A stretch of DNA of 64,000 nucleotides from Acidimicrobiia bacterium (GTDB lineage Bacteria; Actinomycetota; Acidimicrobiia; Acidimicrobiales; Aldehydirespiratoraceae): the NCBI GenBank assembly GCA_003231645.1, contig QIIW01000026.1, forward strand, positions 8,775 through 72,774, given 5' to 3'. Under the pieces are notes generated by a model, which was not told where the DNA came from, searched no databases, and saw only the letters and a list, made by a program, of their open reading frames with translations. Below, one piece after another: positions 1 through 64,000 of this stretch. Both the position numbers and the translations under genes were made by a program. How positions within the stretch are numbered: the stretch's first letter is position 1; each line of letters begins with the position of its first letter.

Positions 1-75
1 CGGTGAGATGCCGAGGGTGATCTCCTTCGACATGGTCCCCATCTCGTCTGCCGTCACTTCGGTTTGGTCCGACAT
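1..75 (-). CDS. 5' end of an unidentified gene running off the left edge (partial)
   Basis: Minus-strand ATG at 75..73 is preceded by GGGGGAGGTGG (RC of 76..91). It reads MSDQTEVTADEMGTMSKEITLGISP to the window edge. Too short to name. Confidence 0.4.
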   Translation of the reverse strand, partial: MSDQTEVTADEMGTMSKEITLGISP

Positions 76-282
76 GACCACCACCTCCCCCAATCCGTAC
101 ACGATAACCGTGACGATCCGACACGGTTCTGGTGCCGTTCACCGACCCCGGCAGAGGCTGCAAGCGAGCCAATCTGCCCCGAGCGTTTCGGCTTCGGGAG
201 CACGATCGCGTAGATTCGATGCCGTGAACACCGTGCCGATGATCGAGCGCACCCAGGAGCAATCCAGCCGAAAGGTCCACCG

Positions 283-1770
283 TTGACCGAGATCCGGACC
301 CCGCTCGGGGTGATTCGTGGCCGTGAACGCGACGGTTGCCTCCAGTTCTTCGGTATCCGCTACGGCCAGCCCACCGGGAACAATCGACGGTTCAGGGCGC
401 CTGAACCGGTGAAGCCCTGGGAAGGGATCTACGACGCAACTCACTTCGGCCCCTCCGCCCCCCAGCCGCCGCGGGCCATCGACAGCGTGTTGCCCAAGCG
501 TGACCTCGTCTGGAGCGAGGACTGCCTGTTCCTCAACGTCTACACACCTGCCGCCGACGATTCGGCGAGACCGGTGTTGGTCTGGATCCACGGCGGCTCG
601 TATGTCAACGGCTCGGGCGACGCCTATGACGGCACCTCGTTCGCAAGTACCGGCGACATGGTCGTCGTGACCATCAACTATCGTCTCGGTGCGCTCGGCT
701 TCGCCGAACTCGGGCACCTCGACCCGGCTCTCACCGGCTCTCACAACAACGGCATTCGCGACATGATCGAAGCGCTGCGGTGGGTGCGCTACAACATCAC
801 GGTGTTCGGGGGCAACCCGGGGCGGGTCACGATCTGCGGCGAATCGGCCGGCGCCGGCGCGGTCAACGCCCTGCTCGCCTCGCCCAACGCCCGCGGCCTC
901 TTTCACCAGGCCATATCCGAGAGTGCCCCCGCCCGGTTCAGCGAGAGCGAGACCACCTTCGCCGACGACCTGCGGGTCCAGCTCAGCGCCGACGGTGACC
1001 CCATCGGCCTCAACGAGCTGATGGCCACCCCGGCCGACCGGATACTCGCGGCCCAGACTGCGGTGCTCGACCGGAGCGCCGCCGCCATGGGGCTGGGCCT
1101 CATCCCGGCCGGTCGGCCCGGTTTTCGTCCGGCCATCGACCACACCACCATCACCGGAAACCCATCGGATGCCGTCGCCACCGATCCGGTCCCGCTTCTG
1201 ATCGGTACCAACCTCGACGAAGGCACTTTGTTCACCCTCGACCTGCCCGAGGAGATCACCGACTCGCAACTCCGGCGGGCCGTCGAGAGCGGTGGTCACG
1301 ACACCGACCGGGTGGTCGCCGCGTTCAAGGCCGAGTATCCGGGCGAGACCAACCGGCAGCTGTTGATCCACATGCTCGGCGACACACTGTTCCGCAGCGC
1401 CAGTCTGAGGGTGGCCGATGCCCAGGCCACCACCGACACGTCGGTCTGGGTCTACCTGTTCACCTGGCAGAGCCAGGGGTTCCACGGAATGTTCGGTGCG
1501 ATGCACGCCCTCGAGATTCCGTTCGTCTGGAACATGCCCCTGGAGCCGTGGGGGCAACTGCTCGGCGAAGGCGAACCGTGGCCGCCCGATCTCGCCGACC
1601 GGATGCACCGGGCATGGATCTCCTTCGTGCACACCGGCAACCCCAACCACGGCGGCATCCCCGATTGGCCCCGTTACGACACCGACCGACGACCCACCAT
1701 GGAGTTCGGCGATACCAGCCGGATGCTCGACGACCCCCAGGGAAGGACCCGGGCCGGCTGGGGCGAATAG
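283..1770 (+). CDS. type-B carboxylesterase/lipase family protein
   Basis: 495-aa ORF with a TTG start. Family hallmarks: EDCLFLNVYTP, WIHGGSY oxyanion region, nucleophile elbow GESAGA. The 503-aa antisense ORF is low-complexity and rejected. Confidence 0.9.
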   Translation: MTEIRTPLGVIRGRERDGCLQFFGIRYGQPTGNNRRFRAPEPVKPWEGIYDATHFGPSAPQPPRAIDSVLPKRDLVWSEDCLFLNVYTPAADDSARPVLVWIHGGSYVNGSGDAYDGTSFASTGDMVVVTINYRLGALGFAELGHLDPALTGSHNNGIRDMIEALRWVRYNITVFGGNPGRVTICGESAGAGAVNALLASPNARGLFHQAISESAPARFSESETTFADDLRVQLSADGDPIGLNELMATPADRILAAQTAVLDRSAAAMGLGLIPAGRPGFRPAIDHTTITGNPSDAVATDPVPLLIGTNLDEGTLFTLDLPEEITDSQLRRAVESGGHDTDRVVAAFKAEYPGETNRQLLIHMLGDTLFRSASLRVADAQATTDTSVWVYLFTWQSQGFHGMFGAMHALEIPFVWNMPLEPWGQLLGEGEPWPPDLADRMHRAWISFVHTGNPNHGGIPDWPRYDTDRRPTMEFGDTSRMLDDPQGRTRAGWGE

Positions 1771-1785
1771 ACCGGGGCGATCGGG

Positions 1786-2442
1786 CTACGACCGACCGCC
1801 GGATCCGGGCCGGCCGACGATCTCACGCCAGACGCCGGAACGGTGAACCACCTCGATGTCCAGCCCGGCCTTGTCCACGTTCTCCTCGGTGCGACGATTG
1901 ATGTTGGAACCGATCACTTTGCTCACCAGCGGAGTAAGGCGATCTGCGATCCAGCCCGTGATCCGACCCCGGGGACGTACGTGCTCGAGCAGTAGAATCC
2001 TTCCGTCGGGCTTCAGGACCCGACCGATCTCGACCAGGCCCGAAACCGGGTCGGCGACCGAGCAGAAAACGCAAGTGGCCGTGACCGTGTCGAAGAAATC
2101 GTCCGGGAACGGCAGGTGCTGAACATCGGCAAGGTCGAACGCGACATCCACTCCGTGCCTCTTCGCCCTGCCGCGTGCTCTCGTCAACATGTTTGAAGAG
2201 ACGTCGATCGCCGTGAGATCCACCCCGGTCGGGTACAGGTCGAGGTTCTTGCCGGTCCCGACCCCGACCTCGAGCGTGTGCCCACTGGCCCCGGCCAACA
2301 CTCGTTTCCGGCGTCGGTGTCCGCCCAGAAGTTCCATCGGAGCGTCGTACAGATCATAGAAACGAGCCACCCGGTCGTACCGGCGGGTGACAGCCTCTTG
2401 ACCCGACCGCTCATGTCCTTTCGACATCTCATCAGCCGTCAT
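1786..2442 (-). CDS. class I SAM-dependent methyltransferase
   Basis: SAM motif I LEVGVGTGKN and post-I acidic residue. Start chosen at ATG 2442 (MTADEMSKG) because AGGAGAGG lies 5 nt upstream. The ORF is open to 2514. Confidence 0.8.
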   Translation of the reverse strand: MTADEMSKGHERSGQEAVTRRYDRVARFYDLYDAPMELLGGHRRRKRVLAGASGHTLEVGVGTGKNLDLYPTGVDLTAIDVSSNMLTRARGRAKRHGVDVAFDLADVQHLPFPDDFFDTVTATCVFCSVADPVSGLVEIGRVLKPDGRILLLEHVRPRGRITGWIADRLTPLVSKVIGSNINRRTEENVDKAGLDIEVVHRSGVWREIVGRPGSGGRS

Positions 2443-2605
2443 CGGTACCTCTCCTGGTCGCGTGTCGACAGAACCGGAGGGATCCGGATCAGGCCGGCAC
2501 TGTCCATCACGCATGGTCGCCGCGACGCCACGACCATGTCAGGGCCCAAAGTCCCAATGTGAATCGGGCATTGCGTTTCGAAGCCGAGGCCGCTACCCTC
2601 ATCTT

Positions 2606-2621
2606 ATACCCCTAGGGGGTA
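2606..2621. promoter_or_regulatory. CsoR/RicR-type copper-repressor operator in the copA promoter
   Basis: ATACCCCTAGGGGGTA is a G/C-tract pseudo-palindrome of the form TACCC-N5-GGGTA. It sits in a 17-nt spacer between TTATAC and TTATCA hexamers, about 70 nt upstream of the Cu-ATPase start. Confidence 0.55.
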
Positions 2622-2691
2622 GGGCTTTATCAATCATCCTGCATGACCCGCAGCCCACAGGTCAACAACTCGAACAGTAGGAGGTGAGACG

Positions 2692-5535
2692 ATGCAACTC
2701 TCACAGTTGATCGTCCTGGTGTCCGGAGCGTCTCTCACCGGGTTTCTCTGGTGGTTTTTCTTCGGTCCGAGGAAGGAACACCACTCCGACGTGCACGGGG
2801 ACATTCAGGAGATGGCGATCACGGTGGAGGGCGGCTACAGCCCCAACATCGTCCGCGTTCGCCAAGGAGTCCCGTTGAGACTGACATTCGACCGCCGAGA
2901 GGCCGGTGACTGCACCTCACGTGTGGTATTCCCCGACTTCGGTGCATCGAAGCCGCTGCCGGCGTTCGGTTCGGCGTCGCTGGAGTTCACTCCTGACAAA
3001 GCCGGCGAATTCCGCTTCGCTTGTGGCATGAACATGATCCACGGCACTCTCGTGGTCGAATCGGCCGACACGTTCGAGAACGGCGCTGCTGTCAGCAACA
3101 ACGGACAAGGCCGGGCCGACACCAAGATCGATGACAGCAACATCGAGACTGTCCACACCGAAAGCACCGAGTTCCGCGTCAGCGGGATGTCGTGCGCTTC
3201 CTGCGTAACACGAATCGAGTCGGTCCTCGACGGACTCCCCGGCGTCGATCGGGTCGAAGTGAGTTTCGGTACCGAACGGGCGACAGTCGATTTCGATCCG
3301 AACACGATCACCGTCGCGGATCTCCAGACGGCCGTGGCCGGAGCCGGCTACAAACTCGTTCCGCGCACTTCGGGCCAGGTGGCCCCCGACGATCACGAGG
3401 CCGAGGAGCGCAAGGCCGAGATCGCCGATCTGTCCCGACGGGTCATCATCGGAACGATCCTGTCCACGCCGGTCGTGTTCGCGGTGATGGCCGTGGATCT
3501 GTTCTCGGTGGGCTGGGTCCCCGATTTCCTGATGAACCGATGGTTCCAGCTGGCGCTGATCACGCCCGTCATGTTCTACACGGGCTGGCCGATCCACCGA
3601 ACGGGCTGGTTGACCCTGAAGCACCGCGCCGCCGACATGAACTCGCTCATAACCATCGGCAGCATCGCGGCCTTCGGCTACAGCCTTCTCGTGACGGTCG
3701 CACCATCTCTCGTCCCCGTCGAAGTCAGAGAGGTGTACTACGAGGCAGTCGGCGTCATCATCACCTTGATCCTGCTCGGAAGACTGCTCGAGGTGCGCGC
3801 CAAGGCGGGAACCGGCGAGGCGATCCGGAAGTTGATCGGAATGCAGGCTCGCACCGCGACCCTCATTCGCAACGGTGACGAGGTCGAAGTTCCGATCGAG
3901 GAGGTCGTCCCCGGTGACGTGATCCTTGTGAGACCCGGTGAGAAGGTTCCCGTCGATGGCGTGATCATCGACGGGCGCTCTACCCTCGATGAGGCCATGG
4001 TCACCGGGGAATCGATCCCGGTGAGCAAGACCGTGGGCGACACTGTCATCGGGGCCACCATCAACCAGACCGGCGCCTTCCGGTTCGAGGCAACCAACGT
4101 CGGCTCCGACACGATGCTGGCTCAGATCATCAAGCTGGTCGAACAGGCCCAGAGTTCCAAAGCTCCAATCCAGCGCCTCGCCGATCTCACGGCCTCGTAC
4201 TTCGTCCCGGCTGTCATGTTCATCGCCATCACCACTTTTGTCACCTGGTTCATCGTCGGCCCCCAACCTGCACTCACGCTCGCCCTCGTTGCCGGCGTTG
4301 CGGTACTGATCATCGCCTGCCCGTGCGCACTGGGACTGGCCACACCGCTTTCGGTCATGGTCTCCACCGGCAAGGGGGCCGAGCACGGCATCCTGATCAG
4401 ATCGGCCGAAGCCCTGGAAACTGCACACAAGATCGACACGATCGTCCTCGACAAGACCGGGACGATCACGAGGGGCAAGCCGGAACTGACCGATGTGACC
4501 ACATTCGCCGGCATCAACGAGGCAGAGTTGCTCCGGCTGGTGGCGTCCGCCGAACAATCGTCGGAACATCCCCTGGCCCAAGCCATCGTGAGCGGGGCAC
4601 ACGACCGGAACCTCGACCTCGTCGAACCGGCCGAGTTCGACTCGATCACCGGCAAGGGGATCCGGGCAATCGTCAGCAGCCGTGAGGTCCTCATCGGAAA
4701 CAGGCGCCTGCTCGACGACGCCGGTATCGACTCCGATGCAGTGACCGACCTCAGCAACCGACTGGCCGAAGAAGGCAAGACTCCGATGCTGGTCGCCATC
4801 GACGGCGAACCGGGCGGTGTCATTGCTGTTGCCGACACGGTGAAGGAGGACTCCGCCGCGGCGATCGCCGCCCTACGAGCCCTCGGGATCGAGGTGGCGA
4901 TGATCACGGGTGACAACGCCCGAACTGCAGCAGCGATCGCCCGTCAGGTCGGGGTGCAGCGCGTGCTGGCCGAGGTTCTGCCCGAACGCAAGGCCCTCGA
5001 AGTCCGGCGCCTCCAGGAGGAGGGAGGGGTGGTCGCCATGGTCGGCGATGGCATCAACGATGCCCCGGCGCTCGCTCAGGCCGATGTCGGATTCGCCATC
5101 GGCACCGGGACCGACGTGGCCATCGAGTCGTCGGACATCACGCTCATCTCCGGCGCTCTCGACGGGGTCGTCACGGCCATCACCCTGAGCCGGTCCACAC
5201 TGCGAAACATCCGGCAGAACCTCTTCTTCGCCTTCATCTACAACGGGATCGGAATCCCCGTGGCGGCGGGCGTGCTCTACCCGTTCATCGGGGTCCAGCT
5301 CAGCCCGATGCTCGCCGCCGGCGCGATGGCCGGGTCGAGTCTCTCGGTTGTCACCAACGCGAGTCGTCTCCGCCGCTGGAGACCGCGGGAGATCGACGTC
5401 TCCAAGGTCACGGCCGTCGGCGAGCCGCTGATCGAACTCGGATCCGATGAGAAGATGTCGACCCCGAAGAAGGCTCCCACCGATGATGTCGAGGTCCGCT
5501 GCGAGTCCGAGTACGTCCACCAAGGTCAGCACTGA
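2692..5535 (+). CDS. copA: copper-translocating P1B-type ATPase with an N-terminal TM-anchored cupredoxin-like domain and an HMA domain
   Basis: AGGAGGTGA RBS. Motifs: GMSCASC (HMA), TGES, CPC ([11 protein letters not shown]), [20 protein letters not shown]-terminal residues 38-123 carry Cys74 and C111-G-M-N-M115. Confidence 0.95.
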
Positions 5536-5543
5536 CCCCGATC

Positions 5544-6746
5544 ATGCACTGTCCGCCGGGGGTCGACAAGACATGCCGGACCATTGTCGGCGCCGGCCCG
5601 TCCGGCCTCGTGGCTGCGGCGACTCTCGCCCGATCAGGGCGGTCGGTTCGTGTGCTCGAACGAAACCATGAGGTCGGGCACCGGTACGCAGGGGACTTCC
5701 AGGGTCTGGAGAATTGGACGACCTCCCGGGACTCACTCGAGTTGCTCGCCGCTCTCGGAATCGAAGCCGACTTCGACTACCAACCGTTCCACGAGGTGAC
5801 CTTCCACGACAGGCACCTCGACCACGTGGTGGTGAGCAGCGCCCACCGTCCGTTCTTCTATCTGGTTCAGCGTGGGCCCCAGGACGGCTCCATCGATCAG
5901 GCGCTGCTCCAACAGGCCCGGTCCGCCGGCGCGCGAGTCGATCTCGGCGTCACGGCCACGAATGCGGCCAGGGGGACCATCATCGCCACCGGACCCAAGT
6001 ATGCCGACGGACTGGTCACGGGATTGGTCTTCGACACCCGGCTCGAGGACCAGGCCCGCTGCATCGTCTCGGACCGCCTCTCCCCCGCCGGATACGGGTA
6101 CCTCCTCGTCTGGAACGGCCGTGCGACCTTGGCAACCTGCCTGTTCCGACGCCATCCGGATTGGCGGTCAGCCCGCGAATCTACCGTCGACGCCTTCTCG
6201 AAACTGTTGCCGACGCTTCGAGCCGACCTCCGGGAAGCCAAGGTGTTCTCCGGTTGTGGATCGGTGTTTCCCGATGCTCGCTACACCGACGAAGCCGGCC
6301 ACCTGTTCGTCGGCGAGGCCGCTGGTCTGCAGGACGCCGAGTTCGGCTTCGGTCTGCGATACGCGGTCGAATCGGGCAGCCTTGTCGCCCGATCACTCGT
6401 CGAAGGCTTCAACTACAAGGCGGCGGCGGAGAAGATTTTCGACGCGCGCATGCGCACCGCATTCGCCAACCGCCTGATGTTCGAGGCCCTACCCGAGGCG
6501 GTCATCCCCATGGTCCTGCGTCGCGGTGCGGCGTCGGCGCATCTCCATGCCCGCCTGCGCCGGCACTGCGCTCCATGGGCTGCCAAATCGGCCTTGTCGC
6601 TGGTAGCCAGGCGGTTGCTCTCCCCCAGGCGCCTCGGCTACCACGACACATCGTGTCACAGCGATGCCTGCAGTTGCGTCTGGTGTGTGTGTCACCAGGA
6701 CCGCGCACCCGCCCCCGAAGAGCCGACCGGTCCCATCGTGGCGTGA
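5544..6746 (+). CDS. FAD-dependent oxidoreductase (geranylgeranyl-reductase-like) with a Cys/His-rich C-terminal tail
   Basis: N-terminal IVGAGPSGLVAAATLARSGRSVRVLE dinucleotide-binding fold. Starts 8 nt after the copA stop. Tail is HDTSCHSDACSCVWCVCHQD. Confidence 0.75.
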   Translation: MHCPPGVDKTCRTIVGAGPSGLVAAATLARSGRSVRVLERNHEVGHRYAGDFQGLENWTTSRDSLELLAALGIEADFDYQPFHEVTFHDRHLDHVVVSSAHRPFFYLVQRGPQDGSIDQALLQQARSAGARVDLGVTATNAARGTIIATGPKYADGLVTGLVFDTRLEDQARCIVSDRLSPAGYGYLLVWNGRATLATCLFRRHPDWRSARESTVDAFSKLLPTLRADLREAKVFSGCGSVFPDARYTDEAGHLFVGEAAGLQDAEFGFGLRYAVESGSLVARSLVEGFNYKAAAEKIFDARMRTAFANRLMFEALPEAVIPMVLRRGAASAHLHARLRRHCAPWAAKSALSLVARRLLSPRRLGYHDTSCHSDACSCVWCVCHQDRAPAPEEPTGPIVA

Positions 6747-6751
6747 CAGAA

Positions 6752-8083
6752 TCACCAGTGAGGATGTAGCCCGAGTCCCGACTTGCCATCGGTCGATTTG
6801 GTGGCCAGTACCTGGGTCAGGTTCAGTTCGTTGGTTTCGAAGCCGATCGCCGAGGCGGCCATGTAGAGACGCCAGACGTTGGCTCTTCCGACCGAGGTCA
6901 GCTCGACTGCCTCGTCCCAGTTGTCCTCGAGGTGACGGACCCACAGGCGAAGGGTCGCTGCGTAGTGTTCGCGCAGTGACTCGACGTGGCGAACCTCGAG
7001 CCCATTTCGGTTGATCGCCGACACCACCTGACCCGTTTCGAGTAGTTCACCATCGGGGAACACGTAGTGGGCGATGAACCCGCTGGGATCGATTCGGCTT
7101 CGTCCCGTGTCGACCGACCGGTTGATGGCGTGATTGAGAAGCCTGCCGCCCGGTACGAGCAGAGACTCGATCTGCCCGAAGTAAGCGCCGAGGCGTCGTT
7201 CCCCGACATGTTCGAACATACCGATCGAGGAAATGGCGTCGAACGGCGCGTCGCTGATGTCCCGGTAGTCCTGCAGTCGGATCTGCACCCTGTGGCTCAG
7301 GCCGGCTTCCGCCACCCGCGTCTCTGCCAGTTTCACCTGCTCGGCCGAGATGGTCACGCCGACCACGGAGACGCCGTATTGCCGGGCCGCATGAATCGCC
7401 ATACCTCCCCACCCGCATCCGATGTCGAGTAGACGCATGCCGGCGACGAGCCCGAGCTTGCGACAGATCAGGTCGTACTTGTTGATCTGGGCTTCGTCGA
7501 GAGAGTCGGTTTGATGTTCAAACACCGCGCACGAGTACGTCATGGTCGGGCCGAGGAACAGACGGTAGAAGTCATTGGAGACGTCGTAATGGCTGGACAC
7601 GGACCGGGCATCGCGACCACGGCTGTGCAGCACACCACGGACCTTGGCTTCCTCGGGCGGTGCCGGCAGCGGTCGTAGCGCCACCAGGTCGCCGACGGAG
7701 TGCACACCGAGTACATGGGCGACGTCGCTCAGAAGCCGGCGGTCGATTCTGATCTTGCCGAGCCGGTCTCGGATTCCGAGAAGCCCGTAGATGTCGCCCT
7801 CGGCCTCCACGTCGCCGGCGATGAAGGCGCGGCCGAAGGCCAGCTCTCTTCCCCGACCTGAGATGACGCGGCGAAAGAAATCGGGAGAAACGATCCGAAC
7901 TGTCGTTGCCGCGTCTTCAGGGCCCAATGCGGTGCCGTCGTACACCTCGACTCTCAGACCGGCAGTGTCCTCACCCAACAATCGAAGCAGCAGCCGCTTC
8001 ATGTGAATCGTCCCGCCACTGTCACGGTATTCCCGCTGCGCCTCTGGGTTGGAGCCGACCTCCAACGTCGATTGCTCATCCAT
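6752..8083 (-). CDS. cfa: cyclopropane-fatty-acyl-phospholipid synthase family methyltransferase
   Basis: LLDIGCGWGGMAIHAARQYGVSVVGVTIS SAM motif and CFA/mycolic-acid-synthase-like C-terminal half. ATG 8083 has GAGGAG 6 nt upstream. The ORF is open to GTG 8101. Confidence 0.85.
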   Translation of the reverse strand: MDEQSTLEVGSNPEAQREYRDSGGTIHMKRLLLRLLGEDTAGLRVEVYDGTALGPEDAATTVRIVSPDFFRRVISGRGRELAFGRAFIAGDVEAEGDIYGLLGIRDRLGKIRIDRRLLSDVAHVLGVHSVGDLVALRPLPAPPEEAKVRGVLHSRGRDARSVSSHYDVSNDFYRLFLGPTMTYSCAVFEHQTDSLDEAQINKYDLICRKLGLVAGMRLLDIGCGWGGMAIHAARQYGVSVVGVTISAEQVKLAETRVAEAGLSHRVQIRLQDYRDISDAPFDAISSIGMFEHVGERRLGAYFGQIESLLVPGGRLLNHAINRSVDTGRSRIDPSGFIAHYVFPDGELLETGQVVSAINRNGLEVRHVESLREHYAATLRLWVRHLEDNWDEAVELTSVGRANVWRLYMAASAIGFETNELNLTQVLATKSTDGKSGLGLHPHW

Positions 8084-8274
8084 ATTGGTCTCCTCTGTCA
8101 CGCGACCCCGACCATCTCCTTGCCCCGGCGAACTCGGCCATCCACATCGATAACAGGATGGAACAGTGGTACTTTACCCCTACCCCCCATATGTATCAAC
8201 TGCGTCGGGTCGCGCTCATCCACGACCGGCCGGCCGTCACGCAACGGTGGCTCTCAGCGGTGTCGGTCCCGGGA

Positions 8275-9969
8275 CTACCCCTTGACCCTGCGCTTTCGGA
8301 TGTTGGCCCACTCGTCGCGGAGCCCGACGGTGCGGTGCCACAAGCCGGGGTCGTCGAGATCGTGGGCGAAGTAGCCGAGCCGCTCGAACTGCACCACCAC
8401 ACCGCCGGGAGTGTCGGCCAGCATCGGTTCGAGCTTGCAACCGGTCAGAACCTGCCGGGAATCGGGGTTGACCGCGTCGAGCGGATCGGTGCCATCGGCA
8501 CCGGGGTGCGAGTCGGTGAACAATCGGCCGTAGAGAATCACGTCGGCGTCAACGGCATGTTCGGCCGCCACCCAATGGAGCGTGGCCTTCACCTTGCGGC
8601 CGTCGGGAGCCTGACCACCCCGGGTCTCGGGGTCGTAGGTACACCTGAGCTGGACGACCTCACCGGTCTCGTCGGTGACATGGTCGATGCAGGTGATGTA
8701 GAACCCGGCCCGCAACCTCACCTCGCGTCCCGGAGCGAGACGAAAGAATTTCTTCGGCGGGTCGATCATGAAATCGTCACGCTCGATGAACAGCCGACCA
8801 GTGAACGGCACCTTGCGAGTGCCGGCCGAGTCGTCCTCGGGATTGTTGATCGCGTCGAGCTCCACCACCTGGCCCTCGGGCCAGTTCTCGATCACCACCT
8901 CGAGCGGCTTCAACACCGCCATCCGGCGCAACGCGTGACGGTTGTGGTGGGTACGTACGAATGACTCGAGCAATTCGATCTCGTGGGTGCCGTTGACCCG
9001 GGCCACCCCGATGTGAGAACAGAACGCGCGGATCGCCTCCGGGGGATATCCCCGCCGTTTCAATCCGCGCAGGGTCGGCATCCGCGGGTCGTCCCAGCCA
9101 TCGACCAGGCCGCCGTCCACCAACGTCCGTAGAACACGTTTCGAGGTCATGGTATGGGTCAGGTTGAGTCGCGCGAACTCGGTCTGTTCGGGCTTGTCGC
9201 CGGGCAGGTCGAGATGCTCGAGACACCAGTCGTAGAGCCTGCGGTGGGAGTCGAACTCGAGGCTGCACAACGAATGGGTGACGCCCTCGATGGCATCACT
9301 CTGGCCATGGGCCCAGTCGTAGGTTGGGTAGACATGCCACGAATCGCCGGTTCGATAGTGGTGAGCGTGGCGGATCCGGTAGAGCACAGGGTCGCGCATC
9401 TGCATGTTCTCGTGCCCCATGTCGATACGAGCCCGCAGCGCACGGGAGCCCTCAGCGAACTCGCCGTCCCTCATCCGTGCAAAGAGATCGATGTTCTCCT
9501 CCACGCTGCGGTTGCGCCACGGGCTGTCGGTGCCGGGTTGGGTGAAACTGCCACGATTGAGCGACATCGCCTCGGCATCCTGATCGTCGACGTAGGCAAG
9601 GCCGGCTTCAATGAGATCGATCGCCCAGTCGGCGAGCTGGTCGAAGTAGTCGGAGGCGAACACAACCTCGGCCGGTTCGAACCCGAGCCAGCGAATGTCA
9701 TCTTGGATCACCTCGACGAAGGTCGCCTCCTCGGTCTCCGGGTTGGTGTCGTCGAAGCGCAGTTTGCAGATGCCGTCGAATTCGGCGGCGATGGCAAAAT
9801 TGAGGCATATAGCCTTGGCATGGCCGATATGGAGGTAGCCGTTGGGCTCGGGTGGAAACCGGGTCTGCACCCGGCCATCGAAGCGCCCGGCGGCCAAATC
9901 GGCTCTGACCCTTTCGCGAATGAAATCGGTGCGGGAGTTCGCGGTGGTCCCGGAAGGCGTGTGGTTCAC
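8275..9969 (-). CDS. glnS: glutaminyl-tRNA synthetase
   Basis: Class I signatures PEPNGYLHIGHAKA (HIGH) and TMTSKR (KMSKS-like). Full-length GlnRS-like body including the C-terminal anticodon-binding region. The ORF is open to 10176 but its first ~69 codons look non-coding, so GTG 9969 (VNHTPSG) is proposed. Confidence 0.88.
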   Translation of the reverse strand: MNHTPSGTTANSRTDFIRERVRADLAAGRFDGRVQTRFPPEPNGYLHIGHAKAICLNFAIAAEFDGICKLRFDDTNPETEEATFVEVIQDDIRWLGFEPAEVVFASDYFDQLADWAIDLIEAGLAYVDDQDAEAMSLNRGSFTQPGTDSPWRNRSVEENIDLFARMRDGEFAEGSRALRARIDMGHENMQMRDPVLYRIRHAHHYRTGDSWHVYPTYDWAHGQSDAIEGVTHSLCSLEFDSHRRLYDWCLEHLDLPGDKPEQTEFARLNLTHTMTSKRVLRTLVDGGLVDGWDDPRMPTLRGLKRRGYPPEAIRAFCSHIGVARVNGTHEIELLESFVRTHHNRHALRRMAVLKPLEVVIENWPEGQVVELDAINNPEDDSAGTRKVPFTGRLFIERDDFMIDPPKKFFRLAPGREVRLRAGFYITCIDHVTDETGEVVQLRCTYDPETRGGQAPDGRKVKATLHWVAAEHAVDADVILYGRLFTDSHPGADGTDPLDAVNPDSRQVLTGCKLEPMLADTPGGVVVQFERLGYFAHDLDDPGLWHRTVGLRDEWANIRKRRVKG

Positions 9970-10194
9970 CGTGTCAGAACTACCGTCCCGTGGCCCCACC
10001 GGCAACACCCGAACCCGGACCAGTGGGGCCGTGGCAGTCCACTCCGACGGTCGGTGCCCCACGGATCCGGCACCCACGGTCGTCGATCGGGCGAGCCGAC
10101 ACCGATGTCGTGGTGCGGTGAGTTCTCTGATCGGCTGGTGGCGTCGGCGCGGCAGTGACCATGGTGACCCTCCCAAACGTGTCGAGTCGATCGC

Positions 10195-11439
10195 CTACTC
10201 CGGCACCGCCTGCACCTGGATGAGTGGATCCGGCGGCTCGGCGATGTCGGGTCGGTTGGTCGGGTGGGCGGCGCGGATCTCGGCGCCGTGTTGATCGAGA
10301 TCAGGTGGTGGAGAGCAGGTCGACTGGACGTCTCCGTCGATCCGTACGGGTGAGCGGATGGAGCGGAAATCGCCGTTCGGATCGGACACGATCGGTGTCA
10401 GCCCCATCGACTCGGACCACGCAATGGCCTCGGATATCGAGTTGATCGGCCCGGCCGGCACACCGACCGCCAGTAGTCGTTCGAGCCAAGCCCGGCGGGT
10501 GTCGGTAATCAGCACCGCGCCGATCTCGGCCACCAGATCGTCGACGTTGGCCCGCCGCGACGCCCCGTCGACAAACCGCGGGTCGTCGATCAGGTCGGGG
10601 CGACCGATCACCTCGCAGGTCAGCCGGTAGGTCTTGTCGTTGGCCGCGGCCACGACGATCGTGCCGTCGCTCACCTCGAACACCTCGTAAGGCGCGAGCG
10701 AGGGATGACGGTTGCCCGCCCGGATCGGGTCGATCCCCGCCAACACTGCGGCCGAGGCCTGGTTGGCGAGGGCGGCCATCGCGCTGTCGAACAGACTCAC
10801 CTCCGTGTAGCACCCCTCACCGGTGACCGCCCGCCGATACAGCCCGGCCAGGGTGGCGATGGTGGCGTAGAGCCCTGTTATCACGTCGACCAGTGCCACC
10901 CCCACCTTCATCGGTGGTCCATCGGCCGATCCCGTGATGTACATCAATCCACTCATCGCCTGGATCGTCAGGTCATAGCCCGGCAGGGCGGCAGCCGGAC
11001 CGTCTCCGGAGAACGCCTCTATCGACAGGTAGACCAAGCCTGGATCGGCGCCCCTCAGATCCACGGGGCCGAGGCCACGCTCGGCCATGTAGCCCGGCCG
11101 GAAGTTCTCGGCCACCACATCGGCGGTCGCGCACAGTTCTCGGGCGAAGGCCACGTCGACATCGTCGTTGAGGTCGAGCACCACACTCGACTTGTTGCGG
11201 TTGACACTCAGGTAGTAGGTCGAGTCATCACCAACCCAGGGCGGGCCCCATGCCCGCGTGTCGTCGCCCACGCCAGGGCGTTCGATCTTGATGACGTCGG
11301 CGCCGAGGTCGGCGAGGTTCATGGTGGCGAGCGGTCCGGCCAACACTCTCGTGAAGTCGATCACGGTGACGCCGCTGAGTGGGCCCTTCAAGTTGGTCAA
11401 GTTCGACTCAGCCCCTCCAGTCCATGCCGTGGTCATCAA
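10195..11439 (-). CDS. family III CoA-transferase (CaiB/BaiF type)
   Basis: GPLSGVTVIDFTRVLAGPLATMNLADLGADVIKIERPGVGDDTR N-terminal signature. The start is ambiguous (TTG 11439, ATG 11436 or TTG about 11400). Confidence 0.9.
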   Translation of the reverse strand: MMTTAWTGGAESNLTNLKGPLSGVTVIDFTRVLAGPLATMNLADLGADVIKIERPGVGDDTRAWGPPWVGDDSTYYLSVNRNKSSVVLDLNDDVDVAFARELCATADVVAENFRPGYMAERGLGPVDLRGADPGLVYLSIEAFSGDGPAAALPGYDLTIQAMSGLMYITGSADGPPMKVGVALVDVITGLYATIATLAGLYRRAVTGEGCYTEVSLFDSAMAALANQASAAVLAGIDPIRAGNRHPSLAPYEVFEVSDGTIVVAAANDKTYRLTCEVIGRPDLIDDPRFVDGASRRANVDDLVAEIGAVLITDTRRAWLERLLAVGVPAGPINSISEAIAWSESMGLTPIVSDPNGDFRSIRSPVRIDGDVQSTCSPPPDLDQHGAEIRAAHPTNRPDIAEPPDPLIQVQAVPE

Positions 11440-11865
11440 ACCACCAGCGGCCCTGCGGATCGTACCTGGAGAGGTGCGACGATCCGGGTTCGGGCGCAGC
11501 CGCCAGGATGTCGGCCCGACACGTCAGGCAGCCCCGGTGGGACCAGCGACATCGAGGTCCCAGCACTTGACGACGGAACTGTCGGTGCGAGAACTCATCT
11601 CCTTGACCTTGCCGCTCGCCCCGAAGTTGACGTCGGCGTGAACCGACGATTCGAGATGGTCGCGATACTCCTCGACAGGAAGACCGGCTGGGTACCGGAG
11701 GAGACAACAACGTTGACAGTGGGGACTTCGCCGGTGTCGACACCTTCGAGGGGATTGGTCACTGCTGCGGACGGTGACCGAATCCTCAACTCCACCCGCA
11801 TCATCGAATGCGCCTTCACCCTCGTCGAGTCCTGTGGCCCCGAATCTCTCACCATGCGGGCCCAC
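11408..11865 (-). pseudogene. unidentified gene whose coding signal switches reading frame three times (probable decayed gene or indel-affected sequence)
   Basis: The G/C third-position signal moves between frames. A spot check gave 18/20 in the 11524..11961 frame at 11581..11640, and about 83 percent in the 11408..11743 frame at 11440..11523. Each junction sits at a short C or G run (cccc about 11750, tcc about 11682, gggg about 11534). Confidence 0.35.
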
Positions 11866-12074
11866 CGTGACCTGCCCCCGATGATCCGGCCCGGCGACAT
11901 CGCCAGGTGGTCGGACATACGCCCGCGGTCGGTGGTGGCGGCCGGCCGTGGGACCGTCCACGGTGAACCGTCATCGGCTGCCCGGAGTCGTGACAGTTGA
12001 CCGATGTCACACCTCGGGCCATGCTGTGGCGCGTTCTCGAGCGCAGAACCGAACATCAGGACAGGGGGGTTTCG

Positions 12075-12782
12075 GTGCGCCACGTACGTTCGCTCGCTCT
12101 CATCATCACATTCACACTGATCGCCGCCGCGTGTGTTCCCCTGTCGGTGGTATGGGGGCCGGGTGGCTCACTGCGCCCCTATTGGTGCGACCCCTCCGAC
12201 ACCGCCATCAACGACGCCCACGGCCTCCCGGCCAACTTCAACGCGGCGTATACCCAGCCCAAGGGCCCACTCTCGGGCCCCGACTGCCTACTTACCACCA
12301 ACTACCTCCGGTCATCCGAGGCGTTCGTCAAGCAGTACCCCACGGTCGCCGACGCCGAGGCCGCCGGATGGAAACAGGGCGCGGTCTGGGCCGCCGGCCA
12401 AGGCATCCACTACGTCGACCCGAGCCGTCTTCTCGGCCCGTTCGATCCCCGTAAACCCAACTGGTTGATGTACGACGGCACGTCTCCTGGTTCGTTGCTC
12501 ACCGGGATGATGTACCTGTTGGACACCGGGAGCACCACCCCTCCGTCCGGGTTCCCGGGGGACAACGACCACTGGCACCAGCACGGCGCCCTGTGCACCG
12601 ACACGACACCGGGGACCTACCCGTTTATCATCGGCGAGAGTCTCACCGGTCCGCAGTGTTCGTCGATCGGTGGGATCAACGTCATCCGGCCGACCATCTG
12701 GATGGTCCACGTCTGGTTACCCGTTTACAAGAACTGGGTTCCCACCGACGTGTTCAACAAGTCCCACCCGCTCATTCCCTGA
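12075..12782 (+). CDS. hypothetical secreted protein, probable lipoprotein
   Basis: GTG 12075 follows AGGGGGG. The N-terminus VRHVRSLALIITFTLIAAAC resembles a signal peptide with a lipobox-like Cys. The mature part has coding-like composition and an HWHQHG motif. Confidence 0.7.
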   Translation: MRHVRSLALIITFTLIAAACVPLSVVWGPGGSLRPYWCDPSDTAINDAHGLPANFNAAYTQPKGPLSGPDCLLTTNYLRSSEAFVKQYPTVADAEAAGWKQGAVWAAGQGIHYVDPSRLLGPFDPRKPNWLMYDGTSPGSLLTGMMYLLDTGSTTPPSGFPGDNDHWHQHGALCTDTTPGTYPFIIGESLTGPQCSSIGGINVIRPTIWMVHVWLPVYKNWVPTDVFNKSHPLIP

Positions 12783-12801
12783 TCCCCCACGACGGCACGC
12801 A

Positions 12802-13582
12802 TTGAAAATCCTCCTCCCGGTGGGTTGCGAGGTCATCTACTGGTCGATCGGCATCCGACGCGGTGATCCACGCCTGCGAACCCTGCTCGACCGTTGGGGT
12901 GACCCGACCCTGCGATGGGTGCAGGCGCCCGCGGCGGGAATCGAACATGACCTCTGGCAGTCGCTCATCACCTCCGGTGTGCGGCTCACCAACGCATCCG
13001 GCATCCATGCCGAGCCGATCGCTCAGTATGTGATCGGCTGGATCCTCGCCTGGTCACAGGGCCTCCAAGGCCAGTTCACCCGATCGCGCCACCACGAATG
13101 GTCGGTGGCGCCGGCTCGTGATCTCCGGCCCGGCCGATCATGTCGACGAGATGCTCACCCCCGACCGGCTTCCCGAACTGCCGGCCGAATCCGACTATGT
13201 CGTGCTGTGTGTGCCGGCCGGCGATGAGACCCGTGGCCTGATCGGTGCTGCCGCATTCGCCGCCATGAAACACTACGCCGTGTTGATAAACGCCGTGTTG
13301 ATAAACATCGCGCGCGGGTCGATCGTGGACGAGGATGCTCTCACCGACGCGCTCTCCGGCGGTCGTATCCGCGGCGCCACGCTCAACGTGGTGCGTGAGG
13401 AACCACCACCGCCCGAATCCCCGCTCTGGGACCCGCCGAGATGTGTGATCACACCCCACCAGTCGAGCTACTCTCCCTTGGGGGCCGACCGGCTCGACAC
13501 CTTGTTCATCCACAACGTCGGCTGCTACCTCGACGGCGCTCCGATAGGCAACGAGGTGGCCGGTCGCGGTTCAGCCGAGTAG
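12802..13582 (+). pseudogene. D-isomer-specific 2-hydroxyacid dehydrogenase, disrupted (frameshift, loss of the GxGxxG region, 15-bp duplication)
   Basis: Two ORFs in different frames (12670..13227 and 13118..13582) carry the family's N-terminal part (LRWVQAPAAGIEH...NASGIHAEPIAQYVIGWILA) and C-terminal part (SDYVVLCVP...INIARGSIVDEDAL...ITPHQSS). The roughly 35-40 aa NAD-binding GxGxxG segment between them is absent. Confidence 0.6.
13276..13305 (+). repeat. perfect 15-bp tandem duplication inside the dehydrogenase pseudogene
   Basis: cgccgtgttgataaa occurs twice in tandem, duplicating AVLIN within the conserved MK..A.LIN.ARG motif. Confidence 0.9.
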
Positions 13583-13604
13583 TTGTCACACCGACCCAGC
13601 AGCG

Positions 13605-14078
13605 TCAGATGTATTCGGGTAACACCTCGACGATGTGCTCCGGGGTGGTCTGCGGAGCGAACCTCACCACCACCTCGCCGTCGCCATTCACCAGGAACTT
13701 CTCGAAATTCCAGGCGATATCGGAGGTCTCTCCATCACCGGGGCACTCCGACCTGAGCCACCTGTAGAGGTCACAGGCCCCCTCGCCATTGACCTCGATC
13801 TTGGCAAACATGGGGAAATCGATCCGGTAGTTGTCACTGACAAACCCTCTGATCTCCTCGGCCGTGCCGGGCTCCTGGGCACCGAACTGGTTGCAGGGAA
13901 ACGCCAGAACGGTGAACTCGTCGGTGTCATGATGAAGCGTACGCAGACCTGCGTACTGGGGGGTGAAGCCTCAACGACTCGCTACGTTGACCACCAGGCA
14001 GGTGGTGCCACGATAGTCGGCGAAATCGACCATCTCCCCATCCAGCGACTCCATGTGGAACTCGTGGAAACGAGTCAT
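13605..14078 (-). CDS. gpx: glutathione peroxidase with in-frame UGA at the catalytic position (probable selenocysteine enzyme)
   Basis: ATG 14078 has GAGGAG 5 nt upstream. A single 158-codon frame reads ...LVVNVASR-TGA-GFTPQY...LAFPCNQFGAQEPG...FPMFAKIEVNG...WNFEKFLV. The only internal stop is TGA at 13971..13973, replacing the redox Cys. A SECIS-like hairpin follows. Confidence 0.85.
13939..13956 (-). promoter_or_regulatory. bacterial SECIS-like hairpin downstream of the gpx UGA
   Basis: The mRNA reads UGA-GGCUUCACCCCCCA-GUACGCAGGUCUGCGUAC. The hairpin is a perfect 7-8 bp stem with a GGUC apical loop. The core GCAGGUCUGC is identical to the apical part of the E. coli fdhF SECIS as I recall it. 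The loop GU sits one codon further from UGA than in fdhF. Confidence 0.7.
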
Positions 14079-14127
14079 GATATCTCCTCTCGACCGAGCC
14101 AGAAGTTACACATCAGGAGGACGGGTC

Positions 14128-15669
14128 GTGCCCCATTCGATAGGAATCGACCTGGGAACGACCAACGTGAAGGCGGTCCTCGTGTCGGCCGAAGGTGCCG
14201 TGCTCGCCTCCACGGAACGGCCGCTGCCCACCGTCGTCGTAGGTGACACGGCCGAGCAGGATGCCGAATCAGTGTGGCACCTGGTGCTCGACTGCCTCAC
14301 CGCCCTTGTGGTCGAGTGCCCCGACAATGCCAAGAGGGTCGAGACGATCGGCGTGTGCAGCCAATACTCCTCACTCGTCGGAGTCGACGCCTCCGCCAAC
14401 CCCACCACGCCGCTGATCATGTGGTCGGATCAGCGCGGTACCGATCACTCGTGGGCAATCCTGTCCCGCCACGAGAAAGCCTTCATGACCTGGGTCGAGC
14501 ACCACGGGATCCCCCCGGTCGGCAGCGGATTGTCGCTCGCCCACCTGCTGTATCTCCAACTCGAACACCCCGGATCCCACGCCTCCGCGACCGCCTACGT
14601 CGAGCCGATGGACTACCTGACGGCGCGGCTCACCGGCAGGATCACCGCCACCCAGGCCTCATCGTTCATGCTTCAGCTCTGCGACAACCGTTCACTCGGC
14701 GCAACCGGCTATGACCCCGACCTGGTGGCCATGTCGGGAGTCGACCCGAGCCGGCTACCTCCACTCGTCGACATCGAGGGCATCGTGGGGCCGATTCTCC
14801 CGGCAGTGGCAGTAGCAACCGGGCTTCCGGCGAACACCCTCGTCGCGACCGGAACCAACGACACGGCCACGGTCGGCGTCGCTTCAGGGGCACTCACCGG
14901 CGGAGTGGCCGGACTGGCGATCGGAACCACCAGCGTGATCGTCGACACCATCGACTCGTTCGGTGTCGACCTCGATCACGAGATCGTTTCGATGCCGGGA
15001 CCCTATGGCGACGGTTATCTGGTGATGGCCGAGAATGGCCTCGGCGGCCGGGTGCTCCAACACGTCATGACCCGAATCGTCCACCCCGACGACTCGCTCG
15101 GCCACCACACGGTCGATGATCCATTCGCATCGGTCGACCTCGCGCTGGTCTCCTCCCCTCCCGGCGCCGGTGGCGTGATGTTCCTGCCGTGGCTCGCCGG
15201 ATCACTGGCCCCCAAGTCGAGCCGTGAGATGCGAGGAGGGTTCATCAACATGTCGCTCGAGACCGGCCGCGTCGACCTGGTCCGCTCCGTCACCGAGGGC
15301 GTGGCCCACAACCTCGGCCGGCTTCTTCCCCACATCGAGGCGATGACCGGTCGGATGGTCGCGGAACTCCGATTCACCGGCGGAGGCGGACGTTGCCCCG
15401 GTTGGGCGCAGGTGATCGCCGACGTGCTCGACCGGTCGGTCGCGATCGTCAAACGACCCCAGCTGGCCACCGCCCGAGCAGCCGCGCTTCTCGCCCTCGT
15501 GCGCCACGGTGCGCTCACCCGCTCCGACCTCGCCCACACCGTCGAGATCGCCACCGTCCACGATCCGATACCCCGACACCGCGCGCTCTACGATCACCGA
15601 CAGTCGCAGTTCGAGGCGTGCTTCGAAGCGCTGCTGCCCATCCACACCGCACTCGGAGGAACCCCATGA
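14128..15669 (+). CDS. FGGY-family carbohydrate/polyol kinase (xylulokinase-like)
   Basis: GTG 14128 lies 7 nt after AGGAGG. N-terminal IGIDLGTTNVKAVLV actin-fold phosphate-1 motif and FGGY C-terminal domain (MFLPWLAG...FTGGGGR). Confidence 0.85.
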   Translation: MPHSIGIDLGTTNVKAVLVSAEGAVLASTERPLPTVVVGDTAEQDAESVWHLVLDCLTALVVECPDNAKRVETIGVCSQYSSLVGVDASANPTTPLIMWSDQRGTDHSWAILSRHEKAFMTWVEHHGIPPVGSGLSLAHLLYLQLEHPGSHASATAYVEPMDYLTARLTGRITATQASSFMLQLCDNRSLGATGYDPDLVAMSGVDPSRLPPLVDIEGIVGPILPAVAVATGLPANTLVATGTNDTATVGVASGALTGGVAGLAIGTTSVIVDTIDSFGVDLDHEIVSMPGPYGDGYLVMAENGLGGRVLQHVMTRIVHPDDSLGHHTVDDPFASVDLALVSSPPGAGGVMFLPWLAGSLAPKSSREMRGGFINMSLETGRVDLVRSVTEGVAHNLGRLLPHIEAMTGRMVAELRFTGGGGRCPGWAQVIADVLDRSVAIVKRPQLATARAAALLALVRHGALTRSDLAHTVEIATVHDPIPRHRALYDHRQSQFEACFEALLPIHTALGGTP

Positions 15670-17063
15670 ACCGCACCTACCCCTACGCGGAGACCTACGG
15701 AGTCGTGCGGGGAATGCCGTCGCAGGGACGTAGTCGCCAGTCGATCGTCGATGAACTCACCGAAATCGCGGCCACCGAGGACACCCGCTGGGAGTCGGGC
15801 CGGTGTTCGGGCACCATGTATTGCGGCGATCACGATCACTACGCCTTCATGGCACAGGTCTACGAACGCTTCGCCCATGTCAACATCCTCCAGCGTGACA
15901 TGTGCCCGAGTGCCACCCGCTTCGAGGGCGAGATCATCGCCATGACCCTCGACATGCTCCACGCCGATACTGACGCCGATCTTGATTCGGAAGCCGTCGG
16001 CATGATCACCACCGGCGGAAGCGGCAGCATCCTCCACGCCGTGCTCGCCTACCGTGAACAGGCACGAACCGAGAGCGACATCACCCGCCCCAACTTCGTG
16101 AAGCCCGAGACGGCACACGTTGCGTTCGACAAGGCCTGCCATCTCCTCGGGGTGGAGATTCGCCAGGTTGGCGTCGACCCCGTCACCACCAAGGTCGACC
16201 CGGCCGAGATGGACGCCGCCATCGACGACGACACCATCGCCATGGTCGGCTCGGCGTGCAACTACGGCTACGGCACCATCGATCCGATCGAACAACTCGG
16301 GCAGATTGCTCTTGACCGAGGTATCGGTCTCCACGTCGACGGTTGCCTCGGCGGTTTCATTCTCCCGTGGGGAGAACAGCTCGGCTACGACATTCCACCG
16401 TTCGACTTCCGTGTGCCGGGTGTCACCACGGTCTCGGCCGACACCCACAAGTACGGCTACGGCTTCAAAGGCACTTCGGTGCTGACCTTTCGCGACAAGT
16501 CGCTGCGCAACGGCCAGTATTTCTACATGACCGACTGGACCGGCGGGAAGTACGCCTCGCCCGGCATCGAAGGTTCCCGCAGCGGCGGTCTGCTTGCCGC
16601 CACTTGGGCCGCGATGGTGAGCCTCGGCCGTGACGGCTACATGGGTTACGCCAGAAAAATCTTCGAAACCGCGTTCGTCATGCAGGACGCGGTGAAGTCA
16701 CATCCCGAGCTGCGCATCATCGGCGACCCCACGTTCTGCTTCAGTTTCACGAGCGACGAATTCAACATCTACCACGTCAACGATTCCCTCTCGACCAACG
16801 GCTGGCGCCTCAACGGTCAGCAGTACCCCGACGCGATCCACATGGCCGTTACCCGACCGCAGATCAGACCGGGCCTGGTCGAGCAATGGGCCGACGATCT
16901 CGGCGAAGCTGTCGCCTATGCCCACCGGCACGCCGGCGAGAAACCACTCAGCGGGGCGATCTACGGCGGGGTCGAGGGCGGACCCACCGTCGAGTCCGAC
17001 GAGTTCATCCGGGTGGTCATGGCCGACATGATGGATCGTCAGCAGGCGCTCCCCCCACTCTGA
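15666..17063 (+). CDS. PLP-dependent sphingosine-1-phosphate lyase family protein (group II decarboxylase fold)
   Basis: ATG 15666 overlaps the kinase stop (ATGA). There are long stretches of SPL-type sequence: SGTMYCGD, FDFRVPGVTTVSADTHKYGYGFKGTSV (PLP lysine) and TDWTGGKYASPGIEGSRSGG. No N-terminal TM segment. Confidence 0.88.
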   Translation: MNRTYPYAETYGVVRGMPSQGRSRQSIVDELTEIAATEDTRWESGRCSGTMYCGDHDHYAFMAQVYERFAHVNILQRDMCPSATRFEGEIIAMTLDMLHADTDADLDSEAVGMITTGGSGSILHAVLAYREQARTESDITRPNFVKPETAHVAFDKACHLLGVEIRQVGVDPVTTKVDPAEMDAAIDDDTIAMVGSACNYGYGTIDPIEQLGQIALDRGIGLHVDGCLGGFILPWGEQLGYDIPPFDFRVPGVTTVSADTHKYGYGFKGTSVLTFRDKSLRNGQYFYMTDWTGGKYASPGIEGSRSGGLLAATWAAMVSLGRDGYMGYARKIFETAFVMQDAVKSHPELRIIGDPTFCFSFTSDEFNIYHVNDSLSTNGWRLNGQQYPDAIHMAVTRPQIRPGLVEQWADDLGEAVAYAHRHAGEKPLSGAIYGGVEGGPTVESDEFIRVVMADMMDRQQALPPL

Positions 17064-17070
17064 AGCCAAT

Positions 17071-17104
17071 CGGGATGTGTCCCGAAGGATCGGGACACAT
17101 CCCG
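17071..17104 (+). terminator. perfect 15-bp inverted repeat hairpin between the SPL and acylase genes
   Basis: cgggatgtgtcccga-agga-tcgggacacatcccg starts 8 nt after the SPL stop. No U-tract follows, so it may instead be an attenuator, processing site or protein-binding palindrome. Confidence 0.4.
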
Positions 17105-17136
17105 TACGCTGTATGGCGGCCAACGGAGGGGATGCC

Positions 17137-19617
17137 ATGACCCACAAACCCGGATCGAAACGTCTGATCGCGGTCGCCGCCGCTTTCGCCCTTCTGGCGA
17201 CAGCCTGCAGCGGATCGGATTCCGCCTCCGAGCCGACCACCACCACCACCGCCACCACGGTGGCCACGACCACCACGACCGGGCCTCGTTACCGCGCCAC
17301 CATCCGCCGCACGGAGAACAACGTGCCGCACATTCTCGCCGATGACATGGGTGGCCTCGGGTTCGGCTACGGCTATGCGTTCGGCGAAGACGATCTGTGC
17401 TCACTGGCCGACGTGATCGTGCAGGTCAACAGCGAACGGGCGAAGTATCACGGGCCCTCCGAACTTCCCACCGATGTCGTCTACAAGGCGATCGACCTCA
17501 TGGGACGGGCCCGGGCCGGATTTGATGCCCTCGATCCCGATCTCCAGGATCTGATCCGCGGCTACGCGGCCGGCTACAACGCCTACCTCGAAAAGGTCGG
17601 GCCGGACGGCGTGTCGGGATGGTGCAAGGGCGCGCCGTGGGTCCGTCCGATCGACGAGTACGACCTCGCCGCCTACTACAAGAGCCTCACCCTCCGAGCC
17701 TCGCTCGACCAGTTCATCGACATGGTCTACCAGGCCGCTCCCCCCGATGCCGGGGCCGACACCAACGCGTCGGCCTCGGCCAACACCGACATCGGAGCAA
17801 TGGAATCGGCGCTCGTGGCGGCCTCCGGGGGGTTCGACCGAATGGCTGGTGCTGACGCCGCTCCGCTGGCCTCCAACGCTTGGGCGGTAGGCCCCGATCG
17901 CACCCTCGACGGCACCACGATGTTGATGGGCAACCCCCATTTCCCCTGGCAGGGGGCGCTCCGGTTCTACGAGGTCCAACTCACCGTGCCCGGCAGGATC
18001 AACGTCTACGGTGCCTCGCTGCTCGGTGTGCCCGTCGTCAACATCGGCTTCAACGATGCCGTGGCGTGGAGCCACACGGTGTCGGCCGGAAATCGCTTCA
18101 CCGCCTACACCCTCGACCTGGTGCCCGGTGATCCCACCAGCTACGTCTACGGCGACGAGACCCGCAAGATGACCTCCAGGACCGTCGACGTCGAGGTCCT
18201 CGACCCCGAAACCGGGGTGGTGTCGACCGAACAACACACCATCTGGTTCAGCCAGTACGGCCCGGTGCTCGACTTCCCGGGCATCGGCTGGACCACCGAG
18301 CGGGCCCTCACGGTGCGCGACGCCAACGCCGACAACGACGCAATTATCCCCCAGTTCCTGGACATGAACACCGCTGGATCGATGGATGAGTTCATCGATG
18401 CCCACCGCCGGAACCAAGGCCTTCCCTGGGTCAACACCATCGCCGCGTCGGCCGACGGCCGCATCTGGTACGCCGATACCTCGGCCACACCCAACCTCTC
18501 GGCCGAAGCACTCGTCGCGTGGCAGGCCAAGGTCGACGCCGGTGGACTCGAGAAACTCGCGCTCGCCCGCCACGTGATTCTGCTCGACGGCAGTGACCCG
18601 CTCTACGAATGGGTCGACGAGCCCGGGGCGCGCGACCCTGGACTGGTGCCCTTCGACAAGATGCCCCAGCTGGAGCGCCGCGATTTCCTGTTCAACGCCA
18701 ACAACTCCTATTGGATCGCCAACCCGGCCGAACCGCTCACCGGCTACTCGCCACTCCATGGCCTCGCCGAAACCCGGCTCTCCCCTCGAGCCCGCATGAA
18801 CGCCACACAGCTCGGTGTCGAAAACGGCGACTCCGGCGCGGACGGGCTCTACACACTCGACGAGCTGGCGGCCTCGGCGCTGGGTGACCGGGTCTTCACC
18901 GCCGAACTGCTGGTCGACGAGGTACTCGCACGCTGCGAGCAGGCGGGCGATGCCGCGCCCCCGTCGGCCACTGCCGGCTGTCTCGTCCTCTCCAGGTGGG
19001 ATCGTCACGTCAATCTCGACAGTCGGGGTGCGGTGGTCTGGCGCGAGTTTATTTCGCGCCTCGGCAACGACGTGTGGGGCTCGTCGTTCGACCCCTCCGA
19101 TCCCATCGGCACACCGTCGGGGCTCGCCGCCGCCGTGGGTGGCGATGACCCGATCCTCACCGCGCTGGGCACCGCCGTCGACATCGTCCGAACCGCCGGT
19201 TTCGCACTTGACGCGCCGCTCGGCGAGGTCCAGTTCGCCGACCGCAACGGTGAACGAATACCGATCCACGGCGGCACCGGCGCCGAGGGCGTCACCAACA
19301 TCGTGGTCGGGGGCAGCAACAACACCACCACCGAGCCCGGAATCGACCTGGGCAAACCGGTCGCCGAAGACACCGACCTGACCCCCGACGGCTACTCGGT
19401 CGCCTACGGAACCAGTTTCATCTACGCCCTCGAGTTCACCGCCGACGGCCCGGTGGCCAAGGCGTTGCTGACCTACGGCGAGACCGGTGACCCGACATCT
19501 CCCTACTTCTCGGATCAGACCAAGCGGTTCTCGAACAAGGACTGGCGCACCGTCGAGTTCACCGAGGCCGCCATTGCCGACGATCAGAGTCTCAAGACCT
19601 ATGAGGTGACCGGATGA
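17137..19617 (+). CDS. penicillin/AHL acylase family Ntn-hydrolase, probable lipoprotein
   Basis: ATG 17137 follows GGAGGGG. Signal/lipobox KRLIAVAAAFALLATAC. Self-processing nucleophile context PLASNAWAVGP followed by MGNPHFPW. Confidence 0.9.
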   Translation: MTHKPGSKRLIAVAAAFALLATACSGSDSASEPTTTTTATTVATTTTTGPRYRATIRRTENNVPHILADDMGGLGFGYGYAFGEDDLCSLADVIVQVNSERAKYHGPSELPTDVVYKAIDLMGRARAGFDALDPDLQDLIRGYAAGYNAYLEKVGPDGVSGWCKGAPWVRPIDEYDLAAYYKSLTLRASLDQFIDMVYQAAPPDAGADTNASASANTDIGAMESALVAASGGFDRMAGADAAPLASNAWAVGPDRTLDGTTMLMGNPHFPWQGALRFYEVQLTVPGRINVYGASLLGVPVVNIGFNDAVAWSHTVSAGNRFTAYTLDLVPGDPTSYVYGDETRKMTSRTVDVEVLDPETGVVSTEQHTIWFSQYGPVLDFPGIGWTTERALTVRDANADNDAIIPQFLDMNTAGSMDEFIDAHRRNQGLPWVNTIAASADGRIWYADTSATPNLSAEALVAWQAKVDAGGLEKLALARHVILLDGSDPLYEWVDEPGARDPGLVPFDKMPQLERRDFLFNANNSYWIANPAEPLTGYSPLHGLAETRLSPRARMNATQLGVENGDSGADGLYTLDELAASALGDRVFTAELLVDEVLARCEQAGDAAPPSATAGCLVLSRWDRHVNLDSRGAVVWREFISRLGNDVWGSSFDPSDPIGTPSGLAAAVGGDDPILTALGTAVDIVRTAGFALDAPLGEVQFADRNGERIPIHGGTGAEGVTNIVVGGSNNTTTEPGIDLGKPVAEDTDLTPDGYSVAYGTSFIYALEFTADGPVAKALLTYGETGDPTSPYFSDQTKRFSNKDWRTVEFTEAAIADDQSLKTYEVTG

Positions 19618-20381
19618 CCCAACGGCCGTCACGCGTTCGGATGGCGCTCGAGCTTCGAGCCCTGCCGGAGCTCTGGGGATTTATCGCCGCGGCCCCCGCC
19701 CTCTGGTCGATGCTGCCCCGAGGCAAGGGCCGGCCGGTGCTGGTGTTGCCGGGATTCATGGCCGGCGACTCGAGCACCCGACCGCTCCGCATCCTGTTGA
19801 GGGCGCTGGGTCACAACGCCGTCGGCTGGGGGCTCGGATCCAACATCGGACCCACCGCCAACATTCTCGAAGGCATGATCGAGCTCCTCGACCGACTCGA
19901 CCGGGAAGACGGCCCGGTCGACGTGATCGGCTGGAGCCTTGGTGGCATCTACGGCCGTGAAATGGCCCGCCTCGCCCCCGGCGCCGTCAGGCAGGTGATC
20001 ACCCTCGGCAGCCCGTTTCAGATAAGCGACTCCAACGAGTCGAACGTGGGACCGATGTTCCGCGCGCTCGCACGGACCCACTCCGACCAGATCATGATGC
20101 CCCGTATCGCCGACCATGCCCGCGAGCAGATCGCGGTGCCGACCACGTCGGTCTATTCGCGTACCGACGGGATCGTTCGCTGGAGTCACTGCCTCGACCC
20201 CGACCAACCGTTCAGTGAGAACATCGAGGTGAGAGGCAGCCACTGCGGACTTGGCCACAATCCCGCCGCGGTGATGGTGATCGCCGACCGCCTCGCTCAC
20301 GTCACCGGGCAGTGGAAGCCCTACGCCCCGCCCGCCGCGGCACGAAACCTGTTCCCTGATCCGGTCGACTACGTCGCATAG
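19614..20381 (+). CDS. alpha/beta-fold hydrolase
   Basis: The start overlaps the acylase stop (ATGA). Nucleophile elbow GWSLGG. VLVLPGF oxyanion-region strand. Confidence 0.8.
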   Translation: MTQRPSRVRMALELRALPELWGFIAAAPALWSMLPRGKGRPVLVLPGFMAGDSSTRPLRILLRALGHNAVGWGLGSNIGPTANILEGMIELLDRLDREDGPVDVIGWSLGGIYGREMARLAPGAVRQVITLGSPFQISDSNESNVGPMFRALARTHSDQIMMPRIADHAREQIAVPTTSVYSRTDGIVRWSHCLDPDQPFSENIEVRGSHCGLGHNPAAVMVIADRLAHVTGQWKPYAPPAAARNLFPDPVDYVA

Positions 20382-20412
20382 CCGCGTCGGTCGACACGGT
20401 AGCGTCGAACGC

Positions 20413-21411
20413 GTGTCGAGCCTGCCTCCCAAGCCCGTCCGACGTGCGATCACCCTCCCGGCCCTGACTTTCGGGATACTGATCGCAATCGTCGTGTCTC
20501 CGGTAGTTGTCCCGGTCCTCATCCTGATCGATCTGGTCACCGGCCCGAGGCGGATGCGGCGCACTCGCTTCTGGCTACTCGTGATCGGCAGTGCCCTCAC
20601 GGAGTTCGGCGGCGCGTGTCTGGGCAACATCGCCCTTGTCCGTTACGGCTGGCGGCGGGGCAACCCGGGCTGGTTCGAAGGCAACGAACGGGCCCAGTTC
20701 TGGTGGGTCACCCATCATCTCGACAACATCCAGCGTTTCGCGGGCCCGAAGATCGAGGTCGAGAATCCGGAGGAATGCTCGATCGGAAATGCGATCGTGC
20801 TCTCTCACCACACCAGCCACATCGACTCACTCCTGCCCGCCTACCTGTTCGGGCCCCACGGTGGGCTCCACGTCCAGTACACCCTCAAGGACACCCTCCA
20901 GTGGCTGCCGGCCATGGACCTGGTGGTCGGTAACCTCCCCAACGTGTGGATCCGAAGGCGACCGGAGCCCGGCTCACCGATGTTCGCCGAGATCGAGCGA
21001 CTGGGTGCCTCCACCGACCACGGCAACGTCACGGTGATTTTTCCGGAAGGCACGTTCTTCACCCCGGAAAGACTCGACGCCGGCGCGACACGCGTGGCAG
21101 AGAAACGACCCGACCTGGAACCGATGATTCGCGGCTTCAAGCACTGCCTTCCCATCAGGCCGGCCGGGGTGATGGCATTGCTCCGCGGGGCACCCGATGC
21201 CGACCTGGTGATCATCGGACATGCCGGGCTCGAGGATTTCGTGTTCCTCGCCGACATAGCCTCGAATATCCCAGCCGAACGACCGTGGAAGATCCACCTG
21301 TGGCGGTTCGCGCGGTCCACGGTTCCCGACGACGAAGACGAATTGCTCACTTGGCTCACCCGGCGGTGGGTCGAAATGGACGACTGGATCGATGTCCAGA
21401 TGAACTCATGA
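20413..21411 (+). CDS. lysophospholipid (1-acylglycerol-3-phosphate-type) acyltransferase, membrane-anchored
   Basis: HX4D motif (SHHTSHIDSLL) and FPEGT motif. Two N-terminal hydrophobic segments. Confidence 0.8.
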   Translation: MSSLPPKPVRRAITLPALTFGILIAIVVSPVVVPVLILIDLVTGPRRMRRTRFWLLVIGSALTEFGGACLGNIALVRYGWRRGNPGWFEGNERAQFWWVTHHLDNIQRFAGPKIEVENPEECSIGNAIVLSHHTSHIDSLLPAYLFGPHGGLHVQYTLKDTLQWLPAMDLVVGNLPNVWIRRRPEPGSPMFAEIERLGASTDHGNVTVIFPEGTFFTPERLDAGATRVAEKRPDLEPMIRGFKHCLPIRPAGVMALLRGAPDADLVIIGHAGLEDFVFLADIASNIPAERPWKIHLWRFARSTVPDDEDELLTWLTRRWVEMDDWIDVQMNS

Positions 21412-22196
21412 GCGGGGACATCAACTTGTTGGCGACCGCCGCCCTGGCCCTGCTGGTACTGATGGTGCTCGCCTGGCTCCTCAGCCTGCCGCTGCGCAAC
21501 GCCGGCATCGTCGATGTCGTATGGGGAGCCGGTTTCGTCGTCGTCACATGGGTGAGCGCCCTGACGGGCGACACCAATACCACCCGCTCCAATCTCATAA
21601 CCGCCATGGTCACGGTTTGGGGTGCCCGCCTCGCTGTCCACCTGTGGTGGCGCAGCCGCGGCCGAGGCGAGGACCTCCACCACCGCGCCATGCGCAAGCA
21701 CGCCGGGGACCGGTTCGTCATCAGCAGTCTGGTCACCGTATTCTTGTTTCAGGGACTTCTCATTTGGATCGTGTCACTGCCGGTGCAGTTGGTGATGTCG
21801 CAGGTGTCACCCGATATGGGGGTCATCGCCGTGCTCGGTGTGGTCATCTGGGGCGTCGGGTTCTTCTTCGAGTCGGTCGGCGACTCTCAGCTCGTCCGGT
21901 TCAAGGCCGATCCCGACAATGAAGGTCGACTGCTCGATTCGGGACTGTGGCGCTACACCCGTCACCCCAACTACTTCGGTGACTTCTGCGTCTGGTGGGG
22001 AATCTTTCTGGTGGCAGCCGAGACCACCGACGCCAGGTACGCGGTGATCAGCCCCATCGTCATGACGATCCTGTTGATCCACATCTCGGGGGTGAGGCCA
22101 CTCGAACGTTCGCTCGTCAAGCACAAACCTGGCTACGCCGACTACATCACCCGTACCTCGGCGTTCTTTCCTCGCCCACCGCGGAGGGCGTCATGA
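21408..22196 (+). CDS. DUF1295 / steroid 5-alpha-reductase-like membrane protein
   Basis: ATG 21408 overlaps the upstream stop (ATGA). Polytopic, with LWRYTRHPNYFGDF signature. The upstream part of the 416-aa track ORF is rejected. Confidence 0.85.
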   Translation: MSGDINLLATAALALLVLMVLAWLLSLPLRNAGIVDVVWGAGFVVVTWVSALTGDTNTTRSNLITAMVTVWGARLAVHLWWRSRGRGEDLHHRAMRKHAGDRFVISSLVTVFLFQGLLIWIVSLPVQLVMSQVSPDMGVIAVLGVVIWGVGFFFESVGDSQLVRFKADPDNEGRLLDSGLWRYTRHPNYFGDFCVWWGIFLVAAETTDARYAVISPIVMTILLIHISGVRPLERSLVKHKPGYADYITRTSAFFPRPPRRAS

Positions 22197-22981
22197 CCAC
22201 CACTCCGACCGAGTCGCGCCGTCCCATCGACCCGGACGTGGTCGAGTTCACTATCGAAGTGGCTCGTGAAGCCGGTCGACTCACCCTCAACTGGTTCCAG
22301 ACCGCATCGCTGTCAATCGAACACAAGTCGGATGGAACACCGGTCACCGCCGCCGACCTGGCCGCCGAGAACCTCATACGCGAACGGATCAAGCGTCGTT
22401 TCCCCGACGACGCGATCATCGGTGAGGAACACGGCCCCACGACCGGCACATCCGGACGCACCTGGGTGATAGACCCGATCGATGGCACCAAGGCGTTCAT
22501 CCGGGGTGTGCCTCTCTACAGCAATCTCATCGCGATGATCGACTCTCGCGGCCCGGCCGTAGGCGTCATCAACCTCCCCGGTCTCGACGAGATCGTGGCC
22601 GCCGGACGCGGTCTGGGTTGCACCCACCAGGGGCACCCTTGCCGGGTGAGCGACCACCGCACCGTCGCCGGGGCCTACGTCTGCACCAGCGGAATCGGCT
22701 ACTGGCCCACTGATTCCCTCACGAGTGTGCTGGCCAGCGAGGCCGTGTTTCGTACCTGGGGGGACGCGTACGGCTATGCGCTGGTCGCCACCGGCCGAGC
22801 GGAAGCCATGATCGATCCGGAAGCGAAACCCTGGGATCTCGCCCCCATGGCGGTGATCATCCCTGAGGCCGGAGGTACCTTCACAACCGTCGACGGTCGT
22901 AGTGATTGGCAGGGCGGGTCGGGTGTGGCCAGCAATGGGCTGCTGCACCAAGCCGTTCTCGGCCTTCTCGCCCTGCCCTGA
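22193..22981 (+). CDS. inositol monophosphatase family protein (IMPase / HisN-like)
   Basis: ATG 22193 overlaps the upstream stop (ATGA). Motifs GEE, WVIDPIDGT and WDLAP. Confidence 0.85.
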   Translation: MTTTPTESRRPIDPDVVEFTIEVAREAGRLTLNWFQTASLSIEHKSDGTPVTAADLAAENLIRERIKRRFPDDAIIGEEHGPTTGTSGRTWVIDPIDGTKAFIRGVPLYSNLIAMIDSRGPAVGVINLPGLDEIVAAGRGLGCTHQGHPCRVSDHRTVAGAYVCTSGIGYWPTDSLTSVLASEAVFRTWGDAYGYALVATGRAEAMIDPEAKPWDLAPMAVIIPEAGGTFTTVDGRSDWQGGSGVASNGLLHQAVLGLLALP

Positions 22982-23022
22982 CGCCCGGCTCTGTCCAGGT
23001 TACCAACCCAGGGCTGATGTTG

Positions 23023-23973
23023 TTAGAGGCCCATGCCTGCGATCGCGGGGGCGTCCGACTCGATCAGGTTGACTTGCACCATTCGATCACCGAAACGAGA
23101 CGCCTCGTCAATCCCTTTGGCGTAGGTCGCCTTGCGCCGGGCGACGCGTCCACTGACCTCGCACGGCTCCGGCAACCGGCCGATGTACTGCGACTCGATG
23201 CCCTCCTTGAGCATCAGCAGCGATTCGGAACGCAGCTGAGAGATTCTCGACTCGGTCACACCGAGGAAGTCGGCCAGGTCTTGGGAGGTGCGACCTTCGA
23301 GGAAGTAGCCGATCACGACCAGACGGTGGCGCTCGGGAAGCAACGAGATGGCATCGCGCAGATAGGAGTGGAGTTCGCGGATCTCGAGTTCGTTCGATGG
23401 TTCGATCGAAGAATGATCCACCAACACGTCGACGAGGGTGAGATCCTTCTCAACCTCGTCGGTCGTTTCGTGTTCGAGAGCGAGGACGACGGAGCGGAAC
23501 ATGCGGTCCTGGAGACGATGGAGTTCATTTCGGCTCATGCCGAGCGCCTCTGCCATCTCTTCCCTGGTGGGTATACGCCCGAACTCGGTGGCCAGTCGCT
23601 GCTCGGTCCCCTCGAGCTTGCGAGCAAGATTGCGTACGGAGCGGGGCGCCCAGTCGGCGGCCCTCACCGAATCGAGGATTGCACCGCGTATGCGTTGGGC
23701 GGCGAACCGCTCGAAGGGCACGCCTCGGCTCTCGTCGTAGCGGCGGGCCGCCTCCACCAGACCGAGGGCACCCGCCCTGGCCAGATCGTCACGATCGACA
23801 TGACGGGGGAAGTGAACTGCCACCTGGAAAACGATGTGTTTCACCAGCGGGAGGTTCATCTCGATCAGCTCCGCCAGTTCCGGTTCGATCGACCCGGCGC
23901 CAGTCGCCGGCCTCGTGGCGGCCCGCCTGACCCTGCGTCGTCTGACTGATACAACCATGTCGCCCTGATCCAT
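23023..23973 (-). CDS. FliA/WhiG-family (sigma-28 type) RNA polymerase sigma factor with a C-terminal extension
   Basis: Regions 2-4 are recognisable (DDLARAGALGLVEAARRYD; FAAQRIRGAILD; LADFLGVTESRISQLRSESLLMLK). ATG 23973 follows GGGGAG. About 45 extra residues follow region 4.2. Confidence 0.85.
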   Translation of the reverse strand: MDQGDMVVSVRRRRVRRAATRPATGAGSIEPELAELIEMNLPLVKHIVFQVAVHFPRHVDRDDLARAGALGLVEAARRYDESRGVPFERFAAQRIRGAILDSVRAADWAPRSVRNLARKLEGTEQRLATEFGRIPTREEMAEALGMSRNELHRLQDRMFRSVVLALEHETTDEVEKDLTLVDVLVDHSSIEPSNELEIRELHSYLRDAISLLPERHRLVVIGYFLEGRTSQDLADFLGVTESRISQLRSESLLMLKEGIESQYIGRLPEPCEVSGRVARRKATYAKGIDEASRFGDRMVQVNLIESDAPAIAGMGL

Positions 23974-24211
23974 CGCCCCTGTGTCTCCCCTTCTAGCGCC
24001 GGAGTTCCGACCCCTGTGTCGGAGCTTCTGCCAGCGAAGAACGTTTCGGCACGAATCGAATCGACCTTGAGCGATTTCTCGAAAAACGTCTCGTACGACC
24101 TCTACCGGGCCGTACACCAGTGATGATCGGCAGGGCTCGGCCGGCACTTGATGAACAGACCGACCCGTTGTGGGCGCAATGGTCATCATCCGGCGAGGAC
24201 AATGGTCCCGG

Positions 24212-25201
24212 TCAGGTGAAGATCGACAGACCCTCGAATCTCATGGGTTTCACGCCGCGGGATCGGAGATCACGAAGCATCCGCAGCGGCTCGACCACCT
24301 CGGCCAGGCCATAGGCCCCAGGCGGGCAGTAACCGCCTATCACGTGCATGGCCGCCGCCGCGGCAACCGCCCCGGCCGCCACCGCAGGCCGATCGACCGC
24401 GCCAAGCACCGACACCCGTCGCTCCTCTCCCACCAGACCACGAACCTCGACTCTCACCGCGCCGGTGCCGCCCTCGAGATGAGGTTTCCACAGCATCGGC
24501 AGCGGTGATGTGAGACGGTCGCGGCGCGTGGCGGCCACTCTTGCCGTCACCCGAGCGACGTGGGTGAAGGCCGGAACCAACAACAGCGAGTCGGGCAGGG
24601 CGCCGCGATAGCAGTCGCGACCCGCAACCGGATCCGGAAACCACACCAGCTCGCGACCCGACCCGCCGGCCCGCCTGGTCCAGCGACCGTCGCGCCAGTC
24701 GAGGCCGCTCGAACTCAGTGCCCGATGATGCTGTCGAGCGCACGATGGGCCGCCGGCTCCTACCTTTGCCACGTGAATCTCGTCTATCTCGTCGAATTCG
24801 GTTGCCGCGTGACGCGCCAGCAGGCACGTGAGACCCGGCATGAAGCCGGCACCGACGATGAGGGGTACGCCCCGGTACCTGGCTTCCTGGTCGATCGCAA
24901 GGAGCCGACGAACCTCCGACAGATCATCCGATGTGGTGACGACGGGAACCCCGGTGTTGATTGCAGTGCGCGCCCATGCCGCCTGCGAACCCGACGGGGT
25001 GGCGACCACGACCACCGAGAGTTCAGGGGTGATACCACTCGAGTCACCGGGCTCGACGCCGGAACCGAGCGAACGTACGACCCGTCCCATGCGTTCGAAA
25101 TCGGAGTCGTGCAGCGCGACAGACGAGATACCGGCCGACGAGCGCAGTTGCCTCGCGATCCGTGCGCCGGTCGCTCCGGCGCCGATCACCATTACTCGCA
25201 C
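24212..25201 (-). CDS. saccharopine dehydrogenase-like NAD(P)-binding protein
   Basis: VRVMVIGAGATGARIARQL Rossmann start followed by a saccharopine-DH-like C-terminal domain. The start is uncertain (GTG 25201, ATG 25192, or ORF maximum 25282). Confidence 0.7.
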   Translation of the reverse strand: MRVMVIGAGATGARIARQLRSSAGISSVALHDSDFERMGRVVRSLGSGVEPGDSSGITPELSVVVVATPSGSQAAWARTAINTGVPVVTTSDDLSEVRRLLAIDQEARYRGVPLIVGAGFMPGLTCLLARHAATEFDEIDEIHVAKVGAGGPSCARQHHRALSSSGLDWRDGRWTRRAGGSGRELVWFPDPVAGRDCYRGALPDSLLLVPAFTHVARVTARVAATRRDRLTSPLPMLWKPHLEGGTGAVRVEVRGLVGEERRVSVLGAVDRPAVAAGAVAAAAAMHVIGGYCPPGAYGLAEVVEPLRMLRDLRSRGVKPMRFEGLSIFT

Positions 25202-25417
25202 GTCGGGCCCATTCTCACGGATCTCAGCGGAAGTCGTCGCCGCGTAGCTCGCGCCATCCACCGGTCTGGGGGGGTACTCCACCGCTTCCCCTCACGCGGA
25301 TCGCGGCCGCCACGGCCACGCCGGCGCCGATTGCCACCAGACTCCGACGGATCAGAGTAACCAGACCACCACCCATGGTTCCCTTCGGTTTGTCGATGTG
25401 CCACAGCGCACGGGACG

Positions 25418-25491
<74 letters not shown>

Positions 25492-25505
25492 GCGAGGCGA
25501 TCACG

Positions 25506-26267
25506 CTACCGGTCGTCGGAGGTGCTCGCCACCTCTGGATCGGCATCTCCGATGAAGTCATCGGGGATCGGAATGGGGCCGACGGTCTCCGAATCGTGGG
25601 GCATGTCGGGGGGGGCATCAAGTGGTCCGGCCACCGGCTCGACAGGAACTGCCACGGTACGACGAAGCACACCGGGACGTGGTCTGATGCGCTTCGGTCG
25701 GGGTCGGGCCGTCTCTTCCTCGACCACCGTGATCCTGATACCCCCGGTGACGTCGCTGATGAGGTTGAACAACACGGCCATGAGGACGGTGAACCCTGCA
25801 CCGGCGACCACCAACACCAAGCCGCCAATGGCGCTGGCTCGGAAGATCTGATCGGCATTGAAGGCGAAACTGTCGAGGGCGAACAACTTCTGGATGAAAT
25901 TCTCGATGTTGTCGATGGTGCCCGAACCCACCGCCAGGCCCCACAGGATGACGCCGGCGATCAGCATGATCGCCCACAGGCAGAAGTAGAAGATGAGCGA
26001 CATCTTCAACACCGACCATGGTTCGACATGGCGGACCAGTCGTCGCACACGGCGGGCGCGGAGCCTACCGGCCACTCGTCGATCGAGTAACGACGGCCGG
26101 GCGGCCGGTGCCACCTTTACCACAGGCGCGGGGGGCGGTATCTCGGCGACCGGTACCGGTTGTGAGGCATCCACCACCGGCTGCGGCTCCTCGGGAGGCA
26201 TGACCCATTCGTCGCCGGTTGCCGTCCGGAACAGGTCTTCATCTGGCTCGGGCAGGTTCGTCATCAC
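25506..26267 (-). CDS. DUF3566 membrane protein (Rv0007-like, conserved next to gyrA)
   Basis: C-terminal HVEPWSVLKMSLIFYFCLW...LFNLISDVTGGIRITV block typical of the family. Conserved position between gyrA and tRNA-Ile. Confidence 0.88.
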   Translation of the reverse strand: MMTNLPEPDEDLFRTATGDEWVMPPEEPQPVVDASQPVPVAEIPPPAPVVKVAPAARPSLLDRRVAGRLRARRVRRLVRHVEPWSVLKMSLIFYFCLWAIMLIAGVILWGLAVGSGTIDNIENFIQKLFALDSFAFNADQIFRASAIGGLVLVVAGAGFTVLMAVLFNLISDVTGGIRITVVEEETARPRPKRIRPRPGVLRRTVAVPVEPVAGPLDAPPDMPHDSETVGPIPIPDDFIGDADPEVASTSDDR

Positions 26268-26336
26268 TCACGTTCGGCCGACCTCAGTCGGGTCGGGCAC
26301 CATGCGAGTGTATGCGACGACAACGGGAGGGCCTCC

Positions 26337-27167
26337 TCATCTCCCGGCCAGCCACTCCAAGAGACCCGTTCTGATCTCCTCGATGTCCTTGTAGGCGGCG
26401 ATCTCCTCCGGAAGGGTCGAGAGCGCGGCGGCCAGAGCCGACGCCGGCAACTCGTCGACAACATCACCGAGAGGCCACCTGTGGATCCTGATCGTGAAAC
26501 AGATGGCTTCCCCCGAACGGAGCTTTCGCAGGGTCTGGCGCTCGGCCCTGAGCCACACGTCGGCACCGGGATCGTCGGGCGTCGTGGCCGGGGCCTGGCG
26601 GCCGGTCGGCTCCAGACGCAGGGCCCCGTCCCTCGTCAACGACCAGTTCGCACGCACCACCAGCGAACCTGGCCTCATGCGCTCGAGAAAACGATCGAGG
26701 TTCCGCGAGATCGACTTGATTCCCGGCACCGGCGAATGGATGGCGGCCAGGTCAAGACCAATCTTCTCACCGAGGTCCCATCGTGTTGGGAAACACACCA
26801 CCCCCGCCGTGAGTACCCACCGTCCCCCCGTCATCTCCATCACACACAGGTCCTCCTGGATCAGTTGAGCCGCGGCCACCAGTGGATGCTCATCGACCAC
26901 CGGGCCGACCCGAATGCCGTGGAGTTCGAGTTGCTCCACCGCGAGCCCCAGCACCTCAATAGAGGCACCCGGCGAGTCGGCCGCGAACCTGGCGACATCG
27001 TCGAACCTCGCCGTGAGGAGGCGCTTCTTCTCGGCGAGATCACGGTCGCGTTGCCCGTCGATCTGGAGCCACTCCGACGGGTCGAGGGAACGCACACCCA
27101 GACGCCAGCGGAACTCACGCCCGTCGAAGGGAGATCCGCCGAGAGCTTCGTGCACAATGTTCGTCAC
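26337..27167 (-). CDS. DUF3445 family protein (heme-dependent oxidative N-demethylase-like)
   Basis: LIQEDLCVME...VVCFPTRWDLGEKIGLDLAAIHSPVPG...RANWSL matches the family's core blocks as I recall them. GTG start 6 nt after the upstream stop. Confidence 0.75.
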   Translation of the reverse strand: MTNIVHEALGGSPFDGREFRWRLGVRSLDPSEWLQIDGQRDRDLAEKKRLLTARFDDVARFAADSPGASIEVLGLAVEQLELHGIRVGPVVDEHPLVAAAQLIQEDLCVMEMTGGRWVLTAGVVCFPTRWDLGEKIGLDLAAIHSPVPGIKSISRNLDRFLERMRPGSLVVRANWSLTRDGALRLEPTGRQAPATTPDDPGADVWLRAERQTLRKLRSGEAICFTIRIHRWPLGDVVDELPASALAAALSTLPEEIAAYKDIEEIRTGLLEWLAGR

Positions 27168-27173
27168 GCCTGA

Positions 27174-27524
27174 TCATCGCCCCTTCCGGCGCCTCCATTC
27201 CACCCGGGCGCTGGCACGCGCCCGGGCTGTGGCGTCACCGACCCTCACTTCGACGTCAGCGGTACCTCCACGGCGCTCGAACCGAAGCAACTCTCCACCG
27301 TTTCGGGACGCCATGTCGAGCGCGGCCTCGCGGCCTTCGACTGCCCCGGCCAGAGCGGCGGCATCCGCCGCGGTTCGGGCCCGGGCCGAGTCATCGAGCG
27401 CGGTGCCGACACGAACCAAAGCCAACAGCGACACCACCACCAACATCACCACAAGGGCCATCAAGGGTAAGGCTTGGCCCGAATCCTCGGCTGTGACCCA
27501 ACAATCACCACACGTGCCGTCCAC
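27174..27524 (-). CDS. TadE-like (Rv3654c-type) pilin-like small membrane protein
   Basis: An N-terminal hydrophobic helix is followed by ARARTAADAAALAGA...NGGELL...VEVRV...ARASARV. This is the pattern of the helicase/secretion-neighbourhood TadE-like family. Confidence 0.6.
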   Translation of the reverse strand: MDGTCGDCWVTAEDSGQALPLMALVVMLVVVSLLALVRVGTALDDSARARTAADAAALAGAVEGREAALDMASRNGGELLRFERRGGTADVEVRVGDATARARASARVEWRRRKGR

Positions 27525-27583
27525 GCGATTCCTCCATCGTCGAAGTTTCGGATGGGGGAAGTGGTGAAGTCGGCCGGACCGGC

Positions 27584-30073
27584 TCAGTCGAAGCTGTCGG
27601 TGCCGGCCTGTTCGTCGTTCAACTTGACCAGCGCTATCGAGGCAACCACATCGTCGTCATCGGGGCGAATGACCTTGACCCCGCTGGCTGAGCGGCCCTG
27701 GACCGAGATGTCGGCGGCGCGGGTGCGGATCAACACCCCGTTTCGGGTGACGGCCAGGATCTCGTCGCCGTCCTCGACGATTAGCGTTCCGACCACCTCT
27801 CCGCGCTCGGGCGTGACCTTGATGCCACGAACCCCCATGCCACCACGTCCCTTGCACGGGTAGTCATCGACCGGAGTGCGTTTGCCGTATCCGGCCTCGG
27901 TGATGTGGAGGAGTGTGGTGTCGTCGCGGGCGATGTCGCAGCCGACCAGGTGATCGCCCTCCTTCTTGAAACGGATGCCCTTCACCCCGGCCGCGTTGCG
28001 GCCCATGGCCCGAACCTTGTCCTCACTGAAACGAATGGTCTGCCCGAGCCGCGATGACAACAAGATGTCGTAAATGCCGTTGGTGGGCACCACTTCGACC
28101 AGTTCATCGTCGTCGTTGAGTCTCACGGCTATGAGGCCGGCACGCAGCGACGAGTCGTAGGCATTGAAACGGGTCTTCTTGACCCGTCCGTTGGCGGTGG
28201 CGAAAAAGAGATAGCGGTTGGTCTCGTAGTCGCGGGTGTCGATGACGGCTCTGATCGTCTCACCGTCCTGCAGCGGCAGCAGATTGACGATCGCCATACC
28301 TCGGGAAGTGCGCGACGACACCGGTATCTCATGCGCTTTCAACCGGTAGACACGACCGCGCGTGGAGAAGAACAGCAGGTAGGAATGTGCGGTGGTCTGG
28401 ATGAGGTGGGTGACGGTGTCCTCGTCCTTGAGCCTGGCACCCGCCACTCCCCTGCCGCCTCGTCCCTGGGTTCGGAACTCCTCGGCCGATACCGTCTTGA
28501 CGTAACCCGACGCCGACATGGTGAACACCAGATCGTCGTCGTCGATCAGGTCTTCGATGTCGAACTCGCCGGGATCAATCTCGAGGCTCGAATGCCTGGG
28601 TTCGGTGAACTTGTCGCCGATGGCGGTGATCTCCTCGTCGATGACCCCTCGAAGCCTCCGGTCGTCGCCGAGGATCGCCTCGAGCTCGGCGATCTTCTCT
28701 CGCTTCTCGGCTGCCTCGGATTCGAGGTTCTCTCGACCGAGGCGGGTGAGGCGCACCAGCTGCATTTCGAGTATGTGGTTGGCTTGGACCTCCGAGAACC
28801 CGAATGGCTCCGTCATCAGGGCGGTGCGCGCACTGGCGCGGTCGGCGCTGGCGCGAATCGCGACGATGATCTCGTCAATCAGATCCAGGGCCTTGATCAG
28901 GCCCTCGACGATGTGGAGCCTTTCTTGGGCCTCGTCGAGACGATATTGCGACCGGCGGGTGACGACCTCGATCTGATGCTTGACATAGGCCACGAGGGCG
29001 TCGCGAAGGGTGAGGGTTCGGGGAACACCGTCGACGAGTGCCACCATGTTGATGGCGAAACTCGACTGCAGCGGCGTGTGCTTCCAGATGTTGTTCAGGA
29101 CCACCTCGGGGTTGGCATCACGCTTGAGCGTGACTACGAAGCGGGTGTCGTCGCCTGATGACTCGTCATTGACGTTGGATATCCCGTCGAGAACCCCCGT
29201 CTTCACCAGCTCGACGATCTTGCGGGCCACCGTCCCGGCCGAGACTTGGTAGGGCAAAGCGGTAACCACCAGGCAGGTCCGCTTCTTGATCTCGGTGATC
29301 TCGATGTCAGCCCGCATCTTCACCGACCCACGACCGGTGCGGTAGGCCGACTCAATCCCGACCCGGCCGAGGATCTGACCGCCGGTCGGGAAATCGGGGC
29401 CCCGCACGAACTCCATCAGATCGTCGGTGGTGGCCTCGGGGTTGGCCAGGAGGTGCTTGACGGCATCGACCACCTCACCCAGGTTGTGGGGTGGGATGTT
29501 GGTGGCCATGCCCACCGCGATGCCCTGGGACCCGTTGACCAGTAGGTTGGGGAACCGCGCCGGCAACACGAACGGTTCGGTGAAATCGCCCGAGTAGTTG
29601 TCGACGAAATCGACCGTGTCCTCGTCGATATCGGCCAACATCCACATGGCAAGTCGATCGAGCCGCGATTCGGTGTAGCGGGCGGCCGCGGGACGGTCCT
29701 CGGGCGAGCCGTAGTTGCCGTGGAAGTCGATGAGGGGATGGCGCAGTGAGAACGGCTGGGCCATCCGGGCCAGCGCGTCGTATATCGCGGTGTCACCGTG
29801 GGGATGGAAGCGGGCCATCACGTCGCCCACGACGCGGGCACACTTCACGTAGTTGCGATCGGGCCGGAATCCTTGGTCGTACATCGACCACAAAATGCGT
29901 CGATGGACGGGTTTCAGACCATCACGCGCGTCGGGTAGGGCGCGGCTGATGATGACCGACATGGCGTAGTCGAGGAAGGAGCTTTCCATCTCCTCCTGAA
30001 TCTCGATGAGGCTGTGGACTTCGCCATCATCCGCGGATTCGGGCTCGACACCGGTTGGTGGTTGATCACTCAT
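27584..30073 (-). CDS. gyrA: DNA gyrase subunit A
   Basis: 829 aa. Has DGLKPVHRR, the HPHGD...AIYD QRDR region and C-terminal beta-pinwheel repeats. Confidence 0.98.
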
Positions 30074-30089
30074 GCGCGGATCCAGCCAT

Positions 30090-32180
30090 TCAGAAATCGA
30101 GATTTCGTACTTCGCGGGCGTTGGTGACGATGAAGTTGCGACGCAACGAAACGTCGTCGCCCATCAGGATCGATGTGACCTCGTCGGCCAGGACCGCCTG
30201 CTCGACCTCGACCTTGAGCAGACTCCGGGAGCCCTCCTCCATCGTGGTCGACCGCAATTCCTGCCAGTCCATCTCGCCGAGCCCCTTGAGTCGCTGGAAG
30301 TCCTTGGTGTAGTTGGGTCGATCGGCGAGGAACGCTTCCTTGGCCGCGTCGTCCTTCAGGTAGACGGTGTTGTTGGTGGAGACTTTCGTGGAATACAACG
30401 GTGGTTGGGCGATGTAGACGTAGCCGGCCTCGACCATGGGACGCATCTGCCGGAAGAAGAACGTGAGCAACAGGGTGCGGATGTGACTGCCGTCGACATC
30501 GGCGTCGGCCAGCAGGATCACCTTGTGATAGCGGGCCGCCCCGAGGTCGAACTCGTCGCCGAAACCGGCTCCGATCGCGGTTATCAACGCCTGAACCTCG
30601 TTGTTCTTCAACATCTTGTCGATACGGGCCCGCTCGACGTTGAGGATCTTGCCGCGGATCGGCAGGATTGCTTGGGTTTCGGGATTCCTGGCTCGCACCG
30701 CGGAACCGCCGGCCGAATCGCCCTCGACGATGAACAACTCGCGACGCGACGCCTCCTTGGCCGAACAGTCCTTGAGCTTGTCGGGCATGCCGGCACCGTC
30801 GAGCAGTGACTTTGAACGGATCGCCTTGCGAGCATCGGCGGCGGCCACACGCGCCCTGGAGGCACCGAGCGCCTTGCCCACCACCCGTTTGGCCTCGTTG
30901 GGATGCTCTTCGAGCCATTCGGTCAGCTTCTCATTGGTGACCTTCTCGACCAGGGAACGCATCGACACGTTGCCGAGCTTCGACTTGGTCTGGCCCTCGA
31001 ACTGCGGCTCCCCGACGCGGACGCTGATGATCGCGGTGAGACCTTCGCGGATGTCCTCCCCTTGCAGGTTGGGTTCCTTCTCCTTGAGAAGACCCCTGTC
31101 GCGGCAGTAGGCGTTGACCGTGCGGGTCAGGGCGGTGCGAAAACCCTGCTCATGCATGCCACCTTCGAGGGTGGCGATACCGTTGGCGAAACTGTGGAGA
31201 CCGTCGGAGTTGAATCCGGTGTTCCACTGGAAGGCGACCTCGACCTCGTGGGCGTTACCGACGAGGTCCTCACTTCCGGAAAAGTATCCGACATCCTCGA
31301 ACAGGGCCTCCTTCGCCGCGTTGACATGTCTGACGAAATCGATGATGCCGCCGCCGTAACGAAAGATCGTCCAGCCGTCGGTTTGTCCCCCGTGCCGGTC
31401 GTTGACCACTTCGATCGACTGATCGGAACCGGCGGGGTGATCGCCATCTTCTCCTTGCTCGACCGACTGATCTCCGTCCAGAGGGGGCGGTGGGGCAACG
31501 GCGTCAGCGCGAAGGTCACGAACCCTGATCTCGAGTCCGCGATTGAGGAACGCCATCATCTGAAAGCGTTCGACGAGCGTCTTGAAACGGAACACGATCT
31601 CATCGAAGACCGTCGGGTCGGGCCAGAATCGCACCGTGGTGCCGGTGCGCGGTTCATCATCCACCACCGGGGCGGTGCCGATCGGGGCGAGCTTCGACGA
31701 GAGGTCACCACCATCGACGAACGACATGGCGTAGCGGGATCCGTGACGGTCGATCTCGACCTCGACGCGGCTCGACAGGGCATTGACGACAGACACTCCC
31801 ACGCCATGAAGGCCGCCCGAAACCTTGTAGCCCTTACCACCGAACTTGCCGCCCGCGTGCAGCACGGTGAGAACCACCTCGGCCGCGCTCATGTCGGTGT
31901 ACTTGGGGTGGGTCCTGACCGGAATGCCGCGTCCATTGTCGACCACCTCGCATCCGCCATCGGCGAGGAGGGTGATGTCGATACGCGTGCAGTAGCCGGC
32001 CATGGCCTCGTCTATCGAGTTGTCGACCACCTCCCACACCAGGTGATGGAGGCCGGTGGGGCCGGTGGAACCGACGTACATGCCGGGGCGTCGCCGGACC
32101 GCTTCGAGCCCCTCGAGAACGGTGATGTCCTGGGCTCCGTATGTCGACTCGCTCTTGGAGGTCAAACCTGACGATTCCAT
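30090..32180 (-). CDS. gyrB: DNA gyrase subunit B
   Basis: 696 aa. GHKL ATPase (LEGLEAVRRRPGMYVG, GGLHGVG), TOPRIM (LFIVEGDSAGGS) and PLKGK-like (PIRGKILNVE) motifs. Confidence 0.98.
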   Translation of the reverse strand: MESSGLTSKSESTYGAQDITVLEGLEAVRRRPGMYVGSTGPTGLHHLVWEVVDNSIDEAMAGYCTRIDITLLADGGCEVVDNGRGIPVRTHPKYTDMSAAEVVLTVLHAGGKFGGKGYKVSGGLHGVGVSVVNALSSRVEVEIDRHGSRYAMSFVDGGDLSSKLAPIGTAPVVDDEPRTGTTVRFWPDPTVFDEIVFRFKTLVERFQMMAFLNRGLEIRVRDLRADAVAPPPPLDGDQSVEQGEDGDHPAGSDQSIEVVNDRHGGQTDGWTIFRYGGGIIDFVRHVNAAKEALFEDVGYFSGSEDLVGNAHEVEVAFQWNTGFNSDGLHSFANGIATLEGGMHEQGFRTALTRTVNAYCRDRGLLKEKEPNLQGEDIREGLTAIISVRVGEPQFEGQTKSKLGNVSMRSLVEKVTNEKLTEWLEEHPNEAKRVVGKALGASRARVAAADARKAIRSKSLLDGAGMPDKLKDCSAKEASRRELFIVEGDSAGGSAVRARNPETQAILPIRGKILNVERARIDKMLKNNEVQALITAIGAGFGDEFDLGAARYHKVILLADADVDGSHIRTLLLTFFFRQMRPMVEAGYVYIAQPPLYSTKVSTNNTVYLKDDAAKEAFLADRPNYTKDFQRLKGLGEMDWQELRSTTMEEGSRSLLKVEVEQAVLADEVTSILMGDDVSLRRNFIVTNAREVRNLDF

Positions 32181-32376
32181 TTCGGTGTTGTGGGCGTCGT
32201 GATGTCGGATGCCGTCATGTCGGATGATTCGGGCCCGTCAGCCGTGGTCACTTCCCGGCCCTGGGCGAATGGACGCGAAGGGAGAAGGAACGCTCCGCCG
32301 GATGCGTCGGATCGCTGACTGAGCGATGGTCGACAGGCCCCTTCACGGTGCCGCTATTCTACCAGCCGAGAGGCCC

Positions 32377-32694
32377 TTATCCGCGGCTGTCAACCCGCAC
32401 GCGAATGTCGGTGATGCGTGTCGTTCCGGTGATCTCCGCCACCCGCGCCACAACCTCGGAATGCAGCCACTTGAGCTCCGCCGCCCAGGCCGGATCGTCG
32501 ACCGCGACAACCACCACGTCACCGTCGATCGCCGTGGGGCGGGAGTGCGCGGCGAGGTCGACCCCGACGATTTCTTCCCATCGCCCGAACACCGCCGACA
32601 GTACATCGGTGGATGGTGCGCGCATCGCGCCCAGAAGGTGATCGAGCGCGGCCGAGATGGTCTTCGGCTGGGTGTTTCCGGATCGTCCCATCAT
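32377..32694 (-). CDS. dciA: DUF721/DciA-family protein (replicative helicase operator, Rv0004-like)
   Basis: 105 aa. Conserved position between recF and gyrB. The start overlaps the recF stop. Has a DUF721-like ...WEEIVG...H..P......L.V.V....WA.EL core. Confidence 0.85.
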   Translation of the reverse strand: MMGRSGNTQPKTISAALDHLLGAMRAPSTDVLSAVFGRWEEIVGVDLAAHSRPTAIDGDVVVVAVDDPAWAAELKWLHSEVVARVAEITGTTRITDIRVRVDSRG

Positions 32695-33770
32695 GACTCC
32701 ACCGAGATTGTGCCACGGTCGACGCGCATGACGTGGTCCGGCGCTGCCCCCGGGGGGACATCCGACGCCACGGTGAGCAGGCTCTGGGCGTCGGGCAAGG
32801 CCTCCAGCAGGGCTCGGGCCCGGCCCGGATCGAGTTCAGAGAACACGTCGTCGAGCAGGAGCACCGGTGACCAACCAGCGGCGCGAACGACGGCATCGAC
32901 CGCGAGTCGCATGGCCAGTGCCGTCGAACGCTGCTCTCCCTGCGAGCCATGGGTGCGAGCAGGCACGCCGCCGATCGACAGTTCGATCTCGTCCCGGTGG
33001 GGACCCACCGTCGAAACTCCCCTTCTGACATCCAAGCGACGCGACCCGATAAGCGCCGCGCCCAAATCACCTTGCCAGCTCGATACGTAGTCGGCCCGAA
33101 CGTCGGCCGCCCGGCGGGCCACGTGGTCATAGGCCCTGGTGAGGTGGGGCCGTATCTCGCCGAGTAGATCGAGGCGAGCCTGCCTGAGAGCGTCGCCGAC
33201 CGCCGCCAACTGGGAATCCCACACGTCGAGCGTGAACTCGGCATCGGCGTCGAGCTTTCCGCCGGCCGACCGCAGTAGAGCATTACGTTGTCTGAGTATC
33301 CGTTCCAGATCCGACCGAAGGGAATCGTGTCGGGGATGTCGACCAACCAGCGAATCATCGATCCAACGTCGTCTGAGCGCCGGCCCGCCTTTCACCAGGG
33401 AGAGATCGTCGGGTGAGAACACGGTCACGCGGATCACACCCAGAAGATCACGTGCCCGTTGGACACGCTGTCGGTTGACCTGGACCCGATTGCGCCCGAT
33501 CCGAGGCAATTCCGCCTCGATCAGTTGTTCCCGGCCGTCGCCCGACTCGATGGTGGCTCTGATCACGGCGCTGTCGGCACCGACCCGGATAAGCGCATCA
33601 TCGGCAACACCACGGAAACTGCCGATACCGGCGAGCCATCCGATGGCCTCGATCAGATTCGACTTACCCTGACCATTGCCACCCACGATCACTGTGAGAC
33701 CGCCGCCGAACTCGATATCAGCCGTGTGGTAGTTACGGTAATCCTTCAGATGAAGAGCGCGAACCAACAC
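32691..33770 (-). CDS. recF: DNA replication/repair protein RecF
   Basis: Walker A GGNGQGKSNLIEA, signature GSQGEQRS, Walker B LLLDDVFSELD. GTG start. Confidence 0.95.
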   Translation of the reverse strand: MLVRALHLKDYRNYHTADIEFGGGLTVIVGGNGQGKSNLIEAIGWLAGIGSFRGVADDALIRVGADSAVIRATIESGDGREQLIEAELPRIGRNRVQVNRQRVQRARDLLGVIRVTVFSPDDLSLVKGGPALRRRWIDDSLVGRHPRHDSLRSDLERILRQRNALLRSAGGKLDADAEFTLDVWDSQLAAVGDALRQARLDLLGEIRPHLTRAYDHVARRAADVRADYVSSWQGDLGAALIGSRRLDVRRGVSTVGPHRDEIELSIGGVPARTHGSQGEQRSTALAMRLAVDAVVRAAGWSPVLLLDDVFSELDPGRARALLEALPDAQSLLTVASDVPPGAAPDHVMRVDRGTISVES

Positions 33771-33783
33771 CGTCTGGTGCCGG

Positions 33784-34884
33784 TCAACTCACACGGACCG
33801 GCATGAGGAGATAGAGGAAATCCTCGTCCTCGACCGAGCGGAGCAGCGCCGGCTTGAGTTCATCGACGGTCTCGAGAGTGATCTCGTCACCAGGGGCAAC
33901 TTCGATGCCGTCGATCAGGTACTCGGGGTTGAACGCCACGGTGAGATCTTCACCTTGATAGGCGGCGGGCATCGACTCGTGGGCCTGACCCACATCCTGA
34001 GTGACGGCAACGAGTTCGAGACCATCTGATGACATCGACAGACGAATCGGGGTGGATTCCTGGGCCATCAACCGAACCCGTTTCACCGCGTCGAGCAGAG
34101 CACCACGGTCGATGGTGAGACGATTCGGGTGGTTGGTGGGAATCAACCCGCGGTAGTTGGGGAAGTCACCCTCAATGAGCCTGGTGGTGACCGACACGTT
34201 GCCGACCTCGAAGCTGGCCTCCTGTTGTCCCAACCTGAGTGTGAGTTCCTCGCTGTCACCGATGAGCCGACTCAGTTCGAGCAGAGACTTGCTGGGGACG
34301 AGAACCTTCTGACCATCACTAAGGATCGATGTACCGGCCAGATCACACACCGAGAGACGATAGGAATCGGTGGACACGAGTCGTAGACCGTCGTCCTCGG
34401 CCGCCATGAGGACTCCGGTGAGGATCGGGCGGGCATCATCGGAGGACGCTGACTTGACAACCTGCTGAAGAGCCCCTCGGAACGCGGCCCCCTGCAGGGT
34501 CACAGCGTCACCCTCGGGTGCGGTGAGCTCCGGAAACTCATCGGCTGGAATCGTGCGAATCGCGAACTCCGAAGGAGGAGACACCATGCTGAGTTCGTCC
34601 CCCTCCATCGTGATATCGACCGCTCCCGGTCGCAACGATCGCACGATGTCGGTGACCAACTTGGCCGGAACCACTGCCACGCCGTCCTCGGCCCCGGCTA
34701 CCGTCGTCCTGACGGTGATGGTCAGATCGATATCGCTGCCGGTAACGGTGAGAAGGTCACCAACGAGCACCAAGTGGACGCCCGACAACACGGGAAGGGC
34801 TCCACCCCGCGTGCTCACAGCTCGGCCGGCGGAGACGAGGGCGTTCTGCAGGATGTCTCGTTCGCAGCGAAACTTCATACCCAT
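33784..34884 (-). CDS. dnaN: DNA polymerase III beta sliding clamp
   Basis: 366 aa with three-domain clamp architecture. MKFRCERDILQNAL N-terminus and LMPVRV C-terminus. Confidence 0.95.
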   Translation of the reverse strand: MGMKFRCERDILQNALVSAGRAVSTRGGALPVLSGVHLVLVGDLLTVTGSDIDLTITVRTTVAGAEDGVAVVPAKLVTDIVRSLRPGAVDITMEGDELSMVSPPSEFAIRTIPADEFPELTAPEGDAVTLQGAAFRGALQQVVKSASSDDARPILTGVLMAAEDDGLRLVSTDSYRLSVCDLAGTSILSDGQKVLVPSKSLLELSRLIGDSEELTLRLGQQEASFEVGNVSVTTRLIEGDFPNYRGLIPTNHPNRLTIDRGALLDAVKRVRLMAQESTPIRLSMSSDGLELVAVTQDVGQAHESMPAAYQGEDLTVAFNPEYLIDGIEVAPGDEITLETVDELKPALLRSVEDEDFLYLLMPVRVS

Positions 34885-35124
34885 GGTGCTATTGCTTCTT
34901 CCGGTTGTATCTGATTCAGATAGTAGGAGTTCATAGGGCCTGTGGATTGTGGATCATGGCGGGTCTGGCGTGCAACGACAACGATCGTGTGTCCCTAGGG
35001 TTTCCAGTGACGCTCACAGGTTGGGTCGCACGGAGCGCGCCGTGGTGGATGGAGGGTGAGTTGTTCGACCCGGATCCACCGGAGGCGAGCAGGATGTCCA
35101 CAGCAGTATCTACACGCCGGCCGA
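34885..35124. other. oriC candidate (dnaA-dnaN intergenic DnaA-box cluster plus AT-rich element)
   Basis: DnaA-box-like 9-mers: tgtggattg (34941), tgtggatca (34948), ggtggatgg (35044), ggatccacc (35072), atgtccaca (35094). The locally AT-rich stretch 34888..34935 is a possible unwinding element. Confidence 0.6.
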
Positions 35125-36603
35125 TCATGACGGATGGTTGAGCCGGTGCTGGAGTTCGGTCACCTTGTCGAAGATCTTCTGTCGCTCACCCATACGAGCC
35201 TCGATCTTGCGGACCGCGTGCATCACGGTGGTGTGGTCGCGGTTGCCGAACGACTTGCCGATCTGCGGATACGAGAGATCGGTGCTGTTGCGGGTGACGT
35301 ACATGGCCACCTGGCGGGCATCGACCAACGGCCGCTGGCGGCTGCCTCCGGTGAGCTGTTCGATCGTGAACCCGAACATGTCGGCGGTGAGCTCGATGAT
35401 ACGAGCGGCGGTTACCGGCGGCTTGGCCGACTTGCTGATCAGATCGGCGAGAACCATCGAAGCGAGATCGACAGTCAGAGGCTGATGGGTAAGGTTGGCG
35501 AATGCGGTGACCTTGATCAGCGCGCCTTCGAGTTCGCGAATCGAGTCGGTGATGTTCTCGGCAATGAACGAAAAGACCCCGTCGGGAATGTCGAGGGTGT
35601 GGGAACCTGCCTTTTTGCGAAGGATGGCCAAGCGGGTCTCGAGATCAGGAGGCTGGATGTCGGTGATGAGCCCCCATTTGAACCGACTGCGCAAGCGATC
35701 CTCCAGGGTGGGGATGGCGTCGGGAGTACGGTCGGAGGACAGCACAATCTGCTTGTTGTTCTGATGAAGTTCGTTGAAAGTGTGGAAAAATTCTTCCTGA
35801 AGGCCGTCCTTGCCTTCCATGAACTGAATGTCGTCGACCAGCAGAACGTCGTTCTCGCGGTAGCGACGCTTGAAGTCGGGCAGGTTGTTGTTCCGGATGG
35901 CCTCGACGAATTCGTTGAGAAATGTCTCGGTCGAGACATAGCGGACCCGCGCTTCGGGGTAGTGGTGGGCCACGTAGTGAGCGATGCCTCTGAGAAGGTG
36001 GGTCTTGCCGAGCCCGGAGTCTCCGTGAATGAACAACGGGTTGTAACTCATCGCCGGCGTCTCGGCGACCGCGAGTGCGGCGGCATGGGCGAAACGGTTG
36101 GAGGGCCCGATCACGAAATGCTCGAATGTGAACTTCTCGTTGATGCTGTCGCGGTTGAGCCGATTGGGTGTCGGCGGCTGCCGGCCTCCTTGGTAGGTGA
36201 GGTCGGGGGCCGGCACGTCGAAGACGACGTCATCCCAGTCGGTCTCGATCTCGACCCGCACGTTGCACGGATTGTCGGATTCGTCGATCGCATCTTGAAC
36301 CAGGCCGAGGTAACGGCCTTCGATTCGTTCTTTTTGGAGTCCGTTGGGCACGACCAGGACGAGGTCGCCCTCGTCGAACGCCACGGCGCGCGCGCCGCTG
36401 AAGGTCGTATTCCAGACAGCGTCACTCACCTGGGCGCGGATCGACTTGGCGCAGCTACCCCACAGGCGATCGGCGTCTTCGGTTTCTCCCACTCGTTTCA
36501 ATCCTGTCTCCACAACGTCGTCCACAGGCGTGGACCAGCCGGGGCGAGTTCTTCGAAATCCATCCGGATCCGGGTGGCGCGAGCTACGGGCGGCAATGTT
36601 CAC
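35125..36603 (-). CDS. dnaA: chromosomal replication initiator DnaA
   Basis: AAA+ Walker A GDSGLGKTHLL, Walker B LLVDDIQF, box VII/sensor, and C-terminal DnaA-box-binding domain (VARQVAMY...GNRDHTTVMHA). The true start is probably internal (GTG/TTG about 36490-36525), because the first ~30 codons look non-coding. Confidence 0.95.
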   Translation of the reverse strand: MNIAARSSRHPDPDGFRRTRPGWSTPVDDVVETGLKRVGETEDADRLWGSCAKSIRAQVSDAVWNTTFSGARAVAFDEGDLVLVVPNGLQKERIEGRYLGLVQDAIDESDNPCNVRVEIETDWDDVVFDVPAPDLTYQGGRQPPTPNRLNRDSINEKFTFEHFVIGPSNRFAHAAALAVAETPAMSYNPLFIHGDSGLGKTHLLRGIAHYVAHHYPEARVRYVSTETFLNEFVEAIRNNNLPDFKRRYRENDVLLVDDIQFMEGKDGLQEEFFHTFNELHQNNKQIVLSSDRTPDAIPTLEDRLRSRFKWGLITDIQPPDLETRLAILRKKAGSHTLDIPDGVFSFIAENITDSIRELEGALIKVTAFANLTHQPLTVDLASMVLADLISKSAKPPVTAARIIELTADMFGFTIEQLTGGSRQRPLVDARQVAMYVTRNSTDLSYPQIGKSFGNRDHTTVMHAVRKIEARMGERQKIFDKVTELQHRLNHPS

Positions 36604-36919
36604 CGGTGGATCGGCGAACGTAGCAGTGCTGTGGAAAGCCGCAACTCGGAGATCGAGGACCCCCCAAAACTCCTGCTCAGGTCGAGTGTCACCGAACGTA
36701 ATTACATGATTGGAAGATCCGTTACACGGTTGTCGTTCTCACGCCGCGTCCGGTTGAGGCGTGGCTGGGGGCTGCGGCGGGACATCTTGGCATTATCCGG
36801 ACTGGTTGCTGCGGTGGTGATCGGACCCTACGGTTGTGCGCTGACGTCCACGGTTTCCACAACCTTGAAACCGTTTTTCGCCGTAGACAGTGTCCTGCCC
36901 ACGGCCTTCCGGAGGAAGT

Positions 36920-37054
36920 ATGAAGCGCCCCTACCAACCAAACACCCGCAAGCGGAGCAAGAAACACGGCTTCCGTTCTCGTATGAGTACTCGCGCCGGT
37001 CGCGCCGTGCTCCGCTCTCGTCGCCAGAAGGGCCGCGCCCGCCTTTCGGCGTGA
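36920..37054 (+). CDS. rpmH: 50S ribosomal protein L34
   Basis: Not in the ORF track (44 aa). GGAGGAAGT precedes the ATG. Sequence [44 protein letters not shown]. Confidence 0.95.
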
Positions 37055-37386
37055 TTCACAGTCTTTCGGATCGCCGCTCGTTCCAGAGGCTGAGATCCCA
37101 GGGGGTGAGGCGCGGCAGTGGTCCGATCAGGATCGTCTACCATGCCATCCCCGGTGACTCAGCACGCGTAGCTTTCGCCATATCGAGTTCCGTTGGTGGC
37201 GCGGTGGTCCGGAACCGGATCAGGAGACGGATCAAAGCCGTGCTACGAGAAATGTCAATTGCCGAACCAAGCTCATTGCCCGGGGGCGACTACCTCATAA
37301 GGGTCACCGCCCCCCTCGATCGATTCGACCACCGATCGTTGGGTCGCATCATCGAAGAGTTGGTCGCGGACGGGGGATCGTCATGA
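37051..37386 (+). CDS. rnpA: ribonuclease P protein component
   Basis: GTG 37051 overlaps the rpmH stop (GTGA). RNR-like motif [16 protein letters not shown]. It is the last 111 codons of the composite 750-aa track ORF. Confidence 0.9.
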
Positions 37387-37619
37387 CCCCGGCCGCCCGA
37401 CTGCTGCGATGGGCAGTGCGCGCGTACCAGCGTCTGTTCGCCGGACGTCCTTCCCCGTGCCGATACGTGCCCTCGTGTTCTGCCTACGCGGTCGAGGCCG
37501 TTGAGACCCACGGGGCAGTCCGAGGTGGCTGGTACGCAACGAAACGTATATGCCGGTGCCACCCTTGGGGTGGCCACGGTTGGGACCCCGTGCCTGAAAC
37601 CAGGGAACACCGATGCTAA
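37383..37619 (+). CDS. yidD: membrane protein insertion efficiency factor YidD
   Basis: [19 protein letters not shown]...[17 protein letters not shown] signature. The start overlaps the rnpA stop. Confidence 0.92.
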
Positions 37620-38884
37620 ACCTGATTTACGACAGTACCGGCGGGTTGATGGCGTGGTTCTATTCGATATGGCCTTCATACGGCATGTCGGTGGTGTTCA
37701 TCACCCTCGCTGTCATGGTGTTCGTCACCCCGCTCACCCTGAAGAGCACGAAATCGATGTTGCAGATGCAGCGGCTCCAGCCGGAGCTGAAGGCGATCCA
37801 GAATCGTTACAAGGACGATCGTCAGAAGATGAACGAAGAGTTGATGGCCTTCTATCAGGAGAACGGCATCAACCCCCTCGGTGGATGTCTGCCACTGTTG
37901 ATCCAAGCGCCCGTTTTCCTGGTGCTGTACCGCGTGGTGAGAGGACTCACCCGTCGGGCCAACAGCGTGGGCGATCAACTCGGCTGGATGGCCGGCGGTG
38001 GCAAGGGCCTCACCAGTATCACGTCGATCGAACATGTGTTCGATCCACAGAATGTGGCCCGTACCAGCAAGCTCTATCTGAGTCTCCGTGACTCGCGTGA
38101 AATGCTGTCTTGGGGCATTGACCTATCGCGATCTGCTTCGGAGGTCATGAGTGAGAGCCTTGTGTCCGCGCTCCCCTACTTCGTTCTTATCGGCGTCGTC
38201 CTGGTCAGCAGCATCTACCAGCAACGCCAGATCCAAGGCCGCAACACCGGCGCACAGGTGAATCCGCAACAGCAGATGATCATGAAGGTGATGCCTTTCC
38301 TGCTACCGGTGTTCAGTTTTACCCTGCCCGCCGCGCTGGTCGTGTACTTCGTGGTGTCCAACGTCTATCGAATCGGCCAGCAGGGTTACATAACCCACTC
38401 TCTCTACAGCGGAGAGGACAGCTTGGGTGCCCAGGTGGCCAAGCAGCGAACGGTCGATGCTGACGATGACAAGACCGGCAAGGCGAAGGGCTCCGATACC
38501 GCGACGGAAAAGAGCAGCCCGGAGCGGTCTCGATCGGGAGGAACAGCAGGTTCGCCGGGGAAGAAGGACCTGTCGGCCAAGCGTCTCAAGAGCGAGCGTG
38601 TCGCCAAGGAAGCCTCTGCCGACGAGGCCGGAAGTGCCGAGAATAAGTCTGGGAGCGCCAAGAACAAGTCTGGGAGCGCCAAGAATAAGCAGGCCAAGGC
38701 CGGGCGCTCCCCCGCCGCCGGGGGCAAGTCCCGGGGCCGATCGGCCAAGCCGGCCGGCACCAAACGGGATTCGTCGGGTGGCGACGACCGGCGTGGTGGT
38801 CGCCCCAGTCGAGCACCGTCTCGGGCCAAAGGCGGACGAACCACGGATCCGGGTAGCCCGCAGTACCGGAAGCGCAAGAAGTAG
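37613..38884 (+). CDS. yidC: membrane protein insertase YidC with a long Lys/Ser/Gly-rich C-terminal tail
   Basis: 60-kDa-IMP core ([43 protein letters not shown]). About 140-aa basic tail. Confidence 0.95.
38645..38686 (+). repeat. 21-bp tandem repeat (2 copies plus a partial copy) in the yidC tail
   Basis: aagtctgggagcgccaagaa(c/t) occurs twice, encoding KSGSAKN repeats. Confidence 0.85.
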
Positions 38885-38958
38885 CGGCCTGTTGGTCGAA
38901 CCGGTCGTCACTCGTTGAGGCGGCCGGCAGTAGTACCGAAATATCAGGGAGGCAGAGA

Positions 38959-39891
38959 GTGGAATGGGTAGAAGGAGTCGGGGACTCCGTTGATGCGGCC
39001 AAGGAGATGGCACTTGAGGCGCTGGGCGTGCACGAGGACGACGCCGAGGTGGATATCGTCAGCGAGGCCAAGGTTGGGTTGTTCAATCGGGTGAAGGAAC
39101 GGGCTCGGGTTCGGGCCAGGGTCAGGCCCGCCACGCCTCGGACCAAGGACGACCACCGACGTCGCCGTGGACGGGCCGGCAACGGAGGGGTTCAGCCCGC
39201 CAAGGCGAAGAACAGGTCGGGAGAAGTGAGGGGACAGACCGGCACCAAGGATGGCGCCGTGAGGAGCGATTCTCAGAAGGCCACCAGGGCGTCTGAGACC
39301 AAGAGCCAAAAGGCCAACTCGGCCCGGTCGGCCGGTGGGCATGGCAACAGAAACCGTAATCAGAACGGTGGTCGAGAGGCTGCCCCGAAGTCTAGGGATG
39401 ACAACATGGAGACGATGACACTTCCGGAGCAGGCCGACATTGCCGAGGCGTTCGTCACCGGCCTCGCGGCCGCGTTTGGCGAGTCGGTGACCTTCGATCG
39501 CACCGAGGTCGATGAGAACGAGATCCGAATCGTGGTGAACGGTGAGAATCTCGGACGAATGATCGGGCGCCGAGGAGCCACGGCGAGTGCGATTGACGAG
39601 CTGGTGCGCACGGTATTGCAGCGTCAGGCCGGTGGGGGCCGTGAAGGACGGGTCAGGATTGACGTCGGTGGAGTCGCCGGCCGCCGCGAGGAGGCTCTGC
39701 GCGTGTTCTGCCGCAAGGTGGCCGAGCAGGTACGCGAAACCGGCAAGGAAGTCGCACTGGAGTCGATGCGGGGTTCGGATCGCAAAGTCGTGCACGACGC
39801 CATGGCGTCGGAGGAGGGTGTGGGCACGATTTCAGAGGGCGAGGACCCCAACCGCCGGGTGGTCGTCGTGCCGGCGGGGAATGACGACTGA
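38959..39891 (+). CDS. jag: Jag/KhpB RNA-binding protein (Jag_N, KH, R3H)
   Basis: GTG start after AGGGAGG. Jag_N (VEGVGDSVDAAKEMALEALGV), a basic linker, KH (IVVNGENLGRMIGRRGATASAIDELV) and R3H (RKVVHDA...SEGEDPNRRVVV). Confidence 0.9.
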   Translation: MEWVEGVGDSVDAAKEMALEALGVHEDDAEVDIVSEAKVGLFNRVKERARVRARVRPATPRTKDDHRRRRGRAGNGGVQPAKAKNRSGEVRGQTGTKDGAVRSDSQKATRASETKSQKANSARSAGGHGNRNRNQNGGREAAPKSRDDNMETMTLPEQADIAEAFVTGLAAAFGESVTFDRTEVDENEIRIVVNGENLGRMIGRRGATASAIDELVRTVLQRQAGGGREGRVRIDVGGVAGRREEALRVFCRKVAEQVRETGKEVALESMRGSDRKVVHDAMASEEGVGTISEGEDPNRRVVVVPAGNDD

Positions 39892-40516
39892 CGAGTTTCT
39901 GTCGCTCCTCGAGACGGCCTGGCGGCCGGCCCGGGAGATGGGCGCCCTGGGTGGCGTCTCGGTGGCTCAACTGCGCGATCATGCGGCCGGGTTTGTCCCG
40001 TCCGCTTTTCGCGTGAACTCCCCCGCCGACTGTGTTGACATCGGTTCCGGTGTGGGCGTCCCGGGGATATTTCTCGCCCACCTGCTCCCCCACACCCGCT
40101 GGATACTCGTGGATGCCAGCCAGAGACGTTGCGAGGTCGCCCATCAGGCAGTGGAGGCGGTCGGCCTGGGCGGCAGGGTGGCGGTTGTGCACGGTCGAGT
40201 GGATGAGTTTGCCCATCTCAGTGAGCGACGGCAGAAGTTCGACTTGGTGGTCAGTCGTCTCTTCGGTCATGTATCCGAGACGGCTGAGTGTGGGTTGCCG
40301 CTGGTCAGGGTCGGTGGCTGCTTGGTTGTGTCGTGTCGCGAGCCGGCGGTGGCGGCCTGGTCGGGATCCGAACTTGGGCCGCTGGGTGGCCTGTTCGGAG
40401 CATCATGGACATCGGACCAGGGTACTTTCGTTCGTATCGACGGCGTGGCGGGCCTCGAGGGTCGGTTCCCTCGACGACCCTCGGCCCGGCGGCGGGCGCC
40501 GTATCTGGTGGTCTGA
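39881..40516 (+). CDS. rsmG: 16S rRNA (guanine527-N7)-methyltransferase
   Basis: VDIGSGVGVPGIFLA SAM motif. Conserved position between jag and parA. Confidence 0.88.
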   Translation: MTTDEFLSLLETAWRPAREMGALGGVSVAQLRDHAAGFVPSAFRVNSPADCVDIGSGVGVPGIFLAHLLPHTRWILVDASQRRCEVAHQAVEAVGLGGRVAVVHGRVDEFAHLSERRQKFDLVVSRLFGHVSETAECGLPLVRVGGCLVVSCREPAVAAWSGSELGPLGGLFGASWTSDQGTFVRIDGVAGLEGRFPRRPSARRRAPYLVV

Positions 40517-40552
40517 GTCACTGTGGCTCCCCCGGCTGGGCTCTGGCGGGCA

Positions 40553-40568
40553 CGTTTCACGTGAAACA
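40553..40568. promoter_or_regulatory. parS centromere-like site
   Basis: CGTTTCACGTGAAACA matches 15 of 16 positions of the tGTTTCACGTGAAACa consensus. It contains a perfect 14-bp palindrome and lies in the rsmG-parA intergenic region. Confidence 0.8.
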
Positions 40569-40673
40569 CTGTCTCGGACTCACCACGCCATCTCGACAAG
40601 ATTGTCGAGGGTCCTTGCAACTCGGTCGAAGATCGGGAAGGATTGGGCGGATGGCTGGAAGGGAGACCGCTCA

Positions 40674-41474
40674 GTGTCGGCTGCCGAGAGTAGGGGTTCG
40701 AACGGGGCCAGGCCGCGCGTTTTCGCGGTCGCCAATCAGAAGGGCGGCGTGGGAAAGACTACCACCACGGTGAATTTGGGCGCGGCCATGGCCGATCTCG
40801 GTCGCCGAATACTGGTGGTCGATCTGGATCCCCAGGCCAACGCCAGTACAGGCTTGGGCCTGAACCCGAGGCAACTCGACCACTCGATGTATGACGTTCT
40901 GCTGCAGGGAGTTGCGCTGGAGGATGTGATAGAGCCGGCTGCTGTCAAGGATCTCTACGTCGCCCCGGCCAGCCTTGATCTGGCTGGGGCCGAGATAGAA
41001 CTGGTGCCTGCCTTCAGTCGTGAACGGAAGCTGAAAGTGGCCATCGAGTCGGTGGGTAGCGACTACGATGTCATCCTGATCGATTGTCCACCGTCGTTGG
41101 GGCTTCTCACCATCAACGGACTCACCGCGGCCACAGAGGTGATGGTTCCCATACAGACCGAGTACTACGCCTTGGAGGGATTGGGACAACTTCTCCGCAA
41201 CGTTGATCTCGTGAAGCGTAATCTGAACCCGGATCTCGAACTCAGCACGATCGTGCTGGTGATGTTCGATGCTCGCACCAAGTTGTCGGGTCAGGTCGCG
41301 GACGAGGTACGAGAACACTTTGGGGACAAGGTCTGCCGACAGGTGATTCCTCGCACCGTCCGTCTGAGTGAGGCGCCGAGTTTCGGACAGCCCATAACGG
41401 TTTTCGATCCGATGTCACGAGGTGCGACCGCCTATCGTGAGTTGGCAAAGGAGATCATCAATGGCGCGACGTAG
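40674..41474 (+). CDS. parA: chromosome partitioning ATPase ParA/Soj
   Basis: Deviant Walker A ANQKGGVGKTTT. GTG 40674 follows GGGAG. Confidence 0.95.
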   Translation: MSAAESRGSNGARPRVFAVANQKGGVGKTTTTVNLGAAMADLGRRILVVDLDPQANASTGLGLNPRQLDHSMYDVLLQGVALEDVIEPAAVKDLYVAPASLDLAGAEIELVPAFSRERKLKVAIESVGSDYDVILIDCPPSLGLLTINGLTAATEVMVPIQTEYYALEGLGQLLRNVDLVKRNLNPDLELSTIVLVMFDARTKLSGQVADEVREHFGDKVCRQVIPRTVRLSEAPSFGQPITVFDPMSRGATAYRELAKEIINGAT

Positions 41475-42348
41475 CGGCCTTGGCAAGGGGCTGAGTTCGC
41501 TCATCCCAGCCGACTTGGAGGGAGAGGGGGCGGTCTACCGAGAGATAGATATCGACTCGGTGGTCGCCAACCGATTCCAGCCGCGCCGGCACTTCGACGA
41601 GGAGTCGCTGGCCGCACTGGCGGCGTCGATCGTGGAAATCGGGGTCATACAGCCGATCGTCGTGCGCGAGTCCGTCGATGGTGGCTACGAACTCATTGCG
41701 GGGGAGAGACGCTGGCGTGCGGCGCGTCGGGCCGGGATGCCGTCGATACCGGCCCTGATCCGCGGTGTGGACGACACGACGAGCCTCGAGACGGCGGTAG
41801 TGGAGAACCTCCACCGCCAGGATCTCAATGCCCTGGAGGAGGCTGCGGCCTATCTACAGCTCATCGAGGACTTTGGTTTGACCCAGGACTCGGTGGCCAA
41901 ACGAGTCGGAAGGTCGCGCTCTGCCGTGGCGAATTCGGTCCGACTGCTGCAGTTGCCGTCATCGGTTCAGCAGTTGGTGATCGAGTCACAGATCTCGGCT
42001 GGTCACGCCCGGGCTCTTCTGGCGACTCCGAATCGTGAGTTGCAGGAGAAACTGGCGGCCCGAGTGGTGGCCGAATCGCTGACTGTGAGGCAGGTCGAGG
42101 AGATACTCAGAGTTGACGACGGTGGGGGAGGGGATGATGAGTCGGGGTCGGTGGGCAAATCGCCGAATCCCACGTCTTTGCCCGAGCCGGCGGTGCTCGA
42201 ACTCGAGGAGTTGCTCTCGGCCCGACTCGACACCAGAGTGAAGGTGAAGCTCGGAAAGGGTCCCGGCAAGCTGATGGTCGACTTCGCCGACCTGGATGAT
42301 CTGGAACGGATCTACAGGATCATCACTCCTCCCGGCACCATCATCTAG
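41461..42348 (+). CDS. parB: chromosome partitioning protein ParB/Spo0J
   Basis: GLGKGLSSLIP N-terminus, ParB box QPIVVRE...YELIAGERRWRAA, and the HTH region. Overlaps the parA end. Confidence 0.95.
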   Translation: MARRSGLGKGLSSLIPADLEGEGAVYREIDIDSVVANRFQPRRHFDEESLAALAASIVEIGVIQPIVVRESVDGGYELIAGERRWRAARRAGMPSIPALIRGVDDTTSLETAVVENLHRQDLNALEEAAAYLQLIEDFGLTQDSVAKRVGRSRSAVANSVRLLQLPSSVQQLVIESQISAGHARALLATPNRELQEKLAARVVAESLTVRQVEEILRVDDGGGGDDESGSVGKSPNPTSLPEPAVLELEELLSARLDTRVKVKLGKGPGKLMVDFADLDDLERIYRIITPPGTII

Positions 42349-42388
42349 TGAGAGTGACGTATGTCACATCAGGTTTAGGGTAAACCAC

Positions 42389-42420
42389 TTATCCACCTCT
42401 ATGGATAACGCTGTGGATAA
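42389..42420. promoter_or_regulatory. ectopic cluster of three DnaA boxes between parB and cwlM
   Basis: ttatccacc (42389), atggataac (RC gttatccat, 42401) and tgtggataa (RC TTATCCACA, a perfect consensus, 42412). All lie within 32 bp in a locally AT-richer convergent intergenic region. Confidence 0.5.
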
Positions 42421-42428
42421 TCGGGTAG

Positions 42429-43457
42429 TCAGCGCCCATGGAGAGGGTCAGCACACCACGCGGTTACAACACTACGCAAAGTGGCAACGATTGAGGCCGA
42501 CCGTTCCACCACCAGGGGTGGCGGACCCATACGACACCAAATCGCCGGCATTCGGGTCTCCCGGAGGATGGGTAGTCGACGCCCGGAGGCGGGGAGATCG
42601 GTGCCGAGGACCACGCCCAATTGTGAGGCACAACGGCTCGCCAGGGAATGGCCACCGGCGGATTCGAAGCCGTCGGTGGCGAAATAGGCGACCGAAAGGT
42701 CCTCACGGGCGAGAGTGACACCGATGTAGACGCCCCCTTCCCATTCGTTGGCCGATTTCGCTTGCACCGAGAGGTCGGGGTCATGGAGAGCCAAGACCCG
42801 GGCACCGTCCACACGAAGACGACGGGCCAGCCCGTCGACGACCGCGGGAATCCCGCCGGACTCACCAATTACGAGACGTCGATCTGCCACACGGCCGGGG
42901 AGGCTCCTCAGGGATTCCGCTTCGCGAACCTCGGCTACGGTCTTGGATCCCGAACTCCGCCCCCGGAGATGAAAAAGACAGGTGACCGTGTCCCGTCCGA
43001 GGACCCCATCGGGAGTGAGTCCCTGGTTTTTCTGGAAGTCGCGGAGCGCGAGTTCGGTTGCCGGGCCGAAAATTCCGTCCACCCACCCGGCGTCGAACCC
43101 CAACGCCCCCAACTGCTGCTGTAACTGGGTCACGTCATCGCCGCGGGACATCGGTGAACGGAGGTAGAGCATTCGATCGCCGAGTTGATGATCGGCCTCG
43201 ATCAGCGCCGACCAGGTCTGCGGGCCGCAGATGCCATCGACGACGATTGCCCGACGAACCTGAAAGTTCCGGACCGCCTCCAGGGTGTCGGCATCGAAGA
43301 CATCGGTGTCGCCGAGATCGTCGATCCCCATGGCGGTGAGGCGCCGATGGAGATCGCGTACCGATGGCCCGAGATCTCCGACCCGAAGAGGTAGTCCTGG
43401 AGTTGTCACGAGCTGGCAAACCGGGTCGGCGGCATCGACCACGGATCGTACTCCCAC
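42429..43457 (-). CDS. cwlM: CwlM-like N-acetylmuramoyl-L-alanine amidase family protein (2 PG-binding repeats plus Amidase_3)
   Basis: Two PG_binding_1-like repeats (LRVGDLGPSVRDLHRRL...; GDDVTQLQQQLGALGFDAGWVDGIFGPATELALRDFQ) and an Amidase_3-like C-terminus. Same position as Rv3915 next to trxB-trxA. Confidence 0.85.
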   Translation of the reverse strand: MGVRSVVDAADPVCQLVTTPGLPLRVGDLGPSVRDLHRRLTAMGIDDLGDTDVFDADTLEAVRNFQVRRAIVVDGICGPQTWSALIEADHQLGDRMLYLRSPMSRGDDVTQLQQQLGALGFDAGWVDGIFGPATELALRDFQKNQGLTPDGVLGRDTVTCLFHLRGRSSGSKTVAEVREAESLRSLPGRVADRRLVIGESGGIPAVVDGLARRLRVDGARVLALHDPDLSVQAKSANEWEGGVYIGVTLAREDLSVAYFATDGFESAGGHSLASRCASQLGVVLGTDLPASGRRLPILRETRMPAIWCRMGPPPLVVERSASIVATLRSVVTAWCADPLHGR

Positions 43458-43473
43458 TCTCGTGACGCGAAAC

Positions 43474-43495
43474 GACCGGCCCTCGGGCCGGTCGC
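43474..43495 (-). terminator. intrinsic-terminator-like hairpin after trxA
   Basis: On the minus strand, CGACCGGCCC-GA-GGGCCGGTCG (10-bp perfect inverted repeat) is followed by UUU, 47 nt after the trxA stop. Confidence 0.5.
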
Positions 43496-43541
43496 CTGCA
43501 CTAGCAGGCCGCGTTGGGCGACCCGCGGGGGAGACCTGTGC

Positions 43542-43868
43542 TCAGATGAACTCGGAGAGATCGTCGAGCAACGCCTGCTTGGGCTTCGCACCAACCACTC
43601 GCTTGACCGGCTGGCCGTCCTTGAAGAGGATCAGCGTGGGAATGCTCATGACCTCGAAGCGTCGGGCCACGTTCTGTGCCTCGTCGACGTTCAGTTTGGC
43701 AATCCTCAGGGAATCCGCCTTTTCGGAGGCGATCTCCTCGAGAACGGGAGCGATCATCTTGCAGGGGCCACACCACTCAGCCCAGAAGTCGACCAACACG
43801 GGCTCCGAGGAGCTGCTGATCTCCTCATCGAAGTTGGCGTCGGATAGGTGAGTAATTGCCCCGGACAT
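43542..43868 (-). CDS. trxA: thioredoxin
   Basis: 108 aa with a WCGPC active site. ATG 43868 follows AAGGA. The upstream part of the 194-aa track ORF is rejected. Confidence 0.95.
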
Positions 43869-43989
43869 CTGATGGTCCTTTCGTAGACAGGCACGTGGGT
43901 GCATCGTGGTGAACAACACCCGACCTGGTGCGGCTATTCCGCTGCCGACTCTACATCTGGCCGACGACACCACGGCGACGCGGCGCAGG

Positions 43990-44961
43990 TCAGTGAATCG
44001 CCCCGGGATTGTCCTCGAGCCAGCGTTCGGCTTCGATCGCCGCCATGCAACCCGATCCGGCTGCGGTGATGGCTTGGCGGAAGTAGTCGTCCTGCACATC
44101 CCCGCAGGCGAAGACGCCATCGACATCCGTGCGGGTGGAGTCGGGCCGGGTCATGAGATAGCCATTGTCCTTGAGCGCCAGCTGTCCCTTGAACAGGCCG
44201 GTGTTGGGACGGTGGCCGATGGCGAGGAACACACCGGTGACGGCAAGGACCGACTCCTCGCCGGTCCGGGTGTCGGCTAGACGGAGCCCCGAGATCGTCG
44301 GATCGCCTTCGTAGCCTTTGACTATCGAATTCCATCGAAACTCGATCTTCTTGTTGGCAAACCCACGATCCTGCATGATCTTGGAGGCCCGAAGTTCGTC
44401 GCGGCGGTGCACGATCGTGACCTTGCCGGCGAACCTGGACAGAAACTGAGCCTCTTCGAGCGCGGAATCGCCACCCCCGACCACTGCGATCTCCTGATCA
44501 CGGAAGAAGAAGCCATCGCAGGTGGCGCAGGTCGAGAGGCCGTGGCCGATCAGTTCGGCTTCACGATCGAGACCCAGCATGATCGACTGCGCACCAGTGG
44601 AGATGATGACGGTCTCGGCTCGATGCGTCGGCTCGGCGGTGTCGGGATCACCGATCCACACGCCGAAGGGACGCGACGAGAACTCGACACGTGATGCCTT
44701 CACGGTCTGGACCTCGGCGCCGAATCGCAACGCCTGAGCGCGGAAGTTCTGCATCAACTCCGGACCCATGACCCCCTCGGGGAACCCGGGAAAGTTCTCG
44801 ACGTCGGTGGTGAGCATCAACTGCCCGCCAGGCTGGTCGCTGGTCGAACTCGGTTCGCCCTCGAGGACAAGAGGCGAGAGACCGGCCCGTGCCGTGTAGA
44901 TCGCCGCCGTGAGGCCGGCCGGCCCCGATCCGATGATGATGACCTCACGCACATCACTCAT
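43990..44961 (-). CDS. trxB: thioredoxin-disulfide reductase
   Basis: GSGPAG FAD motif, CATCDG redox centre, GGGDSA NADPH motif. Confidence 0.95.
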
Positions 44962-45024
44962 GATGTCTCCCGGGTTGTTGTCCGGTGTTCCAACCGGGTA
45001 CGACCCGAGGTGATTCCAGTCGAC

Positions 45025-45471
45025 TCACACGAAGGCATCGACGATCGCCACGACCACCACAGCGGTGATGATGATCACATCGATGATCACCGCTAGGTAG
45101 AGCTTCTTGGGCGCCCCGGTACCCCGGCGTGATCCCCAGGCGCCGAGGCCGACGATGGTCAACAAGCTGCCGATGAACAGGTGGGCGGACCATGTGGCGT
45201 CGCCGACACCGGAACCGATCGGAAGGTAGGCGTCGGCCAGTCTGACCAGGATCGCGACGGTGAGTATGAGAGCGGCCGCGCCGAGAACGAGCGCCACCAG
45301 GCCGTAGATCAGACCCCGAATGGCGGCGACGGCATTGTCGGTGGTGTAGCCCTTGACCCTGTCGACAAGATCGACGATCTTGTCGGCCGCCTGTTCGGGC
45401 CAGTCGTCCGGGCCGATCGAGATACCCCGCTTGGCGGAGGTCGAGTCGTGGGAGCCCTGATCGTCGGCCAT
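45025..45471 (-). CDS. hypothetical integral membrane protein
   Basis: Three or four predicted TM helices after a polar N-terminus (MADDQGSHD...). The overlapping Arg-rich 209-aa ORF is rejected. Function unknown. Confidence 0.55.
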   Translation of the reverse strand: MADDQGSHDSTSAKRGISIGPDDWPEQAADKIVDLVDRVKGYTTDNAVAAIRGLIYGLVALVLGAAALILTVAILVRLADAYLPIGSGVGDATWSAHLFIGSLLTIVGLGAWGSRRGTGAPKKLYLAVIIDVIIITAVVVVAIVDAFV

Positions 45472-45546
45472 GGCGAGGGATCCTAGCCCTGCACGCCGGC
45501 CGTCGCCGCACCCGCGGGCCACCTGCCCGGCCCGGAACCGGCGGAA

Positions 45547-46509
45547 TCAGGGAACGATGTCGAGTTGTGTCACCGGTGAGCACGTGGCGGCGTCGACGAC
45601 GAAGGCGACGGCCCGAGTGGGGGAGATCCGAACGAGTGCCACCAGGTTGGTGACACCGTCAATCGACACCGTTGCGAAGTCGGACACGGCGGCCGAGTTG
45701 GCGATCTCGGCGCCGACCGGGCCGGCCTTCAGGAAGTCGGTGAGGGAACCTGCGCATCGGGCCGGGTCAACGGCGGGGGACGACCGGGATTTCAACACCC
45801 CGGTGACGAGCGATCTCTCGCCGGAGAAGACCAGCGCGAGGTCCTGGCGGAGGGTGGCCATGTCGGGCACCGACTCCATCACGTCGGGGAGCGGGTCGAA
45901 GACCGACGGATCGAACGGAGGAAACCCGGGAATCACGTAGGGAGTCGTCTCAGCCGGGGCGAAGTCCGACCCGCCCACTTCGTCGGCAGTGTCGGTCGCC
46001 ATGGCGGAGGACTCGGCTGTTGCAGCAGCCGCAGCCGTGGTGGTGGCCGCCGTCACGCCGTCGCCCCGGTCCAGGGACTTGGCGCTCAGTGCTTCGCCGG
46101 GCGAGCCGGCATCGGGAATCGGGGCAGCAGGGGCGGACGCGGTTGTGGAATTGGAACTACCGGTCGAATTGCTGATCAACCTGATCGCGGGCACCGCGAG
46201 TGCCACCAAGACGACCGCGGCCGCGGCGGCGAGGAGTGCCCGTGGAACAACACGTCGTCGGGCCGTGGCCAGATCGGTGACGTTGTGGGGCAGCCCACCG
46301 GCGTCCAGTGCCGCCGCCACCAGATCGTCGACGACCTCTGCCTCGAGGGGGTGTACGGGCCGGGCCGAGAATCGGGCCGCGGCACGAAGCAGCGACACTC
46401 TCGCCGCCAACTCGGGATCTGCCTCGATGCGGGCGACCTCGCCCGGCGTCGCCTCGCCGTCGAGGTAGGACGAGATCATCTCGTCGTCAGGGGGAAACAG
46501 GTCGGTCAT
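45547..46509 (-). CDS. anti-sigma factor (single-pass membrane protein)
   Basis: The start overlaps the ECF sigma stop (ATGA). N-terminal anti-sigma-like helix (ISSYLDGEATPGEVARIE), a TM segment (ALLAAAAAVVLVALAV) and an Ala/Thr/Ser-rich extracytoplasmic part. Confidence 0.7.
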   Translation of the reverse strand: MTDLFPPDDEMISSYLDGEATPGEVARIEADPELAARVSLLRAAARFSARPVHPLEAEVVDDLVAAALDAGGLPHNVTDLATARRRVVPRALLAAAAAVVLVALAVPAIRLISNSTGSSNSTTASAPAAPIPDAGSPGEALSAKSLDRGDGVTAATTTAAAAATAESSAMATDTADEVGGSDFAPAETTPYVIPGFPPFDPSVFDPLPDVMESVPDMATLRQDLALVFSGERSLVTGVLKSRSSPAVDPARCAGSLTDFLKAGPVGAEIANSAAVSDFATVSIDGVTNLVALVRISPTRAVAFVVDAATCSPVTQLDIVP

Positions 46510-47000
46510 GGCTGTGAGTTCTGACGTTTCGAATGGGGGGCGTGGTTCCCGGAAATCGTGTCGGCGAGTCGGGATCTTCCGCGGGCGATACGTGATCTGA
46601 CCGTGCCGGGAGCGATATCGAGAACCTCGGCAATCTCCGCGTAGTCGAGCCCGGCCAGATCGCGCAGGATCACCGCGACGCGGAACTCCTCGGGTAAGCC
46701 GGCGAGAGCCGAGTCGACATCAACCTTCGCGCTGACGGTTTCGGCCGGATCTCGCGGCCTGAATGAGGCCACCAAGGCGTTCTCGGCGTGGTCGTCGGTC
46801 AATCCCGGGTCGGGGCGACGACTTCGGCGACGGAGCTCGTCGAGGCAGGCGTTGGTGGCCACGCGATAGGCCCATGTCGAGAAGCGGGCCCGACCGTCGA
46901 ATCGGTCGAGCCCCTTCACGATCGCGATGAGGGCCTCCTGGGTGGCGTCGAGGGCGTCGGCGTGGTTGCCCGCGATACGCCGACAGATCGAGTGGATCAT
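46506..47000 (-). CDS. ECF (group IV) sigma factor, SigM-position
   Basis: Region 2 (DALDATQEALIAIVKGLDRFDGRARFSTWAYRVATNACLDELRR) and region 4 (LPEEFRVAVILRDLAGLDYAEIAEVLDIAPGTVRSRIARGR). Coordinates give the ATG-bounded ORF. A conserved in-frame region 2.1 continues upstream to 47102 without a canonical start (see findings). Confidence 0.85.
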   Translation of the reverse strand: MIHSICRRIAGNHADALDATQEALIAIVKGLDRFDGRARFSTWAYRVATNACLDELRRRSRRPDPGLTDDHAENALVASFRPRDPAETVSAKVDVDSALAGLPEEFRVAVILRDLAGLDYAEIAEVLDIAPGTVRSRIARGRSRLADTISGNHAPHSKRQNSQP

Positions 47001-47116
47001 CGGCTGGTGGATGCGCAGCAGTTGATCGAGAGCGCGACGGTCGCCCCGTTGCGCGGCTGCGACCAGCGTCGTTTCATCGGGCGGTTCGGCGATCCGCGGA
47101 CCCTATCGGACGCGGT

Positions 47117-48139
47117 TCAACCGGTGAGGAGTTGGAGTCCCGAAGCGATCAGGTAAATCCCCAGGGCGGCAATCGCCGCGGCCACCGTGTACCCGACCAA
47201 TCGCGGCCACCGAGGTCGGCGCATCGGCAGGTGTTCGGTGTCCACCGGTGTTACGGCCGTCGTCATCGCCGACGCGGCGGTGGCCTGAGGTGCCGCCGAC
47301 GCCACGGGTGACGATGCCGGTTCGGGTGGTCGAGACCGTAGGGCCGCCGCGAGCGCTGCCGCGGTGGGCCAGCGTCGGTCCGGATCGAGCCGGAGCCCGA
47401 TCATTATCGCATCAACGAGTTCGTCCGGTGCGCCGGGTCTGACCAGTCGGGGATCAACCGGTTCGGCCTCGAGGCGCGCGAGAGCGGTGGCCAGGTCGGA
47501 GTCGCGCTGGAAGGGCGCCTGCCCGGCGAGTGACTCGTAGAGCACGACGCACAGGGCGTAGATGTCGCTGCGCCCGTCGATGGGGAGGCCGCGGACCTGT
47601 TCGGGAGACAGATACTTGGCGGTGCCGAGGACCACACCGGTGGCGGTCATGTCGCCCGAACCCGACGTGGCAATCCCGAAGTCGGTGAGTTTCACCGACC
47701 CGGTCGCGGTGAACATCACGTTGGCCGGCTTCACATCGCGGTGGACGAGCCCGGCGGCGTGGAGCGCCTCCAGGGCATCAGCGAGTGACGCACCCAGGAC
47801 CGCCACGTCGGTGGCGGTCATCGGCCCCGCGTCGAGCCTCTGGCGGAGGTCGGGGCCGTCGATCCATTCGAGAACGATTGCCGCCACCGGATCGCCGACC
47901 GTGTCGTACACGGCGACGAGTCCCGGGTGATTGACGGTGGCCGCGGTCAATGCCTCGGCTGCGAACCGACTCGCCAGTGACGCATCAGAGACCAACTGGG
48001 GGTGCAGGATCTTAAGCGCCACGATCCGGTTCAGTGTCTCGTCGCGGGCCATCCACACGGTGGCCGACGCGCCGTCGGCGCGCGCGTCGATCAGCCGGTA
48101 GCGGCCGGCCAGGATCGACCCGGGAGACATCGGCAACAT
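47117..48139 (-). CDS. Ser/Thr protein kinase, C-terminally membrane-anchored
   Basis: VALK lysine, HRDVKPANV, DFGIA and SPEQ motifs. A single TM helix at the extreme C-terminus (LVGYTVAAAIAALGIYLIASGL). Confidence 0.9.
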   Translation of the reverse strand: MLPMSPGSILAGRYRLIDARADGASATVWMARDETLNRIVALKILHPQLVSDASLASRFAAEALTAATVNHPGLVAVYDTVGDPVAAIVLEWIDGPDLRQRLDAGPMTATDVAVLGASLADALEALHAAGLVHRDVKPANVMFTATGSVKLTDFGIATSGSGDMTATGVVLGTAKYLSPEQVRGLPIDGRSDIYALCVVLYESLAGQAPFQRDSDLATALARLEAEPVDPRLVRPGAPDELVDAIMIGLRLDPDRRWPTAAALAAALRSRPPEPASSPVASAAPQATAASAMTTAVTPVDTEHLPMRRPRWPRLVGYTVAAAIAALGIYLIASGLQLLTG

Positions 48140-48182
48140 GGCGCGGACGGTATCGCTCGATCGGCCGGGCCTGAAGTCGGGA

Positions 48183-49016
48183 TCAAGCCGGGAGTTGCAG
48201 TGCGATGCCCATCACCCGTGGACCGCCATGGGTTCCGATCACCGCTCCTATCTTCTCGACACGGGTGATCTCATGGGGAATCGAGTCCTTGAGCATGGCG
48301 ATGAAATCGTCGATGTCGGGAGCTTCGCCGTGCATGATGGCGAGGTCTTCGACCGCCGGATATTCGACCAGTTTGTCGCGCAGCCACATGAGGGACTTAC
48401 GGCGAGTGCGTTGCTTGGCCGCCTCCTCCACTTCGCCCGAGGAGATGTCGATGATCGGCTTGATGGAGAGCATCGAACCGAGTAGCGCCTGGGCCCCACC
48501 GATCCGTCCTCCCTTCTTGAGATGATCGAGTGTGTCGAGCGCACCGAAGATGCGGGTGCGTTCGCTCATCGACTCGACCGCGGCGATGATCGTGTCGGGG
48601 TCGGCCCCGTCGGCCGCCAGTCGGGCCGCTCCGAGAACCATCGAGCCCAACCCGGCGGTGATCGATTTGCTGTCGACGACGCGAATGTCGGCGTCGAGCG
48701 AATCGGCGGCGGTGCAGGCCGACTGCATGGTCGCCGACAGTCCGGCCGAGAGGTTGATGCACACGATCGAGTCGGCCCCGGCTTCGAGCTGAGCCCTGAA
48801 GGCCTGAGCGAAACGACCCGGGGAAGGAGCGGAGGTCTCGGGTAGATCGACGGACTGTTCGAGTCGCCGGTAGAAGTCCTCGACGGTGAGCTGTGTACGG
48901 TCCTCGAATTCCTCGTCACCGAACCTGATCGACAAGGAAACGACTTCGATGCCGAACTCCTCGACTTCGGTGCCTCGAAGATCGCATGCACTGTCTGTGA
49001 CGATTCTTACTGTCAC
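48183..49016 (-). CDS. DegV family fatty-acid-binding protein
   Basis: MTVRIVTDSACDL start. DegV core (LPETSAPSPG..., DSKSITAGLG). Confidence 0.9.
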   Translation of the reverse strand: MTVRIVTDSACDLRGTEVEEFGIEVVSLSIRFGDEEFEDRTQLTVEDFYRRLEQSVDLPETSAPSPGRFAQAFRAQLEAGADSIVCINLSAGLSATMQSACTAADSLDADIRVVDSKSITAGLGSMVLGAARLAADGADPDTIIAAVESMSERTRIFGALDTLDHLKKGGRIGGAQALLGSMLSIKPIIDISSGEVEEAAKQRTRRKSLMWLRDKLVEYPAVEDLAIMHGEAPDIDDFIAMLKDSIPHEITRVEKIGAVIGTHGGPRVMGIALQLPA

Positions 49017-50983
49017 GCTTTCCCCTCCTGGGTGTCGGGGGACGATTCTGTATCGTCGCCCGGCGGCTCGCTGAAACTATCAGCCGATCGGCGTCGCCTC
49101 ACACGGATGATGGTTCTGGCCCACCACGTGAGCAGGATCAGCAGGGAGATGATCGAGATGGTGAGTCCGAGACCCGAGATGGCGGTGGACCTGACGTTGA
49201 CGGTGCCGCGGGTCAACTCGAGGCGACCGTCGGGGGAGCTGAGCATGATGGTCACACGGGCGTCACCCGATGTCGGTGCCTCGACTCGCACGGTCAGGGG
49301 GTTGTCACCCGGTGCGAGAGTGACGATCCGGTGTTCCCCATCCGGGAATCGGAGCTTCTCGGAACGCAGGAACAGATCGACGGTGATGGGCAGTGTCTGC
49401 TCGTTGCGGATCACGAGAGGCAGGTCGGCGGTGCGGGAGGCGAGCGTGACACGGCCACCTTCGATGACGCTGATACCACGGGTGCCGGCGTCGATCGCGT
49501 CGAACACTCTCGCCGTGAACTCGGAAAGACCGCTCGGCGGGAGGCTGCTCGACACGGCGGCCCGAAGAAGCCGCTGCAGCGGCTCGATCGGGGCTTGGCT
49601 CGAAGTGATCATCGATGAGTACGACTCGAGGGTCGACTTGGTGACCCGGAGGTCGGCCTCGGCCGAGGAGAGATCGGGTGGGTCCTGTGAGACGAGGGTG
49701 GTGAGGGCGACAGCCCCGGTGGGGGTGCGAGCCACCGGCAGGTCGAGAGCATCGGCGAGGGAGGAGACGTAGAGGTTCGGGCTGGCCGCGATTCCCTCGA
49801 GGAGTACGTCGAAGGCGACAGGGTCGAGGTTGCTGATGTCGATGACCTCGATGCCGTCGCGGTCCAGATTCTCGGCATCGAGAGCCAGCTCGACCACCGC
49901 GTGCTGGGCCGACAACTCGGGGTCGGGTCCCGACAGTGTCCTCAGCAGCGAATTGTCGGTGACGACGGCCGACATGGCAATCCCGTTGCCGTCGATCAGG
50001 CTCACGGGGCTGTGGAAGGTGCCCGACGATCCGGTCGTGGTGATCTGATCAGGTGACACCAACAGGCCGGTGGCGCCGGCCGATCTGAGCAGCGAGATGG
50101 TGTCGGGAGTCGAGTCGGGGTCGAGCTGCACGATTCCGGTTGGTGGCGTCCCGAGTTCGTTCTCGGTCGACGTACGTCCGGCTTCGTACTCGGAGATCAC
50201 CATGTCGGACTCGCCCACCGCCTGCCATGCCTGCTCGTCGAGATCCACCCAGGGTTCGAGCAGCAGTTGCCGGCCGGCCAGCGCCGAACGCAAGGCAACG
50301 CCGGTCGTCGATCCGCTGATGGTGTCGAGGGCCTCGAGCGTCTCGGCGTTGATCCGCACCGACACCGGCGTGTCGGGCCGTGCGCCGAGGAAGTCGAGTG
50401 CTGATGACACGGATCCGGGGTCGATGACCACCGTCAGGTCGGGTTGAAGGGCGACCGGTCTGCGCAGGTCGTAGACGAATGCCACCCCGAGGTCGCTACC
50501 GGCCACCGATGTGTCACCCGCCACGAGGAAATGGGTCACAAGAGTGTCGAGAACGGTGTCCTGGGACATGAGATCGATCACGACCGTGAGAGCCCCCGGA
50601 TCGCGGCGAAGAACCAGGCCGATTTCGGCATCCGGCATGACGACCGAGATGACCTCGCCGGAACCCACACGTGCCGCTTCGAGATCAGTCACTTCGAAGA
50701 AGGCGAGTAGGCCCGCTTTGAGGTCGGGGTTCAAGATAGTTCGAGCGACCTCCTCACGGGTGGTCACCGGGGCGAGGATCCTGACGGCGAGACGCGCGTC
50801 GGCGGGTGCCCCGGAAACCCTGAGATCGATGGCGGCCGGAAGGTCCCCCATCCACGTGGTCTGGGCGACGAGATCGAGTCGTCCCCCGGATTGTGCATAG
50901 GCCTCCGGCGTGGAAAACGGCGACGACGCGACCACGATGGCTACGGCGGCAGCGGCGACCGCAAGGCGTCTGAAGCGTCTCAC
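49013..50983 (-). CDS. large secreted protein with a C-terminal TM anchor (Rv3909-position, DUF6049-type by inference)
   Basis: GTG 50983 overlaps the GNAT stop (GTGA). Signal peptide RRFRRLAVAAAAVAIVVASSP...AYA. C-terminal helix GLGLTISIISLLILLTWW. The family name rests on synteny and architecture only. Confidence 0.65.
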   Translation of the reverse strand: MRRFRRLAVAAAAVAIVVASSPFSTPEAYAQSGGRLDLVAQTTWMGDLPAAIDLRVSGAPADARLAVRILAPVTTREEVARTILNPDLKAGLLAFFEVTDLEAARVGSGEVISVVMPDAEIGLVLRRDPGALTVVIDLMSQDTVLDTLVTHFLVAGDTSVAGSDLGVAFVYDLRRPVALQPDLTVVIDPGSVSSALDFLGARPDTPVSVRINAETLEALDTISGSTTGVALRSALAGRQLLLEPWVDLDEQAWQAVGESDMVISEYEAGRTSTENELGTPPTGIVQLDPDSTPDTISLLRSAGATGLLVSPDQITTTGSSGTFHSPVSLIDGNGIAMSAVVTDNSLLRTLSGPDPELSAQHAVVELALDAENLDRDGIEVIDISNLDPVAFDVLLEGIAASPNLYVSSLADALDLPVARTPTGAVALTTLVSQDPPDLSSAEADLRVTKSTLESYSSMITSSQAPIEPLQRLLRAAVSSSLPPSGLSEFTARVFDAIDAGTRGISVIEGGRVTLASRTADLPLVIRNEQTLPITVDLFLRSEKLRFPDGEHRIVTLAPGDNPLTVRVEAPTSGDARVTIMLSSPDGRLELTRGTVNVRSTAISGLGLTISIISLLILLTWWARTIIRVRRRRSADSFSEPPGDDTESSPDTQEGKA

Positions 50984-51687
50984 GGCAACTGTCTCTGCAA
51001 TACGGTGAGGTGGGTGGGTTCGGGCCGAAAACCGAGTCGACGGTATAGCTCGAGAGCACGAGTGTTGGTCTTCTGGGTGTTGACCCACACGTGATCGACC
51101 CGGCCACGCTTGAGCCATCGGAGTGAGTCACACACGAGGGCGGCGCCGATGCCCGCACCCTGCCGGTCGGGTGAGACGGCGAGCCTCTGGAGGTAGCCGT
51201 TTCGTCCGGCCCGGCCCGTGACGGCGTAGGCGACGATGCCGACATCGCGCACGACACGAAGACGACTCATCGGTGTAGCGGTGAGCGCCTCGTGGAGTCC
51301 GCTGTCGTCGAGGCTCCAGAACGGGTCGAATGCCTCGCGATCGAGGGCGAGGATGGCCGGGTGGTCACGCGGCCCGCTCCGACGGATGATCGGGCCCGAT
51401 CCCCGCCGGCGGGTAATGGGCGTGTCGAGATCGTGGCGCAGAAGATGCAACTCCTCGCGGTCGGTGAAGCCATCGCGGTGCATGGCGTTGCACTCGCCGG
51501 CCCCGACCGCGCCGGTGATCACCTCGGAGAAACCGTCGGCAACCAGCCTGGCGCGGGCCGCCGACAACGCCACCGGGTCGAGGGTCGACGCAGGGGACAA
51601 CGGCACGAGATAGGCGACATCGGGATTGCCACGCCACCGGCCGCAACGGAATCGGGCGTTGCCGACGTTGATCGGGTAGAGGACCAT
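50980..51687 (-). CDS. GNAT family N-acetyltransferase
   Basis: Acetyl-CoA motif A: YLQRLAVSPDRQGAGIGAALV...NTRALELYRRLGF. Confidence 0.8.
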   Translation of the reverse strand: MVLYPINVGNARFRCGRWRGNPDVAYLVPLSPASTLDPVALSAARARLVADGFSEVITGAVGAGECNAMHRDGFTDREELHLLRHDLDTPITRRRGSGPIIRRSGPRDHPAILALDREAFDPFWSLDDSGLHEALTATPMSRLRVVRDVGIVAYAVTGRAGRNGYLQRLAVSPDRQGAGIGAALVCDSLRWLKRGRVDHVWVNTQKTNTRALELYRRLGFRPEPTHLTVLQRQLP

Positions 51688-51692
51688 GATCG

Positions 51693-52766
51693 GTGCAACG
51701 ATACGCCGGTGTGCTCGACGGGTACGCTCCGCGCGTGCTGTTGGTGGTGACTGACGAACGCTTCTTGGACCATGACTCCGGACCGGCGCATCCTGAGCGA
51801 CCGGGCCGGCTCACTGCTGCGCTCGAGGGAATGGAGTTGGCTGGAGCGTCCGACGCAGTGGTCCGACGAGTTCCGCGCCCCGCCACCGAGATCGAGATCA
51901 CAGCTGTCCATGACCGGACCCTCGTGCGGCAGATTCGCTCCCTGGCCGAGGCCGGAGGCGGGAGAGTCGATGCCGACACCGTGCTGGGCCCTTCGAGCTA
52001 CGACGCGGCGAGTCTTGCCGCCGGAGCGGTTCTGACCGCGGTGGAAGAGCTGACGGCTCATGACTCGGCGACCGAAGGACTCGATTTCGCCTATTGCATC
52101 GTGCGCCCGCCCGGGCACCACGCCACTCCCGACAGATCGATGGGGTTCTGTCTTTTCAACTCGGTGGCGATCGCGGCCAGATCACTCACATCCGTCGGTC
52201 AGAGAGTGGCGATCGTCGACTTCGACGCCCACCATGGCAACGGCACCCAAGAGGCCTTCCTTGAGGACCCGTCGGTGTTCTACGCGTCGATCCACCAGTC
52301 ACCGCTGTATCCGGGAACCGGGACGGCTTTCGAGGTGGGCGTCGGCGCGGGCGTCGGCTTCACCCTCAACGTTCCGTTGCCGCCCGGTGCCACCGGCGAT
52401 GTCGCCCTGATGGCGATGGACGATGTGATCGGACCGGCCGTCGAGGCATTCTCGCCCGACTGGCTGTTGATATCGGCCGGCTTCGACGGCCACCGCGACG
52501 ATCCGCTCACCCAACTCATGTACAGCTCCGGCGACATCGCCGATCTGATGGCCCGCCTGGTCCGGTTGGTCAGGCCCGGGCGTGTGGTCACGGTGCTCGA
52601 GGGTGGATACGACCTGGCCGCCGTGCGCAATTCGTCGGCGGCGGTCGTGGGCTGCCTGGTCGGGGAACACTGTCGCCCCGAAGCATCGACATCCGGCGGG
52701 CCGGGGGCCGAGATCGTCGACGTGGTCCGGCGGATCCACGTCGAAGCATCGGAGCGCAATGCCTGA
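51693..52766 (+). CDS. histone deacetylase/AcuC/AphA family deacetylase
   Basis: RPPGHHA, DFDAHHGNGTQ and EGGY motifs. The start may be GTG 51735. Confidence 0.9.
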   Translation: MQRYAGVLDGYAPRVLLVVTDERFLDHDSGPAHPERPGRLTAALEGMELAGASDAVVRRVPRPATEIEITAVHDRTLVRQIRSLAEAGGGRVDADTVLGPSSYDAASLAAGAVLTAVEELTAHDSATEGLDFAYCIVRPPGHHATPDRSMGFCLFNSVAIAARSLTSVGQRVAIVDFDAHHGNGTQEAFLEDPSVFYASIHQSPLYPGTGTAFEVGVGAGVGFTLNVPLPPGATGDVALMAMDDVIGPAVEAFSPDWLLISAGFDGHRDDPLTQLMYSSGDIADLMARLVRLVRPGRVVTVLEGGYDLAAVRNSSAAVVGCLVGEHCRPEASTSGGPGAEIVDVVRRIHVEASERNA

Positions 52767-54045
52767 CTCCCGTCTCAATCCACGACTGATCGACGCCCTC
52801 GACGCGGTCGCTCCGCTGGCTCGTTTGTTCGAGGCCTCGGGACATCATCTCTATCTCGTCGGCGGGGTGGTGCGCGACGGTCTGCTCGGCATCGAGCGAG
52901 CAGAGAACGATTTCGATGCCACCACCGAGGCCCGACCCGAACAGATCAAGAAGCTGGTAGCCGGCCCGGCTGACGCCGTATGGGACCAAGGTGAGCGCTT
53001 CGGCACCATCGGGTGCCGGATCGACGGGCGCATCTACGAGATCACCACCCACCGGGCCGAGTCGTACGAACCGGATTCACGCAAGCCGGTGGTCGCGTTC
53101 GGGGAGCATCTCGAAGAAGACCTCTCGCGTCGTGATTTCACGATCAACGCCATGGCGGTCGACATCATCGATCGACGTCTGATCGACATGTTCGGCGGCG
53201 AGTCGGATCTGCGGAATCGGATTCTGCGCACCCCACTCGATCCGAGGCTGAGCTTCTCCGACGACCCATTGCGGATGCTGCGGGCCGCCAGGTTTCGTGC
53301 CGGCTACGAGCTCACTCCGGTACCGGAGCTCACGAAGGCGCTCGTTTCGATGACCGATCGACTGGAGATCGTGTCACGCGAACGCATCCGCGTGGAGATC
53401 GAGAAACTGTTGCTGTTGCCCCGGCCGTGGCCCGGTCTGGAGATGATGTGGTCCACCGGGTTGATGGCGGAGGTGCTGTCGGAACTCGCTGACCTCGACG
53501 AGGCGGCCCTCACTCGGACCGCGAAGAAGGTCGAGGCGGTGCGAGCATCGGCGGCTCATCGGTGGGCGGCGCTCCTGGGTTGTCCGGATGCGGCGCGCCG
53601 GCGACTCCGCGAGCTCAAGGCGGCGGGAGCGCTCATCGCCGACACCGAGCTGATTCTCCGTGTCGAGGCCGGTCTCGACACCGCGAACCCGACGAGTGAC
53701 ACCGATGTGAGGCGCCTCGCCGCGATGGGCAACGGGAGGGTCGTGCTCGAGGACGTGATCGACTGGAAGCGTCGCTGCGGTGACGCAACCGATGAACCGA
53801 CCGACGAGATCGCACTCATCGACGCAACGCTGCGTCGTCTGCGATCGACCGAGCCCGACCTCGACTCTCCCGATGTCGGCCTCGACGGCAACCAGATCGG
53901 TGAGGTGCTGGCGATCGAACCCGGCGTGGAGATCGGCCGGGCCGTTGCCTGGCTTCGGGAACTCCGAATGACCGAGGGGGCCCTCCCGGCCGACGAACTA
54001 AGGTCGCGATTGTCGCAGTGGTGGTCCGCCCGCGACGAAGGCTAG
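52759..54045 (+). CDS. pcnA: CCA tRNA nucleotidyltransferase / poly(A) polymerase family protein
   Basis: ATG 52759 overlaps the HDAC-family gene end. LYLVGGVVRDGLLG...DFDATT nucleotidyltransferase motif and RDFTINAMA. Confidence 0.9.
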   Translation: MPDSRLNPRLIDALDAVAPLARLFEASGHHLYLVGGVVRDGLLGIERAENDFDATTEARPEQIKKLVAGPADAVWDQGERFGTIGCRIDGRIYEITTHRAESYEPDSRKPVVAFGEHLEEDLSRRDFTINAMAVDIIDRRLIDMFGGESDLRNRILRTPLDPRLSFSDDPLRMLRAARFRAGYELTPVPELTKALVSMTDRLEIVSRERIRVEIEKLLLLPRPWPGLEMMWSTGLMAEVLSELADLDEAALTRTAKKVEAVRASAAHRWAALLGCPDAARRRLRELKAAGALIADTELILRVEAGLDTANPTSDTDVRRLAAMGNGRVVLEDVIDWKRRCGDATDEPTDEIALIDATLRRLRSTEPDLDSPDVGLDGNQIGEVLAIEPGVEIGRAVAWLRELRMTEGALPADELRSRLSQWWSARDEG

Positions 54046-54046
54046 G

Positions 54047-54688
54047 TCAGACGCCCAGCTTGCGGGCTCGCACCACGAGCATCACGGGGAGCGGTCCGCC
54101 GGAGTGGGGTTCCAGCAGGATGTCGACCGCGAAATTGGTGCGGCCGAGCGACATGACCACGCCCTCGGCCGTGTGCACCCAACGCCTGCCGATCGGGCCT
54201 TCGTCGGCCCACGAGTGACGGTTGAGCAAGGGATTCTTCGGGTCGGAGCACAGCACGGCGGGATGGGGGAGTGACAGGGCGATGTGCCCGCCGGGCCTCA
54301 TCACCCGGTGGGCCTGACGGAACACCCGGTCGAGATCCGACGTGAACGAGAGAGCCGACACGGAGATCACGAGATCGATCTGATCGGCCCTGATGAAGGC
54401 GAGTTCGGCCGGTTCGGCCTGATGAAACTCGATGCTCACCCCATGACGGGCGGCGAGGGTACGCGCCGTGTTGATCTGGCTGACATCGCCGTCGACGGCC
54501 CATACCCGGGAACCTCTGATGGCCAGGCCCACCGCGCCGTGTCCGGCCCCGCAGCCGAGTTCGATGACCCGCCGGCCCGCGACGTCTCCCAACAGACGCC
54601 GATCGACATCGGCACCCAGACCGGGTCCGAACTCGACGAAGTCCAGAGGGCGATCGGCCCGTGGGCCGCGGGTGTCGTAGATGGTCAT
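54047..54688 (-). CDS. class I SAM-dependent methyltransferase
   Basis: ATG 54688 (MTIYDTRGP). VIELGCGAGHG motif I and DLVISVSAL motif. The upstream part of the 378-aa track ORF is rejected. Confidence 0.8.
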   Translation of the reverse strand: MTIYDTRGPRADRPLDFVEFGPGLGADVDRRLLGDVAGRRVIELGCGAGHGAVGLAIRGSRVWAVDGDVSQINTARTLAARHGVSIEFHQAEPAELAFIRADQIDLVISVSALSFTSDLDRVFRQAHRVMRPGGHIALSLPHPAVLCSDPKNPLLNRHSWADEGPIGRRWVHTAEGVVMSLGRTNFAVDILLEPHSGGPLPVMLVVRARKLGV

Positions 54689-54763
54689 GGGGCAAGTCTG
54701 GTACTCCGAGTCCGCTGTGGGGTGGAGGCCGTCGGAGGTCGGTCCGCGTCTACCATCGTCGGA

Positions 54764-55150
54764 ATGATTCCCGAACCAGTCGGTGCCACGGGCCGTTCGG
54801 TCGCCTCGGTCGACTATCGGCTCGCGCGCGAGGCCACCCTTCAGGCCTGGCGCGACGGTGATCTCACCGGTTCCCAGGTTTGTGATGCGCAACCCGAACT
54901 CAGGCGCAATGCCGAATTCTGCGGCACCACCACCAAGCGGGAGTGCCCGGTTTGTGAGTCCAACCTCCTGGTCGAGGTCACCTACGTCTTCGGACCGCGC
55001 CTTCCCAAGCACGGCAGGTGTGTGACCACAGTCAAGGAGATGCGTCGGCTCGAGGAACGGGCCGCCACCTACAAGGGGTATGTGGTGGAGGTCTGCACGA
55101 AATGCGGTTGGAACCACCTCAGTCGCTCCAACCTGATCGGCGGGACCTGA
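54764..55150 (+). CDS. small conserved zinc-ribbon protein (actinobacterial DUF5318-like)
   Basis: ATG 54764. Has CPVC ... CTKC cysteine pairs and coding-like composition. The family label is from memory only. Confidence 0.65.
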   Translation: MIPEPVGATGRSVASVDYRLAREATLQAWRDGDLTGSQVCDAQPELRRNAEFCGTTTKRECPVCESNLLVEVTYVFGPRLPKHGRCVTTVKEMRRLEERAATYKGYVVEVCTKCGWNHLSRSNLIGGT

Positions 55151-55242
55151 GACGGACGCGGTTGAGCCGGCCCCGGCCGGCAACTAGTATGCGGGTCACC
55201 GCCGGCAGCCTCTCTGCGCTGGACGGGAAAGGAAACTCGACG

Positions 55243-56094
55243 ATGAGCAAGCTCACTGTTCCGATGATCAGTGCACGCAAGGTCGCCAAGGGAGCCGATC
55301 CGTTGGTGATGGTCACCGCCTACGACGCTCCCGGGGCCCGTGTGGCCAGCGAGGCGGGCGCCGACCTGATCCTGGTCGGCGACAGTCTCGCCATGGTGGT
55401 TCTCGGGTACGACGACACTCTTCAGGTCACCATCGACGACATGGCCCACCACGTCGGGGCCGTGGCACGAGCCAAGCCCGAGTCGTTGATCGTGGGCGAC
55501 ATGCCGTGGATGAGCTTTCACGTGTCACCCGAGGAGACGGTGCGCAACGCGGCCAAGCTGATAAGGGCCGGTGCCCAGTCGGTGAAGCTCGAGGGAGGCC
55601 GCAAGCGACTCCCGATGATCGAGCGTCTGGTGGCGGCCGAGATACCCGTCATGGGCCATATCGGCCTCACCCCGCAGTCCGTCAACACCATGGGCGGTTT
55701 CAAGGTCCAGGCCAGGCAGGCTGAGGCGGCTCGCAAGCTGGTGCAGGCCGCCAAGTCGCTGGCCCACGCCGGCTGTTTCGCCATCGTGCTCGAGGGTGTG
55801 CCGGTGAAGGTCACCCGGATGGTCACCGAGGCGGTCGACGTTCCCACGATCGGTATCGGTGCCGGTCCGCACTGCGACGGTCAGGTGCTCGTCTACCACG
55901 ACATTCTGGGAATCGAAGATCGTTTCGTGCCCAGATTTGTGAGGCGCTACGCCGACGTGAGGGGTGTGTCGGTGGATGCCATGCGGGCGTTCGCAGCCGA
56001 CGTTCGCTCCGGGGCCTTCCCCAACGACGACGAGGCCTACCACCTCACCGATGAGCAAGCCGATGCTCTCGGTCTCTACGGTTCCGGGGGCTGA
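55243..56094 (+). CDS. panB: 3-methyl-2-oxobutanoate hydroxymethyltransferase
   Basis: MVTAYDAPGARVASEAGADLILVGDSLAMVVLGYDDT, KLEGG and GHIGLTPQS motifs. Confidence 0.95.
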   Translation: MSKLTVPMISARKVAKGADPLVMVTAYDAPGARVASEAGADLILVGDSLAMVVLGYDDTLQVTIDDMAHHVGAVARAKPESLIVGDMPWMSFHVSPEETVRNAAKLIRAGAQSVKLEGGRKRLPMIERLVAAEIPVMGHIGLTPQSVNTMGGFKVQARQAEAARKLVQAAKSLAHAGCFAIVLEGVPVKVTRMVTEAVDVPTIGIGAGPHCDGQVLVYHDILGIEDRFVPRFVRRYADVRGVSVDAMRAFAADVRSGAFPNDDEAYHLTDEQADALGLYGSGG

Positions 56095-56186
56095 TTTTCG
56101 GGGCTCGCCCGGCGCAGCCGGCGGTGTCGCGCTGATGTAGCGTCGCTCAACCGGGGGGTCGCCGAGGGTGCGGTCCCCGGGAAAGA

Positions 56187-57503
56187 GTGTCGACCATGCT
56201 CACCGAGGACCTCGCCGCCACGGTATCCCCGCAGATTCGTACCGAGCTTCCGGGTCCGTTGGCCCGCGACGTGATCGAACGTGACCGCAGAGTGGTGAGC
56301 CCTGCTCTCGGACGGGTGTATCCACTGGTCGTCGGGCGGGCGGCCGGAATGTGGGTCGAGGATGTCGACGGCAACCGGTTCCTCGATCTGAACGCGGGTA
56401 TCGCCGTCGACGCCACCGGCCACTGTCATCCGGAGGTCGTGGCCGCGATCGAGGACCAGAGCCGATCGCTGCTCCACTACTGCTCGAGCGATTTCCACGT
56501 GCCCGTCTACACGGAACTGTGCGAGCGACTGGCCGCGGCATCGCCGATGTCCGACGAGGTCAACGTCTATCTCGGCAATTCGGGCACCGAGGCGGTGGAG
56601 GCGGCACTCAAGTTGGCCCGTTACGCAACCGGTCGGCCCAACATCGTCGCCTTCTACGGCTCGTTCCACGGTCGCACCGCGGGGAGTCTGTCCCTGACGG
56701 CCAGCAAGGGAAAGTACCGATCGGGATTCGGCGTAGCGATGCCCGGCGTGTACCACGCTCCCTACGCCGGATCCGACGGATCCACAGGTGCGGCCTACAT
56801 CGAATCGGTGCTGTTTCGCCATGTCACCGAACCCGGCGACGTGGCCGCGATCGTCGTCGAGCCGATCCAGGGTGAGGGTGGCTACCTGGTGCCCCCGGAC
56901 GGTTGGCTGGCCGATCTTCGGAACCTCTGCGATCGCCACGGAATCCTTCTCGTGGCCGATGAGGTCCAGTCGGGGGTTGGAAGAACGGGTTCGATGTGGG
57001 CCATCGATCCCTCCGGCGTGGAGCCCGACATGATGTGTGTCGGAAAGGGTCTGGCGAGTGGGCTCCCGCTGTCGGCGCTGGTCAGCCGCAACCGCCACTC
57101 AACGTGGGGTACCGGCAAACACGGGTCGACTTTCGGCGGCAACCCCGTGGCGTGCGCCGCAGCGGTTGCCACCCTTGACCTGGTGGAGGGGTCGCTCATG
57201 GCGAATGCCGCCAAGGTGGGGTCTCATCTTCTCGACCGGCTGAGAGGGCTGGTCGGGACCGAGCAGCTCATCACCCGGGTGAGAGGTCGGGGACTGATGA
57301 TCGGTATCGAGTTCGTCGACGGTGAGACCGCTCACGAGGTCGAGCAGGCAGCATTTCGTGAGGGAATGCTGGTTCTCACGTGTGGGGAACGAACCGTGCG
57401 CATGGCCCCGCCGCTGATCATCACCGAGGAGCAGGCCGATCTGAGCGTGGAGTTGCTGTCGCGTGCCTGCGGGCGGATCGGTGGGGGAGCCTCGCCGCGA
57501 TAG
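56187..57503 (+). CDS. gabT: class III aminotransferase (4-aminobutyrate aminotransferase-like)
   Basis: GNSGTEAVEAALKLAR, LVADEVQSGVGRTG and VGKGLASG (PLP lysine) motifs. The start is GTG 56187 or ATG 56196. Confidence 0.88.
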   Translation: MSTMLTEDLAATVSPQIRTELPGPLARDVIERDRRVVSPALGRVYPLVVGRAAGMWVEDVDGNRFLDLNAGIAVDATGHCHPEVVAAIEDQSRSLLHYCSSDFHVPVYTELCERLAAASPMSDEVNVYLGNSGTEAVEAALKLARYATGRPNIVAFYGSFHGRTAGSLSLTASKGKYRSGFGVAMPGVYHAPYAGSDGSTGAAYIESVLFRHVTEPGDVAAIVVEPIQGEGGYLVPPDGWLADLRNLCDRHGILLVADEVQSGVGRTGSMWAIDPSGVEPDMMCVGKGLASGLPLSALVSRNRHSTWGTGKHGSTFGGNPVACAAAVATLDLVEGSLMANAAKVGSHLLDRLRGLVGTEQLITRVRGRGLMIGIEFVDGETAHEVEQAAFREGMLVLTCGERTVRMAPPLIITEEQADLSVELLSRACGRIGGGASPR

Positions 57504-57516
57504 TCGGCCCGGTGGC

Positions 57517-58209
57517 TCAAATACCGAGGAGCGTCTTGACCGTGCGCACCGCGGAAACGGCGTTGGGGGCGTAGCCGTCGGCTCCGATCCGGTCGGCATA
57601 TTCCTGGTTGACCGGTGCTCCTCCCACGAGAATCTTGGTTTCGCCGCGTACGCCGGCGTCGTCGATGGCCGCGATGGTGCCGGCAACCTCGGGCATGGTG
57701 GTCGTGAGAAATGCGCTGATCCCCACGGCATCGGGATGATGTTCGATGATGGCCGAGACGAAGTCGGCGGCGGGTACGTTGACGCCGAGATCGATGACCT
57801 CGAACCCTGCCCCCTCGAGCATGACGTTGCACAGGTTCTTGCCGATGTCGTGAATGTCGCCGGCCACGGTTCCCATCACGAACACGCCGACCCGAGCCGA
57901 TGCGGCATCGGCCAGAAACGGTCGGATCAGGGCCATGCTCGCCTGCATCGCCCGGGCCGACACCAGCATCTCCGGCAGGAATATCTCGCCCGACTCGAAC
58001 AGCCTTCCGACCTCTTCGAGGGCGGGGATCATGGCGTCGAACAGCAGGGTGAGGGGTTCCGCTCCGGCGCCGAGACCGGTTCGGGTTGAGTCGACAGCAA
58101 TGTCGGCGTTGCCGGCGAGTACCGCTTCGTAGAGAGAGTCGAGGAGCGAATCGTTCACGCCGTCACCGGTCTGATCGTCGGGCATGTCGTGTTCCTTATC
58201 GGGAGGCAC
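57517..58209 (-). CDS. cobalamin-binding corrinoid protein (B12-binding cap plus Rossmann-like domain)
   Basis: DxHxxG motif (GDIHDIGKN), SAFLTTT and VGGAP blocks. An N-terminal helical cap domain. Confidence 0.85.
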   Translation of the reverse strand: MPPDKEHDMPDDQTGDGVNDSLLDSLYEAVLAGNADIAVDSTRTGLGAGAEPLTLLFDAMIPALEEVGRLFESGEIFLPEMLVSARAMQASMALIRPFLADAASARVGVFVMGTVAGDIHDIGKNLCNVMLEGAGFEVIDLGVNVPAADFVSAIIEHHPDAVGISAFLTTTMPEVAGTIAAIDDAGVRGETKILVGGAPVNQEYADRIGADGYAPNAVSAVRTVKTLLGI

Positions 58210-59380
58210 CGCGGCCGTGTTCTTCCACCGCGTCGACCATGGCGAGGATGTTCTCGGCCGGTACGTCGTCCATCACGGTATGAACCGATGACAGCATGTA
58301 GCCCCCGCCGGGTCCGAGAATGTCGATTACCCGTCCCACCTCAGCCCTGATCTCGGCCGGCGTTCCGAGTGGAAGTATCCGCTGGGTGTCGATGGCTCCA
58401 CAGAACACGATCTTGGATCCGTAGCGGTCGCGCAGAGCCTCGAGGTCCGACATCTTTCCGGCGGAGGTCTGGATCGGGTTGAGGATGTCGATCCCCATCT
58501 CGACGAAATCGTCGATGAGGGGGAACACGTCGCCGTCGGTGTGGAACATCAACTTGGCGTCGGTGCGGTCCTTGATGAATTCGATCCAGTCGGCGTGGAT
58601 CGGCTTGAGCACCCGACGGTACATGTCGGGTGACATGAGCAGGCTCTGCTGGGTACCGAGATCGTCGCCGATCTTGATGATGTCGACGTTGGGGCCCAAC
58701 GCGTCGAGGAAGTATCCCATGAGTTGCTTGCACACATCCTGGAGCTTCCATAGGAGCGCCTCGGCAAACTCCGGGTAGAGCGCCATGTTCATGAGGAACG
58801 TATCCATTCCCTGCATGGCGAACGCCCGTTCGAGGGGAAACAGCAGCCACGGGGTGGCCACGATCGCGTAGCGATTCTCACCGGCCAACGTCCGGGCCTG
58901 ATCGGCGACGTGGGCCACACGGGTGGGGTCCTCCATGTCGGGCCAGCCGTGAGCCTCGATCTCGTCGATGGTGGTGGCCCCGGCGAGGGGGTGAACCATC
59001 GGGAACCACTGACCCGGCTTGATTTCCGAGGCGCCCGATCCCCATGAATCGATGTAGTCATCGTGTGGCGGGCGGTCCCGGTTGCGGTCGAGAACACGGG
59101 CGGGTTCGAGATCGAGGACCCCTCGCACGTCGGAATGGAGTCGTCGCATGGTCTTCTCGTCGATGGCTGCGGTGCCCAGTTCGGGCCAGTCATATAGGTA
59201 GTCGTCGGGCGCATCGATGCCGAGCAGCTCCTTGAGCGCCCGGTAGGGGGTCATCTTGATGCCGGTGGCGTTGCTCACCCCGAGCAGGATCGGCACGCGG
59301 TCCGGAGCCTCGTGGTCGATCGCCATCAACACTCGATCACGCGACGAGATCGTCATGGTCACCCCCGACTGGGTGGCCAT
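58196..59380 (-). CDS. uroporphyrinogen decarboxylase (URO-D) family methyltransferase (MtaA/CmuA-like)
   Basis: URO-D fold blocks (RVPILLG..., IKIGDDLGTQQSLLMSP, MFHTDGDVFPLIDDFVEMGIDILNPIQ). Overlaps the corrinoid-protein start by 14 nt. The start is ATG 59380 or 59356. Confidence 0.85.
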   Translation of the reverse strand: MATQSGVTMTISSRDRVLMAIDHEAPDRVPILLGVSNATGIKMTPYRALKELLGIDAPDDYLYDWPELGTAAIDEKTMRRLHSDVRGVLDLEPARVLDRNRDRPPHDDYIDSWGSGASEIKPGQWFPMVHPLAGATTIDEIEAHGWPDMEDPTRVAHVADQARTLAGENRYAIVATPWLLFPLERAFAMQGMDTFLMNMALYPEFAEALLWKLQDVCKQLMGYFLDALGPNVDIIKIGDDLGTQQSLLMSPDMYRRVLKPIHADWIEFIKDRTDAKLMFHTDGDVFPLIDDFVEMGIDILNPIQTSAGKMSDLEALRDRYGSKIVFCGAIDTQRILPLGTPAEIRAEVGRVIDILGPGGGYMLSSVHTVMDDVPAENILAMVDAVEEHGRGASR

Positions 59381-59583
59381 GATCGCAACCGGTGCCGGGT
59401 ATCGGAAGGGCCCAATGTCACACCCGATCGGCACAGTGGTGACATGTCGTTCACACCGGTAGCCTTGCCGAGTCCCGGATGGGACCGCGGTACGTCCGTC
59501 GGGGTTTCCCGGCGGCTGACAATCGGATACCCCTGCCCCGGGAAAGGGGCCCCGGCGATCCCGGGTCCACAGGAGGTGCGCTC

Positions 59584-59928
59584 GTGAGGCGAGCATACGA
59601 ATTGATGATCATCATCGATCGCGACGTCGCCGATGCCGACGTCGAAGAGGTGATGACACGAACCGAAGCTCTGATCACCGAGGAAGGTGGCACGGTCGCC
59701 TCGACCGACAATTGGGGCCGGCGCCGGTTCTCCTACGAGATCAATCACAAGTTCGAGGGGACCTACGTGGTGTGGGAGGTCGTCACCGAGACGGCAGGGC
59801 TCCCCGTCACCGAACGCCAACTACGTCTTGCGGACGACATCGTCCGCCACAAGTTGTTCCGTCTTCCCGAGAAGGAGGCCACCCGTCGTGGTCTGATCGG
59901 GGAGACAACGCCGGCCGAGGCCGGCTGA
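59584..59928 (+). CDS. rpsF: 30S ribosomal protein S6
   Basis: GTG 59584 lies 7 nt after AGGAGG. Sequence RRAYELMIIIDRDV...WGRRRFSYEINH. Confidence 0.95.
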   Translation: MRRAYELMIIIDRDVADADVEEVMTRTEALITEEGGTVASTDNWGRRRFSYEINHKFEGTYVVWEVVTETAGLPVTERQLRLADDIVRHKLFRLPEKEATRRGLIGETTPAEAG

Positions 59929-59943
59929 CCCGGAGGTACCCGA

Positions 59944-60408
59944 ATGGGCTTCGACAACACCGTTACCGTCGTGGGAAACGTCACCCGCGATCCCGAGCTG
60001 AGATTCACGCAGGGCCAGATGGCCATCGCCACCTTTGGTGTGGCCTGGAACAAGAAGCGTCAGGATGCCGAGGACGAGGTCTCGTTTTTCGATGTCACCT
60101 GCTTCCGTCAACTGGCCGAGAACGTGGCTGAGTCGATCACCAAGGGAACACGTGTGGTGATCTACGGCACTCTGCAGCAGCGCAGCTGGGAGAACAACGA
60201 GGGCCAGCGACGCTCCAAGGTCGAGATCCTGGCCGATGATGTGGCACCGAGCCTCAAGTGGGCATCAGCCCAGGTTTCACGCAACGAGTACAAGGGCGGT
60301 GGTGCCCAACAGGGTGGTCAACAAGGTGGCCGGCCGCGTTCGGATTCGAGCCAGCCACAGGCGGCATCACCGACTCCCGCCTACAACCTCGACGAAGAAC
60401 CGTTCTAG
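59944..60408 (+). CDS. ssb: single-stranded DNA-binding protein
   Basis: OB fold (NTVTVVGNVTRDPELRFT), a Gly/Gln-rich linker and an acidic tip DEEPF. Confidence 0.95.
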   Translation: MGFDNTVTVVGNVTRDPELRFTQGQMAIATFGVAWNKKRQDAEDEVSFFDVTCFRQLAENVAESITKGTRVVIYGTLQQRSWENNEGQRRSKVEILADDVAPSLKWASAQVSRNEYKGGGAQQGGQQGGRPRSDSSQPQAASPTPAYNLDEEPF

Positions 60409-60483
60409 AGCCCGCCGGTCGGTCCGGGCAACACAAACGAACAAGTTTCACAGGCCGGACCCGTCCGGCCGAAAGGGAAGAAC

Positions 60484-60909
60484 ATGGCCAAGGTGAAGAA
60501 GCGGGGAAAGTCCTCCAAGGACAGCGCCCGTCGGGGTAAGAAAAAGATAAGCATCCTCAAGACCGAGAAGATCGAATACGTCGACTGGAAGGATGTGAAT
60601 CTCCTTCGTCGGTTCATGTCGGAGCGCGCCAAGATCCGCGCCCGCAGGGTCACCGGCAACACCGTGCAACAGCAGAAAATGTGTGCGGATGCGGTCAAGC
60701 TCGCTCGCGAGATGGCGTTGGTGCCCTACGCCAACCGCGTGACCACCCAGCGCAGCAACCGCGGAGAGCGTGGTGATCGCGGTCAGCGGGCCGACGGCCC
60801 GGCCCCGCGTCCCAGCGCGCCGCCGCCGCCTCGTCGTGACGACGATCAGGGCGCCCCGAATGGTGCCGACGCGTTGAGTGGACAAAGCGCGGAGGTCAGC
60901 GAGTCGTGA
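60484..60909 (+). CDS. rpsR: 30S ribosomal protein S18 with a ~60-aa C-terminal extension
   Basis: S18 core ([30 protein letters not shown]...[20 protein letters not shown]) followed by an Arg/Gly/Asp/Pro-rich tail. Confidence 0.93.
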
Positions 60910-61352
60910 AGGTGATTCTGCGAAGCGACGTGAGTGGCCTCGGCCACAAAGGCGACGTCTGTGATGTGGCCGACGGCTACTTCCGCAACTTCCTCGACCC
61001 CAATCAACTGGCGTTCAAGGCCACGACCGGCAACGCCAACCAGGCCGAAGCCATGCGACGTGCCTCGGCGATTCGCAACGCTGCCAGCAGGGCCGAGGCC
61101 GAGGAAGTGGCAACCACATTGGTCCCGGCCGTGATCTCGATCTCGGCCAAGGCGGGCGAGGGCGGTCGGCTGTTTGGTTCGGTCGGTGCTTCCGACATTG
61201 CCACGGCGGTGGAGGAGCAGACCGGAGCGGTGCTCGACCGTCGTAGTCTCAGGCTCGACACGCCGATCAAGGACCTCGGACAGGTCACGGTGATGTGCAA
61301 GCTGCACCCCGAGGTTGAGTTCCCGATCACGATCGACATCACGGCCGCGTGA
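60906..61352 (+). CDS. rplI: 50S ribosomal protein L9
   Basis: [19 protein letters not shown]-terminus. GTG start overlapping the rpsR stop. Confidence 0.95.
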
Positions 61353-61410
61353 TGCTCGGGCCGGCGCCGATGCGTGCCGGTCCTGGTTCCAGGGGGACTC
61401 TTGTCCCCAG

Positions 61411-61518
61411 AGATCCACAGCATTGTCAACAGCCGCGTCCGGGTTTGTGTCATCGTTGTCCACAGGATTCCGGGTGGAAATCCCCGTCCAAATCGGGTCT
61501 ATCCACTGGTGTCCCACA
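61411..61518. promoter_or_regulatory. DnaA-box-like cluster upstream of dnaB
   Basis: agatccaca (61411), TTGTCCACA (61456, matching the actinobacterial consensus TTGTCCACA), ctatccact (61499) and tgtcccaca (61510). All are in the same orientation within 108 bp of the 214-bp rplI-dnaB spacer. Confidence 0.45.
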
Positions 61519-61566
61519 GGTCGGCCGGGGCAGGCTCGAACCGATGCGCGGCTCAGTGAGGAACAC

Positions 61567-62919
61567 ATGGTTGCATTCGACTTGACCGACGCACGAGCGG
61601 CCCGCGTACCTCCGCACAATCTCGAGGCCGAGGAGTCCCTGCTGGGAGCCATGCTGCTGTCGCGCGACGCGATTGCCGATGCCGTCGAGACCGCTCGTAG
61701 TGAGCATTTCTACCGGCCCGCTCACGCCCACGTCTTCGATGCCATCTCCACGCTCTACGCGGCCGGTGATCCCGCCGATCCCGTCACCGTGGCCGAGGAA
61801 CTCGACCACGCCGGTGTGCTCGAATCGGTCGGGGGAATCGACGCGTTGCTCGCGTTGCAGGTCAACACCCCGGCCATTTCCAGTGCCTCGAAATATGCGA
61901 GGATCATTGCCGAGCGTTACACCCTGCGCCGCCTGATAGCGGTCGGTGGTGAGATCGCTGAGGTCGGCTACAGCCTTCCCGACGATGTCACCCGGGCGGT
62001 GGACGAGGCCGAGAACATGATGTTCCAGGTCGGTCAGGGCCGGATGGCCGACACTATGGGCGAGATCAGGGACCTGCTCGATGCCACTCTCGATCGGCTC
62101 GAACATCTCTACGAAAATGGCCGAGGCATCACCGGGACTCCCACCGGTTTCCTTGATCTCGACGAGTTGCTGTCGGGCCTGCAACCCAACGCGCTGATCA
62201 TTGTCGGATCCCGTCCCGCGATGGGAAAGACCGCGTTCGCTCTCAACATGGCGGCTCACGCCGCGGTTCGGGAGTCGAAGGCGGTTCTGGTGTTCAGCCT
62301 CGAGATGGGGCACCTGGAGCTGAGCCAGCGCCTGCTGTGTTCGGAGGCGAGCGTCGATGCCAAGAACATGCGCGACGGCAAGCTGAGTGAGGATGACTGG
62401 ACAAGGATCTCCAACGGCATCGGGCGCTTGGCCGAATCGAAGATCTGGATCGACGACAACCCGAATCTCACCATCATGGAGATCCGTTCCAAGGCTCGCC
62501 GCCTCAAGAGCAGGGTCGGTGAACTTGGGATGGTCGTGGTCGACTACCTTCAACTCATGACCGGCCGCTCGGGGGCCGAGAACCGTCAGGTCGAGGTGGC
62601 CGAGATCTCACGTGGACTCAAGATCCTCGCCCGTGAACTCGAGTGTCCGGTGGTCGGGCTCTCCCAGCTCTCACGAAATCTCGAGACGAGAGCCGACAAA
62701 CGGCCGATGCTCGCCGATCTGCGCGAGTCGGGTTCCATCGAGCAGGACGCCGACGTGGTGATGTTTCTCTACCGTGACGAGGTCTACAACCCCGGCACCG
62801 ACAGCGAAGGAATCGCCGAGGTGATCGTGGCCAAGCATCGCAACGGCCCCACCGGCACCATTCAGCTCGGCTTCGTTCCGAGGTTCACGTCATTTCGCAA
62901 CCTGGCCCGCCGAGCGTAG
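61567..62919 (+). CDS. dnaB: replicative DNA helicase DnaB (no intein)
   Basis: ATG 61567 follows GAGGAA. PPHNLEAEESLLGAML N-terminus, Walker A GSRPAMGKTAF, Walker B VVVDYLQLM, and RELECPVVGLSQLSR. Confidence 0.95.
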   Translation: MVAFDLTDARAARVPPHNLEAEESLLGAMLLSRDAIADAVETARSEHFYRPAHAHVFDAISTLYAAGDPADPVTVAEELDHAGVLESVGGIDALLALQVNTPAISSASKYARIIAERYTLRRLIAVGGEIAEVGYSLPDDVTRAVDEAENMMFQVGQGRMADTMGEIRDLLDATLDRLEHLYENGRGITGTPTGFLDLDELLSGLQPNALIIVGSRPAMGKTAFALNMAAHAAVRESKAVLVFSLEMGHLELSQRLLCSEASVDAKNMRDGKLSEDDWTRISNGIGRLAESKIWIDDNPNLTIMEIRSKARRLKSRVGELGMVVVDYLQLMTGRSGAENRQVEVAEISRGLKILARELECPVVGLSQLSRNLETRADKRPMLADLRESGSIEQDADVVMFLYRDEVYNPGTDSEGIAEVIVAKHRNGPTGTIQLGFVPRFTSFRNLARRA

Positions 62920-63043
62920 ATCTCACGGCAGGTCCAGGGCGGCCCGAACCGGTGGTCGCGGCGGCGAGAACGAGTCTCCCTGAGCGCGAGTGTCGCGCCG
63001 GCCGAAGTCAGGGCTCCCGATCCGGGCGGCGGGGTGAGGGCGT

Positions 63044-63769
63044 GTGAGCCCCACGGTGACTAGCGTCGGCCGGATGAATCGGGTTGCGAGGGTGGCCGTC
63101 GGGCTGATCGTGGGCTTCGCGGCTGCGTTGGTGATCGGCCGGCTGGTGATCTCCGATCCGACATCACCGATTTCGGAGGGGGTTGGCGTCGACACGTCTT
63201 TCCCTGCTGTCGATCACGATCCAGCCGCGGCGGCTGATCTGGTTCGGTCCTGGAAGGCCTGGCGGATGGGTACTTTCATCATCGACGGCACCTGGACTCG
63301 CACGCTCGATTCGGGAGGTCCACTGCTGAGCGGTCCGGTCCACATCGTCCAGGATCCTCCCAGACGGATGACGCAGCGACTGGGCGCCACGGTCGAGTGG
63401 TTCGATGATTCGGTGGCGGCGTGTGAGCCGACGACCCCGGACGACGCATCGGCTGCGCCCTGTGTTGCCGGCGACACCGGCATGAGCTATCAACAGAGGG
63501 TGGAGGCTGAACTGGCTGTGGTGGTCGGCTATGTCGGAGGTGACACGCGGATCTACGACGTGGGCCGAGGCCTTCTGCCTGGCTGCTACCGGGCCGAACT
63601 GAGGGTGCCGGCACTGGGCTCGCCGTGGGGCCGGTGGGCCGAGTTCTGCTTCGACCCTGGCTCGGGTGCGCTGGTCTCGAGCCGGGTTCGTCGACAGTCG
63701 GCGGTCGACGTGGAAGTCGACGCGGTGACCAGCACCGTGGTCACCGGGGCCGACTTCTCCTCCCCGTGA
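63044..63769 (+). CDS. hypothetical membrane-anchored/secreted protein
   Basis: GTG 63044 follows GGTGAGGG. N-terminal TM/signal helix VARVAVGLIVGFAAALVIG. Coding-like composition. No recognisable family. Confidence 0.55.
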   Translation: MSPTVTSVGRMNRVARVAVGLIVGFAAALVIGRLVISDPTSPISEGVGVDTSFPAVDHDPAAAADLVRSWKAWRMGTFIIDGTWTRTLDSGGPLLSGPVHIVQDPPRRMTQRLGATVEWFDDSVAACEPTTPDDASAAPCVAGDTGMSYQQRVEAELAVVVGYVGGDTRIYDVGRGLLPGCYRAELRVPALGSPWGRWAEFCFDPGSGALVSSRVRRQSAVDVEVDAVTSTVVTGADFSSP

Positions 63770-63790
63770 CTATTCTCCTCCCCGTGATTA
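63755..63790 (+). repeat. 18-bp tandem duplication spanning the stop codon of the preceding ORF
   Basis: ttctcctccccgtgacta followed by ttctcctccccgtgatta (17/18 identical). Confidence 0.85.
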
Positions 63791-63831
63791 TCTGGGAGCA
63801 CGAGACGGAACGAGAGGGGGGTGGAGGCCGA

Positions 63832-64000
63832 ATGAATGCGCCGGCACCCTGGAAAAGTGCTGGTGGCGATGCGTTGGAGGGAGTATTCAACCCCCACCCT
63901 TCCTCTCTGCGACCGACGGGGGCGATTCCGTCGGCCGGTACCTCTATCGGCGTGCAGAAAGCTGTCGTTGAGAAGATTCCTGACGATCTTCGGAGGCGAT
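63832..64000 (+). CDS. 5' part of an unidentified gene running off the right edge (partial)
   Basis: ATG 63832 lies 5 nt after GGTGGAGG. Open to the window end (MNAPAPWKSAGGDALEGVFNPHPSSLRP...). No family assignable. Confidence 0.35.
   Translation, partial: MNAPAPWKSAGGDALEGVFNPHPSSLRPTGAIPSAGTSIGVQKAVVEKIPDDLRRR

Follow-up and report, generated by a model that had tools for sequence, protein, structure and literature searches.

The glutathione peroxidase locus

The window (the whole 64-kb stretch of DNA that was analysed) contains on its minus strand a gene of the glutathione peroxidase (GPx) family with one UGA codon inside its reading frame and an RNA hairpin a short distance downstream of that codon. 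The features of the gene are collected in Table 1. Translation from 14078 to 13605 gives a frame that reads MTRFHEFHMESLDGEMVDFADYRGTTCLVVNVASR-TGA-GFTPQYAGLRTLHH...WNFEKFLV...PEYI, in which the TGA, located within NVASR-*-GFT, is the only internal stop. An earlier note on this DNA had described a continuous GPx frame from this ATG, preceded by a GAGGAG ribosome-binding site and broken once, at the peroxidatic residue; all of these features were found again, and the ORF listing in the same frame reproduces the C-terminal tail of 68 amino acids (13605..13811) that was all the original ORF track contained of this gene. A scan for promoters and terminators around the GPx gene found none.

Table 1. 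Coordinates of the GPx gene of the window and of the elements within and before it.
Feature	Position	Strand	Remarks
GPx coding sequence	13605..14078	minus	157 codons including the predicted Sec-UGA at codon 36, plus terminal TGA 13605-13607
Shine-Dalgarno-like GAGGAG	14084..14089	minus	5 nt upstream of ATG 14076-14078
In-frame UGA, putative Sec codon	13971..13973	minus	peroxidatic residue, codon 36; aligns with TGC/TGT in 50 of the homologues, TGA in 31
Spacer between UGA and hairpin	13957..13970	minus	14 nt (GGCUUCACCCCCCA); length invariant in 32/32 Sec genes
Predicted SECIS apical hairpin	13939..13956	minus	5′ arm 13950-13956, GGUC loop 13946-13949, 3′ arm 13939-13945
CUUCA, possible 3′ strand of a lower stem	13933..13937	minus	would pair with UGAGG 13969-13973; from MFE fold, weakly supported
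Gln68 codon (AQEP), GPx catalytic tetrad	13875-13877	minus	role assigned from GPx4
Trp123 and Asn124 codons (WNFEKF), GPx catalytic tetrad	13707..13712	minus	roles assigned from GPx4

The family assignment does not depend on one side of the internal stop. When the window protein was searched with Cys replacing the stop, the Pfam model GSHPx (PF00255) matched residues 4-109, a span that includes the TGA, with 126.6 bits against a cut-off of 27 bits (E = 3.7e-37), and tblastn matches to residues 1-157 cross the TGA in relatives as well. The NCBIfam glutathione peroxidase models are matched with scores under their equivalog cut-offs; NF007900 (BtuE), for example, scores 152.9 bits against a cut-off of 270 bits. 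If residue roles are transferred from the GPx4 tetrad, which consists of U46, Q81, W136 and N137, the tetrad of the window GPx is complete (U36, Q68 and W123-N124). The Cys/Sec position and the FPCNQFG.QEP block are conserved in all 82 GPx genes that were aligned.

The gene convergent with GPx, a 2-hydroxyacid dehydrogenase gene (12790-13582, plus strand), is either a pseudogene or the product of faulty assembly. The N-terminal and C-terminal parts (the latter with Pfam positions 79-177 only) are encoded in different frames, the N-terminus is partly deleted, the GxGxxG stretch present in a homologue (locus L001) is missing, and the sequence AVLINAVLIN looks like the product of a 15-nt tandem duplication; the same dehydrogenase is intact (321-331 amino acids) in L001, L087 and L088. 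A gapped gene map of the window revealed no further split gene beyond this decayed one. The neighbouring ORF at 11994-12779 (plus strand) has 262 codons, a strong coding signature (GC3 0.82) and no Pfam match, and its counterpart at the same position in L087 (244 amino acids) has no Pfam hit either.

On a larger scale, the window is a chromosomal replication-origin region, recognized by synteny with L086 (dnaA, dnaN, recF, gyrB, gyrA, parB and yidC). The origin-region genes lie at 27587-42345 and 59929-62916 (gyrA, gyrB, a dnaA-like ORF, yidC and parB, then ssb, rpsR, rplI and dnaB), and the GC skew changes sign near 28-32 kb. The GyrB protein of the window has a 93% identical relative in the syntenic origin region of GCA_054033455.1, and its named homologues, at 77-79% identity, belong to metagenome-assembled genomes of Acidimicrobiales. 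Thioredoxin and thioredoxin reductase genes are located at 43545-45024.

The hairpin downstream of the UGA

The sequence GUACGCA-GGUC-UGCGUAC can fold into a perfect 7-bp stem with a GGUC loop, 14 nt past the UGA, just as previously described. Its predicted folding energy is -8.5 kcal/mol alone and -14.2 kcal/mol with a lower stem that contains the UGA. This lower stem was rejected as a supported element for want of covariation: across the family 86% of its cells are paired, 18 of 32 genes cannot form one of its pairs, no change is compensatory, and the bases of CUUCA are also constrained as codons for Leu-His.

Published criteria for bacterial SECIS elements specify a loop of 3-9 nt with a G within its first two positions, an upper stem of 4-16 bp, a distance of 16-37 nt from UGA to loop, and a minimum free energy of -7.5 kcal/mol or lower (PMC13188914). 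The hairpin of the window falls within all of these ranges, with a 7-bp stem, a 4-nt GGUC loop 21 nt away from the UGA, and -8.5 to -14.2 kcal/mol. The sequence GCAGGTCTGC occurs once in the window against an expectation of 0.12, and each strand of the 64 kb contains 15 perfect hairpins with a 7-bp stem and a 4-nt loop (approximately 2e-4 per base). The 71-nt local stretch folds with ordinary energy (z = -0.88), and an Rfam search with the hairpin returned nothing at the gathering threshold and no SECIS match at E values up to 10. Given these chance estimates, the ordinary fold and the Rfam result, the single sequence is only suggestive, so the decision falls to its relatives; the unexceptional energy of the 71-nt fold is the reason to place the evidential weight on comparative data and not on thermodynamics.

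The earlier note called the element fdhF-like, a description that holds for the apex and fails for the element as a whole. The reference for this comparison was the 47-nt SECIS of Escherichia coli fdhF, for which 5412 E. coli genomes give a 100% match in fdhF and the apex of which is experimentally defined. The 47-nt reference contains GCAGGTCTGC, and its 10-nt apex GCAGGUCUGC, made up of the GGUC loop and three closing pairs, is identical to that of the window, as the earlier note had claimed. Both elements can take up the UGA in a lower stem. Counted from the T of TGA, the apex of fdhF starts at +18 and that of the window at +21, which agrees with the previous estimate of one additional codon (3 nt). 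However, the fdhF minihelix folds with one unpaired (bulged) U, whereas the stem of the window is a perfect 7 bp; 11 nt separate the UGA from the minihelix in fdhF, compared with the 14-nt spacer of the window; and the sequences that flank the apex are unrelated. Both the bulged U and the 11-nt spacing matter in the E. coli fdhF SECIS.

Conservation of UGA and hairpin among GPx genes

The comparison set consisted of 82 GPx genes, those of 80 loci found in a scan with one genome per species and that of the window. At the catalytic codon, 50 genes have TGC or TGT and 32 (31 and the window) have TGA; the hosts of the TGA form are Acidimicrobiia, Gammaproteobacteria (Pseudomonadales, OM182, Azotimanducaceae and others) and Myxococcota. 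The stem has seven of seven pairs in 30 of the TGA genes and six of seven in the other two, its distance from the UGA is the same in all, and the loop is GGUC in 30 and GGGU in 2, whereas not one of the 50 Cys genes reaches six stem pairs. Helix occupancy over the 32 genes is 99.1% of cells. Changes that preserve pairing consist of a replacement of G-C by A-U in L022 and L050 and of U-G or G-U wobbles in eight cells; classical covariation is thin (one pair in two sequences) because the hairpin is nearly invariant.

Synonymous sites provide a separate measure of constraint. In the Sec genes, third-position entropy is 0-0.34 bit at codons +5 to +10 and 1.3-1.9 bits in the flanking codons, with the synonymous sites of the spacer varying freely at 1.3-1.9 bits; in the Cys genes, the same codons +5 to +10 have 1.0-1.8 bits. 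Synonymous sites are frozen over the hairpin codons of TGA genes only, and therefore selection acts on the RNA and not on the protein alone. The protein differs as well: Sec forms encode QYAGLR(T/A)L after the catalytic codon and Cys forms encode QYAGL(E/Q)AL, from which it follows that the stem dictates two residues.

A covariance model was built from the 44-nt module that comprises the UGA and the hairpin. Sec loci score 52-71 bits with this model (the window, 65 bits) and Cys loci 30.7 bits or less, and a scan of the 64-kb window located no second hairpin of the GPx-SECIS type.

These comparisons bear directly on the explanation that the TGA is a nonsense mutation or sequencing error in a Cys-type GPx gene and the hairpin a coincidence. 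The ordinary energy of the local fold and the presence of pseudogenes nearby are in line with such an explanation, but a neighbour-joining tree shows the TGA as the ancestral state of a single clade, so a fresh nonsense mutation is ruled out; the hairpin accompanies the TGA in all 32 genes of this clade and in further metagenomic members, while Cys homologues encode the QYAGLEAL type of sequence with no stem. An assembly artefact is excluded by independent NCBI, ENA and JGI assemblies, and the Sec clade is also distinguished at the protein level, by its missing resolving Cys. We consider this explanation to have almost no chance of being correct. The argument that a nonsense mutation would hardly bring a SECIS-like hairpin with it had already been made for the window gene alone, and the contrast of 32/32 TGA genes with 0/50 Cys genes bears it out.

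Protein searches for near relatives of the window gene yielded C-terminal GPx fragments with 71-77% identity and full-length GPx proteins with 68% identity at best, none of them nearly identical. The contigs that encode the fragments, L087 (GCA_964509555.1) and L088-L090 (from JGI metagenomes), share the synteny of the window, with an FGGY kinase divergent upstream, a PLP decarboxylase beyond it and the 2-hydroxyacid dehydrogenase convergent downstream, and their GPx proteins have 74-76% amino acid identity to that of the window. All four resemble the window gene in the MTRFHEF start, the GAGAGGAGA box, the length of 157 codons, the TGA at codon 36 and the hairpin; the arrangement GAGAGGAGA-N5-ATG of the window is repeated in L087 and L088. 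The question whether close homologues carry TGC or TGA is answered by these syntenic relatives in favour of TGA with the hairpin. Upstream of the TGA, the 35 residues have 77-80% identity with those of L087-L090, which is above the gene average, and dN/dS relative to L001-L003 is about 0.3-0.44 upstream of the TGA and 0.17-0.29 downstream, below 1 on both sides. Therefore, the segment that precedes the UGA evolves as part of the protein.

A few relatives depart from the pattern. In two metagenomic relatives the TGA is replaced, by TGT (Cys) in L083 (3383-3835) and by CGA (Arg) in L084 (1484-1960); the hairpin is intact in both. They look like very recent conversions of Sec and as such like snapshots of Sec loss, although L084 may instead contain an error. 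An Ilumatobacteraceae metagenome-assembled genome (L027, JBEBGL010000007.1) has GPx genes in tandem, a Cys form at 3001-3465 followed by a Sec form at approximately 3470-3940 with its TGA at 3573. The Cys copy is nested in the Sec clade and lacks the hairpin; in it, a Cys stands three residues ahead of where the resolving Cys usually lies.

In NCBI and JGI records, relatives of the window gene appear as an ORF of 35 amino acids and a separate "glutathione peroxidase" of 100-121 amino acids, and two full-length protein entries of the Sec clade (P0005 and P0014) have W at the Sec position; the earlier prediction that annotation pipelines would miss or truncate such a gene was accurate. The two W entries raise the possibility that decoding of the UGA yields a standard amino acid (Trp, Gly or Cys), either in a variant genetic code or by near-cognate read-through independent of a SECIS. 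TGA is, however, the commonest stop of the window, where it ends 30 of 45 long ORFs, the GPx gene among them; as a normal stop it cannot have been reassigned, and for the same reason the W entries may most simply be explained by gene calling with a code that translates TGA as Trp. A conserved hairpin with frozen synonymous sites would have no role in SECIS-independent read-through, and Trp or Gly at the peroxidatic position of a GPx would inactivate the enzyme. A standard-amino-acid reading is accordingly very improbable. A GC3-based scan of the window for other TGA-interrupted genes returned 40 candidates that resemble off-frame shadows of a high-GC genome, and missed the GPx gene itself.

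Predicted function and relation to known selenoproteins

The presence of a UGA with a conserved hairpin would also be compatible with a relic, that is, a Sec gene that was inherited in a lineage from which the Sec machinery was recently lost, so that translation would now end at codon 36, leaving the gene silent or in decay. ARAGORN identified no tRNA-Sec in the 64-kb window (the only tRNA of which is tRNA-Ile) or in the 31 Sec loci, and tblastn searches of the window and the 80 loci with SelA, SelB and SelD of E. coli found none of these proteins. Because 64 kb is about 2% of a typical genome, their absence from the window is nearly uninformative. Actinomarinales, which form another order of Acidimicrobiia, are reported to possess Sec machinery (bioRxiv 10.64898/2026.04.03.716425). 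The convergent dehydrogenase gene, decayed in the window and intact in relatives, indicates that gene loss does occur at this locus, and the replacement of Sec by Cys in L083 and by Arg in L084 points in the same direction. The GPx gene itself, however, has 157 codons without a frameshift, deletion or additional stop, a perfect hairpin, an intact start and ribosome-binding site, and dN/dS below 1 on each side of the TGA, whereas the pseudogene beside it has accumulated deletions, a frameshift and a duplication. A relic is for these reasons unlikely.

The GPx gene of the window is intact, it belongs to the GPx family, the UGA stands at its catalytic site, and UGA and hairpin are strictly co-conserved under selection. 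On sequence evidence, we assign a probability of roughly 0.88 to the reading that it is a working selenoprotein gene, which would encode a GPx-family peroxidase with selenocysteine (Sec) at codon 36. That the gene encodes a Sec-containing GPx and is not a pseudogene, the central proposal of the earlier note, is strongly supported by the 82-gene comparison and the syntenic relatives.

For such a gene, the events of decoding can be predicted. As the ribosome nears the UGA, SelB with GTP and Sec-tRNA(Sec) would bind the hairpin, with its GGUC loop, 14 nt downstream, and would compete with release factor 2 by delivering Sec to the A site. Translation would then run on as far as the ordinary TGA stop, which lacks a hairpin of this kind. 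The enzyme would reduce hydroperoxides via a selenenic acid intermediate and would be recycled by an external thiol, which may be a low-molecular-weight thiol or thioredoxin directly.

The prediction of an external thiol comes from the pattern of cysteines. Among the 82 aligned genes, 49 of the 50 Cys forms have the resolving Cys (in the "FC" block) and none of the 32 Sec forms does; the column is occupied by Val or Ala in 32/32 Sec forms, Val80 (13839-13841) in the window. Other Cys residues recur in the Sec clade, at GAC-DLY in 75% of its members (C102 of the window) and at TTC-LVV in 53% (C27 of the window). Since there is no resolving Cys, recycling is probably carried out by an external thiol. 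The pattern mirrors the split between Sec-GPx and Cys-GPx of animals and suggests that the reducing partner may differ between the two forms. Because no gene of the examined set combines Sec with the canonical resolving Cys, it may be speculated, with considerable doubt, that the Sec-GPx clade is mechanistically distinct and similar to animal GPx1 and GPx4, its selenenic acid being reduced directly by a low-molecular-weight thiol (in Acidimicrobiia necessarily one other than glutathione, such as mycothiol, which would make the enzyme a seleno-"mycothiol peroxidase"), and that the clade with its nearly invariant SECIS has moved as one module between Acidimicrobiia, marine Gammaproteobacteria and Myxococcota.

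The practical consequences concern annotation. The GPx gene is systematically mis-annotated in public data, and therefore inventories of oxidative-stress genes of Acidimicrobiia and marine Gammaproteobacteria miss a peroxidase that is predicted to be catalytically superior. The conserved 44-nt UGA-SECIS module could serve as a simple and specific detector for the Sec-GPx clade.

The call made for the window gene is well supported, but its type is not new, bacterial Sec-GPx having been known since about 2004. Published examples include a GPx selenoprotein of Treponema denticola (PMC1794560), five sequences with bacterial SECIS elements from the Sargasso Sea (PMC1088965) and forty sequences in the GOS data (PMC2398784). 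A 2026 review describes a "GPX-like protein, UxxT" as "predicted with high confidence" and does not place it among the experimentally verified families (PMC13188914). Sec-GPx is less rare and better recognized in bacteria than the earlier note implied, in view of this published family and of the 32 Sec forms among the 82 nearest GPx genes compared here. The finding leaves knowledge of Sec decoding unchanged; given that no bacterial GPx-like selenoprotein is listed as experimentally verified (PMC13188914), the window gene would be a convenient test case.

The predicted selenoprotein of the window shares with the bacterial GPx-like selenoproteins (WP_010957027.1 of T. denticola and those of the Sargasso Sea and GOS data) membership in PF00255, a UxxT motif (UGFT in the window), and a SECIS inside the coding region just downstream of the UGA. 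It differs in its host: Acidimicrobiales, to which the host of the window gene belongs, are not named as GPx hosts in the four publications (PMC1088965, PMC2398784, PMC1794560 and PMC13188914). Cys-type enzymes (GPx/BtuE, the thioredoxin-dependent 2-Cys GPx) belong to the same fold family with 48-57% identity to the window GPx and have the FPCNQFG.QEP and WNF.KFL motifs in common with it, but they combine a peroxidatic Cys with a resolving Cys, whereas the window GPx would have Sec and lacks the resolving Cys. In the latter respect it is like the Sec-GPx of animals, such as GPx4, which has a peroxidatic Sec and lacks a resolving Cys. The animal SECIS, in contrast, is a kink-turn element of the 3′ UTR read by SBP2 and eEFSec, while that of the window is a coding-region hairpin of the bacterial type.
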